Assembly (NCBI GenBank): GCA_963765765.1
Contig: CAVXYC010000010.1
Location: forward strand, 192,001 to 256,000
Reading direction: 5' to 3'
Source: an uncultured Chloroflexia bacterium
Lineage (GTDB): Bacteria; Chloroflexota; UBA6077; JACCZL01
Length of the DNA stretch: 64,000 nucleotides
Under the pieces are notes generated by a model. It saw only the letters and a program-made list of their open reading frames with translations, was not told where the DNA came from and ran no database searches. The translations under genes were made by a program, and so were the position numbers. Positions 1 to 64,000 of the stretch are shown here, piece after piece (the stretch's first letter is position 1; the number at the start of each line of letters is the position of its first letter).

Positions 1-1001
1 ACGATGCCGAAGATCAGGAGCGCCTTCTCCGGGCTCGGCCCCTCGGCGGGTGAATGAAGCGTCAGCGACAAAAGTCCGAAGGCGCCACTAATGAGATAGA
101 GCACCAAGACGGTGTGGAGTTGGCTGAGACCCAGTCCGTGAATTCGTTGGGGAAGGTGCTCCATGTCGCCGCCCTGAAAAGGTGAGCGGCCGCGAAGAAC
201 GCGGCGGCCAATAACCCAGGCGGTGTCCAGGATGGGCACCGCCAGGACGACGAACGCGGTGCCAACCTTTGCGCCGCCTATCACGCTCATAGTGGCGAGC
301 CAGTAACCCAGGAGCATTGACCCGCACGTGCCCATGAACACCTTTGCGGGATGAAAATTGTGGGGCAGAAAGCCCACCGCCGTTGCCGCCAGGATGAGTG
401 GTAGTACCGCGATTGAGACTTGGTCGAACCACAGTGACCGGGTGAACAGGACGATTGCCGCCATGGCAGTGATGCCTCCGGCAAGTCCATCCATGACATC
501 TACGAGATTCATGGCGTTGATCATCCCCACGATCCATAGCACCGTCAGCGGAGCGTCGAGCCAGGCGGGCAACTCGATCGCGGGTCCGAATGGCGAAGCC
601 AGACTTCCAAAACGCAGACCGAATAAAACCGGGAGCGTGGCGATTACGATTTGAGTCAGGAGCTGTGGCATCGGGGCGAGCCGCCGACTGTCGTCCAAAA
701 TCGCCAGCGGAACGATTAGCAGGGTTCCCAGGAGTATCCCGGTGAGCTTCAAGGTGTCTTGTTCGCTCAACGTCACGTCAGCGGGACGGAGGAGCATGCT
801 GAAAATGACCCCAACCCACACCGCGGCAAGCATGGCGTAGCCGCCAGTGCGGGGCGTGACGACGCGCTGCACTTCTCCTGCTCGAGGCGTGTCCACAAAG
901 CCGAATTTGTGTCCGAGTCGGATCGCATAGGCAACCAGCCCGAAACTTATCAGGGCTGTAACAAGCGCGGTAAGGGCCAGCCAGAGACTTGTGGAAAGCA
1001 C
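1..1001 (-). CDS. Undecaprenyl-phosphate GlcNAc-1-phosphate transferase (WecA/MraY family), runs off the window start
   Basis: Manual translation from GTG at 1001 gives TPRTGG, AILDD, NAMNLVDVMDGLAGG, HNFHPAKVFMGTCGS and multiple TM segments. Confidence 0.9.
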   Translation of the reverse strand, partial: MLSTSLWLALTALVTALISFGLVAYAIRLGHKFGFVDTPRAGEVQRVVTPRTGGYAMLAAVWVGVIFSMLLRPADVTLSEQDTLKLTGILLGTLLIVPLAILDDSRRLAPMPQLLTQIVIATLPVLFGLRFGSLASPFGPAIELPAWLDAPLTVLWIVGMINAMNLVDVMDGLAGGITAMAAIVLFTRSLWFDQVSIAVLPLILAATAVGFLPHNFHPAKVFMGTCGSMLLGYWLATMSVIGGAKVGTAFVVLAVPILDTAWVIGRRVLRGRSPFQGGDMEHLPQRIHGLGLSQLHTVLVLYLISGAFGLLSLTLHSPAEGPSPEKALLIFGI

Positions 1002-1003
1002 GA

Positions 1004-2054
1004 TTATTGGAGCAGTCGTGCCAGGTCCATGACCAGATTTGTCAGGGCATCAGGCGCCAGATCCAACTGATCCTGGAATGAAGGAATAGTCATATTGAGC
1101 TGTGCGTCGCGGCCGCAGTGTGCCACACACGCAATGCCCGCGATCTCAGCCGAGGCAAACGACTCGTTGGCGCTCAGGAGCTCCTCACGTAGCCGCTCGC
1201 CAGGGCGCATACCGGTGAACCGCACACTCGGGTTTCGCTGAAATCCGAGGAGACTGCTAAGCCGACCGGCCATGTCCAACACGGAGATTTCGCTGAGATC
1301 ACTCAGCATCAGAATGTCGGCTGGCCTTGCGCGCGTGGCCGCGACGAGTAGTAACCAGACTGCCTCGTCCATCGTCATCCAGTACCGCGTCATCTCGGCA
1401 TTCGTCACGGAAAGTGTCTCGCCGGCGTTGAGCTGCCGGCTGAAATGTCTCGATGACGCTCCCTCTCGTACCCATCACATTGACATAACGCACTATTGAA
1501 TACGGGAGGTCGTGTGACAGGGCGGTCTGTTCCGTCGCGATTTCGCTGACTCGCTTGGTTGCTCCATACAGGCTTGGCGGATTCACAGCCTTGTCACTGG
1601 AGGGATAGACGAAACGCGATACCCCTAAATCCACGCTCAGTTCCAGGAGCTGTCGGGTGGCAACGATGTTGACCGAGACGGTTTCCTCGGGGAACATCTG
1701 ACCGAATGGGACGTGTTTATACGCGGCCAGGTGAAAGACGTGCGTTGGCCGATCACGCTCAAACACACGCCTAGTCTTTGCCCCGTCACGCACGTCCGCG
1801 AGGACGTAGGACGGCTGGCACGGAGCATCTTCCAGAGATCGTACGAGGTCGTATAGCGAGTGCTCATGATGGTCTAGAAGGATGAGCGTCTCTGCCGTCT
1901 CCGCCAGGGCTCGACTCAGGTTTGAGCCTATGGACCCGCCGGCCCCGGTGATGAGCACACGTGCGCCTCGCAGCTCTTCGGCTGAGGCGGCCACGGCGCC
2001 TTTCCGATCAGTTCTTCCAATCAGCGCCGCGGCGTCCAGCGTCGCTGGCGTCAA
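1004..2054 (-). CDS. CapD/PglF-like nucleotide-sugar 4,6-dehydratase, soluble form (frameshift near 1420)
   Basis: ITGAGGSIGS, HLAAYKHVP, SSDKAVNPPSLYGATK and RYVNVMGTRGSV; continues in ORF 1004..1408 (MTRYWMT, GMRPGERLREEL). Confidence 0.88.
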
Positions 2055-2998
2055 ACGGGCCGTCTCCGCACCGATCCGTTCAATCGCTCCTGCGCCAGGC
2101 GCATAAAAGCGGCTCGCTCAGGATCAGGCTCCAGCGTCTCCGTGACGAAATATGTGACCTGACCAGACGCGGATGGAATCTCGGCATCGAAGTCCACGTC
2201 GCCTTCGTCGAACGGTGCGCCTTCCCCGAGCAGCCCGGTTGCGTTCGACACATGGCACGCCAGCAGCGCGTCGCCGAGAATCTCGCGGTAAACGGTGACG
2301 TTCGTCGGAGAAGGTGTTCTCCGAAGCATCGCCGCGAGCTGAGGGAATTCTTCAAGCCCGGCGCCGTTCACGGCCATGGAAGAGGCGTTGATATAAAGCT
2401 GCGCATGTGAATAGTCAAGGCAGACGCCGACGTCTGGTGCGTTCCCACGCATCCACAGGAGATCTTCCGGGGCTAGCCCGATTGGGGAGATGAAGAACCC
2501 GCCTTGCCGCATTCGGAGCACTGGCGGCATGTTTTCGATGGTTGGTCGAATGCCGCGGGCCACGCATTGTGACGCGAAAAGCTGAAGCATTGGGACCGAG
2601 AGCTCGAGCGCTCGGGCCCGTTCGGCGTCGGAGCAATCGAAATCCATGGGGCGTGGTGCGATGGCGTGAATGTTGATCGTACTCGCGCCGATCTTCGCGG
2701 ACACCTCAGCAAGTAAATGGATGAGCTCCCGGTCCGCCTCGGAGTCACGGGTCACGTCAAAGAACTCGCCGTCCAATGAGCGTACCGGGCCCTCAACAAG
2801 CCAGATGAAGTCCTCATCTAGATTCAGATCGCGGACATTCTGGAGCGTGCGCTCCACGGCGGAAGCATCCTGGATGTCCAGAAGATCCAGATACAGCTCC
2901 ATCCCGGGTGGCGTGGGCGCAGCCAGTCTATCGGTGAGCTGTCCGGGAACCGGGCGGGCCTTAAGCAGTACGTAGGGCGGACTGCCGAGTCCAGTCAC
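2051..2998 (-). CDS. TIM-barrel protein, sugar phosphate isomerase/epimerase-like (AP endonuclease 2 fold)
   Basis: IENMPP, CLDYSHA, CHVSN and VTET resemble the metal-binding motifs of this fold; overlaps both neighbours. Confidence 0.6.
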   Translation of the reverse strand: MTGLGSPPYVLLKARPVPGQLTDRLAAPTPPGMELYLDLLDIQDASAVERTLQNVRDLNLDEDFIWLVEGPVRSLDGEFFDVTRDSEADRELIHLLAEVSAKIGASTINIHAIAPRPMDFDCSDAERARALELSVPMLQLFASQCVARGIRPTIENMPPVLRMRQGGFFISPIGLAPEDLLWMRGNAPDVGVCLDYSHAQLYINASSMAVNGAGLEEFPQLAAMLRRTPSPTNVTVYREILGDALLACHVSNATGLLGEGAPFDEGDVDFDAEIPSASGQVTYFVTETLEPDPERAAFMRLAQERLNGSVRRRPV

Positions 2999-3857
2999 AG
3001 TAATCCTGTAGTCCTTCCAGAAGAGCTATCCGAGCTTCGTACCCTAGCTCGGCCCGAGCGGCTTCTACGCTCGGTACCAGGTGTAGCGTCGTACGTTGAA
3101 TGTGAGACTCGTCAATTGAGCTGCTCGAGTGCAGTAGCGTCCGAATTGTGCTGGCCAGTCGACCGAAACTGGTTCCCACTCCTGTCCCGATGTTGAAAAG
3201 CGCGTGCCCTTCAGATCTGTAGGTCAGCGCGGCGAGAAATCCACGCACGACATCCGCCACATGGGTGAAGTCACGCCGCTGATTGCTCATCACAACGATC
3301 GGCTCGCCACGCGCGGCGCGATCATGAAAAATGCTTACGACGCCACTGTTGCCCTGTCCTGTTTGTCCAGGACCGTACACGGAAAATAGACGCAGCACGC
3401 GCGAGCGGATCCCGTAGACTCGCCCATACATCTCGCACCAGCGTTCGGCCATCAGCTTGCTGGTGCCGTAGACGTTCTGAGGATGTGGTGTGCTCCTCTC
3501 CGTGAGCATTGACGTACTGGGCCGAAAGACGTGCTGCGACGAGGCGAATACCACCGCGGCCTTGCTCAAACGGGCAGCCTCCAGAATCCGGAGCGTCCCC
3601 ACCGCGTTCACGAGATTATAGCCAAGGGGGTCATTTCGGGAGGCGCCAACGTCGCCAATCCCGGCCAGGTGAATGACCGCCGAGACGCCATCCATCCATG
3701 GGAGAATCGGGTCCTTGACAATGTCGACGGACGCATGGTCCGGGAACCCGGGCAGCGCCGCTCCACGATGCATGGTTCGCACTTCACATTCTTCCGCCAG
3801 TGCCGTCGTGGTGTGGCGACCGATAAAGCCTGACGCTCCGGTGATCAGGACGCGCAT
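2961..3857 (-). CDS. NAD-dependent epimerase/dehydratase
   Basis: ITGASGFIG, YGTSK, RLFSVYGPGQ, RDFTHVADV. Confidence 0.9.
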   Translation of the reverse strand: MRVLITGASGFIGRHTTTALAEECEVRTMHRGAALPGFPDHASVDIVKDPILPWMDGVSAVIHLAGIGDVGASRNDPLGYNLVNAVGTLRILEAARLSKAAVVFASSQHVFRPSTSMLTERSTPHPQNVYGTSKLMAERWCEMYGRVYGIRSRVLRLFSVYGPGQTGQGNSGVVSIFHDRAARGEPIVVMSNQRRDFTHVADVVRGFLAALTYRSEGHALFNIGTGVGTSFGRLASTIRTLLHSSSSIDESHIQRTTLHLVPSVEAARAELGYEARIALLEGLQDYCDWTRQSALRTA

Positions 3858-4816
3858 CAGCGATCAGCCCAGGCGCCTGACTGGGCATAGTCAATGACCT
3901 CTCCAACACGATCGCGCAGCCGCTCGTTTGGCGTCCAGCCCACAGTCTGAAGACGACTAGAGACAGTGAACGGTGCTGTTGGATCCCCAAGCCGCGACTC
4001 CGGCTCGATGTGCACGTTGAGTCCCCGATCACTGGCGGCGTCGCGAACCGCTAACGCCACCTGTGCCACGGATAGGGCCTCACTGACAGCGTTTGCGTCA
4101 GCGTAGCGCGACTGAAGCTCGCAGGCGGCAAGAAGCGCTGACACCGCGTCCTTGATATGGAGGAATCCCACGGCGGCCCTGGCCGTCGGGTTCACACGTA
4201 GTGGTTGACCTTGGGCGGCGCGCCTCGCGAAGAGATTTGGGACTGTGATGAAGAGCGGATCGGACTTCATGACTGGACCGAGTCCATAGACGATGCCCAG
4301 CCGGATCGAAACTCCCGAGATATCGCTCGAGCTGGTGTACATCTCCAGCAGCTTCTCAACGTAGATCTTGCTCAAGTGCGAAAGATCGGAGAACGAACCG
4401 AGCGGATGAGTCTCGTCAACGCATCCTATCAGCGGAGCTCCATAGACGTGGAAGGAGCTACCAAACACCACTCGAGCTGCTCCCGAGCCGCTGGCGCGGT
4501 CAAGGAGCATTCTCGCCCCGATGAGATTCGTTTCCTCCGTGTAGCGCGCTGGCGCGGCCTTCGGACTAGAGCTCGGCTGCGCAGCCAACAAGTGAATCGC
4601 CTGAAATGGACCGTCCGCGAAGGTCGCGTCGAGCGCCTTCTCGGAAGAAACGCTGCCACGGACAAGGCGGAAATTGGAATGCTTCCGCAGAGCGGCAAGC
4701 GCGTCTGGTCGAGTACAGAAGTAATTTTCGAGACCGACTACTGATTCCCCGCGAGCGAGGTACTCAAGGGCAAGTGGTGCGCCGATATAGCCGACGCCGG
4801 CAATCAGAATCGTCAC
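3857..4816 (-). CDS. Atypical NAD-dependent epimerase/dehydratase (extended SDR)
   Basis: AGVGYIG, NLIGA, GSSFHVYG, RLGIVYG and FLHIKD; no canonical YxxxK. Confidence 0.8.
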   Translation of the reverse strand: MTILIAGVGYIGAPLALEYLARGESVVGLENYFCTRPDALAALRKHSNFRLVRGSVSSEKALDATFADGPFQAIHLLAAQPSSSPKAAPARYTEETNLIGARMLLDRASGSGAARVVFGSSFHVYGAPLIGCVDETHPLGSFSDLSHLSKIYVEKLLEMYTSSSDISGVSIRLGIVYGLGPVMKSDPLFITVPNLFARRAAQGQPLRVNPTARAAVGFLHIKDAVSALLAACELQSRYADANAVSEALSVAQVALAVRDAASDRGLNVHIEPESRLGDPTAPFTVSSRLQTVGWTPNERLRDRVGEVIDYAQSGAWADR

Positions 4817-4873
4817 AGGAGAGTGTGTAGCGGGCTCGGGCGGCCGCCGTGCGATGATACCAGCCCTTCCCGG

Positions 4874-5390
4874 CGGCGCTCACCACATCCGCCGCCGTGA
4901 AGTGTTTCAGGATCACCCCGGGTCGAGGCCGCAGGTCCGACGGTGTCCACCTGCACCAGATCGCCAGGCGCCTGCACCACGTAGTCGGTCGGCTTGCGGA
5001 GCCCGTAGGGCCGCGTCCAGCAGAGTGGGGCGGTGCGCACACGGCGCGGCGGCTCGAACAGCTGCCCGCTGGCGCGCAGGCGGCGGAGGATCCGTCCCAC
5101 CATCGACACCGACAACTCCACGGGCGTCTCCGCGCGTGCCAGGCAGCACTGCAGCTTGGCCTTGCCCCAGCGCGGGTACTGCTCGCGAAGATCCGCACCA
5201 CGCGCGCCTGGTCGGCCGTCCAGTTCGGTTGTCGCCGCGCGTGGGGGACACAGGAGCGATCTTCGAGCGTCTGAGGCCGCCCCGGCACGTACCGCCGCTG
5301 CCAGCGGTAGAACGTTGGTCGACTGATGCCGAAATGGCGACAGCGTCCGACTGACGTTCTGGCCGTGGGTGCGATGCCAATCGAACAAAT
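4874..5390 (-). mobile_element. Truncated IS481-family transposase remnant
   Basis: Stitched frames give an HTH (NVSRT..HFGISRPTFYRW), then LREQYPRWGKAKL, then PGDLVQVDT..KHFTAADVVS, where it stops. Most of the DDE core is missing; local GC is higher. Boundaries approximate. Confidence 0.75.
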
Positions 5391-5416
5391 TGCCAGCGCT
5401 ATAATCCGCCACCGCC

Positions 5417-6169
5417 ATGATCTCCCGACATGTCCTCGGCGTCCGCGTCCATGACGTCACCTACGATGAAGCGATCGAGCATATTGACCGTTTTATCCAT
5501 GAACGCGGAAGCCATCTCGTGACGACACCGAATCCCGAGTTTGTCATGATGGCACGCTCCGACCCTCGTTCAGGACCCTTCTTGATCAAGCCGCGCTGGC
5601 AATTCCAGACGGGATAGGGCTCCTTTGGGCCGCCCGATTCGCGGGACTGCCATTTCGAGAGCACGTGCGGGGGACGGACCTGATATGGCGGCTGGCGACC
5701 CATTCAGCACGCGTCGGACACCGATGGTTCCTTCTGGGCGCTGAGCCCGGAAGTAGCCGAGCTGGCGGCCGCAGCGTTACTACGCCGAGAGCCAGGGCTG
5801 GAGATCGTCGGCACCTACGCCGGGATTTCGGGACCGTCCGGCGATCTAGACGCGCGCGCCGCGATCGCCGCTTCTGGCGGGGCTGACGTCGTGCTCGTGG
5901 CGTATGGCGCCCCAGCACAGGAGCAGTGGATAGAACGGAATCTCGAGCCGGCCGGGATACCCGTGGGGGTTGGCGTCGGGGGTGTCTTCAACTATCTGGC
6001 TGGCGTGGCTCCTCGGGCACCGTACTGGATGCGGCGATTGGAGCTGGAATGGCTCCATAGGCTCATCACCCAACCATGGCGATGGCGGCGCCAGCTTGCT
6101 CTCCCACGATTCGTGGCGACGGTCGTTTTTTTGCGTTTCTGGCCCGGTGCGGACCGACCAGTAACCTAG
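5417..6169 (+). CDS. WecG/TagA/CpsF-family glycosyltransferase (several frameshifts)
   Basis: HVLGVRVH, VTTPNPEF, VRGTDL, VAYGAPAQEQWI, VGVGGVF, RAPYWMRRLELEWLHRL spread over several frames. Confidence 0.88.
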
Positions 6170-6188
6170 CAGTCCCCCACTCGACATG

Positions 6189-7400
6189 CTACGTACAGCG
6201 TCCATTGGCCTCGACCCAGCCACGATGTGCGGTCGGGTCGAGCGATACTCGCCCACATTCAAATTCGCGCTGCCAGATGCTTCCGGCGCGATACCGGCCA
6301 GCCTCTGGCTGTCCCAGCGACGCCAGATAGTCGTCATAGAGCCAGGCCTGCTCAGACGTCGCGTCGTCCGTATATTGGAATAGGCGCGCTGGTTGGCAAC
6401 GAGTAGGAAGGAGGCGAGAGCGTAACGTAGGCGCTCCACGTCTCCTCGCTCTCCTTGAGCAACCGCGATAAAGGCCTTCCCCTCGCGCGCCGCTTCCTCC
6501 GCCTGCTGCAGTTGCAGCTCCCAATGCTCCTGTGTGGGAAGCGTGCCGCGCCAGAGTCCCACGAAATACTCGTTCATCACCGCGTCGAGCAGCGGTGTGA
6601 ACATCTGGCCGTCAAGCGGACGAAAGTAGGCGCCGGCCACATTGCCCCAGATTGGCGTGTCACCTAGACGTCCTCTGAGCCTGCTTAGCCCGCCGTGCGC
6701 AGCTGCGCGGTATTCGGTGTCTGAGCCGAACTCTAGAATTTACCCGTCGCTGTTCTCGGAGCGTGACATACCACGCTCAATCCAGCGATCGAGATTATCG
6801 ATAAATAGTCCCGTATAGCCCATCTGTTGCGCGTTCGCTGAGGCGTGACCGATGAAGTACTCAATCCAGCGCACAGACGCCAGATTCCAGGTAGTAGCAT
6901 CGCGTCTTGAGGCCAGTTTTCTCCTGCCAGGAGAGCGTCGAATAGAGTCGCTCGCCGGCGCCGTTGTGGAGAAACAGCCTTTCATGTGGGTGGAGCTCGT
7001 TACAAAAGTCTCGAGCGATTCCGCTCCACCTTTCCCTGAAGAGACATAGTCGCCACAGGGATCAGCGGCGTTGCGCAATCCGCCCGGGCCCGACGCTTCA
7101 TTCGCCACGATGTACTGAAGAATCGGACCTATGAATCCGGCATCGCCAAGCTGGTCGCGATAGCGCTCGTCACGGCGCGTAAAGATGGCAGAGGCGAATC
7201 GCTCCGCCACCATAGTGACTGACGTTGAATCTTTGGTTGATGGTAGAAGAGCGTTAAGAGGGACAGCGGACCCGGAATCGTGTCCCCGGCTCTGGGAGCC
7301 CGCGGTCAAGGACGTGGCAGTGATGCCACCAGCCGAGCGACACGAGCCGGAAGCACACGCAGCGCGGACACCACACGAGCCGGAACACACGCACGTTGAT
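6189..7400 (-). CDS. Putative glycoside hydrolase (GHL15-like TIM barrel), frameshifted; start uncertain
   Basis: GYTGLFIDN, AVMNEYF, YALASFLL, LGQPEAGRY..WQREFECGRV across ORFs 6740..7390, 5846..6640 and 6189..6524. Confidence 0.6.
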
Positions 7401-7481
7401 CATCCCGCGGGTGACAATGGATCCGGATACATTCGGAGAGTGCCACATGGACCCAATCCAGACGTCTTTATGAAGGTTCGG

Positions 7482-8466
7482 TCAGCGTGTGGACTGGCTC
7501 TGGTATGCGAGATCAGCATCAACCATCTCGCACACCAGGTCCTTGAAACGTTATGTCGTAGTGCCAGTCGAGCTTCGCTCGCGCCTTGGTGCAATCTCCA
7601 AGCAGCAGGCTGACTTCCGCGGGGCGATAGAGCTGCTGATCGATGACGACGTGATCGTGGTAGTCGAGGCCTACATGACCAAACGCTATCTCGAGGAATT
7701 CCCGCACCGTGTGCGTCTCTCCAGTGGAGATCACGTAGTCATCGGGGGAGTCCTGCTGAAGCATGAGCCACATGGCCCGCACATAGTTACGGGCGTGTCC
7801 CCAGTCCCGCCGAGCATCCAGATTGCCGAGCCGAAGGTCGTTGATCTTCCCCAGCTTGATGCGAGCGACGTGGGACGTGATCTTTCGAGTCACAAACTCA
7901 AATCCGCGCCGCGGACTCTCATGATTGAAGAGGATGCCGCTGGACGCGTGCAGGTCGTACGCCTCGCGATAGTTTCGCGTGAGATCGAACCCAGCGACCT
8001 TCGAGATACCGTAGGCCGAGCGAGGGTGAAATGGCGTTGACTCACTCTGGGGGCTGATGCCCGATTCCCCGAACATCTCGCTAGACCCTGCGAAGTAGTA
8101 GCGAGTGTGAGGGGCTGCTTCACGACAGGCCGAGAGCAGGTAGTGAGTGCCGTTGATATTGGTGTTGAGCGTTGAAAATTCGTCTTCAAACGAATAGCTG
8201 ACGAAGCTCTGCGCCGCCAGGTGATACACCTCGTCTGGCTGGACCTCGGCCATCACTCGGAACACGCTCGGGTAGCTCTCCAGGGACGCCGAGTGGAGGT
8301 TCAGCTTGTCCTGGATGTGATTGATGCGCCAGAGACGATGCTCCGGATCTTCAATGGCCACTCTGCGCACCATTCCGTGCACTTCATAGCCCTTCTCGAG
8401 AAGGAGCTCCGCGAGATAGGATCCATCTTGCCCGGTGATTCCGGTGATGAGAGCTTTCTTCGGCAT
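7482..8466 (-). CDS. gmd: GDP-mannose 4,6-dehydratase (frameshift near the C-terminus)
   Basis: KKALITGITGQDGSYLAELLL, HLAAQSFV, GILFNHESPRRG, RDWGHA; the shifted frame restores FKDLVCEMVDADL. Confidence 0.96.
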
Positions 8467-8859
8467 GTGCCCGAGTATCTTCCTTCCGGTTTGGCTTCTC
8501 AATTTCGCCCGGCAGGTGCAATGACACGACTTGGAGATTCGCTGCTTAGATCATCGCATCCGGAGCTCTTGCCAGGGCGGCCGACTCCGCCAGAATCGAG
8601 GAGTCAAGGCCTGGCAGCAACGAGCCAAAAGTACGGGGCATTCTAGCGAATACGCGTGCCCGACCGCATCGGGCGCAGGCGGTCGCGCCCGATGGAGGTC
8701 AGCGGAACCGCGCGGCACTGCTTGATTGATTCGCCTTCAGAAGCACCTCGGCTTGATTCGCCGGGAGTGGCTTACTCACAATGAAGCCCCTGGTACTCAT
8801 CACAACTGATGGAGCGCAGATAGTCGAGTTGCTCGAGAGTTTCCACGCCTTCCGCCACA

Positions 8860-9130
8860 ACGCGGTAGGTTCTTGAGATATCCGAGCGCTGAATAGCCGG
8901 TGCCGAAGTCGTCGACTGAGATACGAATTCCGCGAGATCTGAGGCCGCCAAGCGTTGACAAGCTGGCTCCCACGTTGCGCATGATGACGCCCTCAGTCAT
9001 CTCGAGCTTGAGGTCAATGGGCTGGATGCCTGTGGAGCAGAGAATCTCGCCAACCACGTCCTCAAAGCCAGGTTCTTCGAATTGACGGGCGGAGCAGTTC
9101 ACAGCTATCCGAAGATTGTTGAAGCCGACA
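8860..9130 (-). pseudogene. Internal fragment of an EAL (c-di-GMP phosphodiesterase) domain
   Basis: IAVNCSARQF, LKLEMTEG, ISVDDFGTGYSALGYLKNLP; no EAL N-terminus and no C-terminal KID/EGVE part. Confidence 0.75.
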
Positions 9131-9136
9131 TCGCCG

Positions 9137-10411
9137 CTATGCCGGAATCGACCGGGTACCGCGAATGCTCGCCATGAAAAGCACCGCCGAGGCGAGTGCA
9201 ACACTTGCGCCCCAGAGGAATGCACTCTGTACACCGTAGGTATCGGCAAGTGACCCCGCGATGATCGGGGACAGGCTACCAAAAAGCGTCCCGACACCAT
9301 AGACCAACGCCACCGTGGTGGCCTGCACGTGCTCACCGACCATATCCATCGCGTTCGCGAGAAACAGTGCCATGAGGGGAAACATGAATGCCCCCATACA
9401 GATCACGGCGATGGAGAGTGGCAATCCAGGGGGCGCCACGCTCATTAGCAAGATCGACACGCCAAGTATTGCGAGGCATGGGACAAGCGTCTTCTTGCGC
9501 CCGAATCGGTCCGAGGCCAATCCTAGAAGTGGCGATGACGCGATGCCAGCTACGTTCCCCAGAAACACGTAAATACCGGCTTCGTATGGCGCGAAATGAA
9601 GCTCATTGCGGAGGTAAATCGGCAAAAACGTATTGACCGATGATTGCGCCATACTGAATCCACCGGTCGCCAGGAAGATCAAAAGAAGCGGCCCTGGCCG
9701 GACGAAGCTCAGGAGCGACCGGAGGTACACGCCGAATGAGACGGCTTCCCCAGTACGCCCCTCCGTGGAGCGCATAACCATCCACACGACGATGCCGGTT
9801 GCGATCGCGGGAAGCATGCTCAGCTGGAGAAGAAAGCTCCAGGCCATCACCGTAAGGAGCATCCCCACGACCAGGGGGCCAAGGGCTTCGCCAACGCTTC
9901 CACCGCTCCCGTGAAGTGACAGCGCAAACCCTTTTCGATGGACGAAGCGCTGAGAAAGCGCCGCGATGGCCGGTGGATGCCAGAAAGAGATCCCTGCACT
10001 CACGACGACCGCGGCAATCATGACGCCGGCGTACACATTGACCGTGCCCATGACGAACTGAAAGATGCCTATCACAATCATGCAGCCACCCAGGATCTTG
10101 GCCCAGTGGCGACTGTATCGATCGGCAATGAAGCCCGCCGGCACGTTGGAAAGACTCCCCGAAAGACTTCGAACAGTCGCCAGGGCTCCGATGCCCGCGT
10201 TGGAGAGCCCGAAAGACGCCTGAATTTCGGGCAGAAGCAAGAAGAAGCCCGATGCGTACATGTGCTTGATCGCATGCCCGGCCACAAGCACGGTGGCGAG
10301 CACTGCTGGATGAAGCGCAGTCGCTGGCCGGTCGGATCGAACCGTAGAAACCGTGCTCAACAGCACCCCCTCATCATCAGTGGACACGCAAAACCCACCA
10401 GTGAGGGACAA
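9137..10411 (-). CDS. MFS transporter
   Basis: About 12 TM segments; motif A-like GFIADRYSR and GLASDRFGRK. Confidence 0.9.
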   Translation of the reverse strand: MSLTGGFCVSTDDEGVLLSTVSTVRSDRPATALHPAVLATVLVAGHAIKHMYASGFFLLLPEIQASFGLSNAGIGALATVRSLSGSLSNVPAGFIADRYSRHWAKILGGCMIVIGIFQFVMGTVNVYAGVMIAAVVVSAGISFWHPPAIAALSQRFVHRKGFALSLHGSGGSVGEALGPLVVGMLLTVMAWSFLLQLSMLPAIATGIVVWMVMRSTEGRTGEAVSFGVYLRSLLSFVRPGPLLLIFLATGGFSMAQSSVNTFLPIYLRNELHFAPYEAGIYVFLGNVAGIASSPLLGLASDRFGRKKTLVPCLAILGVSILLMSVAPPGLPLSIAVICMGAFMFPLMALFLANAMDMVGEHVQATTVALVYGVGTLFGSLSPIIAGSLADTYGVQSAFLWGASVALASAVLFMASIRGTRSIPA

Positions 10412-10440
10412 TGGTCAGTCCTCCACTGGCGGGTCGTGGG

Positions 10441-10512
10441 AGCGGGAGACGGGATTCGAACCCGCGACAACCTGCTTGGAAGGCAGGCACGCTACCACTG
10501 CGTCACTCCCGC
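10441..10512 (-). tRNA. tRNA-Gly (TCC)
   Basis: Cloverleaf with GCGGGAG/CTCCCGC acceptor stem, anticodon loop CT-TCC-AA and GGTTCGAATCC T-arm. Confidence 0.95.
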
Positions 10513-10693
10513 GTACGCGGACATTCTACCAGGGTGTCCCGGTGGCTGCATGCAAGGGCGAGCTCTCCTTCTTGGACGCACGCGCCGACAGCCACGGATG
10601 CGACGTTCAAGCCCCTATTTCAGTCGACCTTGTAGAACGCTGCTTTACAAATTATATGTAGTCGACGACGCGCCAGATTGACTATAATGGTAT

Positions 10694-10707
10694 AGAACAA
10701 TTGTTCT
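10694..10707 (+). promoter_or_regulatory. LexA (SOS) box just downstream of a TATAAT -10 element
   Basis: Perfect palindrome AGAACAATTGTTCT matches GAAC-N4-GTTC; TATAAT at 10683-10688. Confidence 0.8.
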
Positions 10708-10803
10708 GATTTGGGGTTCATGCTGCGCGGAATGGATCTCATGGAGCTCGGTCTACTAGGGCGGCGCGCATCGTGCATGCCCGGCAACCTGGAAGGAATT
10801 GAC

Positions 10804-11451
10804 ATGGCAACGAAGACGGAAGCGCCAGCGGAGGAGCAGGTTAGCAAGTCGGTTTACGACACGCTCGCTGAGCCGTTCGATGTGACATTCCACGATACCC
10901 GCGGAGGCGTGGACCTCGAATACATTACGGGCGAGCAGTGCATATCTCGCCTCAATCAGGTGCTCGGGGTTAACGGCTGGTCGTTCGTGGTGCTCAATCA
11001 CGGAATTAATCAGGAAGCTGACGAAGCGTGGGTCCTGGGATCGCTCTCGACAACCATCGAAGGCGTCTCCAGTGAACGCCAGCAGTTTGGAAGTCAGAAG
11101 ATCAAACGATCACGCTCTTCCGGCGCACCGATGGATATTGGGTTCGATCTCAAGGGCGCAGCCACCGATGCTCTGAAGAAGTGTGCCATGCTCGTTGGTG
11201 TGGGTCTGTATCTCAGTCGCAAGGAGCAGGTATCTCAGCCGAGCTCGAACGACAGTGATACGCTTGTGTGTGACGAGTGCGGGCGAGATCTGACGCCAAC
11301 GAGCTTCAAGGATGGAACGAGCTGGTCACCGCAACAGCTCGCGGCATTCGGGCGTCGCAAGCATCAGCGAGTGCTCTGCATGGATCACTACCGCGCGGCC
11401 AATGAGCTTCGTCGCAGGGCCGAGCAGGCGCTAGAAGAAGTCCCGTTCTAA
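10804..11451 (+). CDS. Rad52/Rad22-family single-strand annealing protein with C-terminal Zn-binding-like region and acidic PF tail
   Basis: LEYITGEQCISRLNQVLGVNGWSF and KGAATDALKKCAMLVGVGLYL; CDEC...CMDH; ends EEVPF. Confidence 0.85.
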   Translation: MATKTEAPAEEQVSKSVYDTLAEPFDVTFHDTRGGVDLEYITGEQCISRLNQVLGVNGWSFVVLNHGINQEADEAWVLGSLSTTIEGVSSERQQFGSQKIKRSRSSGAPMDIGFDLKGAATDALKKCAMLVGVGLYLSRKEQVSQPSSNDSDTLVCDECGRDLTPTSFKDGTSWSPQQLAAFGRRKHQRVLCMDHYRAANELRRRAEQALEEVPF

Positions 11452-11455
11452 ATTT

Positions 11456-11497
11456 ATGAAGGGGTCGGCAAGACGAACGTCCCGCCGACCCCTTCAT
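11456..11497 (+). terminator. Intrinsic terminator hairpin after the Rad52-like gene
   Basis: 14-bp stem ATGAAGGGGTCGGC/GCCGACCCCTTCAT. Confidence 0.75.
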
Positions 11498-11547
11498 TTC
11501 ATTGGGCTCGGTCGTACAATGCCGGAACACCACAGCGTCTGTCACCA

Positions 11548-11853
11548 ATGGGGGGACGGATGGGAGGTTCCGTGGCAGAACGATACTTCATGTACGATCC
11601 CGCGCTGCGCGGTTCCGTACTGCGGCTCCTACAACAGTGGAAGCGCCTCCCTCTGAGTGACCTCTTTCGGCTGCTGCCAGCGCAGGACCGCCTGCGCTAC
11701 CGAGACGACGTGATTGATGATCTGGTGTGGCAGGGGCTGATACACAAGGAGGAGCGTGGAGACGAGACCGTCGTCAGTTTGACTCCGGCCGGCGAGCAGA
11801 CGGCGATCGGAGTCGAGTCAGCCTCCGGAAGCTGGAACCGCGATGACAGATAA
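11548..11853 (+). CDS. Hypothetical protein, possibly winged-helix
   Basis: DDLVWQGLIHKEE..VVSLTPAG resembles a wHTH wing; overlaps the next ORF. Confidence 0.55.
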   Translation: MGGRMGGSVAERYFMYDPALRGSVLRLLQQWKRLPLSDLFRLLPAQDRLRYRDDVIDDLVWQGLIHKEERGDETVVSLTPAGEQTAIGVESASGSWNRDDR

Positions 11854-12112
11854 CGTAGATCTCGCGGAACGAGTCAACGCCCTTCTAGCAGAGGCTCGTA
11901 ACGACATTTCGAGTGAAGATGATCCCGAGCTGCTCGTGCTCTTGCTTCACCGCGCCGCCGTGGAGCTCAACAAGTCTGCACGCGCTCGGTCGACCCAGCT
12001 CAAGGGCACTCCCGACTGGGGTGCCTGGGCTGGACTACAAAACACCACTCGAGGCCTCGTACTACAGGCGAGCACTTGTCGCGATCTCGTGAAGAAGCTG
12101 AAGTCCGGCTAG
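11843..12112 (+). CDS. Small helical hypothetical protein
   Basis: 89-aa ORF with plausible composition, overlapping the upstream gene. Confidence 0.6.
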   Translation: MTDNVDLAERVNALLAEARNDISSEDDPELLVLLLHRAAVELNKSARARSTQLKGTPDWGAWAGLQNTTRGLVLQASTCRDLVKKLKSG

Positions 12113-12187
12113 CGCAATGAAAAGCTGCTGTTACAGCACATGGGCTTGCGGTCAAGTTAAAAAGCGTCGCTCGTGCGACGCTCAGGG

Positions 12188-12260
12188 TCGGGGTGCCCGG
12201 ACTCGAACCGGGGACCTCATGGTCCCAAACCATGCGCGCTACCGACTGCGCTACACCCCG
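12188..12260 (-). tRNA. tRNA-Pro (TGG)
   Basis: Cloverleaf CGGGGTG/CACCCCG, anticodon loop TT-TGG-GA, GGTTCGAGTCC T-arm. Confidence 0.95.
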
Positions 12261-12302
12261 TGGAAGCAAGATTATAACGGACGCAAGCGGGGCTCACTCA
12301 GG

Positions 12303-13388
12303 CTAGCGCGAATACCGAGAGATGCGATTAATTCCGGCAAAGTAAATCGCCTCATCCGGACCCACCACCACGTCGAGGCGGCACTCATCGGCGAGATCCT
12401 CCACACTGTTTACCTGGTCGAGATTTTCACCGGTAAGTCGAATACGCTGCAGCGGACCCACGTGGATGCCGCAGAAAAGCAGGTCATTCGCTAGCTCGGG
12501 AAACATGCTGCCGGTGTAGAACCGGAGCCCGGTTGGCCCTGCGCTGGGCTCTCCAGATTCCCACAGTGGATTGATGAATCGAGGATCGTCACCGCGACCC
12601 TCCACGACGGGATTTCCGTAGTTTCCGCCCGGCGTGATGAGATTGATCTCATCATGTCCCTTGCCAGAATTCTCATTCGCGTAGAGACGGCCGGTTACGG
12701 GATGGAACGCCAGACCGAACGGGTTGCGAAACCCCATGGCGTAGACGGGCGAGCCGGGAAGCGGGTTGTCTGAGGGTATCGAGCCATCCGAGGCAATGCG
12801 AAGAATCTTGCCACCCATGCTGCCCAGCTCCTGGCCAAGCCGGGATGACTCCGCGTTACCCACCGTGACGTACAGCATGCCATCCGGCCCAAACGCGACA
12901 CGACCACCACTGTGGCGACCAGTTCTCGAGATCGGCAGGTTGTCCAGGATCACCGTCTGGTCAACGCCCTGACCACCTCGATCGGTCATACGGATGACAC
13001 GGTTACGGTAGGGGACGTTGTTGCGTCGATTTGGGTCCGGCTCGGAGTAATACAAGTAGACATAATGGTTCGCCGTGAAGTCCGGGTCGATAGCCAGGCC
13101 GAGGAGCCCTGTCTCTGGGCCTCTTGCCACTTCGAATGTGGCCCAGGGTGGATCCTGGAGCGTGCCGTTCTGGAACACTCGAACGCGACCTTCGGAGACC
13201 TCATTGAAGAAAAGGCGGCCGTCCGGCGCGAAGGCCAGACTCATCGGAATTTTGAGATTGTCGATGAGCACCTCCGTGCGAGGCGCCGAGGATCTCGTGC
13301 TCACGCCAGGGAGAGTCCCACAGGCAGCAAGAATCAGGCTAGTGAGGACGGTCAGGATCAGTCGCACGGAATACACCAGAGGCTCCAC
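12303..13388 (-). CDS. PQQ-dependent glucose/sorbosone dehydrogenase-family lipoprotein
   Basis: Lipobox LAAC; GLLGLAIDPDF, HSGGRVAFGPDGMLYVTVG, GFRNPFGLAF, HDEIN. Confidence 0.88.
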   Translation of the reverse strand: MEPLVYSVRLILTVLTSLILAACGTLPGVSTRSSAPRTEVLIDNLKIPMSLAFAPDGRLFFNEVSEGRVRVFQNGTLQDPPWATFEVARGPETGLLGLAIDPDFTANHYVYLYYSEPDPNRRNNVPYRNRVIRMTDRGGQGVDQTVILDNLPISRTGRHSGGRVAFGPDGMLYVTVGNAESSRLGQELGSMGGKILRIASDGSIPSDNPLPGSPVYAMGFRNPFGLAFHPVTGRLYANENSGKGHDEINLITPGGNYGNPVVEGRGDDPRFINPLWESGEPSAGPTGLRFYTGSMFPELANDLLFCGIHVGPLQRIRLTGENLDQVNSVEDLADECRLDVVVGPDEAIYFAGINRISRYSR

Positions 13389-13466
13389 GGCTTCAGCAAC
13401 GCCCGCGGGCCGGAGGGCGCCGGCATGTTTACCCGACGCGCGGTCCGATTATAGTCCAACTCTCAG

Positions 13467-14087
13467 CTAGTCGCGGGCGATTTCAGCTAGCCCCAAGATC
13501 GCTCGGAGTCGCGGTAATGCTCGCCGCGTGGACCGTCCGCGGTGGCTGATGGCGTGCTTTTGCGTCGCGGTTAGGTCCGCCATCGTGCACCCAAATCGAG
13601 TCACATGGAAGATCGGGTCGAAGCCGAACCCTCCTCTACCTGACGGACTCAAGGCGATGCGGCCCTCAACTGTTCCGCGGTAGTTCCACACTCTGGCGGA
13701 GCTGTCGACAATAGCCGCTTCGCTCACGTAGCGCGCGGTCCGGAGCTCCCACGGCACGGCCTGCAGTCGATCCAGGATCATCCGGTGTTTCACCTCGTAG
13801 TCCGAAGTGTTGCCCCACCTGGCCGAGTACACACCCGGTTCACCATTCATGGCATCGATCTCGAGGCCCGAGTCCTCAGCGAACGTAATGAGGCCACTTG
13901 CCTCGGCATAGGCACGGGCCTTGAGCGTGGCGTTCTCGCGAAACGTCGTTCCGGTCTCATCGGCCTCGAACTTGACGCCGGCATCGGTCAGGGTCACCAG
14001 GTCGATGGGGAGCTCTCCGAGAATCTCTCGGTATTCTCGGAGCTTCCCCTGGTTTGTTGATGCTATGAGAAGTGTCGGTCGCGGCAT
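13467..14087 (-). CDS. rdgB: Non-canonical purine NTP pyrophosphatase (RdgB/HAM1)
   Basis: STNQGKLRE, EDSGLEIDA, PGVYSARW, GFGFDPIF, KHAISHRG. Confidence 0.93.
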   Translation of the reverse strand: MPRPTLLIASTNQGKLREYREILGELPIDLVTLTDAGVKFEADETGTTFRENATLKARAYAEASGLITFAEDSGLEIDAMNGEPGVYSARWGNTSDYEVKHRMILDRLQAVPWELRTARYVSEAAIVDSSARVWNYRGTVEGRIALSPSGRGGFGFDPIFHVTRFGCTMADLTATQKHAISHRGRSTRRALPRLRAILGLAEIARD

Positions 14088-14135
14088 GCTGGTCGTAGTG
14101 GCAGGTGCTTCAAAGTGTACGAGATAGTGGTACGG

Positions 14136-14927
14136 ATGCAGCAGAGACGCTTCGATTTCACGTCGGCGAACCTTCCACAGGGCTGGACACTTCATTTCAA
14201 TGCGTCTGTCCCGAGCACGCAGGATCTAGCACGTGAGGGGGCCTCGCACGGTATTGGCTCTCGACATGTCTTCCTGACGAACTATCAGTCCGCGGGCCGG
14301 GGCCGCTCAGGGCGCTCGTGGACAGCTCCTCCTGGCTCGGCGCTCTTGCTCACGGTACTTCTGAACGAGCCGTCAGTGGCGTTGTTCGAGCACACGATCT
14401 GTGTCTCGGTATCGCTTTGCGAAGCGTTGGAAGCGATCGCGTCCGTGCGTCCCGTCATCAAGTGGCCGAATGACCTGCTTTTAGACAATCGAAAGGTATG
14501 TGGTGTGCTCGCGGAGTCTTCGGATGCAGCACCGGGCTATGTTGCCGTCGGGTTAGGGCTCAACGTCGCCTGGGAGGGCGTTCGCCCCGCGCACGTTCCG
14601 GAGTGGGCGACAGCAATCGACGAGCATGCAACAAGCCAAGTGGACAGGATCGCACTGCTCGAGGAGGTCATCAGACGACTCGATTCGTGGCTTGACGCGC
14701 TCGTGACGGACTCTGGTCACGTGCAGCTGCGCGACGCCTGGGAGCGTCGATTGTGGCGGCGCGGGGCCGAGGTGGTCGTCCAGCTTCACAACGAGACGCT
14801 TGTAGGGCTGTTGAGTGGAACAGACCAGCATGGCGCACTGCTCGTGAAACTGGCGGACGGCTCAGAGCGCGCCGTGCTCGATGGCGAGCTGCTCATGCCA
14901 GGGCGACCGCCGCGGGCGGCACTCTAA
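14136..14927 (+). CDS. birA: Biotin--acetyl-CoA-carboxylase ligase (no HTH domain)
   Basis: QSAGRGRSGRSW, IKWPNDL, KVCGVL, GLGLNV. Confidence 0.92.
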   Translation: MQQRRFDFTSANLPQGWTLHFNASVPSTQDLAREGASHGIGSRHVFLTNYQSAGRGRSGRSWTAPPGSALLLTVLLNEPSVALFEHTICVSVSLCEALEAIASVRPVIKWPNDLLLDNRKVCGVLAESSDAAPGYVAVGLGLNVAWEGVRPAHVPEWATAIDEHATSQVDRIALLEEVIRRLDSWLDALVTDSGHVQLRDAWERRLWRRGAEVVVQLHNETLVGLLSGTDQHGALLVKLADGSERAVLDGELLMPGRPPRAAL

Positions 14928-14965
14928 CCGCACGAGGACCGTGACGGCGAGTAACTGCAGGATTA

Positions 14966-15006
14966 GAACAGGTGTGCTAAACTGTCGGCACATAGAACAT
15001 GCGTTC
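14966..15006 (+). promoter_or_regulatory. Two tandem LexA boxes
   Basis: GAAC-ATGC-GTTC at 14995-15006 (consensus) and GAAC-AGGT-GTGC at 14966-14977 (one mismatch), both flanked by A...T. Confidence 0.75.
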
Positions 15007-15023
15007 TCAAACGGAGGTCAAGC

Positions 15024-15281
15024 ATGGCTCTGCCGATGACATCTTCAAGTAGCCGACGACGTGTTAATTCGCCTATGGGCGAGCTGGTGGATCTTAGGGA
15101 GCTGTGCTCCAAGCTCGAAGCAAGATTGGTTCAGGAGGAGCGGGAGATCTCTGAGCTGCGTTCTCGAGGCGAGGATACGTCGAGCCAGGAGGAGTTGTGG
15201 ATTCGTATGTTGCATCGGTACGAGCGAGTCTGTGATCTACTGGCGTCAGGCACTCAATCGAACCCGCAGCCGGCGGCCTGA
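15024..15281 (+). CDS. Small coiled-coil hypothetical protein, putatively SOS-regulated
   Basis: RBS GGAGGT 5 nt before ATG; charged helical-hairpin-like sequence. Confidence 0.7.
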   Translation: MALPMTSSSSRRRVNSPMGELVDLRELCSKLEARLVQEEREISELRSRGEDTSSQEELWIRMLHRYERVCDLLASGTQSNPQPAA

Positions 15282-15369
15282 TCAGGGCGAATCAATGAGT
15301 GCGCCGCGAAGACGGCGCTGAAATCCGTATGCTTTGGGCCTACCTTCCAGAAAATGGGACGGAGCCCTG

Positions 15370-16559
15370 ATGACGTTCTTGACGCACCTCGAATGCCCCG
15401 AGACCGGCGAGCGGCTTCCCGCCGATCGTGAGCAGCATCTTAGTGCCGCTGGATTCCCGCTGCTGGCGCGCTATGACTACGCGGCCATCCGCGCGTCTAC
15501 TCCCAGGCGCGATCTCTCCGGACGCAGAACAGACCTCTGGCGATTCGCTGAGCTTCTTCCCAGTGACAACCCCGTCACTCTCGGTGAGGGCTGGACCCCA
15601 CTTCTGACACTTTCTCGCATTGGGCCGGAGCTCGGCCTCGGCCAGCTCGTTGTGAAGGAAGAGGGGCTCAACCCCACCGGCACGTTCAAAGCGCGCGGAG
15701 CGGCCGTGGGCGTGGCGTGCGCACGTGACCTGGGGGTGACGAATGTGGCGATGCCTACTGCCGGGAATCGCCGGCGGCGCCTGGGCTGGCTATTGCGCCA
15801 GTGCAGGATTGGGATTTCGCGTCATCATGCCCGCCGATGCCCCCTTGATAAATATGGCTGAGGCGCGAGTGTACGGTAGCAACGCGTCGTATGTGGACGG
15901 GTTGATATCTGACGCGGGCCGTATCATCGGCGCGGAGTCGGCCGAGCACGGCTGGTATGACGCGTCCACACTCAAGGAGCCGTACCGCATCGAAGGTAAG
16001 AAGACAATGGGTCTCGAGATCGCCGAGCAGCTCAACTGGGAGCTTCCCGACGTCATTCTCTATCCTGCCGGCGGTGGCGTGGGGCTCATTGGCATCTGGA
16101 AGGCGTTCGATGAGCTGGAGGCCATTGGCTGGATCGACAGTCGTCGACCGCGGCTCGTCGCGGTGCAGGCGGAGGGCTGCGCTCCGCTGGTTCGTGCGTG
16201 GAATGAGCAGGCGATTGAAAGCCGCTTCTGGGATGGCGCGGACACGATCGCAAGCGGTCTGCGCGTTCCGAAGCCGTTAGGCGATCGGCTGGTTCTTCGT
16301 GCCTTGCGTGAAACGAACGGAACGGCCATCTCCGTGAGCGACCGCGCGATCTCCGAGGCCGTTTCAGAGCTAGCCGAGCGAGAAGGAATGTTTGTGTGTC
16401 CGGAGGGCGCGTCTATGCTTCCGGCGCTGCGCTCACTCTGCGAGGGTGGTTGGATCAAGGTCTGGCGAGCGCGTTGTACTACTCAACACGGGGAGCGGGC
16501 TGAAGTATCCGGAGATGGTCTCACTGGATGGCGTCGAGACGCTTCCAAGGCCCAACTGA
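15370..16559 (+). CDS. thrC: Threonine synthase-like PLP enzyme (frameshifted)
   Basis: TLGEGWTPL, KEEGLNPTGTFKARG, PYRIEGKKTMGLE, YPAGGGVG, CPEG, and LNTGSGLKY in a shifted frame. Confidence 0.82.
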
Positions 16560-16697
16560 GAGTTTCCACCGAATTAGCGGCCTACGCCCCAGTCCTCTCC
16601 CGATAACTGGGTGAGGGGCTTAGCAACACAAGCTACTTCCGCAACTCGAGCGGAGCTATACTGGCACCGCCTCAGTCACCGCTGATCGGATCATGCC

Positions 16698-17663
16698 ATG
16701 CCCATCGGGGAGATCTCCGCGCTTCTGAGCGCCGTGCTGTTTGGGCTCAGCAATGTCTTCATCCGCAAGGGCATGGCCAGCGGCATCCACGCGCCAGATA
16801 ACGGCCTTTTTCTTACGAATCTGATAAACCTCATGTTCTTCTTGATCATGATGGTTGTGCTGGTCGTTCTGGAAGGTATGCCGCCACTTCTCCTTGGCGG
16901 GATTGTCGCCTTTATTGCGGCTGGCTTATTGACCAGCTATTTCGGGCGAAACACCTATTTCATAGCGGTGCAGTATCTCGGTCCATCTAGAGCCAGTGGC
17001 TTCCGCGTGGTCACGCCGTTTTTCACGCTCGTCGTTTCGCTCTTCTGGCTGAATGAGAGCGTTAGCTCGATTGGAATTCTCGGAATGGTCGTCACCGTAA
17101 TTGGGCTCTATGTCCTTTCGCAGGAGAGCACCCGGACTGCTGCGGAGCGCCAGATTCCAGCTGATGCAACGCTTTCCGGTAGCTCAAATTCCGTCCAGGC
17201 CACCGTTGCCATTAAGCCACGAAGCGCGACATACGGCATGTCGATGAGTCTGATCTCATCGATCGCCTACGGCGCCGGCCATACGTTCCGAAAGGTGGGC
17301 CTCCTCGAAATCCCATCGCCAACGTTCGGTAACCTCCTCGGCTCGGCCGTGGGACTGGCTGGGACAATTGCAACGTTCGGCGTGCGGCGTGAGCTTGGCG
17401 CTGTCATCCGCGGCAACCTCTTCCCGATTCACTGGTGGTTTGTATGGGCCAGCGTGGTCATGAGTCTGGCGCAGCTCGCGATTTTCGCCGGCATCTTCCA
17501 CACTAAGGTGGCGATTGCATCGACGCTTTACGCTACGGAGCCGGCATTTACGCTGCTGTTCTCCTGGCTGTTCCTGAATCGCGAGGAGAAGATCGGCCGA
17601 ATTACGGTGCTGGCGATCGGCCTCACCATCGTCGGCGTCGCCATGATCGTCCAACGTGGCTAA
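16698..17663 (+). CDS. EamA/DMT-family transporter
   Basis: Two 5-TM repeats ending LFWLNES and LFLNREEK. Confidence 0.88.
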   Translation: MPIGEISALLSAVLFGLSNVFIRKGMASGIHAPDNGLFLTNLINLMFFLIMMVVLVVLEGMPPLLLGGIVAFIAAGLLTSYFGRNTYFIAVQYLGPSRASGFRVVTPFFTLVVSLFWLNESVSSIGILGMVVTVIGLYVLSQESTRTAAERQIPADATLSGSSNSVQATVAIKPRSATYGMSMSLISSIAYGAGHTFRKVGLLEIPSPTFGNLLGSAVGLAGTIATFGVRRELGAVIRGNLFPIHWWFVWASVVMSLAQLAIFAGIFHTKVAIASTLYATEPAFTLLFSWLFLNREEKIGRITVLAIGLTIVGVAMIVQRG

Positions 17664-17813
17664 CCTTGCGCTTATGGTGCGCGCGACGGATGAACCATTT
17701 GACGGGCTCGATACTGACTGCTAATTTGGACGCGCATCAGGCCCTGGGGTCGTGACCTCACTCAGTGTGCAATTCCCCTGGTGAGCCTGATGGTCCACGA
17801 ATGGAGGCTGTCC

Positions 17814-18964
17814 ATGGTCGCCAACACGAGTAGCGACGATCTTTCGAGAAATAACCCGTTTTTCCTGATCGATCCATATCGAGAATTTCTTCGCGACGAA
17901 GGGCGTTCCCGGTAGTCGAGCAATACTCGGTGAATGTTTTCGAGATCGAGCTGGAGCCGTGGAAGCGGCTCGGCGGTCTGGGATCGTACGTACACCTGGA
18001 AGGTCGCGGCGACTACTGCAACTGCTACGTGGTTAAGATCCCTCCCGGAGAGCAGCTCAACTCCGAGAAGCACGTATTTGACAAGGTCGTGTATGTCTTC
18101 CAGGGCCGTGGCTCGACGACGATCGAGCTGCCTAGCGGCAAACGCAACTCATTCGAGTGGGGACCGGGCAGCATGTTTGGCATCCCGCTCAACGCTCGGC
18201 ACCAGATCTTCAATGGCTCGGGCTCGGAGCCGGCAATTCTCGCGTGCAGCACCAACGCACCGATCTACATGAATCTGGTCCACAACACCGACTTCATCTT
18301 CGACAACCCATTCATCTTCCAGGAGCGACTTGGCGAAGAGCGTTACTTCTCCGGCGAAGGTGAGTTCCGCCAGGTGCGCCCCGGCCGCCACCAGTGGGAA
18401 ACCAACTTCGTATCCGACATCGTGAGCTTTGAGCTGCCGGTCTGGAATGAGCGCGGCGCTGGTGGCCGCAACATCATGTTCACGCTGGCGGATAGCCCGA
18501 TGCACATCCACCTTTCGGAGTTTCCGGTGGGGACGTACAAGAAGGCGCATCGACATGACTCGGGCGCGCACATCTTCATCGTGACGGGAGAGGGCTACAG
18601 CTTGCTCTGGCACGAGGGTCAGGATCCAGTCACCACGCGCAAAGTCGACTGGAAGCTCGGGTCGCTTTTCGCGCCGCCGGACGGACCGACCTATCACCAG
18701 CATTTCAATACCGCCTCCGCGCCGTCACGCTACCTGGTCACTGGCTTCTCCGGTGCTCGCTATCCCGTGCTCGAGAGCGCGCGACGACGGAACGAGGCCA
18801 GGATGAGTGACAAGTCGATCAAGCAAGGTGGATCTCAGGTCGAGTATGAGGACGAGGACCCACGGATCTTTGACCTCTTTCGATCCGAGCTCACCACGCG
18901 GGGGGCGTCACCGAAGATGGAGCGTTACCTCGGGGCTCGCGCTGGCAAGAAGTCGTGGCCATGA
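17814..18964 (+). CDS. Bicupin protein (gentisate-dioxygenase-like fold); frameshift near 17905
   Basis: RBS GGAGG before ATG 17814; C-terminal cupin KKAHRH...YHQHFN. Confidence 0.8.
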
Positions 18965-19225
18965 TGGCGCGTTCGCGCTGCATGACTATTCGCGCCCAAT
19001 TGATGACGCTGGCTGATAAATTCTGGTATGTGCCTGCCGATATGACCTACGCTGCCATGGACGGAGCCAGGCAGCAAAACTCGAGTCTCGTCTCGTGAAG
19101 TGCTCACGCTTGCGGAGCACTGAAAGGACGCCGTTCTAGGGGAGGCTGGCCGACTCAGAGCTAGTCTGCCGCAAACCATCGACAGGAGGCCGCGAGGAGT
19201 CGGCCCGTTAGATTGGAGGCCATCG

Positions 19226-20428
19226 ATGTTCGTACGCTCATTGTTATTCCTGGCTCTCATACTGCCGATTCTCACGGCATGTGCACCGGCTGCGGCGCCA
19301 GCGCCAACCCAGGCGTCCGCGGAGGCCGCAAAGCCCGCGGCGGCGGCTCCAACAACAGCGCCACCCGCCTCGGCGGCCAAACCGGCCGTGGCCAAGCCGC
19401 CGGCACAAGCGAGCGGCAAGCCCGGCGCTCTCCAAAGGAGTACTACGCAGGTAAGACCATCCGTATCATCGTCGGCATTGAGCCCGGCGCCAATGGCGAT
19501 ATCCAGGCACGGTACATTGCCCAGTCGTTGCCGAAATTCATCCCTGGCGAGCCCAACATGATCGTGACCAACATGCCCGGCAATAGCGGGCTGACGGCCA
19601 CGAACTACATTGCTGCTCAGCCGCCGGACGGATTGACGCTCTACTGGGGCACCGGCGGCCATCCGCATCAGCAGCTCGAGCAGGGCGCAAATGCCAAGTT
19701 CAAGTATGACGAGCTCGTTCGCGTGATAACGCTCGAGGGGCGCACGGCCTTGTGGCTCGGTCTTGGGTCGATGCCATACAAGCGGATCGCAGGAGGCAGT
19801 CGGCGGTGACAAAGAGTTCACCGTCGGCATGCTCTCCGAGAAGGACTCCGCCGACATCCAGATGCTGAAGGAGTGGCTCAAGCTGCCAGTGACGGATTGT
19901 CTACGGCATCGAGACAGGTCTGGCCAAAGGTGCTTCTCGCGTTTGATCGCAAGGACGTGGACAGCATGGTCAGCGGCTCCGGCTGGTACCAGATTCCCGA
20001 GTCAACGGCCGGGTGGTTCAAGGAAAACCAGCTTGGCCCGCTAGCTGTCCTCGCGACGCCAGAGACAAAGTTCATGAACAATGGCGAGATGGACTTGCCT
20101 TCCGACGTGAAGAACATTCGCGAGCTCCTTACGCCCGAGCAGCGCCGCGATTACGAGCTCATGACGGTCAGCGACGGTGCGTTCTATCGCAACTCGTATC
20201 TGCCCGCCGGGAACGCCGACTGAGATTCGGGACATACTCTCGGACTGCATTCGCGGCATGCGCTCAAGGACCCCGAGTGGATGAACGGTTTCGTCAAGGT
20301 CAATGGTCGCGCGCCAGACGGCGTGATGATGGGCGCCGAGCTTGATAAGATCGCCAAGTCATTCAAGATCGAGGAATTGGATGCACTGCTTGTGAAGTGG
20401 ATGCCCGGGCTACAAGTCGTCGCTGTAG
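19226..20428 (+). CDS. Tripartite tricarboxylate transporter substrate-binding lipoprotein (Bug/TctC), multiple frameshifts
   Basis: LTAC lipobox, Pro/Ala linker, YYAGKTIRIIVG, NMPGNSGLTATNY, PDGLTL. Confidence 0.8.
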
Positions 20429-20519
20429 TAACTGCATTCCTGCCCGAGCCATTACGGACGCTGAGGTGCCGCAGCCGGTCTGCATGCGTCCGTGCGCGCG
20501 AGCTCCCTGAGGATCGACG

Positions 20520-22667
20520 ATGGACTATTTCGCTCAAACGCTTCAGATCATCGGCGGCATCCTGAGCAACCCCATGTACTGGGTAGCGCTCTTTGCGACG
20601 ATCTTGCTGACCGGCCCAATTGGTCTTATCCCCGGCGTCGGGGCCACCACGGTTCTGGTCATCGCGCTTCCATTTGTGATTCTCAATCTCGATCCGCTGA
20701 TCGGCCTGGTGTTCATCGCGGGAATGCTGTCGCTGGGCAATACCATGGACATCATTCCCGCGGTGCTCCTGGGATATCCCAGCGGCGCTACGGCGGTTGA
20801 CTTTCTGGAAGGCCACCAGCTTGCCAGGCGTGGACTGGGCGCCCGAGTACTGGGCGCCAGCTACGCCGTATCCATGATCGGCGGGCTTATCGGCGCAACC
20901 ACGCCTGGCGTTCGCGATGCCCGGGCTCTGCGTGCGTTCATCGTGAATTTCTCATACGCTGAGATCGCCGCTATGGCGCTGTTTGGCGTCAGCATGGTGG
21001 CGATCCTCTCGCGGGGCGCCGTCATGAAGGGGCTTGGGTCCGCCTCATGGGCTTACTTCTTGCGAGCATCGGCGTGCTGCCCATTAGCGGCGTCGACCGA
21101 TTCACGTTCGACAACATCTACCTCTGGGATGGCATACCGCTGGTGGCGTTCCTCCTGGGAGTGTTCGCGTTCCCGGAGCTTGTGGACCTCAGCATGAGCC
21201 GGCAGCCCGTCGCCGCGAATAGCACGGTTTCCAATCGTGAGGTCTGGATAGGGTTCAAGGAAGGACTGAAGCGCTGGCGAACAATCCCCCGCCAGAGCCT
21301 CTTTGGCGTCTTCATGGGCTCAATACCTGGTATTGGCGGCGCGACGATTGAATGGCTCTCCTATGCACTGGGAATTGCCTTCTCCAAGGATAAATCGCAG
21401 TTCGGAAAGGGCAGCATGGACGGCATCCTCTTCACCGAGTCCGCCCAGAGCGCCAAGGAGGCGGGGCAGGCAATCCCCACACTCGCGTTTGGTATTCCGG
21501 GCGGATCCACTGGGCACTTTGCCTGGCCGCGATGGTGTCATATGGGATTGCGCCCGGCCTCGGTATGTTCACGACAAACATGCACATCACGATGGGCATC
21601 GTCCTGACCATCGGCCTTGGCAACCTGATCGGCGCGATCATGGCGCTATTCATCAGCGCCCAGGTGGCCCGCCTCACGCTGGTGCCTTACGCTTTTGTGG
21701 CGGGAATGATGCTGCCACTGATGTTCCTGAGCGCCTTCCAGGCCCGATTTCAGCTTGGCGATATCGTTGATGCTGCTTGCGATCGGCATCCTGGGACTCG
21801 CGCTGAAATGGTTTGGCTGGCCACGCCCGCCGATGATCATTGCGTTCGTCCTCGCTCCGGTCCTGGAACAAAATCTCTGGACCGCCGTGGGTGTAAACGG
21901 GCCTGCAGGCCTGCTCTCTCGTCCTTACGCCATAGCAATCCTGATTCTGGCGGGCATCACAGCTGTTTATCTGACTCGCGGATGATGGCCGACGGTGAGA
22001 AGTCGTGCCCTGGCGTCCGTGCACGAAGTCCTGCGACACAAGGATACCGGCGCCGTCATCAGCGGTGGGGCAGTTGCACTCTCGAGCCGAATGAACCGAC
22101 GCACCCGCCCCCGCGCATCGCGCCCACGTCGCTATCGTTGGAAATGGGAATATCTATTCTGGGCGGCGTTGATGGCCATTGTTGGTGGCGTCTTCTTGCG
22201 GCGAGAGCCTCACATACGAGGGCGCATCGCGATTCTTCCCATTGCTGGCCAGCATAGCTTTCCTGCTTGTCATGGCAGTGATCATCATTCGGGAGATCAT
22301 GGATCCGAACCGTGATCGCGGAGAGGTGATGGACATCGCCATGCGCACCGGGAACGAGCCGGAGGCGTCCGAGCGCTTCTAAGCACCCTGGCGTGGATGG
22401 CGGCATTCGTGGTCGCGATGGGGCATTGTGGGCTTCCGATCACGGCGATTCTGTTCCCAGTCGTGTTCATTCCAGCGAATCTGGAATGGCGCGGGAAGAA
22501 ACTGCTCTGGGTGTTGCTTCCGGTCGGCGCTCAGCGCGTTCGTGGTGCTCGTGCTTCTTGACAGCATGATGCACGTTGTCTGGCCGGATCGATTCATCTG
22601 GAACTGGTCTACGGGCGGGCGCGTACTAAACTCTGGGGTCGCGAGCGTCGCCACACGCGCGGTATAG
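20520..22667 (+). CDS. TctA permease, probably fused to a TctB-like domain (multiple frameshifts; end uncertain)
   Basis: GLIPGVG, AVLLGYPSG, DRFTF, GSIPGIGG, IPTLAFGIPG, GWPRPP, followed by about 4 further TM segments. Confidence 0.75.
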
Positions 22668-22735
22668 TGGGGCGGCCCACTGATGGCGCGACCGCGCATG
22701 GCACGGTCGCGCTTCGCAATCCACCGGAGCGCCCG

Positions 22736-24521
22736 ATGATTCCTCGCGCACTCGTCGTTCGAGTGCTGTTGGTCGTACTCGTATTGGTCGTCGCGGTCTC
22801 GCCGTCGATTCTTCAACCTCGACTCAGAAGCGCAGAGATCCAGACCGAGGCATTACTCTCGGACATGCAGCGGCTTGTTGATCAAGTAAACGCAATAGAC
22901 CACAGCGCTCTCTTAGGCATCAAGAAAGCAGCGGTCGCGAGCGGAAACCCTCTTTCCATAGCTCAGGCAAATGCCTCACTGGCCACGGAAGCGCAGACCC
23001 GTGCCGCCGCGGTCATGAAGCTATGGCTGACCCGCCTGGACCGTGAAACCGGACTCCCGCCCACGTCGCTCGTCCCATCCATACCTCGATTCATCTACGG
23101 CGATACCGGCGCCGATTTTCTGCCGCATTTTGGCATCGCTGTGCAGCTTCTCTCACCGGATGAGTACGGACTGATTCTCAACATGCTGTCCAACGAAAGG
23201 CGCTTGACGACTGGCGTGCCCGAGGCCATCGACCTCACGCTCGATCGGGAAACATCGATGGACACCGATGAGGCCATTTTTGACGCGGCCGAATACGCCA
23301 AGGACGGCCTACTGCCGCTCATTGAGCGACTTGGCACGGAGCCATGGCTTGGTAGGGCGCGCGAGGTGGCCGACTCGATCATTGCGGCCGCCAGCGTTCG
23401 GACTCCCAAGCAGGGAAGCGTTCCCGCCAACTCGACGGAAGTGAATGGCGACATGCTGCAAGTGCTCGCGCGGGTCTACTGGGCGACACGCGACATAAAG
23501 TATCTCGAGGCAGCCGACCGGATCGCGCTGACGTACCTTGAGGACGTGCTACCGAAGACAACCTACCTTCCTCCGAATCAATGGAACTTCATTGAGAACG
23601 AGCCGATTGGACGACGTCGGTTGAGGCTCTCCGATCACGGGAATGAAGTGATCGCTGGTCTCATTGAGTGGCACCTCGTTGAGTCCGCGTTGGAGCGTCC
23701 TGGGGTGGAGACTCATCGGCAAACAATCCGGCGCATGCTCGATCGAATTCTGCAGACGGGTCGGAATGAGGACGGTATGTGGCTGCGCGTGATTGAGATT
23801 CCGTCAGGTCGAGTGGAACAGCCTGGGGTGACCGACAACTGGGGATACGTCTTTCAGGCGTTCATGGCTCAGTCCGAAATCGAGCGCCAATTCCCCAACG
23901 GCGATACGGAAGTTGCCGATCGCTACGACGCCGCGGTGATCCGGGCACTCCAATCCTTACCGAAGTATCGAGACTATGCCTGGCAAAACGGCGAGATGGA
24001 TGGTTACGCCGATGCACTCGAGAGCGTGTTCTACCTGTTAGACAAATTCCCGGTGCAGGTGGCGGCGGAATGGACCGACGAGGAGATGAACGGCCTCTAC
24101 CGGTATCAGAAGCATGACGGGCACGTGCTCGAGCGTGATCTCGACGGCAATTTCATGCGGACGTCGCTGCTCTACTCATCGTGGCTGATGCGTGGATCCC
24201 GTCTGTCTCCGTGGGACCTCGCAAGTGAACCTGGGTGCCGCGGTTGACCGCGAGTGCACCGTGTTTTCGCTCGACTCGAGCTCGGATTGGTCCGGGCGAG
24301 TTGTGTTCGACACGCCTCGCTCGCGCGACAATTTCAACCTTCCCTTCGACTACGCGCGATTGAACAAGTGGCCAGAGTGGTTTGTGGCTGATCCGGTAAA
24401 GAACTATCAGATCTCGGGCATGCTCGGGGAGCAGGTAACGTCGGGGCAGGCACTCGCCGACGGCCTGGCAGTCACGCTCACACCCGGACAGCAAGGCTCG
24501 CTGAGGATCTGTCCGGGGTAG
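22736..24521 (+). CDS. Membrane-anchored or secreted hypothetical protein, possible (alpha/alpha)6 glycosidase-like fold (frameshift near 24220)
   Basis: N-terminal hydrophobic helix; motifs AEYAKDGLLP, EVNGDMLQ, SDHGNE, DNWGY, DGYADALES, DGNFMRT. Confidence 0.55.
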
Positions 24522-24714
24522 GCGAATGCCCTACTCCTCACCCAAAGTGCGAGGGATCGCGGTGTGAAGCCGTCGGGCCTGATATGGCCAGACCGGCTCC
24601 TAGTCCCTTTGGAAGAAGACTGGGTGAGGGAAGAGCGACCTCTCAAAGCCAGCACGATGCCCCGCATGCCCGCCGCACGTCACGTGTAATATTCCCGCGA
24701 AGGAGCTGTTATTC

Positions 24715-26893
24715 ATGGCCCACCACGCTGTCATCGATCCCCGTCCCGGCTGACTACCGAGATGCGCGCCTTTGCGCTGTCTACCTGGCGCCGGACCTCC
24801 TGAAGGCCATGGGTGCAGCGACTGACGATGTCGTTCGAATCACCACACATAGGGAGCGAACAGTGCTGGCCCGTGTGGCCGGGCCCTTTGTGGACGGCGC
24901 GCCTGAAAGCATTCAGATCGATCGCTTCACGCGTCAGGCTCTGAAGGCTTATCCGCATGAGGAGGTGCACCTCGAGCTCGTGGATCCCCAGCCGACGCCC
25001 GAGCTTGCGCTGGTACCCGGTGTGGATATGAGTCAGCGCTATAACCCGCAACTTGTTCCGCAGCTCAAGCGAGTCCTGGCCCAGAACCGGACCCCCGTGC
25101 GGCGAGGCATGATGCTGTACGTGCAACTTCCGGACGGGCTGGCTGGAATTGCCTATGACGTCCACTTCGTCGGCGGTAACGAAGGAATCGTCACGCAGGA
25201 CACGGCGCTCTGGCTGATTCAGGACGATCACGATCACGGCCCAGACGATCACGACCACGAACATGATCGGCGATCGGAGACGGTTGTCGACACAACGTAC
25301 GAAGACATCGGCGGCCTGAGCGCGCAGATCCGCGAGGTGCGTGAATTCGTGGAGCTACCGCTGGTCTTTCCCCAGGTCTACCGACAGCTCGGGATCAACC
25401 CGCCCAAGGGCGTGATCTTTTTTGGTGCGCCTGGGACCGGCAAGACGCTACTTGCGCGCTCGGTCGCGAATGAGATCAACGCGCGATTCTTCTACATCAA
25501 CGGTCCCGAGGTAATCGGTACCTACACCGGTCAGACCGAGGAGAATCTGCGTAAGATATTCGCCGACGCCAGTACTGAGCCGCCATCGATCATCTTCATC
25601 GATGAGCTTGACGCTATCGCCCCGGTTCGGCGTATGGCCTCGACGATGTCGGATTCGCGGGCTGTGACTCAGCTTCTCGCACTCCTGGATGGGCTGAAGC
25701 GCGCCGAGGGCGTGATGGTGATCGGAACCACGAATCGGATCGAGGCGATTGATCCAGCACTCCGCCGGGCAGGGCGGTTCGATCGAGAGATCTACTTCCC
25801 AACTCCGTCATCGGATGCTCGCGAGCAGATTCTCCGCGTGCATACCCGCGAAATGCCGCTCAGTGACGATGCGATCGAAAACATTCCGTCGGTTGCCGAT
25901 CGGGCATATGGTTATGTGGGCGCCGATCTCATGGAGCTCAGTCGAGAGGCGGGGTTGAACGCGCTGCGAAGGGCTTCCCAGGAGTTTATCGCCGCGCCAT
26001 CGCTCGCCTCGTATCCCCGACCTGAGAAGCTGATCATCACCGGTGGCGATTTTGATGCGGCGCTCAAACGCGTGCGGCCCGCCTCCATGCGTGAATCGCT
26101 TATAGCCTTCCCCACGGTCACGTGGAACGATGTAGGAGGCCTGGAGCACGTCAAGAAACGTCTGAGGGACCTGGTGGAGCAGCCTCTGCGTCATCCTGAA
26201 CAGTTCGCCGAGATAGGCCTCTCCACGAACCTTGGAGTGCTGCTGTACGGCCCGCCCGGAACCGGAAAAACCCTGCTGGCTAAGGCCATTGCGAGAGAGT
26301 CTGGGGTCAATTTCATACCGATTCAAGGGCCCGAATTATTCTCACAGTGGCTCGGTGAGTCCGAGGAGAGCGTAAGACACATCTTCAACGTTGCCCGCCG
26401 CGCCTCTCCATGCATTGTGTTCTTCGATCAGCTCGACGCGGTGCTGTCACATCGTGGCGACGGCGATCACGAGGGCTCGCGTGCTCCGCAGCGCGTGGTG
26501 AACCAGCTTCTGGCCGAGCTCGATGGCATGGAGCAGCTCGGCGACGTCATCGTCATCGGTGCTACCAATCGGATCGCCATGGTGGATCCGGCGGCGTTAC
26601 GACCGGGGCGGTTCGGCGTTCACCTGCACGTAGGCTTACCCGACGAGCATGATCGCGCCGAGATTCTCCGCATTCATCTCCGCGATGCGGCGATCGAGCC
26701 AGGCTCCACGACGGAAAATTTGATCTCTCACTTACTCCCCATGACAGATGGGCTCTCCGGTGCGGATCTGGCATTCATGTGTCAGACCGCAAAGCTCGAT
26801 GCCATGCAGGAAGTGGACTTTCAAGCGGCGCCTCGCCTGGCACCGCGCCATTTTGAAGATGTCCTGCCAGAGCTTTCCTCGCGGGAGAACTAG
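24715..26893 (+). CDS. CDC48/p97/VAT-like type II AAA+ ATPase
   Basis: N-domain plus two AAA modules: TYEDIGGL, GAPGTGKT, IIFIDE, ALRRAGRFDREI; VTWNDVGGL, GPPGTGKT, IVFFDQ, LRPGRF. RBS AAGGAG precedes ATG 24715, which needs a 1-nt indel to join the ORF. Confidence 0.9.
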
Positions 26894-26905
26894 CTGCTAG
26901 GCGAG

Positions 26906-27019
26906 CCCTGGGACCGTGGGCGGCCCACCCGTACCTGCCAATGCGTAGCCAGAGGCGAGGAACAGGGTGTTGATGGACGAGGCATGATCGGGACGGGCGG
27001 GCCGCCCGCGGTCCCAGGG
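26906..27019. repeat. REP-like inverted doublet between convergent genes
   Basis: CCCTGGGACCGTGGGCGGCCCACCCGT vs reverse complement of ACGGGCGGGCCGCCCGCGGTCCCAGGG, 25/27 match. Confidence 0.7.
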
Positions 27020-27027
27020 AGGCGAAT

Positions 27028-28181
27028 CTACGCCGGGGCCATTTCCGCGGTGGCCGTTTCCGCGGTGGCCGTTCCACGGTAGCCATTGATTCCAGCACGT
27101 AACAGCGCTCCGGCGGGATCCGCAGAAATACGCGTTGGCCTTCATTCAGCACCGTGAACGGCTCACCTTTCACCCGTACGAGACGTCCGTTTAGATCGAG
27201 TTGATACTCGATCGTGTCCCCGAGATATTGCGCCGTTGCCACAGTCGCCTCGATGACGTTGTCCTTCTCGTTCGGAGGTGTGTCGCTCAGCAACACGCCC
27301 TCGGGCCGAAACCCCATCATCACCGCGCTGCCCACCGTTGCCCACTCAGGCAGAGGGGCTACGAGCTCTCCCCAGGCGGAGTCGATCAAGCCGGCGCCTC
27401 CCGGAGGGCCGAGTCGACTAATCATCCCATCGAGAAGGTTCGTGCGCCCAAGGAAGTTGGCTACAAACGACGAATTCGGTTCCAGATACACATCGCGTGG
27501 AGCACCGGACTGCACAATCACTCCGTCGCTCATCAACGCAACGGTGTCGGACATGGCCAGCGCCTCGAGCTGATCGTGTGTCACGTACAACGTGGTGATC
27601 CCAAGCCGATGCACCAGTGACTTGATCTCGTGACGCATATCCTCTCGCAGCTTTGCGTCGAGATTTGAGAGCGGCTCGTCGAGCAATAAGACAGTGGGCT
27701 CGTGTACCAGCGAGCGGGCCAGAGCCACGCGCTGTTGTTGTCCTCCCGAGAGCAGTGGTGCTGGCCGATCAGCCAGATGGTCCAGCTGAACCAGGCTCAG
27801 CGCACGCATGACCTTTTCTTTAATATCGCTCTTGGAGATGCGCTTGTGACCGTGCTCGAGAGGGAAGGCCACGTTCTGAAACACTGTCATATGGGGCCAG
27901 ATCGCATAGCTCTGAAACACCATGCCGATGTCGCGTTGGTGTGGAGGTGTCAGTGTTCGCGCCTCTGGGTCGAACACCACATCGTCACCGATCTGGATCT
28001 GGCCGCCACTTGGTATCTCGAGGCCGGCGATGGAGCGCAACGTGCTCGTCTTGCCGCAGCCTGAAGGGCCCAGAAGGGTAAAAAATTGCCCGTGCTCCAC
28101 GGTGAATGAGACGCCTCGCACAGCGCGTACATCCGCTGAGCCGGTGCGGTAGGTCAACTCCAGGTCAGTAACTTTCAGCAT
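27028..28181 (-). CDS. ABC transporter ATP-binding protein (FbpC/PotA type)
   Basis: [31 protein letters not shown]-like C-terminus; true stop probably TAG at 27028 after a 1-nt deletion in a 15-bp repeat. Confidence 0.92.
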
Positions 28182-28417
28182 GCTGCGCTGCACTCCCGAG
28201 CGTGCGCCCTATACGTGTTGAGCCTCTGGACATTCTAGTCATCATCATCTAGTCCGACAATGAAAACGGCTGCGCGTCAGTAAGCATGCGTCGCGCAGCC
28301 GCTCGAATTCATTGACAAGACTCTAGACGCGTGATTAATGTTCTCACCAATTAGACTGGCAGTCCACGCCGGTTGTGAAACTCCGGGCGAATCGCCAGTT
28401 CGCGTGAGGTCTCATCG

Positions 28418-29521
28418 ATGATCAGTACCAACCGGCGAGCGTTTCTCAGAATTGTGGGCCTTGGGGCCAGCGCGGCGCTCGTGGCTGCGTGTAGTCAACC
28501 TGCACCGGCAGCTAAGCCAGCCGCGCCGGCGGCATCAGGATCGGGTGCCGCAACAGCGCCCGCGAACCTCATAGATCAGGTCTACGAGGCTGCCAAGAAG
28601 GAAGGCAAACTCGTCTGGTGGGACCAGCATACGCTAGAGGTCTCGTCGCGTTACATCGATGCGTTCAAGAAGAAGTATCCAGGCATCGAAGTGGAGTACT
28701 TCAACCAGACGGCTGATGAGCTGAAGACGAAAGCCGTTGCGGAAGCGCGCGCCGGACGCATGTCGTTTGACGTAATCGACTCCGGAAGTAATTACACGGC
28801 ATACAAAGATGCCGGCATATTCGCGGATAACTCGGATGTGATCGTCGCTGCCGGTGTTCCCGCGAGCGACGTCTATGAGGGATCATTCTCCCCCGAATAC
28901 ACTGTGAACGGCGTCGCATATAACCCCAATCTCGTGAAGGTGGAGGAGCTTCCGAAGACCTGGGAGGGGTTCCTGGAGCCGCAGTGGAAGGGCAAGCTGG
29001 CAGTAGAGACGCGCTTCCGTTCCTTCGTCTACGGAACGCCCTTCATGGGCGGCGAAGACAAGGTCGCCGAGTATCTCGGCAAACTCAAGGAGCAGAACCC
29101 CCGACTGACGAAGGGCGACGCCGATAGCAATACCATGCTGGTGGCAGGCGAGTACGCCGTCCTGGTCGGTGCCTATCTACACAACGTGGTCAAGTACGAG
29201 CCCAAAGGGCAGCCATGGGGCTTCGCTCCACTGAATGAGGTCTACGTAGCTCCTCAGGGACCGGGATATACCGTTCCCGAGAAAGCACCGCATCGTCAGG
29301 CAGGCCGTCTATTCCTCCACTGGCTCGTTGGCAATGAAGGCATCGCACTCATGGATGAGCTGCGCTTCAAGGGGAACCCTGCGCCTGGTTCCGGCACCGG
29401 GCCGTCGAAGCTTCTCGAAGAACGGAAAATCACGCCAAAGACCCCGCCGCTCGAGTACGAGATCAACTATTCGAAATACGAGAAGCGATACGGCGTCGCG
29501 CTCGGCCTTCCGAGCGTCTAA
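28418..29521 (+). CDS. ABC substrate-binding Tat lipoprotein (Fe3+/polyamine-type cluster)
   Basis: NRRAFLR Tat motif, VAAC lipobox, AAKKEGKLV, LPKTWEGFLEPQWKGK, KAPHRQAGRLF. Confidence 0.88.
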   Translation: MISTNRRAFLRIVGLGASAALVAACSQPAPAAKPAAPAASGSGAATAPANLIDQVYEAAKKEGKLVWWDQHTLEVSSRYIDAFKKKYPGIEVEYFNQTADELKTKAVAEARAGRMSFDVIDSGSNYTAYKDAGIFADNSDVIVAAGVPASDVYEGSFSPEYTVNGVAYNPNLVKVEELPKTWEGFLEPQWKGKLAVETRFRSFVYGTPFMGGEDKVAEYLGKLKEQNPRLTKGDADSNTMLVAGEYAVLVGAYLHNVVKYEPKGQPWGFAPLNEVYVAPQGPGYTVPEKAPHRQAGRLFLHWLVGNEGIALMDELRFKGNPAPGSGTGPSKLLEERKITPKTPPLEYEINYSKYEKRYGVALGLPSV

Positions 29522-29530
29522 TGAGCTGGG

Positions 29531-29629
29531 TCCTGGGAACGTGGGCTTCTCGGCCGTCCCGACCCGAACATGACCAGCACTGATCACCAATCGAGCCGAT
29601 CGGGACGGGCAAGATACCCGCTCCCAGGA
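29531..29629. repeat. REP-like inverted doublet, same family as 26906-27019
   Basis: TCCTGGGAACGTGGGC...CCGTCCCGA / TCGGGACGGGCAAGATACCCGCTCCCAGGA; shares GATCGGGACGGGC with the 26.9-kb copy. Confidence 0.65.
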
Positions 29630-29656
29630 TCCAGTCAGCTTCAGTGAGGTTCGCGC

Positions 29657-31456
29657 ATGAGCGCAGTTGATATAGGTCGTTCCTCCGCGCGCACGTGGTC
29701 CTTCCATATGCCTCGCCGGTTGACGACGCAGGAAATCGTTTACGCGATTCTGTTCCTTCTCGTTGCGAACCTCGTTCTGGTTCCGCTAGGGATGGTGATT
29801 GCCACGAGCCTCAACGTTGGGCCGATTACGGCTCCCGGCGAGGTGGGATTCACGCTCTCGAATTACGTGCGCGCGTGGACTAGCCCAACGACGCACGCGG
29901 TCATCATGAATACGCTGATCTTCGCCTTCTTCTCGACGTTTCTGTCAATGACTCTGGGGGTGTTCTTCGCATTCATGGTCGAACGCACCGACATGCCGCT
30001 GAAAAACTTCGCGTATGCCGTGGTACCACTGACCATCGCAATGCCCGGACTTCTCTACGGAATCGCCTGGGTCCTACTTTTAAGTCCGAATATTGGCCTA
30101 TTCAACCTTGCCTTGATGGGGCTGTTCGGGGCTGAGCAGGGCATTCTCACGAGCTGGGCGCACGTCGGCCTGTCAGAGGCACCGATCAAGCCGTACAGCA
30201 TGGCGGGAATGATTTTCGTGGACGCCATTCGTGGCGTGGGCGTCGTCTTTCTTATGACCGTGGGGCTCTTCCGCAACATGGATCCTTCTCTAGAGGAGGC
30301 CGCGGCGGTCTCCGGTGCCGCCCCGGCAACGGTGGCCAACAAAGTCACATTGCGGGTGATGATGCCGGGTATCCTGGCCGCGTTCGTATACGCGCTCACG
30401 GGTAATCTCGAGACATTCGATATCCCAGCGATCATGGGTCTGCCAGCGGGCATCCATCTGCTCTCCACGAAGATCTACCTGCTCTCAAAGACGGATGATC
30501 ACGGCATCGCGAGTGCGCTGGGCGTTGTCTTTGTGGTCCTCGCCGTCTTCTTCGTCTGGTGGTATTCGCGGCTGACCAAGCGAATCGAATCGTTCAGTAC
30601 GGTCACAGGCAAGGGATATCGACCAAGACAAATGCGGATTGGACGATTTAAGTACGTCGCCGTAGCGATCGTCATGCTGTATCTCGGCATCGTCGTGGTG
30701 GCGCCGTTTTTTGTCATGCTATGGGCTAGCATCCTGCCGTACTATCAGATCCCGAGCTGGCAGGCTTTGCAGTCCGTGAACCTCGATGCCTACAAGTTCG
30801 TCATCACCAATCCGTGGGGAGTCACGGCAATGCGTAACACACTCATCCTGACGTTCGCGGCGCCAACGGCGACGATGCTGATCGCTACGCTCATTTCCTG
30901 GTTTGTGGTTCGATCGAATATGCCTGGGAAGCGTCTGTTGGACGTCATGGCGTTCCTGCCACACACAGTCCCCAGCATCATCATTGCGCTCGCCATGATC
31001 TATCTCTTCCTTACCGTCCCGTGGCGCCTCATCCCTATCTACGGAAGCGTGTGGATTATTAGCCTGGCCATAGCCACTCGATATCTGGCTTTTGGCTCTC
31101 GAACGATGCACGGTTCGGTCATCCAGATCCATAAGGACCTGGAGGAGGCTGCGCAAGTTGGCGGAGTGTCCTGGGGCAAGGCGTTTCGCTACATTGTGCT
31201 GCCATTGCTCTTCCCGGCCATCGTCTCAGGTTGGGTATTCGTGGCGTTGCACTCGATCCGCGAGGTCTCCATGGCGCTCCTTCTGTATTCGCCCGATAGT
31301 CGAGTGATCTCACTTTTGATGTGGGACACCTGGCACAACGGTGAGGTCGCCATCGCATCGGCCACGGGTGTTCTGCTCATGATCGCGATCGGCTTCATCA
31401 TTCTCGCGGGTCGCCTGGTGGATCAGCGGCGGTCTAAGATGAAGGCTGGGCTTTAG
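29657..31456 (+). CDS. ABC permease, duplicated FbpB type
   Basis: Two EAA loops (SLEEAAAVSGA, DLEEAAQVGG); TVTGKGYRP linker. Confidence 0.92.
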   Translation: MSAVDIGRSSARTWSFHMPRRLTTQEIVYAILFLLVANLVLVPLGMVIATSLNVGPITAPGEVGFTLSNYVRAWTSPTTHAVIMNTLIFAFFSTFLSMTLGVFFAFMVERTDMPLKNFAYAVVPLTIAMPGLLYGIAWVLLLSPNIGLFNLALMGLFGAEQGILTSWAHVGLSEAPIKPYSMAGMIFVDAIRGVGVVFLMTVGLFRNMDPSLEEAAAVSGAAPATVANKVTLRVMMPGILAAFVYALTGNLETFDIPAIMGLPAGIHLLSTKIYLLSKTDDHGIASALGVVFVVLAVFFVWWYSRLTKRIESFSTVTGKGYRPRQMRIGRFKYVAVAIVMLYLGIVVVAPFFVMLWASILPYYQIPSWQALQSVNLDAYKFVITNPWGVTAMRNTLILTFAAPTATMLIATLISWFVVRSNMPGKRLLDVMAFLPHTVPSIIIALAMIYLFLTVPWRLIPIYGSVWIISLAIATRYLAFGSRTMHGSVIQIHKDLEEAAQVGGVSWGKAFRYIVLPLLFPAIVSGWVFVALHSIREVSMALLLYSPDSRVISLLMWDTWHNGEVAIASATGVLLMIAIGFIILAGRLVDQRRSKMKAGL

Positions 31457-31482
31457 TCCAGCGGCATTGCTCAATCAGCCTC

Positions 31483-31511
31483 GGAGCCGCATCCCGAAAG
31501 GATGCGGCTCC
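31483..31511 (+). terminator. Intrinsic terminator
   Basis: GGAGCCGCATCC-cgaaa-GGATGCGGCTCC followed by a T-rich tract. Confidence 0.75.
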
Positions 31512-31569
31512 TGTTGCTTTGTTCCCGTTCTCGAGCATGACAACTACGAGAGAGGAACCGCTCCCTTAC

Positions 31570-31706
31570 GAGACCGTCTCAGCATTCCGAGACGATCCAG
31601 CATCGAGTCGAAACACGCGCTGACTTCGCCGCAAGATTGCCGACTCGGCCACTCCTGGGCCAATCGGCAGCGTGAAGTGTGCCCTTCCGAATTCTGAGAC
31701 AGTCTC
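31570..31706. mobile_element. MITE-like element with IS-type terminal inverted repeats
   Basis: GAGACCGTCTCAGCATTC / GAATTCTGAGACAGTCTC (16/18 match) bracket 137 bp with no credible ORF. Confidence 0.55.
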
Positions 31707-31751
31707 TCACGTGCGCGGCCCCGAAGCTGATTGATGCATTGCTCGTCGGCA

Positions 31752-31791
31752 AGAAAAGACGGGGCATCGAATTCGATGCCCCGTCTTTTCT
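31752..31791. terminator. Perfect 40-bp palindrome, probable bidirectional terminator
   Basis: AGAAAAGACGGGGCATCGAATTCGATGCCCCGTCTTTTCT, 15 nt downstream of the cupin stop. Confidence 0.8.
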
Positions 31792-31805
31792 CTTGTGCTC
31801 TTTAC

Positions 31806-32864
31806 CTACGCTTTCTGCGCGTCAAACTCCGGAGCATTCTCAAAATACACGGGGTGTGAATAGCCCAGGTGTTTGAACATTCCGTTCTGGGAGGCAATGA
31901 TCTTCGCCGGCTTGGATGGGTCGGAGTTGAAGCGCTGGATCACCTGGTTCTGTGGGACCCAGATGACGTCGCCCTTCTTCCACTCCCAACGCGTGGGCTT
32001 CTTCGCTACTCGGGCGTAGAAGCGATCGGTGATCTCCGCTTCAACGTCCCAATGCAGGTCGTAACCTTCGCCCTCGAGAACGAAGACGGCCTCATCAGCC
32101 ATCTGCCAACGCTTGCCTGAGCGGCTGCCGCCGGGAATCTCCTGGAGGTAGGCGTCCACGCCTTTGATCCGTAGTGGAACACCTGCTCCGGCGAGCTGAC
32201 GGACATAACCGAGCTCGGTCCAGACCCAGGGGGTCGCGTCTGACTTCATGACTTTGGGAAGAAGCTCATCCCCGGGCGGGCGAGCGGCCAGCCACTCCAT
32301 CGGTGCTTCCCAGTTCTCATCGTCAGCTGGCTTCGTGCCGATCTTGCCCTGCTGCCAGAGGCCCAGGAAGAGCGCCAGTGGCTTCGGTTTCATCACCAGG
32401 CAAATGGCGCGCTCTTCGGGATCCGGATTGTTGTGCCAGTGCACACAGTCATTGTGCACCGCTACGCAGTCACCCTTCTCCCATTCGTATCGCTGGCCAT
32501 CGTGCATCTCATAGCCGTGGCCCTGGAGGACGTAAAAGAGCGCTTCATTCTGGTGTCCGTGACCGTCATTACGACCGTTTGGCTGAACGGTAACGAAATG
32601 GACGTGCAGGCTCTGGGTGCGGAAGGTCTCATCTCCTGGATCAATGATCTTCCAATTCTCGCTTGTGCCCTCTCCCAGCGACGGAGTGAAGACGCGCGGA
32701 ACCGTCTGCATCCGCTCGCGGCGCTCCTCGGTGAGCGTATAACGCATGCTGCCAATCTGGCGAACGTAGATGCGCTCCTTCTCGTAGTGGTCCTTGTAGA
32801 TATGGACGTTGGTGTCCGTACGCTCCTGCGTCTTTGTCTGAGTTCGTTCCTGTTCTAAGGCCAT
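31806..32864 (-). CDS. Bicupin protein
   Basis: N-terminal cupin DGHGHQNEALFYVLQG...HWHNN; degenerate second cupin; RBS GGAAGGAG. Confidence 0.85.
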   Translation of the reverse strand: MALEQERTQTKTQERTDTNVHIYKDHYEKERIYVRQIGSMRYTLTEERRERMQTVPRVFTPSLGEGTSENWKIIDPGDETFRTQSLHVHFVTVQPNGRNDGHGHQNEALFYVLQGHGYEMHDGQRYEWEKGDCVAVHNDCVHWHNNPDPEERAICLVMKPKPLALFLGLWQQGKIGTKPADDENWEAPMEWLAARPPGDELLPKVMKSDATPWVWTELGYVRQLAGAGVPLRIKGVDAYLQEIPGGSRSGKRWQMADEAVFVLEGEGYDLHWDVEAEITDRFYARVAKKPTRWEWKKGDVIWVPQNQVIQRFNSDPSKPAKIIASQNGMFKHLGYSHPVYFENAPEFDAQKA

Positions 32865-32961
32865 TAGGGCTCCTTCCTTTTTTTGATTTCGAACGAACGA
32901 CCCCAGTCAACTTAAACCAGGGGCACTGTTCGACTAATTAGTCTGGTTGCTTGCGCAGGTC

Positions 32962-34154
32962 CTATCTGAACAACGTGTTCTGCCAACGCTGAACGCGATC
33001 ACCTAGTTTGGCAATCGCCTCGGGAGTATCGTCTCGTGGAAGGATCTTCGTGGAGCCGATTGTGGCTTCGGGCTCGCCCGCCGTGACGCCTTTCCGCACC
33101 GGCCCCTGCCCTGTGGCGGCCAGGGCGTTCTGTCCTTCCTCGGACATGTTCCATTCAATCCACAACTTCGCGGCATTTGGGTGCGGAGCGTTCTTGATGA
33201 GCGCCATGCTGTTCTGTGTTATTCCGAGACCCTCTTCCGGTCGGACCTGCTTGACCGGGCGCCGGCCTTGCGCTGATTGACGATATCAGGTGCTCCTGCT
33301 GAAATGAACATGGCGTATTCACCGCGTACGGTGCCCGCGATCAGAGGACCGGCCTGAGTGGCAAAGAACGGCTGATTCGCGGCGAGCTTCTCGGACCAGT
33401 CGAGGCCGTAAAGCAGCTCCATGGGACTCAAGATCGTCCCTCCGGGACCGCTGCCCCGCGGATCGTCCATAGCAATCTTTCCGCGCCATTTCGGATCCAA
33501 CACGTCGTTCCAGGACTTAGGCTCTTGATCCGCGGGCACGAGGTTGGTGTTCACCATGATCGCGAAGATGCTGATGGTTCGTGAATTGAGATCGCCCGCC
33601 GCGGTCGCGAGCTCAGGGATAACCTGGTCTACCTGAGACGATTTGTACGGCTCGACGAAACCTGCCTCGATCAGCTCCTGCTGGGTAGTAAAGCCGGACT
33701 GCACGATGTCTGCGACGTAATTACGTCCGCGCTGTTCGGCAAATACCTTCTCTCGACTCTCGCGGCCGCGCTGGTCGACGCCTTCAACCTCGATGCCGGG
33801 GTAGCGCTTCTGGAACGCCGCCTTGATCGGATTTAACTGCTCCGGATCGCCAGCTCCGTAGATGACGAGCTTGCCTTCAGCCTTAGCTCGATCGTAAAAG
33901 TTCTGAGTTGCCGCCACCAGGCCAGGCTCTACTCCGCCTGTCGAAGCTGCCGGAGCTGCTCCCGTTGACGCTGCCGGAGATGCGGCCGCTCCTGGCGATG
34001 CCGCGGCCGCGGGTGATGCGGCCGCCGCTGGCTTGGATGCTTCAGTTGGCTTGGCGGGGGCGGATGTCGGCGTCGCCGCTACGGGCGGATTACACGCTAA
34101 GGCGCCGAGTGCTAGAGCGACGATAAATGGGACGAAACCAAACCTTGACCCCAT
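32962..34154 (-). CDS. ABC substrate-binding lipoprotein, paralogue A (frameshift near 33260)
   Basis: ALAC lipobox, AKAEGKLV, DDPRGSGPGG, KNAPHPNAAKLW. Confidence 0.88.
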
Positions 34155-34241
34155 GTTGCCTACCCCCGATGTGTTCCAGTCTATTCCCGTTGAAGGGCGA
34201 CAGGCGAGCGCTCTGGTCGCTCGCCTGTCGCAGGACTCTCG

Positions 34242-35456
34242 TTAGCGGAAGAGTGTTTCCTCCCATCGCTTTACGCGATCGCCGAGTCTCGCGATAGCCT
34301 CAGCTGTATCATCGCGAACCAGGATGGCCGAACTGCCGAGGGTCGCTTCTGGTTCGGTGGCGGCAACGCCCTTGCGGACCGGACCGAGGCCTGTGGCGGC
34401 GAGCGCTTTCTGGCCCTCCTCCGACAGGTTCCACTCGATCCACAGCTTGGCTGCGTTTGGGTGAGGCGCGTTCTTGATATGCGCCATGCTGATCTGCGTC
34501 ACACCGACGCCTTCGCTCATCCGAAGCTGCTTCACCGGTGCGCTGGCCTTGCGCTGGTTGATGACATCAGCGTGGTTCGATGAAAGATACAGTGCGTACT
34601 CGCCGCGAACCGTTCCATTTACGAGTGGTCCCGCCTGCGTCGCAAAGAAGGGTCTTTGCTCCGCGAGCTTGTTTGACCAATCCAATCCGTACGTCAGCTC
34701 CATAGGGCTGAGGATTGTTCCTCCCGGACCACTCCCGCGCGGATCGTCCATCGCGATCTTTCCACGCCATTTCGGGTCCAGCACGTCGTTCCAGGACTTG
34801 GGCTCTTGATCCGGCGGAACGAGGTTGGTGTTCGCCATGATGCTAAAGATCGTGATTGTTCGGGAATTCAAGTCGCCCGCCGCCGTTGCCAGCTCCGAAA
34901 TTACTTGATCGGTTTGCGGTGACTTATAGGACTCGACAAATCCAGCCTCGATGAGCTCCTGCTGCGTCGTGAATCCAGATGTGACGATGTCAGCAACGTA
35001 ATTGCGGCCGCGCTGTTCGGCGAAGATCTTCTCGCGACTCTCACGTCCTCGCTGGTCAACACCCTCCACGTCGATTCCCGGGAACCGCTGCTGAAAGGCG
35101 GCTTTGACTGGGTTGAACTGCTCTGGATCACCTACGCCATAAGCGACGACTTTGCCTTCAGTCTTCGCCTTGTCATAGTAAAGCTGCGCGGCCGCCGCCA
35201 GGGCAGGCTCCATAGCGCCAGTGGCGGAAGTGCCAGAATCGGCGCTTGCCGCGGGCTTCGTTGCAGGGGACGCCGCCCCTGGAGAAGCCGCCGCCGATGG
35301 TGACCCTGCTGCGGCAGGGGATGCTGCCGGTTTGGCAGCCTCCGTCGGCTTTGCCGGAGCCGCCGTGGGGCTTGCCGCTATTGGCGGATTACAGGCCACC
35401 AGGACAATGGCGGATGCGGCCAACAACGCGGCCGAGCGTCTCAACAACGGGGTCAT
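34242..35456 (-). CDS. ABC substrate-binding lipoprotein, paralogue B
   Basis: LVAC lipobox, DDPRGSGPGG, KNAPHPNAAKLW; long stretches identical to paralogue A. Confidence 0.9.
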   Translation of the reverse strand: MTPLLRRSAALLAASAIVLVACNPPIAASPTAAPAKPTEAAKPAASPAAAGSPSAAASPGAASPATKPAASADSGTSATGAMEPALAAAAQLYYDKAKTEGKVVAYGVGDPEQFNPVKAAFQQRFPGIDVEGVDQRGRESREKIFAEQRGRNYVADIVTSGFTTQQELIEAGFVESYKSPQTDQVISELATAAGDLNSRTITIFSIMANTNLVPPDQEPKSWNDVLDPKWRGKIAMDDPRGSGPGGTILSPMELTYGLDWSNKLAEQRPFFATQAGPLVNGTVRGEYALYLSSNHADVINQRKASAPVKQLRMSEGVGVTQISMAHIKNAPHPNAAKLWIEWNLSEEGQKALAATGLGPVRKGVAATEPEATLGSSAILVRDDTAEAIARLGDRVKRWEETLFR

Positions 35457-35495
35457 CGTTCCTCCAAGTTTCATTCCACGCAACGCGGGCGTAAT

Positions 35496-37258
35496 CTAAA
35501 TCGTGCTGCCTCGCCCGAACGCGCCAAGGCGTCGTGCAATGAGAAGACCTGCCCCATTGATCAAGAGGAGCACCATTGCCAGTGCCGCGACCGTTTCGAG
35601 ACGGCCAGCCTGGCTGTAACTGAATAGCGTCACCGCCAGGAGCTCAACTCCTGGACCGGTGAAGAGAATCGTGGAGCTAACCGCTCGCGAGAAGCCGATG
35701 AAGAGCAGCAGGAACGCTCCCGCGAAGGCCGGCTTCAGGATGGGTAGGACTATCGTCCAGAATGTTCGAGCCCAACTTCCACCAAGGACCCGCGAGCTCT
35801 CCTCGAGCTCCCGGCCAAGCTGAACCATGACGCCGGACATGAGGCGCACGCCCAACGGGAGACCGGTGGTGAGGAACACCAGGACTAGCAGCCAGATTGA
35901 GCCGTAAAGATCCTTGATACCGGGGATGCTGATGTACGCCCACAGCATGCCAAGACCAGCAACGACGCCGGGAATCGCCCAGGGTAACCAGGTTATCGTA
36001 TCCAGAGCTTTGCGGCCGGGATAATTTGTGCGCGTGCTGATATACGCAATCACGCTGCAGAGTGTCACCGCGAGCATCGCCGACCCGCCGCACACCATCA
36101 GCGTGTTTATGAAGCTGCGCCAGAGCACTACATCAGAGAGAATCTGCAGATAATTCTTGAACGTGATCTCAGATGGGTTCACGACTGACAGGTTTGGCAT
36201 CAGCGACGTGATGAGAAGCTGAGAGAGTGGCAATGCCGTGGAGATCAAGAAGAAGCCCAGGCACACGGCAAACGTGACCCATTTCCACGGACCAAGCCGA
36301 ATGATCTGTGGCTTGTACCCCTTACCCGTAACGACGAAAAACTCTCGGCCGCCAAGAAGCTTGTTCTGCATGAGAATCAAGCAGAATGTCAGAGCCACAA
36401 AGGTGACGCCGAGGGACGTGGCCAGGCCGTAATTCACGGGGTAATCGTATTGCACGGCTGCGTAGATGCGGTTGGAGAATACGAATACTTTGGCTGGTAG
36501 GCCGAGCAGCACCGGGACTTCAAACGTCTCCATGGCGCGGATGAAGCTCAGCATGCCAGCCCCGAGGATGGCTGGCGCCATCAAAGGCGTCGTGACACTG
36601 ATGGCCGTTCGGATCGGGCCTGCGCCCGACACACGGGAGGACTCCTCGAGCGATGCATCCATGTTGCGTAACGCGTTCACCATCAAGAGGAAGATGAACG
36701 AGGTGGATCCCACGGAGAGCACCCAGAGCATGCCGCCAAGACTGTAGATGTTGAATGGCGACTCACTCAGTCCAAACAAGTTCCTGAGAAATACATTGAG
36801 CACACCGGTATTTGGGCTGAGCAGCAAAATCCAGCCGATCGCTTCCAGGAGCCCGGAACGAAGATTGGAATCGTGAGCAGGACCTCCAGAGTGCCCCGAA
36901 ACGGCGTATCCGTTCGCGTCACGATCCAGGCCATCGTCAGCGCGAACACCACTGCGATGATCGTCTTGGCGCCCATGAGCAGCAATGTCGTGCCGAAGAC
37001 ACGGTAGGTACTCGGGTCGGAGTAGGCTTTGATGTAGTGATCCAGCGTCAGCGATCCATCGAAGCCGGGGCGGGCAGTCCAGAAACTACCAAAGAGCAAC
37101 ATGGAAATCGGGAACAGCACTAGCAGTCCCACAAACACGGTCACGGTGGACATGGCGATGAAGCCGGGAGTCAGTCTGAATCGCCGACGCCGTTGCGTTT
37201 GGCGCGCAAGCTCGATGGCTTCGGCTCGATCGAGCCCAGTCTCTATGGCGACGCTCAT
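35496..37258 (-). CDS. ABC permease, duplicated FbpB type (frameshift near 36855)
   Basis: [30 protein letters not shown]. Confidence 0.9.
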
Positions 37259-38369
37259 GTGGCCACCTCCCGCGGGAGCAGTACGACATCGGACGGATCA
37301 CACGAGATAAACACGTGGTCTCCCACCGCGGCGCGCACATCGTGTCCAGCAACCACTGACATCTCTCGTTCACGGGCAGTAACGACGTATTCCCAGTGAT
37401 CGCCAAAATATGCCGCGGAAGTCACCGCGCATTCCCACGCGTTAGTGCCGCCATTCGGGCGCTGTCGAACCAATCTCAGGCGCTCCGGCCGAATGGAGGC
37501 AAAGACGGTTTGTGAAGCGCGGAAGCCAGCAGCTTCGGCCGACGAGCAACGCACCCCTTCATCGGACCAATCCACACTGAGAACGACCGAATCGTCGTCG
37601 CTTACCTCTCGAACCTGGGCGGGGAGCATGTTGATGGATCCCACGAACTCGCTGACGAAATGACTCCGAGGCTGTTCGTAAATCTCATGCGGCGTCCCGA
37701 TCTGCTCGATTCGACCTTTGTTCATCACAATGATACGATCCGCCAGCGCCATGCTTTCGGCCTGATCGTGCGTGACGAATATGCTGGTAATGCCTGTCTT
37801 CCGCTGAAGCTGCTTCAGCTCCGTGCGCATGTGCACGCGCAGCTTCGCATCCAGGTTTGACAGCGGTTCATCCAAGCAACAGAATGCGCGGCTCGAACAC
37901 CAGCGCCCGGGCGAGTGCAACGCGCTGCTGCTGGCCGCCGGAGAGCGCTGGTGCCGGGCGGTTCTCGTACCCCTCTAATCCGATAAGCGCCAAGGTCGCG
38001 CTCACCTTCTCGGCGATCGACTTCTTTGCCACGCCCCGCACTTTAAGGGGGTAGGCTACGTTCTCAAAGACGGTCATATGCGGCCAGATAGCGTAACTCT
38101 GGAACACCATGCCTAAATTGCGCTTCTCTGTCGGTACCCAGATGTTGCTGGAAGCCGAGCTGACTATGCGGTCGCCGATCGTCACGTCGCCCGCATCGGG
38201 CTCTTCGAGACCCGCCATCATACGTAGAGGACGTGGTCTTTCCACATCCGCTCGGTCCTAAAAGAACGAGTAGCTCACCGTCCTCAACGTCGAATGAGAC
38301 CCTGTCGACGGCGGTGACCGAGCCGTCGCTAAATAACTTCACCACGTCACGGAATGCGACCGCGGACAT
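37255..38369 (-). CDS. ABC transporter ATP-binding protein (two frameshifts)
   Basis: [35 protein letters not shown] across three frames. Confidence 0.9.
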
Positions 38370-38548
38370 CCCTCATCTCCTGGCGGCCACCGGGCCAGCC
38401 GCTTGCCTATTTTTGCTTCGTGGCTCCGCTAGCAACTGCCAGCGGCCCACTACTGACCGAAAATAATCGAGAGGCCCTCCCCCGGGCAACCATTAGGTCA
38501 CCAGGCCCTCCCACCGGTCGCGGCGCGGGGCCTGCTGCCTAAAGTGCT

Positions 38549-39706
38549 CTAAGGTTCGCCGAACGCTCTTACCGGATTCTCCCAACAGAGTTTTTGCTTC
38601 TCGGTGTCGGTGAGCGATGACCATCCCGTGACTTCATCTGCCGATGCTGGGAAGCGTGACTCAGCGTGCGGGTAGTCGGATCCGAACATAAGAATGTGGT
38701 CACCCATCATGGAATTGACCATCTTTACCATCGCTTCACCCTCGTGGATCACGATACTGGTGAAAAAGCGACCCCCGGTCAAATAGTCGCTCGCCTTCTT
38801 CTTGAGATCGTCTGAGACGTAGCCCATGTAGATGACCTGGTCGTTCATCCGGGCCGCCCAGAATGGCAACCAACCGAATCCGCACTCGAGCACGGCGAAC
38901 TTGAGATCTGGATATCGCTCCATAACGCCGCCGCCAACAAATGATGCAACTGCTCGCATGGCACCCCACGGATGCGACGCGGTTCGGCCGATGAACGGGT
39001 TGTCCCAGAGATCGCGATAGCCGGGGTAGCCGCCAGCAAAGCTGTGGTGAACGATTGTCAGGTTCCGCTCAGATGCGGCCTTCCAAATTGGGTCAAGGTC
39101 TGGATGATCCAAGGGATAGTCGAGCGGCAAGTACGTCTGCACTCCAACCGCCCATCGTTCGTCCCCCCAGCGCTTAATCTCCTCGACGCTTTCGTTCACG
39201 CACCGAGCCGTCGCCACGATGAGTGACTTGAGACGCTCCGGTGCTTTGCCGCAGAAATCGTGCAAGAAGCGATGATTCGCCCGGATGAACTCCATTTCGA
39301 CCTCGGGATTCGGGTGACCGTTGGCACCCGCTGGCACCATCATGTGCACGTCGATGCCCTCAGTGTCCATGTCCTTGAGTCGAATCTCGGCGATATCTCC
39401 ACCACCCTCGGTGGGTGCTTGGTGCCCATAAACTTCTGGAAATGGCGCTTTGCGTCCGGATCGGGGGCAGCGTCGCCGAGCTTTCGCGGCTTGCCCGGCG
39501 CCCCAACCGCCTTCACCACTGAACCGATACCAGTGTTTGTATGGAGGTTCGCGAACTTCCGCCGCCAGCCCAACGCGGATCTCCGCGCGGTGTTCGTTCA
39601 GATCTGGTACGAGCTCACGCACGCGAGCCGACAGATAAGGCTCCATCGTCTCAGCCCACGGCTGTACGTGCGTATCAGCATCGTAGATTTTGAAACCGTT
39701 GCGCAC
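38549..39706 (-). CDS. Amidohydrolase_2-family protein (ACMSD/LigW/LigJ-like superfamily)
   Basis: YDADTH, LDHPDLDPIW, VLECGFGWLP, FGSDYPHAES; compensating frameshifts near 39420-39490. Confidence 0.88.
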   Translation of the reverse strand: MRNGFKIYDADTHVQPWAETMEPYLSARVRELVPDLNEHRAEIRVGLAAEVREPPYKHWYRFSGEGGWGAGQAAKARRRCPRSGRKAPFPEVYGHQAPTEGGGDIAEIRLKDMDTEGIDVHMMVPAGANGHPNPEVEMEFIRANHRFLHDFCGKAPERLKSLIVATARCVNESVEEIKRWGDERWAVGVQTYLPLDYPLDHPDLDPIWKAASERNLTIVHHSFAGGYPGYRDLWDNPFIGRTASHPWGAMRAVASFVGGGVMERYPDLKFAVLECGFGWLPFWAARMNDQVIYMGYVSDDLKKKASDYLTGGRFFTSIVIHEGEAMVKMVNSMMGDHILMFGSDYPHAESRFPASADEVTGWSSLTDTEKQKLCWENPVRAFGEP

Positions 39707-39906
39707 AGGGGTCTCCTTCTTATTTTCCGCGCACACATGCTAGCTCACGAATGGCTATTGCGCCAGATAGATCGAGCTGGAGAAGTCTGGACTCGTCGCG
39801 TTTCAGGAGCTGGATAGCGAATGTCGCATCCGACACTCCTCACTACGTGAAAAGCGGAGGCCGCTCTGGAGAGAGGCAGCCTCCGCGCTTATGGATACGG
39901 CCTGGT

Positions 39907-41090
39907 CTACTTAAAGAATAACTCCGACCAACGCCTTGTACGCTCTTCGAGCGACTGGAAGCCGGCCGCGTCGTCATCACGAGGCAGGATCTGGGTGTTG
40001 ACCAGACTGGCCTCCTCGAGCCTCGGGACGATGCCCTGGCGCACTGGTCCGTAGCCTAGGTCGCCCAGCACCTGCTGGCCCTTTTCGGACAGAGTCCAGT
40101 CGATCCACATCTTTCCGGCGTTGGGGTGGGTTGCACCCTTGATCAGCGACTGCGCGATCGGCGTGAGCCCAATACCCTCGGCAGGGCGGATCTGCTTGAC
40201 CGGCGCACGGCCTGCTTCTGGACGATGACGTCCGTATGCTGGCCGGAGAGATATATGGCGTATTCGCCGCGCGCAACGCCAGCCCACAGCGGTCCGGCCT
40301 GCGTAGCAAAGAAGACCTGCTGGGGCGCTAGCTTGGCGCTCCATTCCTGGCCAAGCACCTGTTCCACACCAGACATGATCGTGCCGCCAGGACCAGAGCC
40401 GCGCGGGTCATCCATGGCCAGCTTGCCTTTCCACTTCGGGTCCAGCACGTCATTCCAGCTCTTTGGCTCCTGGCCCGCCGGTACGAGGTTGGTGTTCACG
40501 GCCACGGAGTAGATATTCACCGAGCGCGGATTGGAGGCGGCGTACTGAGGCTTCAGCTCGGGCACCACCTTATCGACGAACTGGGACCCAAAATTCTCGG
40601 TTACCTGAGCTTCGATGAGCGCGCCTTGGGTATCGGGACCCGAGATGGCCACATCCACCACGAAGTTCCTCGATTGCTGCTCCGCGAGAATCTTTTCGCG
40701 CGTCTCGCGCCCTCTCTGGTCCACGCCCTCTACCGAGATGCCAGGGAATTCTTGTTCGAATGCAGCTTTAACGGGGTTGAACAGCTCAGGCGGCCCCACA
40801 CCGTAGATAACCAGCTTTCCCTCAGCCTTTGCTGCATCGAAGTACTGGGCCTTGATCTTTGCGATCTCCTCGGCGGCTGCCGCCGCGCTGGTGTTCGATG
40901 CTGGAGCGGCCGCTGCCGGCGATGCAGCGGCCGCCAGTGACGAGCCGGCAGCCGCTGGCTTGGCCGCCTCGGTGGGTTTTGCGGGGGCCGCCGTGGGGGT
41001 GGCGGCGAGTGGCGGGCTACACGCGGCCATGAGCAGCGCAACCCCTGTCAGCATTGGGCCGATATGTCGCTTCACGATCATGCGGTCCAT
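39907..41090 (-). CDS. ABC substrate-binding lipoprotein, paralogue C (frameshift near 40210)
   Basis: MAAC lipobox, AAKAEGKLV, DDPRGSGPGG, KGATHPNAGKMW. Confidence 0.88.
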
Positions 41091-41373
41091 TCCCTCCTTA
41101 TTCGTACTATTCAACGCTTCCTGCTTGCCTGATCGTACGGACAGGGATGCGCCCAGGCCAAGTAATGTCGCGGCCTTGATTGCGATTTAGACGCTGACGA
41201 GAATGCCAGACTTGGTCAGGCTAGGCGCCAATCCGGATTCGCGTTGGAGGCTCGGTGGAACAGGAATGTCTCGCCTGCCCCGCCAAAGCGGATGTGACCT
41301 TCCTAGCCTTAAAAACGTGATCTCACAACCTCAGACGAGACTTCATCGGCATCGCTGCACCAGACTGCTCGTT

Positions 41374-42513
41374 CTAGCCCGCCGCTAGCATGTGGCATTG
41401 CACCCGTGAGCGCCGTTGCACGCCCATCGTCATAATCTGACGCGCGGGCCGGTCGTTCGGATCCGGGAAGATCTCACAGAATTCCTTATCAATGTGGCCC
41501 ACGTCATTGTGATCCTGAACAAGGAAGGTCAAGTGTCCGATGTTATCGGCGGACATGCCACCAACCTCCGCCAGCGTGCGCACGTTCCGTATACCAAAGT
41601 GAGCCTGGCCGGCTGCGCCGTCTACCGGCTCCAACTTGTCGTCGCTCTCGGGATCGACACCGGACACGCCGGATGAAGCGTACAGATCGCCGATGCGTGC
41701 CCCCATCGGAATCGGATCATGGTGACCGTGACCGGGGATCTCATGGTTGCTGCGCTCACCGCCCACGCGGCCGATGCACTGGATCTGAATCTGCCCGGCC
41801 ATCGGGTAACGGAATGTCTTTCGCGCAGCCTGATATTGACCGATGGGCCATGCTTCCAGGTAGACGTCCACCATGTATGGCTGGTAGGCGAAATCGCTCA
41901 GATAGACCCATTGCAGGACCACATCGTCGATGGTACCGCCGGCCTCCTCCATCACGATTCGCATGTTGTCAAATGCTTGGTCGGTCTGAGCGTCCTCTCC
42001 GATCACTGGCTCGGAGGTGGTCAGGTCCCAGGGCACGATGACAGACGTAAATATGTAGTCGCCGATGCGGACAGCGTTGGGCAGGGGATCGCGATGGGTG
42101 AGACCTTTGACCTCGATGCAACTGCGAGTCTGATTGATCACACCGAATGCTTGAAGCTCTACCCCCACGCCCTCAGGCATGGGATAGGAGGTCGTCTTAC
42201 GGGCGGGCCTGTCGGACTTATTGGGAAACAATTCCAGCCAGCCAGTATTGATATGGGCGCGGTAATCCTGGGAATCGATGAAGTTCGTGACCAACCCGAT
42301 GTTATCGGTGCTGAGTCCGGCCCCCTCAACCAGCGCAGCAAGATTGTGCCAGGCGTTCAGGAATTGTTCCGCGGGATCGTCTGGTAGCTCACCGGTCTTC
42401 AAATCGACGCCACCGACGCCGGACGTGAAGAACATGTTCCCGGTCTTGACCAAGTCGGGCGCAACAGAGCCCTCTCGAAGGCCGGGCAAGTTGTAGATGG
42501 ATCTCTTCCCCAT
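41374..42513 (-). CDS. Protein of three tandem RidA/YjgF/YER057c domains
   Basis: Three ~125-aa repeats: FFTSG..EQF..RPARK; IFTSV..AQT..QAARK; YASSG..GQA..RPARQ. Confidence 0.85.
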   Translation of the reverse strand: MGKRSIYNLPGLREGSVAPDLVKTGNMFFTSGVGGVDLKTGELPDDPAEQFLNAWHNLAALVEGAGLSTDNIGLVTNFIDSQDYRAHINTGWLELFPNKSDRPARKTTSYPMPEGVGVELQAFGVINQTRSCIEVKGLTHRDPLPNAVRIGDYIFTSVIVPWDLTTSEPVIGEDAQTDQAFDNMRIVMEEAGGTIDDVVLQWVYLSDFAYQPYMVDVYLEAWPIGQYQAARKTFRYPMAGQIQIQCIGRVGGERSNHEIPGHGHHDPIPMGARIGDLYASSGVSGVDPESDDKLEPVDGAAGQAHFGIRNVRTLAEVGGMSADNIGHLTFLVQDHNDVGHIDKEFCEIFPDPNDRPARQIMTMGVQRRSRVQCHMLAAG

Positions 42514-42667
42514 GCGGGTGCTCCTTACAGGATGTAGTCAGTGAATAAGCTCAGCGAAGGGGTCCTGGACTGCGGAGCGTAGGAGCGCCGCGACCACTCC
42601 ACGGTTTCTAAATCAAGCAAAGACGTGGAGACGACGCCCCACATGCCGTCCTCCACGAGCCGTAGGG

Positions 42668-43150
42668 TTAAGCCCTCACCGTCGATCGGTCGCGGATCAT
42701 GCGCGGATCCCGCCTGGTGCGCCATTCGTCCACCGAAATCTGTGCCAGCGCCTCAGCGCCCTTCAGGGCAAGCTGCTCATCACGATCCTCGTCGCCAGAA
42801 CCACTGACGCCCAGGCCGCCGATGACCTGACTGGAACGTCTAAGTGTCCAACCTCCGTGGATCGTGGTCAGGTAAGGGTTGGACCAGTCAGCCACGGTGC
42901 GGCCGTCGTGCAGGATCTGGAGCCGCCACAGGGCAGTGTCCCGGCCGATGTACGCGGCGGTGTGGGCTTTGCGCTCGGCATTTCGCACATCTACTGCAGA
43001 CGCGCCGTCCTGGCGCAGTAGGTACACGGGATTGCCTTCAGAATCTACGATGGCGATCGCCAGCGGATGCTCATTCGGACGCGTGCTCTTTAGGATGGCG
43101 TCCACCGCCAGCCGGGCGTCAGTTAAGCCGACGTTCAGCGCTGTGATCAT
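42668..43150 (-). CDS. GlcG/HbpS-family heme-binding protein
   Basis: AIAIVDSEG, AERKAHTA, HGG...VIGGLGVSG..DEQLA. Confidence 0.88.
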   Translation of the reverse strand: MITALNVGLTDARLAVDAILKSTRPNEHPLAIAIVDSEGNPVYLLRQDGASAVDVRNAERKAHTAAYIGRDTALWRLQILHDGRTVADWSNPYLTTIHGGWTLRRSSQVIGGLGVSGSGDEDRDEQLALKGAEALAQISVDEWRTRRDPRMIRDRSTVRA

Positions 43151-43566
43151 CGTTCCACCCCCATGGCTTTCAGACCGATTTCGGCAAGAGCCTCGTCACG
43201 GATCGTGGTATTACCGCTCATGGCGATACCACCGACGACCTGGCCATTGATGATGATGGCTATTCCGCCTTGCAGCGTAGTGACCATGGGGTCGCCCCAG
43301 TCGTTCAGAGTCCGTTGCTTGGCCTTCACATGCTTGTCTCGGAAGACCACGGTGTCCAGGCCAAGATTGGCCGCGGTATAGGCTTTGGCCCGGGCGCGAC
43401 TAAGCATTCGCGAGGGCGCTTGGTCTTGACGCATGAGCAGGATCGGAACGCCGTGCTCGTCCGCAATGGCAAGCGCCACAGGATTGTCCGAGCTGGTGAG
43501 GGCTCCCAGGATGGCGTCGCGTGCACGCTCCGCTTCTGCGAGTCCAAGTCTCTCTTGTTGGAACAT
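43147..43566 (-). CDS. GlcG/HbpS-family heme-binding protein
   Basis: ALAIADEHG, ARAKAYTA, QGGIAI..VVGGIAMSG..DEALA; RBS GAGGGAG. Confidence 0.88.
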   Translation of the reverse strand: MFQQERLGLAEAERARDAILGALTSSDNPVALAIADEHGVPILLMRQDQAPSRMLSRARAKAYTAANLGLDTVVFRDKHVKAKQRTLNDWGDPMVTTLQGGIAIIINGQVVGGIAMSGNTTIRDEALAEIGLKAMGVER

Positions 43567-43662
43567 GGGTGCTCCCTCTGTCGAGTAGCCACAGATTCTA
43601 TGGAGACGGCTCTTGCTCGTCAATGGATGAGCGCGGCGACAGAAGTTCACATTGTGGATGTG

Positions 43663-43802
43663 CGTCTCACGGGACCGCCGACATCCTGGCCGTCCGGCCC
43701 ACAAGGCCGCCGGAGGATGCCTTTAGCTCCGGCGCCTTTGCTGTCCGCGTTGCGGCCCTCCGAAGGGCCGGGCCAACAGGATGTCGGCGGTCGCGGCAGA
43801 CG
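43663..43802. repeat. 140-bp element bounded by inverted repeats (REP doublet or structured RNA)
   Basis: CGTCTCACGGGACCGCCGACATCCTG vs reverse complement CGTCTGCCGCGACCGCCGACATCCTG (23/26), with internal hairpins. Confidence 0.7.
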
Positions 43803-44237
43803 AGATTACGTGCAAAGTTGGAGGCACAGTTTGCCTTTTGCCGTATCTGGAGCGGATTGGACCGAAACTGTACTGACTGGCTGGGGTGCGCCCAGAACTT
43901 GTGACGTCTCTTCGGCTCGTACTCGTGGGAGTGGCGCCTGGCCTGTCCGTTCTGCCTGGCCAGAGCGCATACCGGTTAGGCGAGGTTCCTGTCCCACCAC
44001 TTGCCGCGAGCGCTATCACGGGTCACTGCCCCTGGCCGGGCGCGTTGCACAAGTTCTGGGCACGCCCGACTGGCTGCATTACTTTGACCTGAGCACGGCC
44101 CGTTCTTATACTGGCCCTCGGGGCTTTATAGTCTCGCGTGCGCGGATATTTCTCCGTGCCTAAGGCATCGTCGAAGAGCGATCATTAACACACATGTTGT
44201 AGCCCGCGACGCCGAAGACGACGTCGCTGGCAGGAGG

Positions 44238-46025
44238 ATGGCAATGGCAGCCGCTACCGTATCGCACCCTGGTCCAGGGAGACGGCGAATCGCGTTCCGA
44301 CCCGTCCAGGTGGTCGGGACAATTCTGCTGGCGGGCGTGCTGTTCCTTACGGTGTATCCGCTGGCCATGCTGATCGTCGGAAGCTTCAAATCGATGGGGC
44401 CCGGACTCCCCGGGGACTGGACCTTTGTCGGCTACCAGAAGGCCTACACAGACTGGGCGACGCTCTCAAGTTGGGGCAACTCGTTCATGCTGGCTACCTC
44501 GGTTACGTTGATTTCGACGGTCATCGCGGTCACCTTCGCGTTCATCGTGGCTCGGACAGACGTTCCGTTACGCTGGATGATCGTTCCCGTGATGACGATG
44601 GCCTTTGTGATGCCCCAGATCTTCTTCTCGCTGGCATGGTCAATGCTCGGCAACGCGCGCGCGGGCATGATCAATCAGCTCTGGCGGAACCTGTTCCCCG
44701 GTGCTGGGCCGCTCTTCGACGTCAATAGCTGGGCTGGCATGATCCTGGTCATGTCGCTCGCCACAGTGGCGTTCAAGTTCCTGCTTCTGCTGGGCGCCTT
44801 CAAAGGGCTCGACCTGGCGCTCGAGGAGGCTTCTCGAATCGCTGGCGCTGGCCGCATGCAGACGCTCCTGCGGGTGGACCTACCGGTCCTCGCCCCCACC
44901 ATTCTCGGCGTCATGATGCTGAGTTTTATCCGCGGACTCCAGGCCACGGAGACCCCGCTCTTCCTGGGTTTCCCGGCGGGCATCTATGTGTTCTCCACGA
45001 AGATGCTCGACTACATCAATAACTACGTGCCTGCTCGCTATCCCGAAGCTACGGCACTCGCGGTGACGGGTGTCGTGGTGATGGTCGTCCTGGTGATGCT
45101 CCAATGGAAGATCCTGGGGCATCGGGAATTCGTCACGATCACGGGTAAGGGCTACAAGCCCGAAATCTGGCATCTTGGCAAGCTGAAGTGGGCGTTCACG
45201 GCGCTAATTGTCGTGTATGTGCTCCTTGCGCTCGTCCTTCCTGGCATACAGCTCTTCCTGGGCTCATTCCAGAAAATCTTCGGTGTGTACTCCTGGAATA
45301 GCTTTACGCTCGAGAACTATCAGAAGGCGTTGGATTCACCCGTTGTGCAGCGCGCGGCGAGGAATACACTCCAGATTGCTCTCCTGGGCGGCCTGGTTGG
45401 GATGGCAATCACCACTGCAATCGCGTACATCGTTACGCGGACGACGTTCTACGGCCGCCGCGCCCTCGACATGGCTGTGTGGGCACCCTGGACGATGCCC
45501 GGCGTTGTGCTTGGCATAGGTCTGCTCTGGGCGTACATCAGTGTTCCGGGTCTCAAGGAGCTCTACGGAACTCCCTGGCTCATGATGTTGGGAATGATCG
45601 TGACGATCATTCCGGTCGGCGTCCGAGTGATGGGCGGGGCGCTCTCTCAGCTCAGCAAGGATCTCGAAGAATCAGCAAGAATCCACGGTGCTTCCTGGAT
45701 GCGCGCCTTTATGACGGTTGTGGTGAAGCTTGTCATGCCGAGCTTCCTCTACGGTTGGCTCGTGATCGGCGTCATTCTCAGCGGAGAGCTTTCCGTGCCG
45801 CTCGTGCTCTATGCACCAGGCAACGAGGTCTTGTCCGTGGCGATCTACGGCCTCCAGCAGAATGCTCAGCAGGCTGTCGCGGCGGCGGTCTTCTCGATGG
45901 TGCTGCTCGTCGCGGCCAGCGCGCTAGCCGTTGCGCGGCTCGTGCAGTTCATTGCGGAGCGCTTGAAAGAACGAGCTGAGGCGCCCGAGACGCGCGAGAT
46001 GGAGATGCAGCCCGCGGCCGTCTGA
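44238..46025 (+). CDS. ABC permease, duplicated FbpB type
   Basis: ALEEASRIAGA, DLEESARIHGA, TITGKGYKP. Confidence 0.92.
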   Translation: MAMAAATVSHPGPGRRRIAFRPVQVVGTILLAGVLFLTVYPLAMLIVGSFKSMGPGLPGDWTFVGYQKAYTDWATLSSWGNSFMLATSVTLISTVIAVTFAFIVARTDVPLRWMIVPVMTMAFVMPQIFFSLAWSMLGNARAGMINQLWRNLFPGAGPLFDVNSWAGMILVMSLATVAFKFLLLLGAFKGLDLALEEASRIAGAGRMQTLLRVDLPVLAPTILGVMMLSFIRGLQATETPLFLGFPAGIYVFSTKMLDYINNYVPARYPEATALAVTGVVVMVVLVMLQWKILGHREFVTITGKGYKPEIWHLGKLKWAFTALIVVYVLLALVLPGIQLFLGSFQKIFGVYSWNSFTLENYQKALDSPVVQRAARNTLQIALLGGLVGMAITTAIAYIVTRTTFYGRRALDMAVWAPWTMPGVVLGIGLLWAYISVPGLKELYGTPWLMMLGMIVTIIPVGVRVMGGALSQLSKDLEESARIHGASWMRAFMTVVVKLVMPSFLYGWLVIGVILSGELSVPLVLYAPGNEVLSVAIYGLQQNAQQAVAAAVFSMVLLVAASALAVARLVQFIAERLKERAEAPETREMEMQPAAV

Positions 46026-46067
46026 GTCCGTAGGCTTCCGTTAAGAGACATTCAGGAGGAACACGCG

Positions 46068-47172
46068 GTGGCGGGCATTCGAGTTCGTGGACTCATCAAG
46101 TCGTTTGAGACCGGAGTCCGCGCGGTAAACGAAGTTGATTTCGAAGTCCCGGATGGGGCAGCTTGTTACGCTGCTGGGCCCAAGTGGGTGCGGAAAAACT
46201 ACGACCCTCCGGCTGCTAGCCGGGTTTGAGACCCCGGATGATGGTGAGATCTCGTTTGGCGATCATATAGTGACGTCGATGCAGAAGGGCGTTTTTGAGC
46301 CGCCAGAGAAACGCGGTGCTGGAATGGTATTCCAGAGCTACGCGATCTGGCCGCACATGACCGTGTTCGAGAACGTAGCGTATCCACTGACCATTCGATC
46401 CACGCCCAAGAACGAGATCCGAACCCGTGTTTTCGATGCGCTCGAGATGCTCGGTCTTCACGGTTTCGAGAATCGATCGGCCACAAAATTGAGTGGCGGT
46501 CAGCAGCAGCGCGTCGCGATTGCCCGCGCACTCGTGGGCAATCCGGGCATCCTGCTTCTGGATGAGCCGCTTTCGAACCTGGATGCCAAGCTGCGCGCGC
46601 AGATGCGCGTGGAGCTGCTGCAGCTCCAGCGTCGCCTAAAGGTCACGACCGTTTACGTAACGCATGACCAGACGGAGGCTATGGTGCTCTCCGATAAGGT
46701 GCTGGTCATGAAGGACGGAGTCGTCCAGCAAAGTGGTTCGGCTCGCGACATATTCAAGTGGCCTGTCAATCGGTTCGTAGCGGATTTCGTCGGGTTCACC
46801 AATTTCATTCCGGAAACGTCCTCGAGCGTAATGGGGATCTCACGTCGGTTCGCGTGGGCAGCGGCGGCCAACCGCTGCAGCTTGCGAGCTCGGAGCCGCT
46901 GAGTCCCAACGATGACGTTGTCATTGCTACGCGTCCGGTCGGCTGTTCGGCTGCATGTGAGCGGCACAAACGGTCAGGCGCCAATTAGTGGCACCGTGAT
47001 CTCCCAGGCATATCTCGGCGATGTCATCGAGGTGCACGTGCAGATCGATGACATGCGAGTCATCGCCCATGTGCCCGAAGCTACGACGGGTCAGACCGTC
47101 AGCGTCCCTCAGGTTGGTGACAAGGTGGACGTGGAGCTCGATCAGGGGAACGCGATTCTGGTGAAGGTCTAG
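46068..47172 (+). CDS. ABC transporter ATP-binding protein (frameshifted)
   Basis: RBS AGGAGG and GTG start; [23 protein letters not shown]; TOBE-like fragment in 46912..47172. Confidence 0.9.
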
Positions 47173-47210
47173 GGATCTAGATCGTGGGTGGAACGACCGG
47201 TGGAACGACG

Positions 47211-47310
47211 CCACCCCAGCCCTCCCCGCTGCAGCAGGGAGGGAGCGTGTTCAGGGGGAACCGAGGATCCGGCTTCCTCCCTGTCGCAGCGGGGAGGGCC
47301 TGGGGTGGGG
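47211..47310. repeat. GC-rich palindromic intergenic repeat element
   Basis: CCACCCCAGCCCTCCCCGCTGC...GGGAGGGAG / CTTCCTCCC...GCAGCGGGGAGGGCCTGGGGTGG between convergent genes. Confidence 0.7.
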
Positions 47311-47351
47311 TCGTCATGCCGCGGGCAACGGCCTCAACGCCTCAATCCCTC

Positions 47352-48551
47352 CTACGCGCGCCTGATTCCTCCAAGTGCTCTTAGCGCCCAGTCGCGTTGA
47401 TCCGCGGAGAGCATGTTCTTCACATCGGGTTGAACTTGGGCCGTTGAGATCCAATTCCGCCATGTCTCCTGCGATTTGCGCTGGAGCGTATCGGCGTCAA
47501 ATGGACGGTCATCCGATTTCTCTAGAACCTGGATAATGTGCTGGCCATTGCGGGATTCGACAACCTCGCCGATAGCACCGACGTCCTGAGAAAATGCTGC
47601 GAGCTCAAATGGCAAATTCATTACGCCGGACCCGAACCAGCCAAGATCGCCACCCTTATCCTTGCTACCCGGATCTTTTGACTCCTGTCGGGCAAGTTCG
47701 GCGAAATCCTCGCCGTTGAGCAGTCGCTGGCGGACCTCCTCGGCCTTCTCGGGAGTTTCCAACAGAATGTGCCGAGCATGGACCTGAGAGCCGGAGGCTG
47801 GCGTGTCCGCTGAAATCACTGTACGGAGCTTCTCTTCCAGCACGTCAGATCGAACGAGCTCTCGGAACTGTTGATCCGTTAACCCATTCCGCTCGAGAAG
47901 AATAGCGTAGGCACCGCTGGCAATGTCTGGTGACAGCGTTGGATATGGAGTGGCGGTCGCCGTCGGCGACGGTGTTACCGATGGTTCAGGTGTCGGACTC
48001 GGTGTGCTTGTTACCAGCGGCGCGGGTGTAGCCGTCGGGGCCGGTTGAGTCATAGCGTCCTGCTCGGCAAGGATCTCCTGCAGCTTTGCTTCCACTTCGT
48101 CGTCGGTCACTACGATGCCGCGAGCGGCGGTCTCCCGACGTACAAGGATCTCCTCGATCATCTGGTCCAGAGTCGTATCGGGAAGTCGATTCTTCTGCGC
48201 AACGAGCTGCGAAGTTTGTTGACTCATACCCTGGGCTGTGTAGAGTCGGATTTGATCGTCGAACAGTTTGCTGCGCGGTCGCGCACGATCAACTACTTCG
48301 TTCAGGCTGATAGTCTGGCCATAGACGTCGGCCACAGTTTCTCGGCCACGCAAGAATGATTCGCGCACATAACCCACGACGAGCACGAGCACGATGATCA
48401 CCGCAAAGCCGAGAACTCCTAATTTGATCCAGCGCTCTTGCTCCTGTTCCCGCTGCCATTTGGAGAGCTGCCGCTGCGATGGACGGAGGTGCGCCAATCT
48501 GGTGGTTAAACTTCGGCTTTTCGATGGTTCCTTATTTCGTCGAGTGGCCAT
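47352..48551 (-). CDS. PrsA/SurA-like parvulin peptidyl-prolyl isomerase
   Basis: N-terminal TM, Pro/Thr linker, VHARHIL, FAELARQESKDPGSKDKGGDLGWF, GQHIIQV. Confidence 0.9.
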   Translation of the reverse strand: MATRRNKEPSKSRSLTTRLAHLRPSQRQLSKWQREQEQERWIKLGVLGFAVIIVLVLVVGYVRESFLRGRETVADVYGQTISLNEVVDRARPRSKLFDDQIRLYTAQGMSQQTSQLVAQKNRLPDTTLDQMIEEILVRRETAARGIVVTDDEVEAKLQEILAEQDAMTQPAPTATPAPLVTSTPSPTPEPSVTPSPTATATPYPTLSPDIASGAYAILLERNGLTDQQFRELVRSDVLEEKLRTVISADTPASGSQVHARHILLETPEKAEEVRQRLLNGEDFAELARQESKDPGSKDKGGDLGWFGSGVMNLPFELAAFSQDVGAIGEVVESRNGQHIIQVLEKSDDRPFDADTLQRKSQETWRNWISTAQVQPDVKNMLSADQRDWALRALGGIRRA

Positions 48552-48589
48552 ATGCTTGCTATTTCAGTTCATATGCAAGGAATGAGAAA

Positions 48590-48609
48590 AGCCGGGTCGA
48601 AGCCCGGCT
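48590..48609 (-). terminator. Terminator of the rpsF-ssb-rpsR operon
   Basis: AGCCGGG/CCCGGCT hairpin followed by a T run on the minus strand. Confidence 0.6.
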
Positions 48610-48631
48610 CAATGACTCATTTCTTAAGACG

Positions 48632-49013
48632 TCACGCGCGAGCGTGGACCCCGCTGATGCGGACATGCTCGGCTGTGTATGGCAGGAGCGCCATATGCCG
48701 TGCCCGCTTTACCGCGGTAGCCAGGGCGCGCTGATGGAGAGCACACGTGCCCGTTTTGCGGCGGGGCTCGATCTTTCCACGATCGGAAAGATGTCTGCGG
48801 AGTCGCGAAAGATCTTTGAAATCCACGTAGCTGATCTTGTCAGCACAAAACTGACAGACCTTCCGTCGCGGAGTGTATTTTCGTCCGTATCCCTCACCCT
48901 TTCGGCGTGGAGGACGTCGCTGTCCGTCGGCGGGACCCGATGGGGCACCCGGGCAGCGAAGGGCTCTGTATCCCTGACGGAGCTGCTGGTGTGATTTCTG
49001 TTTCTACTGTCAT
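48632..49013 (-). CDS. rpsR: 30S ribosomal protein S18, Zn-binding form (one apparent frameshift)
   Basis: [34 protein letters not shown]; TAATG overlap with ssb. Confidence 0.93.
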
Positions 49014-49447
49014 TAGAACGGTAAGTCCTCTAGATCTGAATCCGGAGCAGCGGATGTCCCTGTACCTGCAGGCGCATAGCCGCCAGGTGCATAGCCGGCT
49101 CCCTGGTCGTCACGCTGACGCTGGTCGAGCAGGATGACGTCGTTCGCCATCACTTCGAGGCTCGTACGAGGTTTCCCTTCGTTGTCTTGCCAGGCGCGTG
49201 ACGAGAAGCGACCCTCCACGAGCACGCGGCTTCCCTTGGTTACAAGGTTCGCCGTGGTCTCAGCCAATCGGCCAAATGTCGAGACTTGAAACCAGTCGGC
49301 TTCCTCGACCCGCTCACCATCGCGGCCACGCCGGACGTGGCTGCAGACCATCCTGAACGATGTTACCTGGCGGCCGTCCGCGGTGAACCGAGCCTCGGGG
49401 TCACGAGGCTGCACCCGACCAACGAGGGTGATTTTGACCATGTCCAT
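49013..49447 (-). CDS. ssb: Single-stranded DNA-binding protein
   Basis: KITLVGR..DPEARFT, KGSRVLVEGR, acidic tail DLEDLPF; lies between rpsF and rpsR. Confidence 0.95.
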   Translation of the reverse strand: MDMVKITLVGRVQPRDPEARFTADGRQVTSFRMVCSHVRRGRDGERVEEADWFQVSTFGRLAETTANLVTKGSRVLVEGRFSSRAWQDNEGKPRTSLEVMANDVILLDQRQRDDQGAGYAPGGYAPAGTGTSAAPDSDLEDLPF

Positions 49448-49470
49448 AAGGCTGACCTCTTGCTCCCCGA

Positions 49471-49758
49471 TCAGGCGACGGGGCGAATCAGTAAGTGGCG
49501 GATGACCGACTCATTGAGACGGAAATCGCGCTCGATCGCAGTTAGGCTCGTAGGATCCAGCTTCAGCCGAACAACGGAGTAGACGCCTTCGAGATAATTC
49601 TCGATGGGATACGCCAGTCGGCGCCGTCCCCAGGGCTCAACTCCAGTCACCTCACCCCCGCGTGATGCGAGCATTGTGGTGACGCGCGTACTCGCCTCCT
49701 CGATGCCGGCTTCATCAAGCTCTGGCGTGAGGACGTACATAAGCTCGTAATCTTGCAC
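49471..49758 (-). CDS. rpsF: 30S ribosomal protein S6
   Basis: YELMYVL, WGRRRLAYPI, VIRHL; SD AAGGAGGT before GTG. Confidence 0.95.
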   Translation of the reverse strand: MQDYELMYVLTPELDEAGIEEASTRVTTMLASRGGEVTGVEPWGRRRLAYPIENYLEGVYSVVRLKLDPTSLTAIERDFRLNESVIRHLLIRPVA

Positions 49759-49888
49759 GTCTTGCACCTCCTTTCTCTGGGATTGCCCTTCGCGAGCGAC
49801 GTTGGCGGTGCTCACCTTCGTCTAACGAAAGGCAGAAAGACGCGCGGGAAATTCCCGCGCATGAACTCGGGAAGTATATCAGGTTGGA

Positions 49889-50488
49889 TCAGGTCCCGTA
49901 GCGCTCTTCCCGCCAGGGGTCACCCCGCATATGGTAGCCGTATCCCTCCCAGAACCCAGGCTGGTCGTCGGCAAGGAATTCGACCCCGCGCACCCACTTG
50001 GCACTCTTCCAGAAGTAGAGATGCGGGACAAAAAGGCGCAGGGGTCCGCCGTGCTCCGGTGTGAGATCCGCGCCGTTCCATCGATTGACGAACAGCACAT
50101 CATCACGCATGAGGTCCGTAAGGGGCAGGTTTGTGGTGTAGCCGTGCTCTGCATGAATCAGTGCGAAGCGAGCCTCGGCCTGGATTTGAACCAGTTTGGC
50201 CACTTCGAGAAATGGGATGCCTTCCCAATCGCTATCGAAAAGGCTCCAGCGGGTCACACAGTGCACATCTGCGTGAACCGTTTTTCGCGGGAGCCCCAAT
50301 AGCTCGTTGAATGGCAATGATCGAGGCTCGGCAACGAGCCCGGTGAGACTGAGCCGCCATGTGTCGATATCCACGTTCGGTACTGAGCCGTAGTGAAGCA
50401 CCGGCCATTTCTTGGTCTGGTACTGTCCAGGCGGCAGCCGACTCCCCAGGCTGTCTTCTTCCTTGGACTTTCGTCGAAAGATGTTCAT
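49889..50488 (-). CDS. Sulfite-oxidase-like molybdopterin oxidoreductase
   Basis: RLPPGQ, DVHCVTRWS, EHGGPLRL, YFWKSAKWV, GFWEGYGYHMRGDPW. Confidence 0.9.
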   Translation of the reverse strand: MNIFRRKSKEEDSLGSRLPPGQYQTKKWPVLHYGSVPNVDIDTWRLSLTGLVAEPRSLPFNELLGLPRKTVHADVHCVTRWSLFDSDWEGIPFLEVAKLVQIQAEARFALIHAEHGYTTNLPLTDLMRDDVLFVNRWNGADLTPEHGGPLRLFVPHLYFWKSAKWVRGVEFLADDQPGFWEGYGYHMRGDPWREERYGT

Positions 50489-50658
50489 GGTCTGCTCCCT
50501 GCCGGCGCTCTTCAGCATCATGATCGCACGAATGTCGGGAGTGAGCGGCAATTGTGTGTCCCCCTGTAGGCGCTACCCGAGCTCCACGGTGCGCTCGCGG
50601 ACAGGGATACCTGGTGGCGGCCGTAAAGGGCCGCCTCAGGAGTGCGGTTTAAGAAGAC

Positions 50659-50693
50659 AAAAGCGGTCCGACATCCCACGTCGAACCGCTTTT
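50659..50693. terminator. Bidirectional terminator
   Basis: AAAAGCGGT..GAC/GTC..ACCGCTTTT hairpin with A/T tracts on both sides. Confidence 0.65.
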
Positions 50694-50712
50694 GTTTGTT
50701 GCTGGATGGCGA

Positions 50713-51171
50713 CTAACCGCAGTTGACAGGCAGACCTAGCGCTGGATCATCGATCCTATAGTCGCGATTGTTGCTCTTATCCTTAATCACCACGAACCCG
50801 GTATCGTTGCTCTCGTTGATTTCGCCTTTGATGACCGCATCTACCGTCTTGACGACGTCGTTGATGGGCGTTCTCGTCACACTCGCGGCGTCTTTAAACG
50901 TAAACACGACATCCCGGTAAGTGAGCTTTTTCTTACCTTCCTTGACGATTCGCTTGCGCGTCTCTTTGGTGAGCTTGTCAAAGTGATCGGACTGATAAGT
51001 CGCACCATCGATATTGATCCTCCAGGACCGAGAGCGACCGGATCCGTCATTGATTAGCATCGAACCATTGTTCCCAACCATCTCGCATGTATCCGCGAAA
51101 GCTGGGCTCGCCTGGAGCGGTAGGGCGGTTATGCCCACAATAAGCGCCAGTGCCCCAAGACGTCTTTGCAT
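50713..51171 (-). CDS. Secreted hypothetical protein
   Basis: Signal peptide ending AFA; Cys near both ends of the mature chain; RBS GAGGGGG. Confidence 0.65.
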   Translation of the reverse strand: MQRRLGALALIVGITALPLQASPAFADTCEMVGNNGSMLINDGSGRSRSWRINIDGATYQSDHFDKLTKETRKRIVKEGKKKLTYRDVVFTFKDAASVTRTPINDVVKTVDAVIKGEINESNDTGFVVIKDKSNNRDYRIDDPALGLPVNCG

Positions 51172-51431
51172 AGCACCCCCTCTGTCTGGTCATCGTCGGA
51201 CTGCTCGACACAGCGGCTCGCGAGTCGGACGCGTCCCGTGGCGTTGATCTAACCGATGGGATTATGGAAATGTCTCTGACAATTCCAACGGCTGCAAGAT
51301 CGTTTTATTGTCAAGTCACAGGATCGAGACTGCGCCGATACGGGTTTGTGATGGCCTGCTCAATGGCCTGTGCCGCGCCCGTGACCCGGCACGGTAATCT
51401 GCGATACTTCGATCGCTGAGGTGCGTCCGTT

Positions 51432-52904
51432 GTGAGTCTGTCCACTGAGCCACTGCCCAAATATCGGCGAGTCATCGAGCTACTTCGTCAAGAGCTCGCC
51501 CATGATTCCGTGTTCGATCGGGTAGAAGAACGGCTTGTCTACGAGTACGACTACGGGTTGGACCGATCGCCCCCCGACCTCGTGGTGACTCCACGGTCTG
51601 CCGCTGAGGCCGCGGCTGTAGTTCGTCTCGCGGCAGCTGAGGGCATCGCGGTTGTGCCACGAGGCGCGGGCACCGGTATCGCCGGGGGCGCTGTACCGAT
51701 AGAAGGCGGGGTCGTCGTCTCGTTCGCGCGCATGCGCTCGATACGAGAAATTGATTTTGAGAATCGCGTGATGACGCTCGAGCCCGGTGTGGTCAATCTT
51801 GACATGACCAGGGCTGTAGAGGAGGCCGGCTTCTACTTCGCTCCCGACCCATCCAGCCAGAAAGCCAGCACCATTGGAGGAAACGTAGCCAATAACGCCG
51901 GCGGTCCGCACTGCCTTGCGCTTGGCACTACGACGAACCACGTTGTGGCACTTGATCTCGTGCTGAGCGACGGTGAGACGATTCAATTGGGAGGTGAAGC
52001 GCCTGATTCGCCCGGCTACGACCTGCTCGGCTGTGCTGTAGGCTCAGAAGGTACGATCGGTCTAATTACCGAGATTTCAGTTCGCATTCTTCCCCATTCT
52101 GAAGCCACGAAAACAGTGCTCGCAATTTTCGGCTCGGTGGAACACGCGTCAGCAGCCGTGTCTGAAATCATCGCCGCGGGAATCGTTCCGGCCGCGCTCG
52201 AAATCATGGACCAACTGGTCCTACAGGCTGTTGAAGCAGCCTTCCGCGCCGGATATCCGCCGGAGGCGGGCGCAGTCCTCTTACTCGAGCTTGACGGACT
52301 CTCGGAGACGGTTGGGGAGCAAGCTCCGCGAGTGGAGGCGATATGTCGGGGGCACGGCGCCAGTGAGCTGCGCTCAGCCGATACGGTGGAGGCTCGCGCC
52401 AAGCTCTGGGCTGGGCGGAAGGGTGCCGCGGCCGCCATGGGGCGAGTTGCACCGAACTACTATCTTCATGATGCCGTGGTTGCGCGCTCTCGACTTCCCG
52501 AGCTTCTTCATACGGTCGTGGAGATTGGGCATCGCTATGACCTGCCAATTGGCAATGTGTTTCACGCGGGAGACGGAAATTTGCACCCGATGATCATGTT
52601 CGACGTTCGCCAGCCCGGAGCGTTGGAGCGGGTCATGGCCGCTGGACGCGAGCTGCTCGAGGCCTGCGTTGCCGCGGGCGGCGCTCTCAGCGGGGAGCAC
52701 GGGATTGGACTCGAGAAAAACAATTTCATGCCGTGGGTCTTCAGTGAGGATGATCTCGACATGATGGAGCGTGCGCGAGACGCTTTCGATCCACACCACA
52801 TTTTCAATCCGGGAAAAATTCTCCCGTCCACACGCCAATGTGCCGACGTGCCGATTCCAGGACGTGCTGCCGCCCCATCGAAGGATCCGGGCCTGTGGGT
52901 CTAG
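51432..52904 (+). CDS. glcD: GlcD-like FAD-linked oxidase
   Basis: PRGAGTG, APDPSSQ..STIGGN, GSEGTIG, HAGDGNLHP, GEHGIG, NPGKI. Confidence 0.85.
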   Translation: MSLSTEPLPKYRRVIELLRQELAHDSVFDRVEERLVYEYDYGLDRSPPDLVVTPRSAAEAAAVVRLAAAEGIAVVPRGAGTGIAGGAVPIEGGVVVSFARMRSIREIDFENRVMTLEPGVVNLDMTRAVEEAGFYFAPDPSSQKASTIGGNVANNAGGPHCLALGTTTNHVVALDLVLSDGETIQLGGEAPDSPGYDLLGCAVGSEGTIGLITEISVRILPHSEATKTVLAIFGSVEHASAAVSEIIAAGIVPAALEIMDQLVLQAVEAAFRAGYPPEAGAVLLLELDGLSETVGEQAPRVEAICRGHGASELRSADTVEARAKLWAGRKGAAAAMGRVAPNYYLHDAVVARSRLPELLHTVVEIGHRYDLPIGNVFHAGDGNLHPMIMFDVRQPGALERVMAAGRELLEACVAAGGALSGEHGIGLEKNNFMPWVFSEDDLDMMERARDAFDPHHIFNPGKILPSTRQCADVPIPGRAAAPSKDPGLWV

Positions 52905-54183
52905 CAACATCGCAACACCAGGGTATCTCTCCCGAGCCTGCGGACTACTTTAGCTGTGTTCACTGCGGACTCTGCTTGGAGCATTGCCCGACGTATCTCC
53001 AGACCGGACTTGAGATGTCTTCGCCCCGAGGCCGAATTCACCTCATCACGGCACTCAATGAGGGACGGATTGATGCCTCCGAAACCTACGCCGAGTCGAT
53101 CGAGCAGTGCCTGGTCTGCCGCGCTTGCGAGGCCGCGTGTCCGTCAGGCGTGCCATTCGGCCGCCTCATGGAGTCCGCGAGAGCCCAGCTCCATGAGCGG
53201 CGCCCGCCAGGGAGAGCTCGTCGGGCGCTGGAATGGCTGGTGTTTAGCCAGCTCATTGGTCACCCACAGCGACTGCTGAACCTGGCCGGTCTACTTCGCG
53301 TTTATCAGCGGAGCGGCTTGCAAAGGTTGATTCAGCGGAGCGGCGTGCTGCAGGCACTTGCTCCGCGCGTGGCTGGACTGGACCAGATGCTTCCGGCGCT
53401 TCCGAAAAAATTCTTCCACCCTAGCCGCGACTTCTTCCGGCGCCGGGGAAGGCTCGAGCAAGAGTCGCATTGTTCACAGGCTGCGTGATGCCGTTACTCT
53501 ACCCCGCGGTTCACTGGGCAACGATTCGAGTCCTCAATCGAAACGGCTGCGATGTTTACGTGCCGGGTGAGCAGGTGTGCTGCGGTGCGCTCAACGTGCA
53601 TTCTGGAGAGCGTGAGCGAGCAAGTGAGATGGCAGTCACCAACGTCGGCGCATTTGCTAACCTGCCAATTGATGCCGTCATCGTGAACGCCGCGGGCTGT
53701 GGCTCAACGCTCAAAGAGTATGGCGATATCCTTCCATCTGGTGATCGTCTGGCAACAAAGGTTCGCGACATCCATGAGTTCCTCATAGAGCTCGGACTTC
53801 GTCAGCCGCTAGGTACAGTCAACCGGACGGTTACCCTCCAGGAGTCGTGCCATCTTGCGCACGCTCAGCGAATCACGGGTCCCCCGCGGCAAATCCTGGA
53901 TGCGATACCGGGACTCTCACTGGTCAACATGGCGCATCCCGACAGATGTTGCGGGAGCGCAGGCAGCTACTCGCTAACTCACACCGAGATGTCGATGAAT
54001 CTCCTGGATCAGCGGATGGACGAGGCCCGCGCAAGTGGCGCCAACACGATCGTCACGGCGAACCCAGGCTGCCTTCTTCAGCTTGCGACCGGTGTGAAAC
54101 GGCACGACCTGTCCATGGATGTCAAGCACATCATCGAGCTGCTCGATGAATCCTACGCCGCCGAGTCGCGCTGGGACTCTTAA
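52895..54183 (+). CDS. glcF: GlcF-like Fe-S subunit (frameshift near 53440)
   Basis: CVHCGLCLEHCPTY, CLVCRACEAACP, two CCG domains, TANPGC. Confidence 0.85.
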
Positions 54184-54187
54184 AGCG

Positions 54188-54253
54188 GTGGGACGGGCTC
54201 TGCACCCGCAAGTGAGGCGCGGTGACCGTGGTGTACGGATACCCGCCCCACCG
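54188..54253. repeat. Degenerate REP-like doublet between convergent genes
   Basis: GGTGGGACGGG.../...CCCGCCCCACC inverted ends. Confidence 0.4.
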
Positions 54254-54262
54254 AGACGTCCA

Positions 54263-55081
54263 CTAGCTTCTGCTGGCACCCTCAGTAAGTCCGCCATCCA
54301 GGCTCTTTACGAGTGACTGAATTTTGGGGAACGTCAGGCCTGGCCGTCGCACTGGGCGATCCGTAACCGGAGCTTCAATGGTGACCGGCTGGTTGTGCTT
54401 TGAATACTGGATTGTCATGTCTATCGTGCCCGGAAGGGCATCTCCGCCTGGCTCAATCGCAGGTACCGTGAAGGCAAAGACAACGCGCTCTTTGTAAAGC
54501 TGGCGATCGTCATTACCCACCCAGACCTCAAGGTTTGCCTTGAGAGACTTGAGCGCATCTCGAACGGTCTGATCGTCATTCGGCGAAAGCTCAGAAAGTG
54601 CTAGAAGGAGCCCCAGGTCGAGCTCGGTTGACCACTTCGTCGTTAGTTTTCCGTTGACTCGCTCCTGACCCTGGACGCTGTACGGTCCCTTGGGCAGCAC
54701 ATCGGAGAGCACGATGGGACCGACGTTCAGCGGCACTTCGGGCGGGATCTCCTGCTCTTCCCATTTGGGATCGAATTTTGAGCGAGCGTAAAACGTGTTG
54801 TTCGCGGTGACCGTTTCCAAAGAGAGCGGTCCGATTTTATACGTGCCCGCGCTCTTGTCCGGTGGTGCGAGGGAGCCCTGACCAGTCACGTCCACGGTGA
54901 TGCCATCAACTTTGAAAAAGCCATTAAGGTCGAACTGGGCTGATCGGAACGGGACAATGTCCGGACCGGACACACCTTTCTGCTCCATGGGGCCCGCAAA
55001 GAGCGTCGCGGGTGCGAGTCCAACAATGGCAATGATCGCAGCGAACACGGCGGCGAGGGGCCAACCTACGAATCGAGACAT
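54263..55081 (-). CDS. Exported protein, possible LppX/LprAFG (LolA-like) fold
   Basis: Signal peptide, beta-rich body, EVWVG and YSKHNQPVTIEAP motifs. Confidence 0.55.
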   Translation of the reverse strand: MSRFVGWPLAAVFAAIIAIVGLAPATLFAGPMEQKGVSGPDIVPFRSAQFDLNGFFKVDGITVDVTGQGSLAPPDKSAGTYKIGPLSLETVTANNTFYARSKFDPKWEEQEIPPEVPLNVGPIVLSDVLPKGPYSVQGQERVNGKLTTKWSTELDLGLLLALSELSPNDDQTVRDALKSLKANLEVWVGNDDRQLYKERVVFAFTVPAIEPGGDALPGTIDMTIQYSKHNQPVTIEAPVTDRPVRRPGLTFPKIQSLVKSLDGGLTEGASRS

Positions 55082-55151
55082 AGACCTCTCCATGGGCTGA
55101 GTGGCGGCCTCGTCCCTGCCGCGGTGCGTGATCTGTGACTGTGTGGCCTGG

Positions 55152-56345
55152 CTAGCCGGCTCGTTCAACGACGCTCGCAATCCCTTGCCCAACGCCGATG
55201 CACATCGTAGCCAGACCGTATCGAACGTCTCGACGCTGCATCTCGTAGAGGAGCGACGTCATGATGCGCGCACCGCTGCAGCCAAGCGGATGCCCAAGTG
55301 CGATAGCGCCGCCATTTACATTGACCCGCTGGTGATCGAGCTCCAGCTCTCGCAGGCATGCGAGTGATTGGGCTGCGAAGGCCTCGTTCAGCTCTACTAG
55401 GTCAATATCGTCAACGTTGAGGCCAGCACGAGCGAGCGCCTTTCGCGTCGCCGGGACAGGACCGATTCCCATATAGGCCGGGTCCACGCCCGCCACAGCC
55501 GCAGTAACTAGGCGCGCCATCGGTGTGAAGCCGAGCTCAGCTGCTTTCTCGGCAGACATCATAAGCAGGGCGCAAGCGCCGTCGTTGATGCCGGCCGAAT
55601 TGCCGGCCGTGACTGTCCCGTTTTTACGGAAGGCCGCGGGTAGCGCTGCCAGCTTTTCCAATGAAGTGTCAGCGCGCGGATGTTCATCGCGATCTACGAT
55701 GAGGGGCTCGCCTCGCCGCTGCGGGACGGCGACAGGGACGATCTGCGTATCGAATGCGCCGTTTCCCTGGGCCGTTACTGCTCGCTGCTGACTATGAAGC
55801 GCGAATGAGTCCTGTTCCTCGCGCGAGATTCCGAACCGCTCGGCGACGTTCTCGGCCGTCTCCCCCATACTGATGGGCTCATACATGGCCGCCATGCGCG
55901 GATTCACCATGCGCCAGCCAAGCGTACTGTCGTAAACGGTCTGATTGCCCCTCGGAAATGCGCCATCACTCTTGGGCATGACAAACGGGGCGCGGGTCAT
56001 GCTTTCCACGCCGCCGGCGATAAAGACGTCGCCTTGTCCCGTCTGAATTGCCTGGGCGGCGCTGTTTATGGCCTGCAGACCCGATCCGCACAGACGATTG
56101 ATGGTCTGCCCCCCGACCTCTTCAGGTAGTCCAGCGAGCAGGAGACTCATCCGCGCGACGTTTCGATTGTCCTCACCAGCTTGATTGGCGCAGCCGACGA
56201 GCACGTCTTCGATCAGTGTGGGATCAACGCCAGTACGGTCGAGAAGGGCTCGAAGAGCCGTAGCGAGGAGGTGGTCCGGCGACATCTTTGAGGGCGCCGC
56301 CGTGGCGGCCGATCGGCGTCCGAACCGCGTCAACAATTACGGCAT
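55152..56345 (-). CDS. Acetyl-CoA C-acyltransferase (thiolase, PcaF/PaaJ-like); frameshift near 56280
   Basis: [50 protein letters not shown]. Confidence 0.92.
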
Positions 56346-56387
56346 CTGGCATGGCGGGCTCATGATATCACCACGTCTAACCTGGGA

Positions 56388-56705
56388 TCAGTGGGCTACG
56401 CCGTTCTCCTCTTCGTCATCGTCGAAGCGTGGGTCGCTATATACCCCGATCTCCTGTCCCTGGTAAACGGTGACCACGAAATCGTCGCGTGGAAGGTCAG
56501 CGCTCCAGACAAGGTCTTCGTCAATCGTCTCGATGAGCTCCATCGTCTCGTCTTCGGGAAGCTGACGTTCTACGATTAGCAGGCCGTACACGATGCTCGA
56601 CGTGAAATGAAGATCAACACGCGCCAGTGGCTCGTCGCCCTGACTGATCAAGTAGGCCTCAGACCGGTCCGTCCGGCAGATGCGATCGTAGTGCAGGCCG
56701 TCCAT
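56388..56705 (-). CDS. Acidic hypothetical protein
   Basis: RBS GAGGGGG before MDGLHYDR; plausible globular sequence. Confidence 0.7.
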   Translation of the reverse strand: MDGLHYDRICRTDRSEAYLISQGDEPLARVDLHFTSSIVYGLLIVERQLPEDETMELIETIDEDLVWSADLPRDDFVVTVYQGQEIGVYSDPRFDDDEEENGVAH

Positions 56706-57120
56706 AGTGTGCGCGCCCCCTCGCAAGCCCGAAAGCGTCCGCGTGAGCCATCGCAAGCTCGGGCCCCACGCTCTGATCATCCTAGCACGCTAGTCGTGGA
56801 TCAAACGCAGTTGAACCAGTTGCTTTCGACCGTTCGCGCGAAGCACCTCAAAAAGCATTCCCGGTTCGCGGTCGATAGGTAGAATTGGAGCATCCGTGGC
56901 ACCGACGCGTAGAATCACATTCGGTGCTACGTTGACAGAAGGCATGCGCCGCTAGGCTTGCTGCATCTCATCACAATCCCACTACAGTCGAATCACTCCA
57001 ACATGCAGCCGTGTGGCAATGCAGCCTCGGAACTAACCTGTTTCGTACCATTGGCAACGGTCAATCGATCTCGGCTGCACGGTTAGCGGCGCTATCGAAA
57101 TATCACGCGACACGGATGTC

Positions 57121-58140
57121 ATGAACGTACTTATCACCGGCGGCGCCGGCTTTATCGGTGCAAATCTGGCGCGCCGATTGTTGCGCCGTGGCGAGTCAGT
57201 AGCCATCTTGGACAACTTTTCGCGTCGTGGATCGCCGAAAAATGTCGAATGGCTGCACAGCGAGTGTGAGAGTCGGCCAGAGATCTTCCAGGGAGACCTC
57301 GCTGATTCAGAGGCTGTCCTGCGAGCGGTAGCTTCGGCCGAGGTGATCTACCATCTCGGTGGCCAGGTAGCTGTCACGACCTCCGTACTTAAGCCGCGTT
57401 TGGATTTCGAAGCCAATGTGCTCGGGACATTCAACGTTCTGGAAGCGGCGCGAGCGAGCGAGCGACAGCCGATCGTGGTTTATGCGTCGACAAATAAGGT
57501 TTACGGCGCACTCGAGTCCGCCGAGGTTGTCGAGGACGAGAAGCGTTACCACTTCAAAATGCTGCCGTACGGCGTTCCGGAGGAATGGCCGCTCGATTTC
57601 CATTCCCCGTATGGATGCTCCAAGGGCGCCGGCGATCAGTATGTACGGGACTACGCGCGTATCTTCGGCCTTCGAACTGTGGTGTTTCGACAGTCGTGCA
57701 TCTTCGGCTACCGGCAGTACGGCATCGAGGATCAGGGCTGGCTGGCCTGGATGGTCATCGCGGCTATCACTGGGCAGCCCATCACAATCTATGGCAATGG
57801 CAAACAGGTGCGCGACATTCTCTTCGTCGAGGACCTTCTGGATGCCTATGATGCGGCTGTCAACCGCATCGACATCGCAGCCGGTCAGGTCTACAACGTT
57901 GGTGGTGGACCGGAGCATTCGCTCTCTGTCTGGGCGGAGTTCGGCCCCATGTTGAGTGAACTGCTCGATTGTCAGATCCCGGTGTCATATGGTCCCACTC
58001 GACCTGGCGATCAGCCGCTCTACGTGTCGGACATACGTAAGGCGAAGCGAGACCTGGGGTGGTCTCCGCAAGTCTCCATGCAGGACGGTTTGGAGAAGCT
58101 AGTCAACTGGGTACGGACGGCGCCCGAGATCGCATCATGA
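57121..58140 (+). CDS. NAD-dependent epimerase, CDP-tyvelose/paratose 2-epimerase-like
   Basis: ITGGAGFIG, QVAVTTS, STNKVYG, SPYGCSKG, RQSCIFG, EDQGW, GKQVRDIL. Confidence 0.88.
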   Translation: MNVLITGGAGFIGANLARRLLRRGESVAILDNFSRRGSPKNVEWLHSECESRPEIFQGDLADSEAVLRAVASAEVIYHLGGQVAVTTSVLKPRLDFEANVLGTFNVLEAARASERQPIVVYASTNKVYGALESAEVVEDEKRYHFKMLPYGVPEEWPLDFHSPYGCSKGAGDQYVRDYARIFGLRTVVFRQSCIFGYRQYGIEDQGWLAWMVIAAITGQPITIYGNGKQVRDILFVEDLLDAYDAAVNRIDIAAGQVYNVGGGPEHSLSVWAEFGPMLSELLDCQIPVSYGPTRPGDQPLYVSDIRKAKRDLGWSPQVSMQDGLEKLVNWVRTAPEIAS

Positions 58141-59330
58141 CGATGCGCATCTTGATGGCCATTACCTACTTCAAACCGTATGTCTCTGGGCTCACAGTGT
58201 ATGCCGAGCGGCTCAGCACGGCATTAGTGGGACAGGGACACAAGGTCACGATTCTCACCTCCCAGTTCGAGCGGGACCTGCCCATGCACGACGATGTATC
58301 AGGGGATACGAATCGTTCGGGTACCGGTCGGCTCGTGCGTGTGAGTAAGGCTGTTCTCATGCCCAGTTACGCCGCGATTGCATCGCGGCTCCTACGTGAG
58401 CATGACGTAGTGAACCTCCACTTACCGCAACCAGAATCCGCCGCACTGGCAGGTATCGCGCGGTACGTCGCGCGTCGCCCGATTGTCGTGACGTATCACT
58501 GCGACCTGACACTTCCCAAGTCGCTGGTCAACCGAGCCATCGACGAGGCAGCTTTCGCGAATAACTGGCTCACCGGCAGACTGGCGGACGCGGTGGTTGC
58601 GTATACCAATGATTACGCCGAGCATTCGCGCTTTCTGTCGCGATTTCCAGACAAACGACGGATCATTCCGCCACCTGTAACGATTCCAACTCCGGATCCC
58701 GCCGGTGTCGCCGCCCTGCGGTCACGTCTTGCGCTTCAGGATGAAAAGGTAATCGGTTTCGCCGCCCGATTCGCCACGGAGAAGGGCGTAGAAGTTCTGT
58801 TAGACGCCCTGCCGCGGATCCGTGCTGAGCTTGGAGACGTCCGAGTGCTTTTCGCCGGGCCGGATAAAGACGTGATTGGCGAAGCTGATTATCGAGCACG
58901 GCTCAGACCTCGGATCGAGGCGCTCGGCAGCGCCTGGGCATTCCTCGGCACGCTCACTCAGCAGCAGCTCGCTGACTTCTATTCGATCTGCGACGTCACG
59001 GTGCTACCGAGCATCAACTCTACAGAAAGCTTTGGCATGGTCCAGGTGGAGGCTATGGCAACGGGAACTCCCGTCTGTGCCAGCAATCTCCCCGGTGTTC
59101 GCGTCCCGATCCAGACCACCGGGATGGGCGCGGTGGTGACCATCGGCGACTCGCAGAGTCTGGCTCGCGCGGTGATCGAGGTCGTGCGCAATCGCGGTTT
59201 GTACGTACGGCCACGAGAAGAGATACAGGCGCTGTTTAGCCTGGAGCGGACAGTCGCGGAATACACATCTCTGTACGCATCGCTCATCCGAAGCCAAGCC
59301 CCTACAGTTGCTGATGGAGTGGCGGTGTGA
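58137..59330 (+). CDS. Glycosyltransferase family 4
   Basis: EKGVEVLL, ESFGMVQVEAMATGTPV. Confidence 0.92.
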   Translation: MTMRILMAITYFKPYVSGLTVYAERLSTALVGQGHKVTILTSQFERDLPMHDDVSGDTNRSGTGRLVRVSKAVLMPSYAAIASRLLREHDVVNLHLPQPESAALAGIARYVARRPIVVTYHCDLTLPKSLVNRAIDEAAFANNWLTGRLADAVVAYTNDYAEHSRFLSRFPDKRRIIPPPVTIPTPDPAGVAALRSRLALQDEKVIGFAARFATEKGVEVLLDALPRIRAELGDVRVLFAGPDKDVIGEADYRARLRPRIEALGSAWAFLGTLTQQQLADFYSICDVTVLPSINSTESFGMVQVEAMATGTPVCASNLPGVRVPIQTTGMGAVVTIGDSQSLARAVIEVVRNRGLYVRPREEIQALFSLERTVAEYTSLYASLIRSQAPTVADGVAV

Positions 59331-60139
59331 CCCAAGCGACGACTCAGCGACCGCCGAGCCCGGACTTCCTGGCGCAACACCTTCGCGAGGTGCCGCCCTT
59401 CAGGGCGCTCATTCGAGCGATCGAATGTCGGCTGTTCGATGAGCTCGGCGAGCTCCAGCATCCCGTCCTGGACCTCGGATGTGGCGATGGCCATTTTGCT
59501 TCCGTAGCCTTCCGAGAAGCGCTCGACATGGGTATCGATCTGGACGAGCGATCCATCCAGGATGCGCAGCTTCGCAAGGCGCATGGAATAGTCCTGCGCG
59601 GGAGCGCCACCGCAATTCCAGCGGGCGATGGCGCATTTGCAACCGTCGTAAGCAATTGCGTCGTCGAGCACATTCCTGACCTCGCCGGCACGCTCAGCGA
59701 AGTCAAGCGAGTCCTTCGCCCGGGCGGCCTGTTTGCGTTCGGCGTACCGAGTCATCGCTTTGCTGACCTGTTGCTCGGAAGCACGCTGCTGCACGAAGTA
59801 GGACTGGATCGGCTCGGAGATCGTTACGGTCGCTGGTTCAACAAGCATTCGCGACATTTCCACACCTACCATCCAAATACCTGGCTGCGCTTGCTCGATG
59901 CTCACGGATTCGGAGACATTCAGTGGCAGTACTACATGAACGCCGCGGGCCATCGAGCCTTTGACATCGCGCACTACGTCAGCGTTCCAAACCTGGTGGC
60001 TTACAAGCTGACGGGTTCCTGGGTGCCCTGGCAGGTGCCGTCGGTGGAGAAGTGGATCGACCGGTGGCTCCGTCCGTATTACGAGAGCGGGGCGCCCGAT
60101 GATGGCGCATACATCTTCTTCGCATGCCGCAAACACTAG
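59327..60139 (+). CDS. Class I SAM-dependent methyltransferase
   Basis: VLDLGCGDG, VVEHIPD, RVLRPGG. Confidence 0.9.
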   Translation: MTQATTQRPPSPDFLAQHLREVPPFRALIRAIECRLFDELGELQHPVLDLGCGDGHFASVAFREALDMGIDLDERSIQDAQLRKAHGIVLRGSATAIPAGDGAFATVVSNCVVEHIPDLAGTLSEVKRVLRPGGLFAFGVPSHRFADLLLGSTLLHEVGLDRLGDRYGRWFNKHSRHFHTYHPNTWLRLLDAHGFGDIQWQYYMNAAGHRAFDIAHYVSVPNLVAYKLTGSWVPWQVPSVEKWIDRWLRPYYESGAPDDGAYIFFACRKH

Positions 60140-60188
60140 ATCCACCGTTTGATAATCGCATCTCGGCGAGCTTCAACCTTGCATAGGC

Positions 60189-63100
60189 ATGGCTGAGAAC
60201 ATCCTCCAAAATCCGATGCGGCGAACCGAGTCGCGCAGTGAATCTCGGGCACTCAGCCTGCCGCGGATCGATTCCTGGGTGTGGCTCGTGGCAATTCTGC
60301 TGGTTGGCTCTCTGCTTCGGTTCGTCGGGATTGCCTGGGACGAGACGTACCATCTGCACCCGGACGAGCGGTTCATGACGATGGTGGAGACCGCCATCCG
60401 CGTTCCCGAAAATCTCAGCGGCTACTTCAATACCGCCACTTCTACGCTGAGTCCCTACAACAACAACTTCGGCCTGTACGTCTACGGCACGTTTCCGCTG
60501 TACCTCGTCAAGGCAGTCGGTCAGGTGCTGGACAAGGCAGGCTACGATCAGATCAATCTCGTCGGTCGCGCGCTCTCGGCTCTGTTTGACGTGGGGACGA
60601 TTGCCGCGACTGCGCTCGTTGGGCGACGTCTGTACGGAGCCGCGGTGGGGCTCGTCGCGGGCGGGCTATATGCGCTGATGGCGCTGCCGATTCAGCAGGC
60701 ACATTTCTTCACGGTAGACAGTTACGCGTCGTTCTTCGCAGTCCTGGCTGCCTATCTCGCAATCCGGATCGGGGAAAGCAATAGTCGCTGGGACTACCTG
60801 GCTCTGGGCGCGGTTGTTGGGTTTGGCATCGCTTGCAAGATCAGCATGTTCGTGCTTGGGGGATTCGCTGCCCTGGGCGCCATTATCGTGCTCTATAGAG
60901 CCTACGAGCGCGAGAGAGTGATTAGCGCATCCCTTGTCGAGTCGATTGCAGTTCGCCTCTTGTTATCTGGAATTGTCGCTATCCTCACCTTCCGGGTCCT
61001 CCAACCGATCGCGTTCCAGGGTCCCACGATTCTGAACTTCACCCCAAACGAGCAGTGGCTCGCGAATATGGCGGAGGTGCGCGGACTACAGAGCGGCGAG
61101 CGTGATTTTCCACCCGGCCATCAGTGGACGGATCGACCCGCAATCTGGTTTCCCTGGTCCAACATGGTGCTCTGGGGAATGGGCCTGCCACTGGGTTTAG
61201 CGGCGTGGATCGGCTGGGCCTTCGCGGCCTTCGAGCTGATTCGCAGGCGCAAGATCGAGCACTTCATCCCGGTCGTCTTTATCGGCATCGTGTTCCTCTT
61301 TCAGGGAACGCAGTGGGTAAAGTCCATGCGCTACTTCCTCCACATCTATCCCTTCCTCGCGATGACGGCGGCCTATCTGCTGCATCGGATGTGGATGGCG
61401 GGTCGGGTCAACGGCGCCGTTGGACAAATTAGTACGGTATCGCGAGCGATCGTCCTTGGCATCGTGGGCTTAACGGCGCTCTATGCCATCGGATTCACTT
61501 CGATTTACACAAGGCCACACTCACGTGTGGACGCTTCACGGTGGATCTACGACAACGTGCCTCGCGGGGCCGCGATTGCCAACGAGCACTGGGACGACCC
61601 ACTTCCGCTCAGGTTGGACGGTCGTGACGGCTTTGGTGGTTACTACCGCGGCCTAATGCTCAACAACTATGACGAAGACACACCGAAAAAGCTGGATGAG
61701 CTCGTGGCGAACCTTGTCCAGGCCGACTATCTCGTGCTCTCCAGCAATCGGCTGTACGACTCTATTCCGCGGTTGCCGATGCGCTATCCCATGACGACGC
61801 GATACTACGAGCTTCTCTTCGCAGAACAGATCGGCTTCCATCGCGTGGCGGAGTTCACTTCCTATCCCAGTATTCTGGGCATCTCGTTGCCAGATCAAAG
61901 CGCAGAAGAAGCCTGGAGCGTCTACGACCATCCAAAGGTCACCATTTTTCAGAAGACTTCCGACTTTGACCGTGCCCGTGTTCTCGCTCAGCTAGGGGGT
62001 GGTATCGACTGGGACGGGATTCTTCGACTCCGACCTGACCAGGCGACCAAAGTAAAGACAGGTCTGATGCTCAGCCCGAGTGATCAGACAACCTATCAGG
62101 CAAGCGGTACGTGGCGAGAGCTTTTCTCAACTGAAGGCATCAGTAATCGATTTCCTCTCGTCGCCTGGTGGCTAGCCATTCAGGTGGTGGGATTGGCCGC
62201 CCTGCCGATCATCATGGTCGCTTGCCGATCCCTGGTTGACCGCGGCTGGGCTATCGCCAAGCCACTGGGGCTTTTGCTGGTGGCGTGGTTGGCATGGATG
62301 GCGGCCAGCCTACACCTGGCGGAATTCGGACCGAGCCTGGTCTTCGCGTCGCTCGGGGTTGTTGCGATCGTCTCGTCGCTTGTGCTCGCTGCGCGTGGAC
62401 GAGACGTTCCGTCCATCCTGCGAGCTCGCTGGAGAATCATCGCACTGGAGGAAGCGCTCTTCACGGTCGCCTTCCTTGGGTTCGTTGCGGTCCGAGCGGC
62501 CAATCCAGATATCTGGCATCCGGTGATGGGCGGCGAGAAGCCGATGGACTTCGCCTATTTGAATGCCGTGATCAAGTCCGCCTACTTTCCTCCGTACGAT
62601 CCCTGGTTCGCGGGCGGCTTTATCAATTATTACTACTTCGGATTCGTCCTGGTGGCGGGGCTTGTCCACCTCACCGGGGTGGTACCCGGGGTCGCCTACA
62701 ACCTGGCCGTTCCGACGTTTTTTGCGGCGACGCTGGTCGGAGCATTCGCGGTGGCGCTCAATCTCGTTCAACGACTTCCGGGGACCACTGGGCGAAGCTC
62801 AATCAACGTGGAGCCCACGAGTCGAGCGGCAGTTCTTGCCGGGGTAGCCGCCTCACTTGGAGTTGCCGTCATGGGCAACCTTGGCGAGCTGCAGCTCTTG
62901 CTCAAGGGCCTTCACGACATTGGTCGAACGGTTATTCAGCTCCCGTTTCTCACCGAGGTCTTACGGGTGACAGACGGTCTCCGGATGGTTATCGGCGGGG
63001 GTAAAACCCTGCCCTTCCGCACGGAGTGGTGGTACTGGAATGCGACCCGGGTGATCGATCACCCGCAGGGTGAAGCGGTTCCAATCACGGAGTTCCCTTA

Positions 63101-64000
63101 CTTCACCTTCCTGTATGGGGATCTCCACGCCCATATGATGGCCCTACCATTCACGCTCGTATGTCTGGTTCTTATTGTGAGCGTGCTGCGGACGGCGCCG
63201 GACCTCTTGGCATCTCGACGCGGCGTTGGCACATTCGGATTCCCCTGGCTAGCGGCCACGCTTCTGGCGCTGGTAATCGGCGCACTCTGGCCGCTCAATA
63301 CCTGGGACTTCCCGACGTTCGCGCTGCTCGCAGGTGCGGCGCTGCTCTTGCGTGCCGTGGCCTTGAATCGAGGGATGTCCGCTCGCGCTATCAGCCGAAG
63401 CGCCGTGCAGTGGCTGCTGGTGATGGTGGCCGCCTATGCATTGTTCCTCCCGTTCCATCGCTCGTACGTGGCTGGCTATTCGAGCATCGAGCTCTGGCAA
63501 GGCTCGCGCACGGGGCTGGACGCCTATCTCATCGTTCATGGCATCTTCCTGTTCGTCATCGTCACAGCTCTGATTGCAGGGATCGCAGCGAAGACCAATC
63601 GCGCTCCGCTTGCCCGCGAGGTTCGCCTGCTGTTCAGCCAGGGATATCGCCTGGGCGCCCTGCGCTCACTGGATAGGAGGCTAGTCAGACGAAGAGCAAT
63701 GCAGCGGCTGGGACTGGGCGCGTTGGCGTTGCTGATGGTGGTGGTATGCGGATTATTGGCCTGGAAGCTCCTGGCGACGTTGATGTTCCCGGTTGTGCCC
63801 GCGGCGTCGCTGGCGGTCGTCGCCGTTCCGCTGTTGGTGCTGGCCTTAACCGCGGTTCTCCTATTCGACGGTTCAACTGACGCGCGACGCCGGTTCACGT
63901 ACACGTGCATCACTCTGGGCGCCGCGCTCACCATAGCCGTTGAGGTCATTGTGCTCAAGGGCGATATCAGCCGGATGAACACGGTGTTCAAGTTCTATCT
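60189..64000 (+). CDS. Large membrane protein: GT-C (PMT/ArnT-like) domain fused to DUF2298 (YYY) domain; runs off the window end
   Basis: ATG at 60189 is in frame with RMNTVFKFY at the window end; motifs HLHPDERF, VYGTFP, HFFTVD, GGEKPMDFAYLNAV, PPYDPWFAGGFINYYYFG, ITEFPYFTFLYGDLHAH, NTWDFP. Confidence 0.85.
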   Translation, partial: MAENILQNPMRRTESRSESRALSLPRIDSWVWLVAILLVGSLLRFVGIAWDETYHLHPDERFMTMVETAIRVPENLSGYFNTATSTLSPYNNNFGLYVYGTFPLYLVKAVGQVLDKAGYDQINLVGRALSALFDVGTIAATALVGRRLYGAAVGLVAGGLYALMALPIQQAHFFTVDSYASFFAVLAAYLAIRIGESNSRWDYLALGAVVGFGIACKISMFVLGGFAALGAIIVLYRAYERERVISASLVESIAVRLLLSGIVAILTFRVLQPIAFQGPTILNFTPNEQWLANMAEVRGLQSGERDFPPGHQWTDRPAIWFPWSNMVLWGMGLPLGLAAWIGWAFAAFELIRRRKIEHFIPVVFIGIVFLFQGTQWVKSMRYFLHIYPFLAMTAAYLLHRMWMAGRVNGAVGQISTVSRAIVLGIVGLTALYAIGFTSIYTRPHSRVDASRWIYDNVPRGAAIANEHWDDPLPLRLDGRDGFGGYYRGLMLNNYDEDTPKKLDELVANLVQADYLVLSSNRLYDSIPRLPMRYPMTTRYYELLFAEQIGFHRVAEFTSYPSILGISLPDQSAEEAWSVYDHPKVTIFQKTSDFDRARVLAQLGGGIDWDGILRLRPDQATKVKTGLMLSPSDQTTYQASGTWRELFSTEGISNRFPLVAWWLAIQVVGLAALPIIMVACRSLVDRGWAIAKPLGLLLVAWLAWMAASLHLAEFGPSLVFASLGVVAIVSSLVLAARGRDVPSILRARWRIIALEEALFTVAFLGFVAVRAANPDIWHPVMGGEKPMDFAYLNAVIKSAYFPPYDPWFAGGFINYYYFGFVLVAGLVHLTGVVPGVAYNLAVPTFFAATLVGAFAVALNLVQRLPGTTGRSSINVEPTSRAAVLAGVAASLGVAVMGNLGELQLLLKGLHDIGRTVIQLPFLTEVLRVTDGLRMVIGGGKTLPFRTEWWYWNATRVIDHPQGEAVPITEFPYFTFLYGDLHAHMMALPFTLVCLVLIVSVLRTAPDLLASRRGVGTFGFPWLAATLLALVIGALWPLNTWDFPTFALLAGAALLLRAVALNRGMSARAISRSAVQWLLVMVAAYALFLPFHRSYVAGYSSIELWQGSRTGLDAYLIVHGIFLFVIVTALIAGIAAKTNRAPLAREVRLLFSQGYRLGALRSLDRRLVRRRAMQRLGLGALALLMVVVCGLLAWKLLATLMFPVVPAASLAVVAVPLLVLALTAVLLFDGSTDARRRFTYTCITLGAALTIAVEVIVLKGDISRMNTVFKFY

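Follow-up and report, generated by a model that had tools for sequence, protein, structure and literature searches.

In the usual description, the Cdc48/p97 ATPase is a motor that is driven by D2 and supplies proteasomes. Its bacterial relatives, apart from the actinobacterial Cpa, have been regarded as sporadic acquisitions from archaea (PMC6017811). A 64,000-nucleotide stretch of DNA from an uncultured Chloroflexia bacterium (hereafter, the window) encodes a relative in which the catalytic Walker B glutamate of the second ring is replaced by glutamine, and raises the question of which ring of such a protein does the work, and on what client. The best overall explanation, to which we assign a probability of about 0.55, is that this gene represents a clade of D1-driven ATPases in which D2 is nucleotide-locked, the partner is a bicupin protein and no proteasome is involved.

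A Cdc48-like ATPase with an altered second ring

The product of the gene is a Cdc48/VAT-like ATPase of N-D1-D2 type, with the following features:

24584-26893, plus strand: open reading frame (ORF) with two AAA modules, from the ORF call and its translation; residue numbering follows P0001
24728-25219, plus strand: N domain, residues 49-212, from a weak PF02359 match and the AF2 model
25220-25291, plus strand: His-rich N-D1 linker, residues 213-236, from the alignment, with DHDHGPDDHDHEHD at 25226-25267
25292-26098, plus strand: D1 AAA module with every catalytic motif present, from motifs and the alignment
26099-26863, plus strand: D2 AAA module with an altered Walker B motif, from motifs and the alignment

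The top-scoring NCBIfam model is TIGR01243 (CDC48 family AAA ATPase), aligned with residues 66-744 at 625.6 bits, below its cut-off of 802.65. PF02359 (CDC48_N) matches residues 64-131 weakly, with 23.6 bits against a cut-off of 35.1, and PF00004 and AAA_lid_3 each match two stretches. The AF2 model (pLDDT 85.1) contains a folded, confidently predicted N domain, and Foldseek aligned this model with the whole length of p97 (about 734 columns, E 3e-70, 38% identity); by sequence, the closest PDB entry is that of VAT (5vc7, E 7e-165). The span of the TIGR01243 alignment and the structural match to p97 bear out the N-D1-D2 architecture claimed in the initial annotation of the locus.

Translation likewise agrees with that annotation on the individual motifs. 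D1 contains Walker A GAPGTGKT (25424-25447), the pore loop GTYTG (25517-25531), a canonical Walker B, IIFIDE (25589-25606, residues 336-341, with the glutamate codon GAG at 25604-25606), sensor-1 GTTNR (25724-25738) and RRAGRFD (25763-25783). D2 retains Walker A GPPGTGKT (26249-26272), the pore loop SQWLG (26342-26356), sensor-1 GATNR (26558-26572) and the RPGR motif, within RPGRFG (26600-26617), but its Walker B reads IVFFDQ (26414-26431), with the glutamine codon CAG at 26429-26431; of the two rings, only D1 has the catalytic Walker B glutamate. The C-terminus, LSSREN, has no HbYX motif.

The initial annotation asked whether DQ is conserved or whether the closest orthologues all have DE; the glutamine is a conserved family trait. 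D2 reads DQ in 119 of the 121 aligned rows (117 of the 119 non-self homologues, down to 53% identity), the two DE rows among the homologues being proteins of 993 and 1019 aa, and D1 reads DE in all 121. Neither Q616 nor G678 varies in an alignment of 52 sequences (A1), which rules out chance as the source of the glutamine. Also invariant in A1 are K562, W589, D615 and R676 of D2, and K287, D340, E341, N384, R395 and R398 of D1, with sensor-1 N662 and R673 of D2 kept at 90% or more; conservation of the large subdomain is 0.77 for D2 versus 0.83 for D1.

A broader set of 109 rows consisted of the query and 108 of 150 representatives at 50% identity, the other 42 having been dropped for lengths outside 600-900 aa. 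Here, the D2 Walker B pair is DE in 90 rows, DQ in 13, and DH, DN, EQ, EG, DD and DA in one each. A branch with FastTree support of 94 (IQ-TREE SH-aLRT 92.8 in a 48-row subset) has 17 non-DE rows on one side, and, at the level of 50%-identity clusters, the proteins without the D2 glutamate form one clade of 17 clusters. This bacterial clade is sizeable: the first search returned 119 clusters at 90% identity. Position 616 is occupied in its 17 representatives by glutamine (14), histidine (1), aspartate (1) or asparagine (1), and never by glutamate. The Walker A lysine, the pore-loop tryptophan and the second arginine of D2 are each kept in 17 of 17. No alternative acidic residue conserved specifically in the clade was found in D2, Q616 and G678 being the only D2 differences listed. 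The names of the homologues include Chloroflexota, Actinomycetota, Deltaproteobacteria and Syntrophales, with Blastococcus (B. saxobsidens), Modestobacter and Egicoccus (E. halophilus) among the cultured carriers.

Two further traits of the family had been overlooked. One is a second clade-specific change in D2, D678G, which turns RPGRFD into RPGRFG and is found in 15 of the 17 representatives. The other is the His-rich linker between the N domain and D1, which has at least four histidines in 116 of the 121 aligned rows, with H216, H218, H223 and H225 conserved at 90% or more in A1, and follows the pattern DHxHGPxDHxHxH in the subfamily of the window protein. The motif is missing from 91 DE-type representatives (mean 0.34 His). 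The linker of the window protein has five histidines per subunit, that is, 30 per hexamer, and its residues 216-234 have AF2 pLDDT below 50.

Because D1 combines all catalytic motifs with an aromatic pore loop, it is likely to be the motor. D2, with glutamine and RFG but with the Walker A lysine, the second arginine and the pore-loop tryptophan retained, would be predicted to form part of the pore lining and to bind ATP with little or no hydrolysis, and might thus serve as a nucleotide-locked assembly or holding ring; its sequence has the combination of an intact Walker A and a missing Walker B glutamate that characterizes ATP-binding, non-hydrolysing rings. A glutamine in Walker B lowers hydrolysis in engineered AAA+ proteins, and motif knowledge of this kind is what suggests the hydrolysis-dead D2, and the 'trap' or 'holdase' character, proposed in the initial annotation. 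Residual or compensated D2 activity may nevertheless exist in a lineage that has long carried the glutamine.

Such activity is central to an alternative that we consider unlikely, namely, that D2 is a slower working ATPase, a timer ring in which the glutamine and the RFD-to-RFG change retune hydrolysis, and that both rings translocate. The complete retention of the lysine, tryptophan and second arginine in the clade points in this direction, N662 and R673 would fit slow turnover, and the large subdomain of D2 nearly matches its D1 counterpart in conservation. Furthermore, the histidine, asparagine or aspartate that replaces glutamine in deeper clade members suggests that a polar residue is tolerated or wanted at this position. 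However, Table 1 of PMC5447069 lists engineered D2 E-to-Q mutants of p97 and Cdc48 as having no function, and no conserved, clade-specific acidic substitute was found in D2.

The bicupin neighbour and the genomic setting

The candidate partner is encoded downstream of the ATPase gene:

31806-32864, minus strand: bicupin P0390, 352 aa, from Cupin_2, Foldseek and linkage

In the window, the two genes are 5 kb apart on opposite strands and are separated by ABC transporter genes (26775-31456). The best Foldseek matches of the bicupin are gentisate/salicylate 1,2-dioxygenases (3bu7, 2phd and 2d40; E about 1e-15, TM 0.5-0.6), with a weak sequence match to 3bu7 (E 2.4e-7). Its resemblance to these enzymes is limited to the fold and to the metal-site motif of the N-terminal cupin, and its scores against TIGR02272 (gentisate 1,2-dioxygenase; 17.1 bits, cut-off 442.1) and NF049978 (32.7 bits, cut-off 650) are far below the cut-offs. 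An invariant His/Glu cluster (H102, H104, E107, H142 and H144) is present in the N-terminal cupin; the C-terminal cupin in the subtype of the window protein has no His ligands.

Of 21 distinct DQ loci, 15 have an ORF adjoining the ATPase gene that matches a bicupin profile and 17 have one within 5 kb, with no bicupin in the locus DNA examined for the remaining 4; the profile has no match in the control loci (7 AAA loci elsewhere in the window's genome, 12 DE-type or unrelated AAA loci and 2 further DE loci). At thresholds that we chose ourselves (E 1e-150 for the ATPase, 1e-40 for the bicupin), the bicupin family was found in 10/10 DQ genomes and 0/2 DE-type genomes of a 301-genome sample of the window's phylum and in 4/4 and 0/1, respectively, of a 301-genome sample around an Actinomycetota MAG, that is, in 14/14 and 0/3 across 602 genomes, counts that are inflated by kinship among the genomes, as is the correlation between the pairwise distances of the ATPases and those of the neighbouring bicupins (r 0.57 for 13 pairs, reached by 0 of 5000 permutations in a Mantel test). 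The initial annotation had anticipated co-occurrence with cupin, amidohydrolase and ABC genes: the cupin part of this expectation stands, whereas conservation of the neighbourhood does not extend to amidohydrolase and ABC genes.

The relation between the two families is not one-to-one: five genomes (G068, G050, G309, G504 and G570) contain the bicupin family with no DQ ATPase detected, and G302 has 19 bicupin matches with one detected ATPase locus. A complex prediction for the ATPase N domain and linker (residues 53-240) with the bicupin scored 0.00, an output that speaks neither in favour of binding nor against it. The near-constant pairing with one cupin suggests a dedicated job in which no proteasome is involved. 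The ATPase would act together with this bicupin metalloprotein, which resembles gentisate/salicylate dioxygenases, rather than with a proteasome, and the bicupin, if it is indeed a physical partner, is probably a client and possibly a cofactor.

Searches of the window's own 92%-complete genome yielded no match to PF00227, which a control search found in 10 of 14 reference genomes, and none to a Pup ligase. Among 18 clade representatives, there is no HbYX-type tail and no penultimate tyrosine (0/18). All of this fits the proteasome-independent role proposed earlier, and the neighbouring genes also confirm the catabolic and transport surroundings. PADLOC returned generic AAA matches for the ATPase (IetA and TRIP13) and none for the bicupin, and a reading of the locus as a defence system was dropped.

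These surroundings lend themselves to a different, rather improbable account, under which the ATPase is a general quality-control unfoldase, and the bicupin lies nearby only because the two genes travel together on catabolic islands spread by horizontal transfer, their products not interacting directly. The distribution across phyla is patchy: a strong ATPase match was found in only 12 of the 301 genomes of the window's phylum sample, three genomes of the same family having none, and further genes for catabolism and transport lie in the neighbourhoods (Rieske/LigXa_C oxygenase, SBP_bac_5 and Zn-dependent alcohol dehydrogenase). Joint carriage does not readily account for the bicupin being the only neighbour retained across phyla, in every relative orientation, when the remaining neighbours of DQ ATPases recur in at most 4 loci. 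Nor does it explain why every DQ genome sampled has the bicupin family, including G140 and G567, in which the genes are unlinked, or why one genome carries two ATPase-bicupin pairs 11 kb apart.

If the ATPase and the bicupin are indeed functional partners, their joint activity could take a more specific form, which we put forward as a speculative and rather doubtful proposal: the pair might be a dedicated 'metallo-reactivase', in which a D1-driven unfoldase with a permanently ATP-locked D2 and a metal-binding His collar at the N-D1 junction loosens the bicupin, so that its buried, kinetically trapped metal site is loaded, corrected or re-reduced. The idea comes from the invariant His/Glu site of the bicupin, the conserved linker histidines, the Rieske-oxygenase neighbours and work on metal acquisition by cupins, which reportedly take up their metal while folding; MncA (2vqa) is one of the Foldseek matches of the bicupin. 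If true, the pair would do for cupin enzymes of aromatic catabolism, in bacteria, what Rubisco activase does for Rubisco.

Reading frame and sequence accuracy

The 5' end of the gene is complicated by a break in the reading frame just past the start codon, an observation missing from the initial annotation. The features involved are:

24700-24747, plus strand: ribosome-binding site AAGGAG (24700-24705), native start ATG at 24715 and 11 codons in frame A (MAHHAVIDPRP), from homologues and the DNA alignment
24748-24748, plus strand: extra base that shifts the frame, nominally placed within CCCGGC (24745-24750), from the DNA alignment with the relative L009
24749-26893, plus strand: frame-B body of the ATPase gene, 714 codons followed by a stop, from translation, TIGR01243 and homologues

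The span 24715-26893 is 2179 nt long, which is not a multiple of 3, and direct translation from the ATG at 24715 reaches a stop after 12 codons (MAHHAVIDPRPG), frame A ending at the TGA at 24751-24753. This ATG, previously given as the gene start, is thus the native start, yet out of frame with the gene body. The closest homologues (P0003 and P0004) start with MAHHA(V/L)IDPRP(V/I)DYRE, and L009 keeps both the ribosome-binding site and the ATG in the DNA alignment, in which the window's CCCGGCTGAC is opposed to CCC-GTGGAC, with one surplus base at about 24748. Given this extra base, the gene consists of 11 codons at 24715-24747 and, one frame further on, of 714 codons with their stop at 24749-26893, and the joined protein has 725 aa, most full-length homologue rows being 720-745 aa long.

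The break is probably an assembly indel. Were it real, which we find distinctly doubtful, the copy in this genome would be a pseudogene or would be expressed in an unusual way, either from the upstream ATG at 24584, as far as which frame B is open, or through a +1 slip at CCC-G, which would restore the exact homologous register. The break is present in the sequence as given, and the gene caller's product at the locus is a truncated 676-aa protein (P0002). However, the surplus base lies in a C/G run, and other genes of the window are also split between frames (for example, a TctA-like gene at 20520-22257), which indicates indel errors. The 714-codon frame is otherwise unbroken, with 91% identity to a same-genus orthologue, whereas the 44 residues upstream are predicted to be disordered (AF2 pLDDT below 50) and are found in no homologue. 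A prfB-type frameshift site has its stop codon placed differently from that seen here, one codon beyond CCC, and we judged a programmed +1 frameshift unlikely on these grounds.

None of the sequencing runs searched contained half or more of the sampled words (the best values being 0.45 and 0.30), and the contigs from four runs are short, come from relatives and do not span the break. A promoter and terminator scan of 24200-27200 was at chance level, except for one terminator-like hairpin after the upstream ORF, and an Rfam scan of the whole window at the gathering score returned two tRNAs only.

That the CAG at 26429 is itself a base-calling error for GAG is next to impossible, even in an assembly that seems to hold indel errors: the suspected errors are indels and not substitutions, glutamine is found in nearly all non-self homologues and at every DQ-clade locus read from DNA, and a relative's soil-metagenome contig (X3, record 29, covering 26249-26502) is identical at 26429-26431.

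Significance and comparison with known systems

The change by which D2 is deliberately inactivated in experiments has become fixed in this clade during evolution, with the D2 pore loop retained, and the clade so provides a natural system in which to ask what a nucleotide-locked second ring adds to a double-ring unfoldase. The linkage of the ATPase to an uncharacterised bicupin resembling gentisate/salicylate dioxygenases is new, and this tie to a single candidate partner, in genomes without a proteasome, supplies a concrete client candidate for a bacterial Cdc48-like machine. Open main texts yielded no report on this clade or on a natural D2 glutamine, on the biochemistry of any clade member, or on a link between cupins and Cdc48 or between bicupins and AAA+ proteins; the terms 'bacteria', 'bacterial' and 'Walker B' are all absent from PMC5070193.

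Among the known systems, p97/VCP/Cdc48 matches the fold of the whole chain, but the D2 glutamine is engineered there and natural and invariant here, and no ubiquitin-adaptor partners accompany the window protein. D2 is regarded as the main motor in p97/Cdc48. The archaeal VAT (5vc7 and 5g4f; Thermoplasma) has in common with the window protein the N-D1-D2 layout, classic-clade AAA modules with the SRH and an aromatic D1 pore-loop residue. However, each Walker B motif of VAT contains glutamate and its D2 reads RAGRFD, whereas the window protein has glutamine and RFG in D2, and the His-rich N-D1 linker and the bicupin neighbour belong to the window protein. According to PMC5447069, VAT docks on the 20S proteasome; in contrast, the window protein has no HbYX tail and comes from a genome without a proteasome-family match, and thus lacks both marks of the proteasome-docking archaeal type. 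VAT with a mutated D2 Walker B retains 50-100% of ATPase activity and function (PMC5447069, Table 1), so that D1-driven unfolding has a precedent in the lineage.

The actinobacterial Cpa is likewise a bacterial N-D1-D2 Cdc48-like ATPase with one degenerate ring. In Cpa, D2 is strictly conserved, D1 is degenerate, without the sensor Asn and the Arg finger, and the gene co-occurs with prcAB (PMC6017811). The polarity of the window protein is the opposite: its D1 is complete, with N384, R395 and R398 invariant, its D2 is altered, and its genome has no match to a proteasome or Pup ligase, so that none of the features that define Cpa is found.

The proposed division of labour would therefore be a mirror image of Cpa and would rather resemble that of NSF, whose D2 is a nucleotide-binding, non-hydrolysing ring. 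In NSF (D2) and Pex1/Pex6 (D1), too, one tier binds ATP without being catalytic and the other ring works; these proteins, however, are eukaryotic and belong to other subfamilies with other N domains, and in Pex1/Pex6 the degenerate ring is D1. The window D2 also keeps an aromatic pore loop and arginine residues, unlike NSF D2, for which, to our knowledge, neither has been described. A natural replacement of the Walker B glutamate itself is seen in D1 of Pex1, where, according to PMC5447069, asparagine or aspartate takes its place.

Gene structure and reading frame of the ATPase

The ATPase is encoded by a single long ORF (24584..26893, + strand), the translation of which (P0001, used here for residue numbering) contains two AAA modules. 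Every motif named in the initial annotation was located in this translation at the position originally assigned:

25424-25447 (+), D1 Walker A, GAPGTGKT
25604-25606 (+), GAG codon of the D1 Walker B motif, IIFIDE
26249-26272 (+), D2 Walker A, GPPGTGKT
26342-26356 (+), D2 pore loop, SQWLG
26429-26431 (+), CAG codon of the D2 Walker B motif, IVFFDQ
26600-26617 (+), D2 RPGRFG
End of the ORF (+), C-terminus, LSSREN

Pfam detects two AAA and two AAA_lid_3 stretches along with a weak CDC48_N match; the top NCBIfam model, TIGR01243 (CDC48 family), covers residues 66-744 with 625.6 bits, below the cut-off of 802.65; among solved structures, archaeal VAT (5vc7) is closest in sequence (E 7e-165); and the AF2 model (mean pLDDT 85.1) aligns with full-length p97 chains in Foldseek over ~734 columns (E 3e-70, 38% identity). 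Therefore, the N-D1-D2 architecture proposed from the sequence is real.

The gene interval initially proposed, 24715-26893, does not hold as one frame: its 2179 nt are not a multiple of 3, and the frame of the ATG at 24715 (frame A) runs into a stop after 12 codons (MAHHAVIDPRPG), with the gene body in the next frame (frame B). The two nearest homologues (91% and 89% identical) begin MAHHA(V/L)IDPRP(V/I)DYRE, that is, the frame-A peptide of the window fused to the frame-B peptide. In the DNA alignment with L009, the locus of a same-genus relative, AAGGAG and the ATG are conserved in both sequences, and the window carries one surplus base (CCCGGCTGAC against CCC-GTGGAC). From these N-termini and this alignment, we infer that the native gene consists of 24715-24747 (11 codons) and 24749-26893 (714 codons and the stop); the rejoined protein, at 725 aa, is similar in length to its homologues. 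The product of the gene caller at this locus (P0002) is truncated to 676 aa, and the 44 frame-B residues upstream are predicted to be disordered (AF2) and are absent from every homologue. The likeliest cause of the frame break is an assembly indel within the C/G run; public sequencing runs yielded only short contigs from relatives, none of them spanning the break. A TctA-like gene close by (20520-22257, +) is likewise broken across frames: one TctA ORF of locus L017 is covered by three successive ORFs lying in different frames, and tblastn confirms that the frame changes at least once, near 21011-21047, suggestive of assembly indel errors or pseudogenes.

Over 258 nt (24746-25003), the window is matched exactly by a contig of a soil metatranscriptome library (X11 record 9); this contig starts at the frame-break site, 24746, without bridging the break, and carry-over of DNA into the library is possible. 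Further frame breaks are possible at 15322-16603 (+), where a PALP-domain ORF begins at profile position 66 and a 179-aa ORF lies just upstream in another frame, and at 37258-38257 (-), where an ABC ATPase is seen as a TOBE_2-only ORF beside a 129-aa ORF.

The D2 glutamine and its clade

In an alignment of the query with the best 120 proteins from a search of 5.8 billion, the D2 Walker B motif ends in Gln (DQ) in 119 of the 121 rows, and both rows with Glu (DE) are longer proteins (993 and 1019 aa); D1 is DE in 121/121. With the window's own rows left out, DQ remains in 117/119, so that the homologues, rather than all carrying DE, share the substitution, as expected of the natural trait initially proposed. 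Every clade locus read from DNA has DQ, except for EQ in L017, and a relative's metagenome contig spanning 26249-26502 shows no difference at 26429-26431. Thus, the Gln is a family trait, not a sequence error. Source names of the homologues include Chloroflexota MAGs, Acidimicrobiales, Blastococcus, Modestobacter, Egicoccus and Dehalococcoidia, and Deltaproteobacteria and Syntrophales MAGs are represented among the DNA loci.

A wider set was drawn from the best 150 cluster representatives at 50% identity, of which 108 (600-900 aa) were kept and 42 were dropped for length, giving 109 rows with the query. D1 is DE in all 109; D2 is DE in 90, DQ in 13, and DH, DN, EQ, EG, DD or DA in one each. 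In the tree of the D1-D2 region, built with the Gln column left out, a single branch (FastTree support 94) separates 17 of the 19 non-DE rows from the remaining rows. IQ-TREE recovers the same split (SH-aLRT 92.8) in a subset of the 17 clade rows and 31 others (P0201, P0206, P0266 and 28 DE rows drawn at random), and for the clade joined with its DE sister P0201, support rises to 95 (FastTree) and 98 (IQ-TREE). The grouping of nearly all non-DE rows by one supported branch argues that the loss of the D2 Glu was old and essentially a single event.

Only two D2 columns set the 17 clade representatives apart from the remaining 92 rows: E616Q, with Q in 14/17, and the SRH change D678G, by which RPGRFD becomes RPGRFG (G in 15/17, S in 2). 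Three D2 residues are retained in 17/17: Lys in Walker A, Trp in the pore loop and the second Arg. Across 52 aligned sequences from the closer family, K562, W589, D615, Q616, R676 and G678 of D2 are invariant, as are K287, D340, E341, N384, R395 and R398 of D1, and N662 and R673 of D2 are conserved at >=90%. Conservation of the large subdomain is only slightly lower in D2 than in D1 (mean majority fraction 0.77 vs 0.83), which argues that D2 is under selection, not decaying.

The subfamily of the window is further marked by a linker:

25226-25267 (+), His-rich N-D1 linker, DHDHGPDDHDHEHD

This stretch contains 4-7 His in 116/121 rows, the remainder being three N-terminally truncated fragments and both DE proteins; H216, H218, H223 and H225 each show >=90% conservation, and the AF2 pLDDT is <50. 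The linker is weak or absent in deeper clade members and missing in the 91 DE-type representatives (mean 0.34 His).

A bicupin family linked to the ATPase

Comparison of ORFs across related loci yielded one recurring family around the ATPase, a bicupin of ~350 aa, with two relatives in the window:

31806..32864 (-), bicupin P0390, member of the recurrent family
17930-18964 (+), second bicupin, a distant relative (Cupin_2; bicupin-profile E 4.9e-19), 6 kb upstream of the ATPase

We built a profile from ten ATPase-neighbouring bicupins and counted linkage over 21 distinct DQ loci, added Actinomycetota loci included. The bicupin adjoins the ATPase in 15 of these, in all relative orientations (L011/G301, G131, both G032 loci, L015, L017, L018, L019/G062, L020/G026:C41, G026:C49, G149, G095, G291, G397 and G354); it is one gene away in L014 and 5 kb away in the window, with ABC transporter genes (26775-31456) between. 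No bicupin was found in the locus DNA compared for the other 4/21 (G167, a 5.6-kb contig; G140; L016; G567). The profile gave zero matches at the control loci scanned alongside (7 further AAA loci in the window's genome, 12 DE-type or unrelated AAA loci and 2 additional DE loci). The cupin co-occurrence suggested initially is real. All other neighbour families occur in <=4 loci each, among them a Rieske/LigXa_C oxygenase (Pfam-confirmed in two loci, with an ORF cluster spanning four), SBP_bac_5 binding proteins (three loci) and a Zn-dependent alcohol dehydrogenase. In a genome of the same taxonomic order as the window (G032:C2:73365-89033; L048, L049), two paralogous DQ-type ATPase genes lie 11 kb apart, one with a bicupin beside it and the other with a tandem pair; a fourth bicupin is on a separate contig.

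The association extends to whole genomes, at thresholds chosen in this analysis (ATPase, E <= 1e-150; bicupin profile, E <= 1e-40).

Genomes encoding the ATPase and the bicupin
Window's phylum, 301 genomes: ATPase 12 (DQ 10, DE 2); bicupin 12; bicupin in DQ 10/10, in DE 0/2; bicupin only 2 (G068, G050)
Genomes around the Actinomycetota MAG of L011, 301 genomes: ATPase 5 (DQ 4, DE 1); bicupin 7; bicupin in DQ 4/4, in DE 0/1; bicupin only 3 (G309, G504, G570)

G570, flagged as unpublished, enters only the bicupin-only count. Pooled, the family is present in 14/14 DQ genomes and 0/3 DE-type genomes, related genomes not being independent; in G140 and G567, the two genes are unlinked yet both present. 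Pairwise distances of ATPase and bicupin correlate across 13 pairs (r 0.57; 0/5000 permutations as high). The relation is not one-to-one because G302, the Deltaproteobacteria MAG containing L017, has 19 bicupin-profile matches (for example, at C12:12866-17304); this strongly expanded family includes a tandem array of four.

The bicupin falls below every curated NCBIfam cut-off (best, 32.7 bits vs 650 for 5-aminosalicylate dioxygenase; 17.1 vs 442 for gentisate dioxygenase), and its homologues are labelled at source 'quercetin dioxygenase-like cupin family protein' or 'cupin domain-containing protein'. Its AF2 model (pLDDT 85.4) is nearest in fold to gentisate/salicylate 1,2-dioxygenases (2d40, 2phd, 3bu7; E ~1e-15, TM 0.5-0.6), with additional matches to MncA, oxalate decarboxylase and seed globulins. 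Given that H102, H104, E107, H142 and H144 are invariant in 47 homologues, the N-terminal cupin retains a metal site, and the bicupin is probably an enzyme; the C-terminal cupin lacks His ligands in the window's subtype.

Genomic setting, probable mode of action and known systems

The catabolic and transport setting noted initially is evident from the TctA pieces, two ABC transporter clusters, an Amidohydro_2 gene and the second bicupin. The reported lack of an HbYX motif also stands: the tail reads LSSREN, and no HbYX-like C-terminal motif was found in any of the clade representatives. Neither the proteasome family (PF00227, found in 10/14 reference genomes in a control search) nor a Pup ligase was matched in the window's genome, which is 92% complete.

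Other features of the surroundings include an ABC-transporter ATPase ORF (ABC_tran and TOBE_2; 26775-28193, -) that continues ~105 residues past TOBE_2 and overlaps the 3' end of the convergent ATPase gene by 119 nt, which may be a real extension or a stop missed through an indel. Directly upstream of the ATPase, a 526-aa ORF (22667-24247, +) with an N-terminal hydrophobic segment has no Pfam match and no counterpart among the related loci compared; a terminator-like hairpin (24280-24297) follows it. Two tRNA genes (10441-10512 and 12188-12260, -), 1.7 kb apart with the same Rfam score (71.2 bits), may be duplicates.

In AAA+ proteins, replacement of the Walker B Glu with Gln blocks hydrolysis. 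The ATPase combines a complete D1 with a D2 in which the catalytic Glu is missing but selection preserves the elements for ATP binding and the pore. D1 would drive substrate translocation and D2, as a nucleotide-locked ring, would stabilise the hexamer and passively hold the substrate, with the neighbouring bicupin as the probable client or cofactor. Speculatively, the His-rich collar and the buried metal site of the bicupin could make up a metal-centre maturation or repair machine. Searches of the openly accessible full-text literature returned no account of this clade, of Cdc48-like proteins with a natural Gln in D2, or of any tie between cupins and Cdc48; the bicupin link gives the DQ clade a testable partner.

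A natural non-catalytic ring is formed by D2 of NSF. Another is D1 of Pex1/6 (PMC5447069). According to Table 1 of the same paper, D2 E-to-Q mutants of p97 and Cdc48 are non-functional, and VAT, the closest solved relative of the window's ATPase, keeps 50-100% of ATPase activity and function when its D2 Walker B motif is mutated. The passages of PMC6017811 on bacterial Cdc48 homologues do not mention a D2 Gln; they describe Cpa, a studied Cdc48-like protein with a degenerate D1, a strict D2 and a 20S proteasome always present, and regard the others as sporadic and archaeal-like. Cpa and the window's ATPase thus have opposite polarity, the altered ring being D1 in the former and D2 in the latter.
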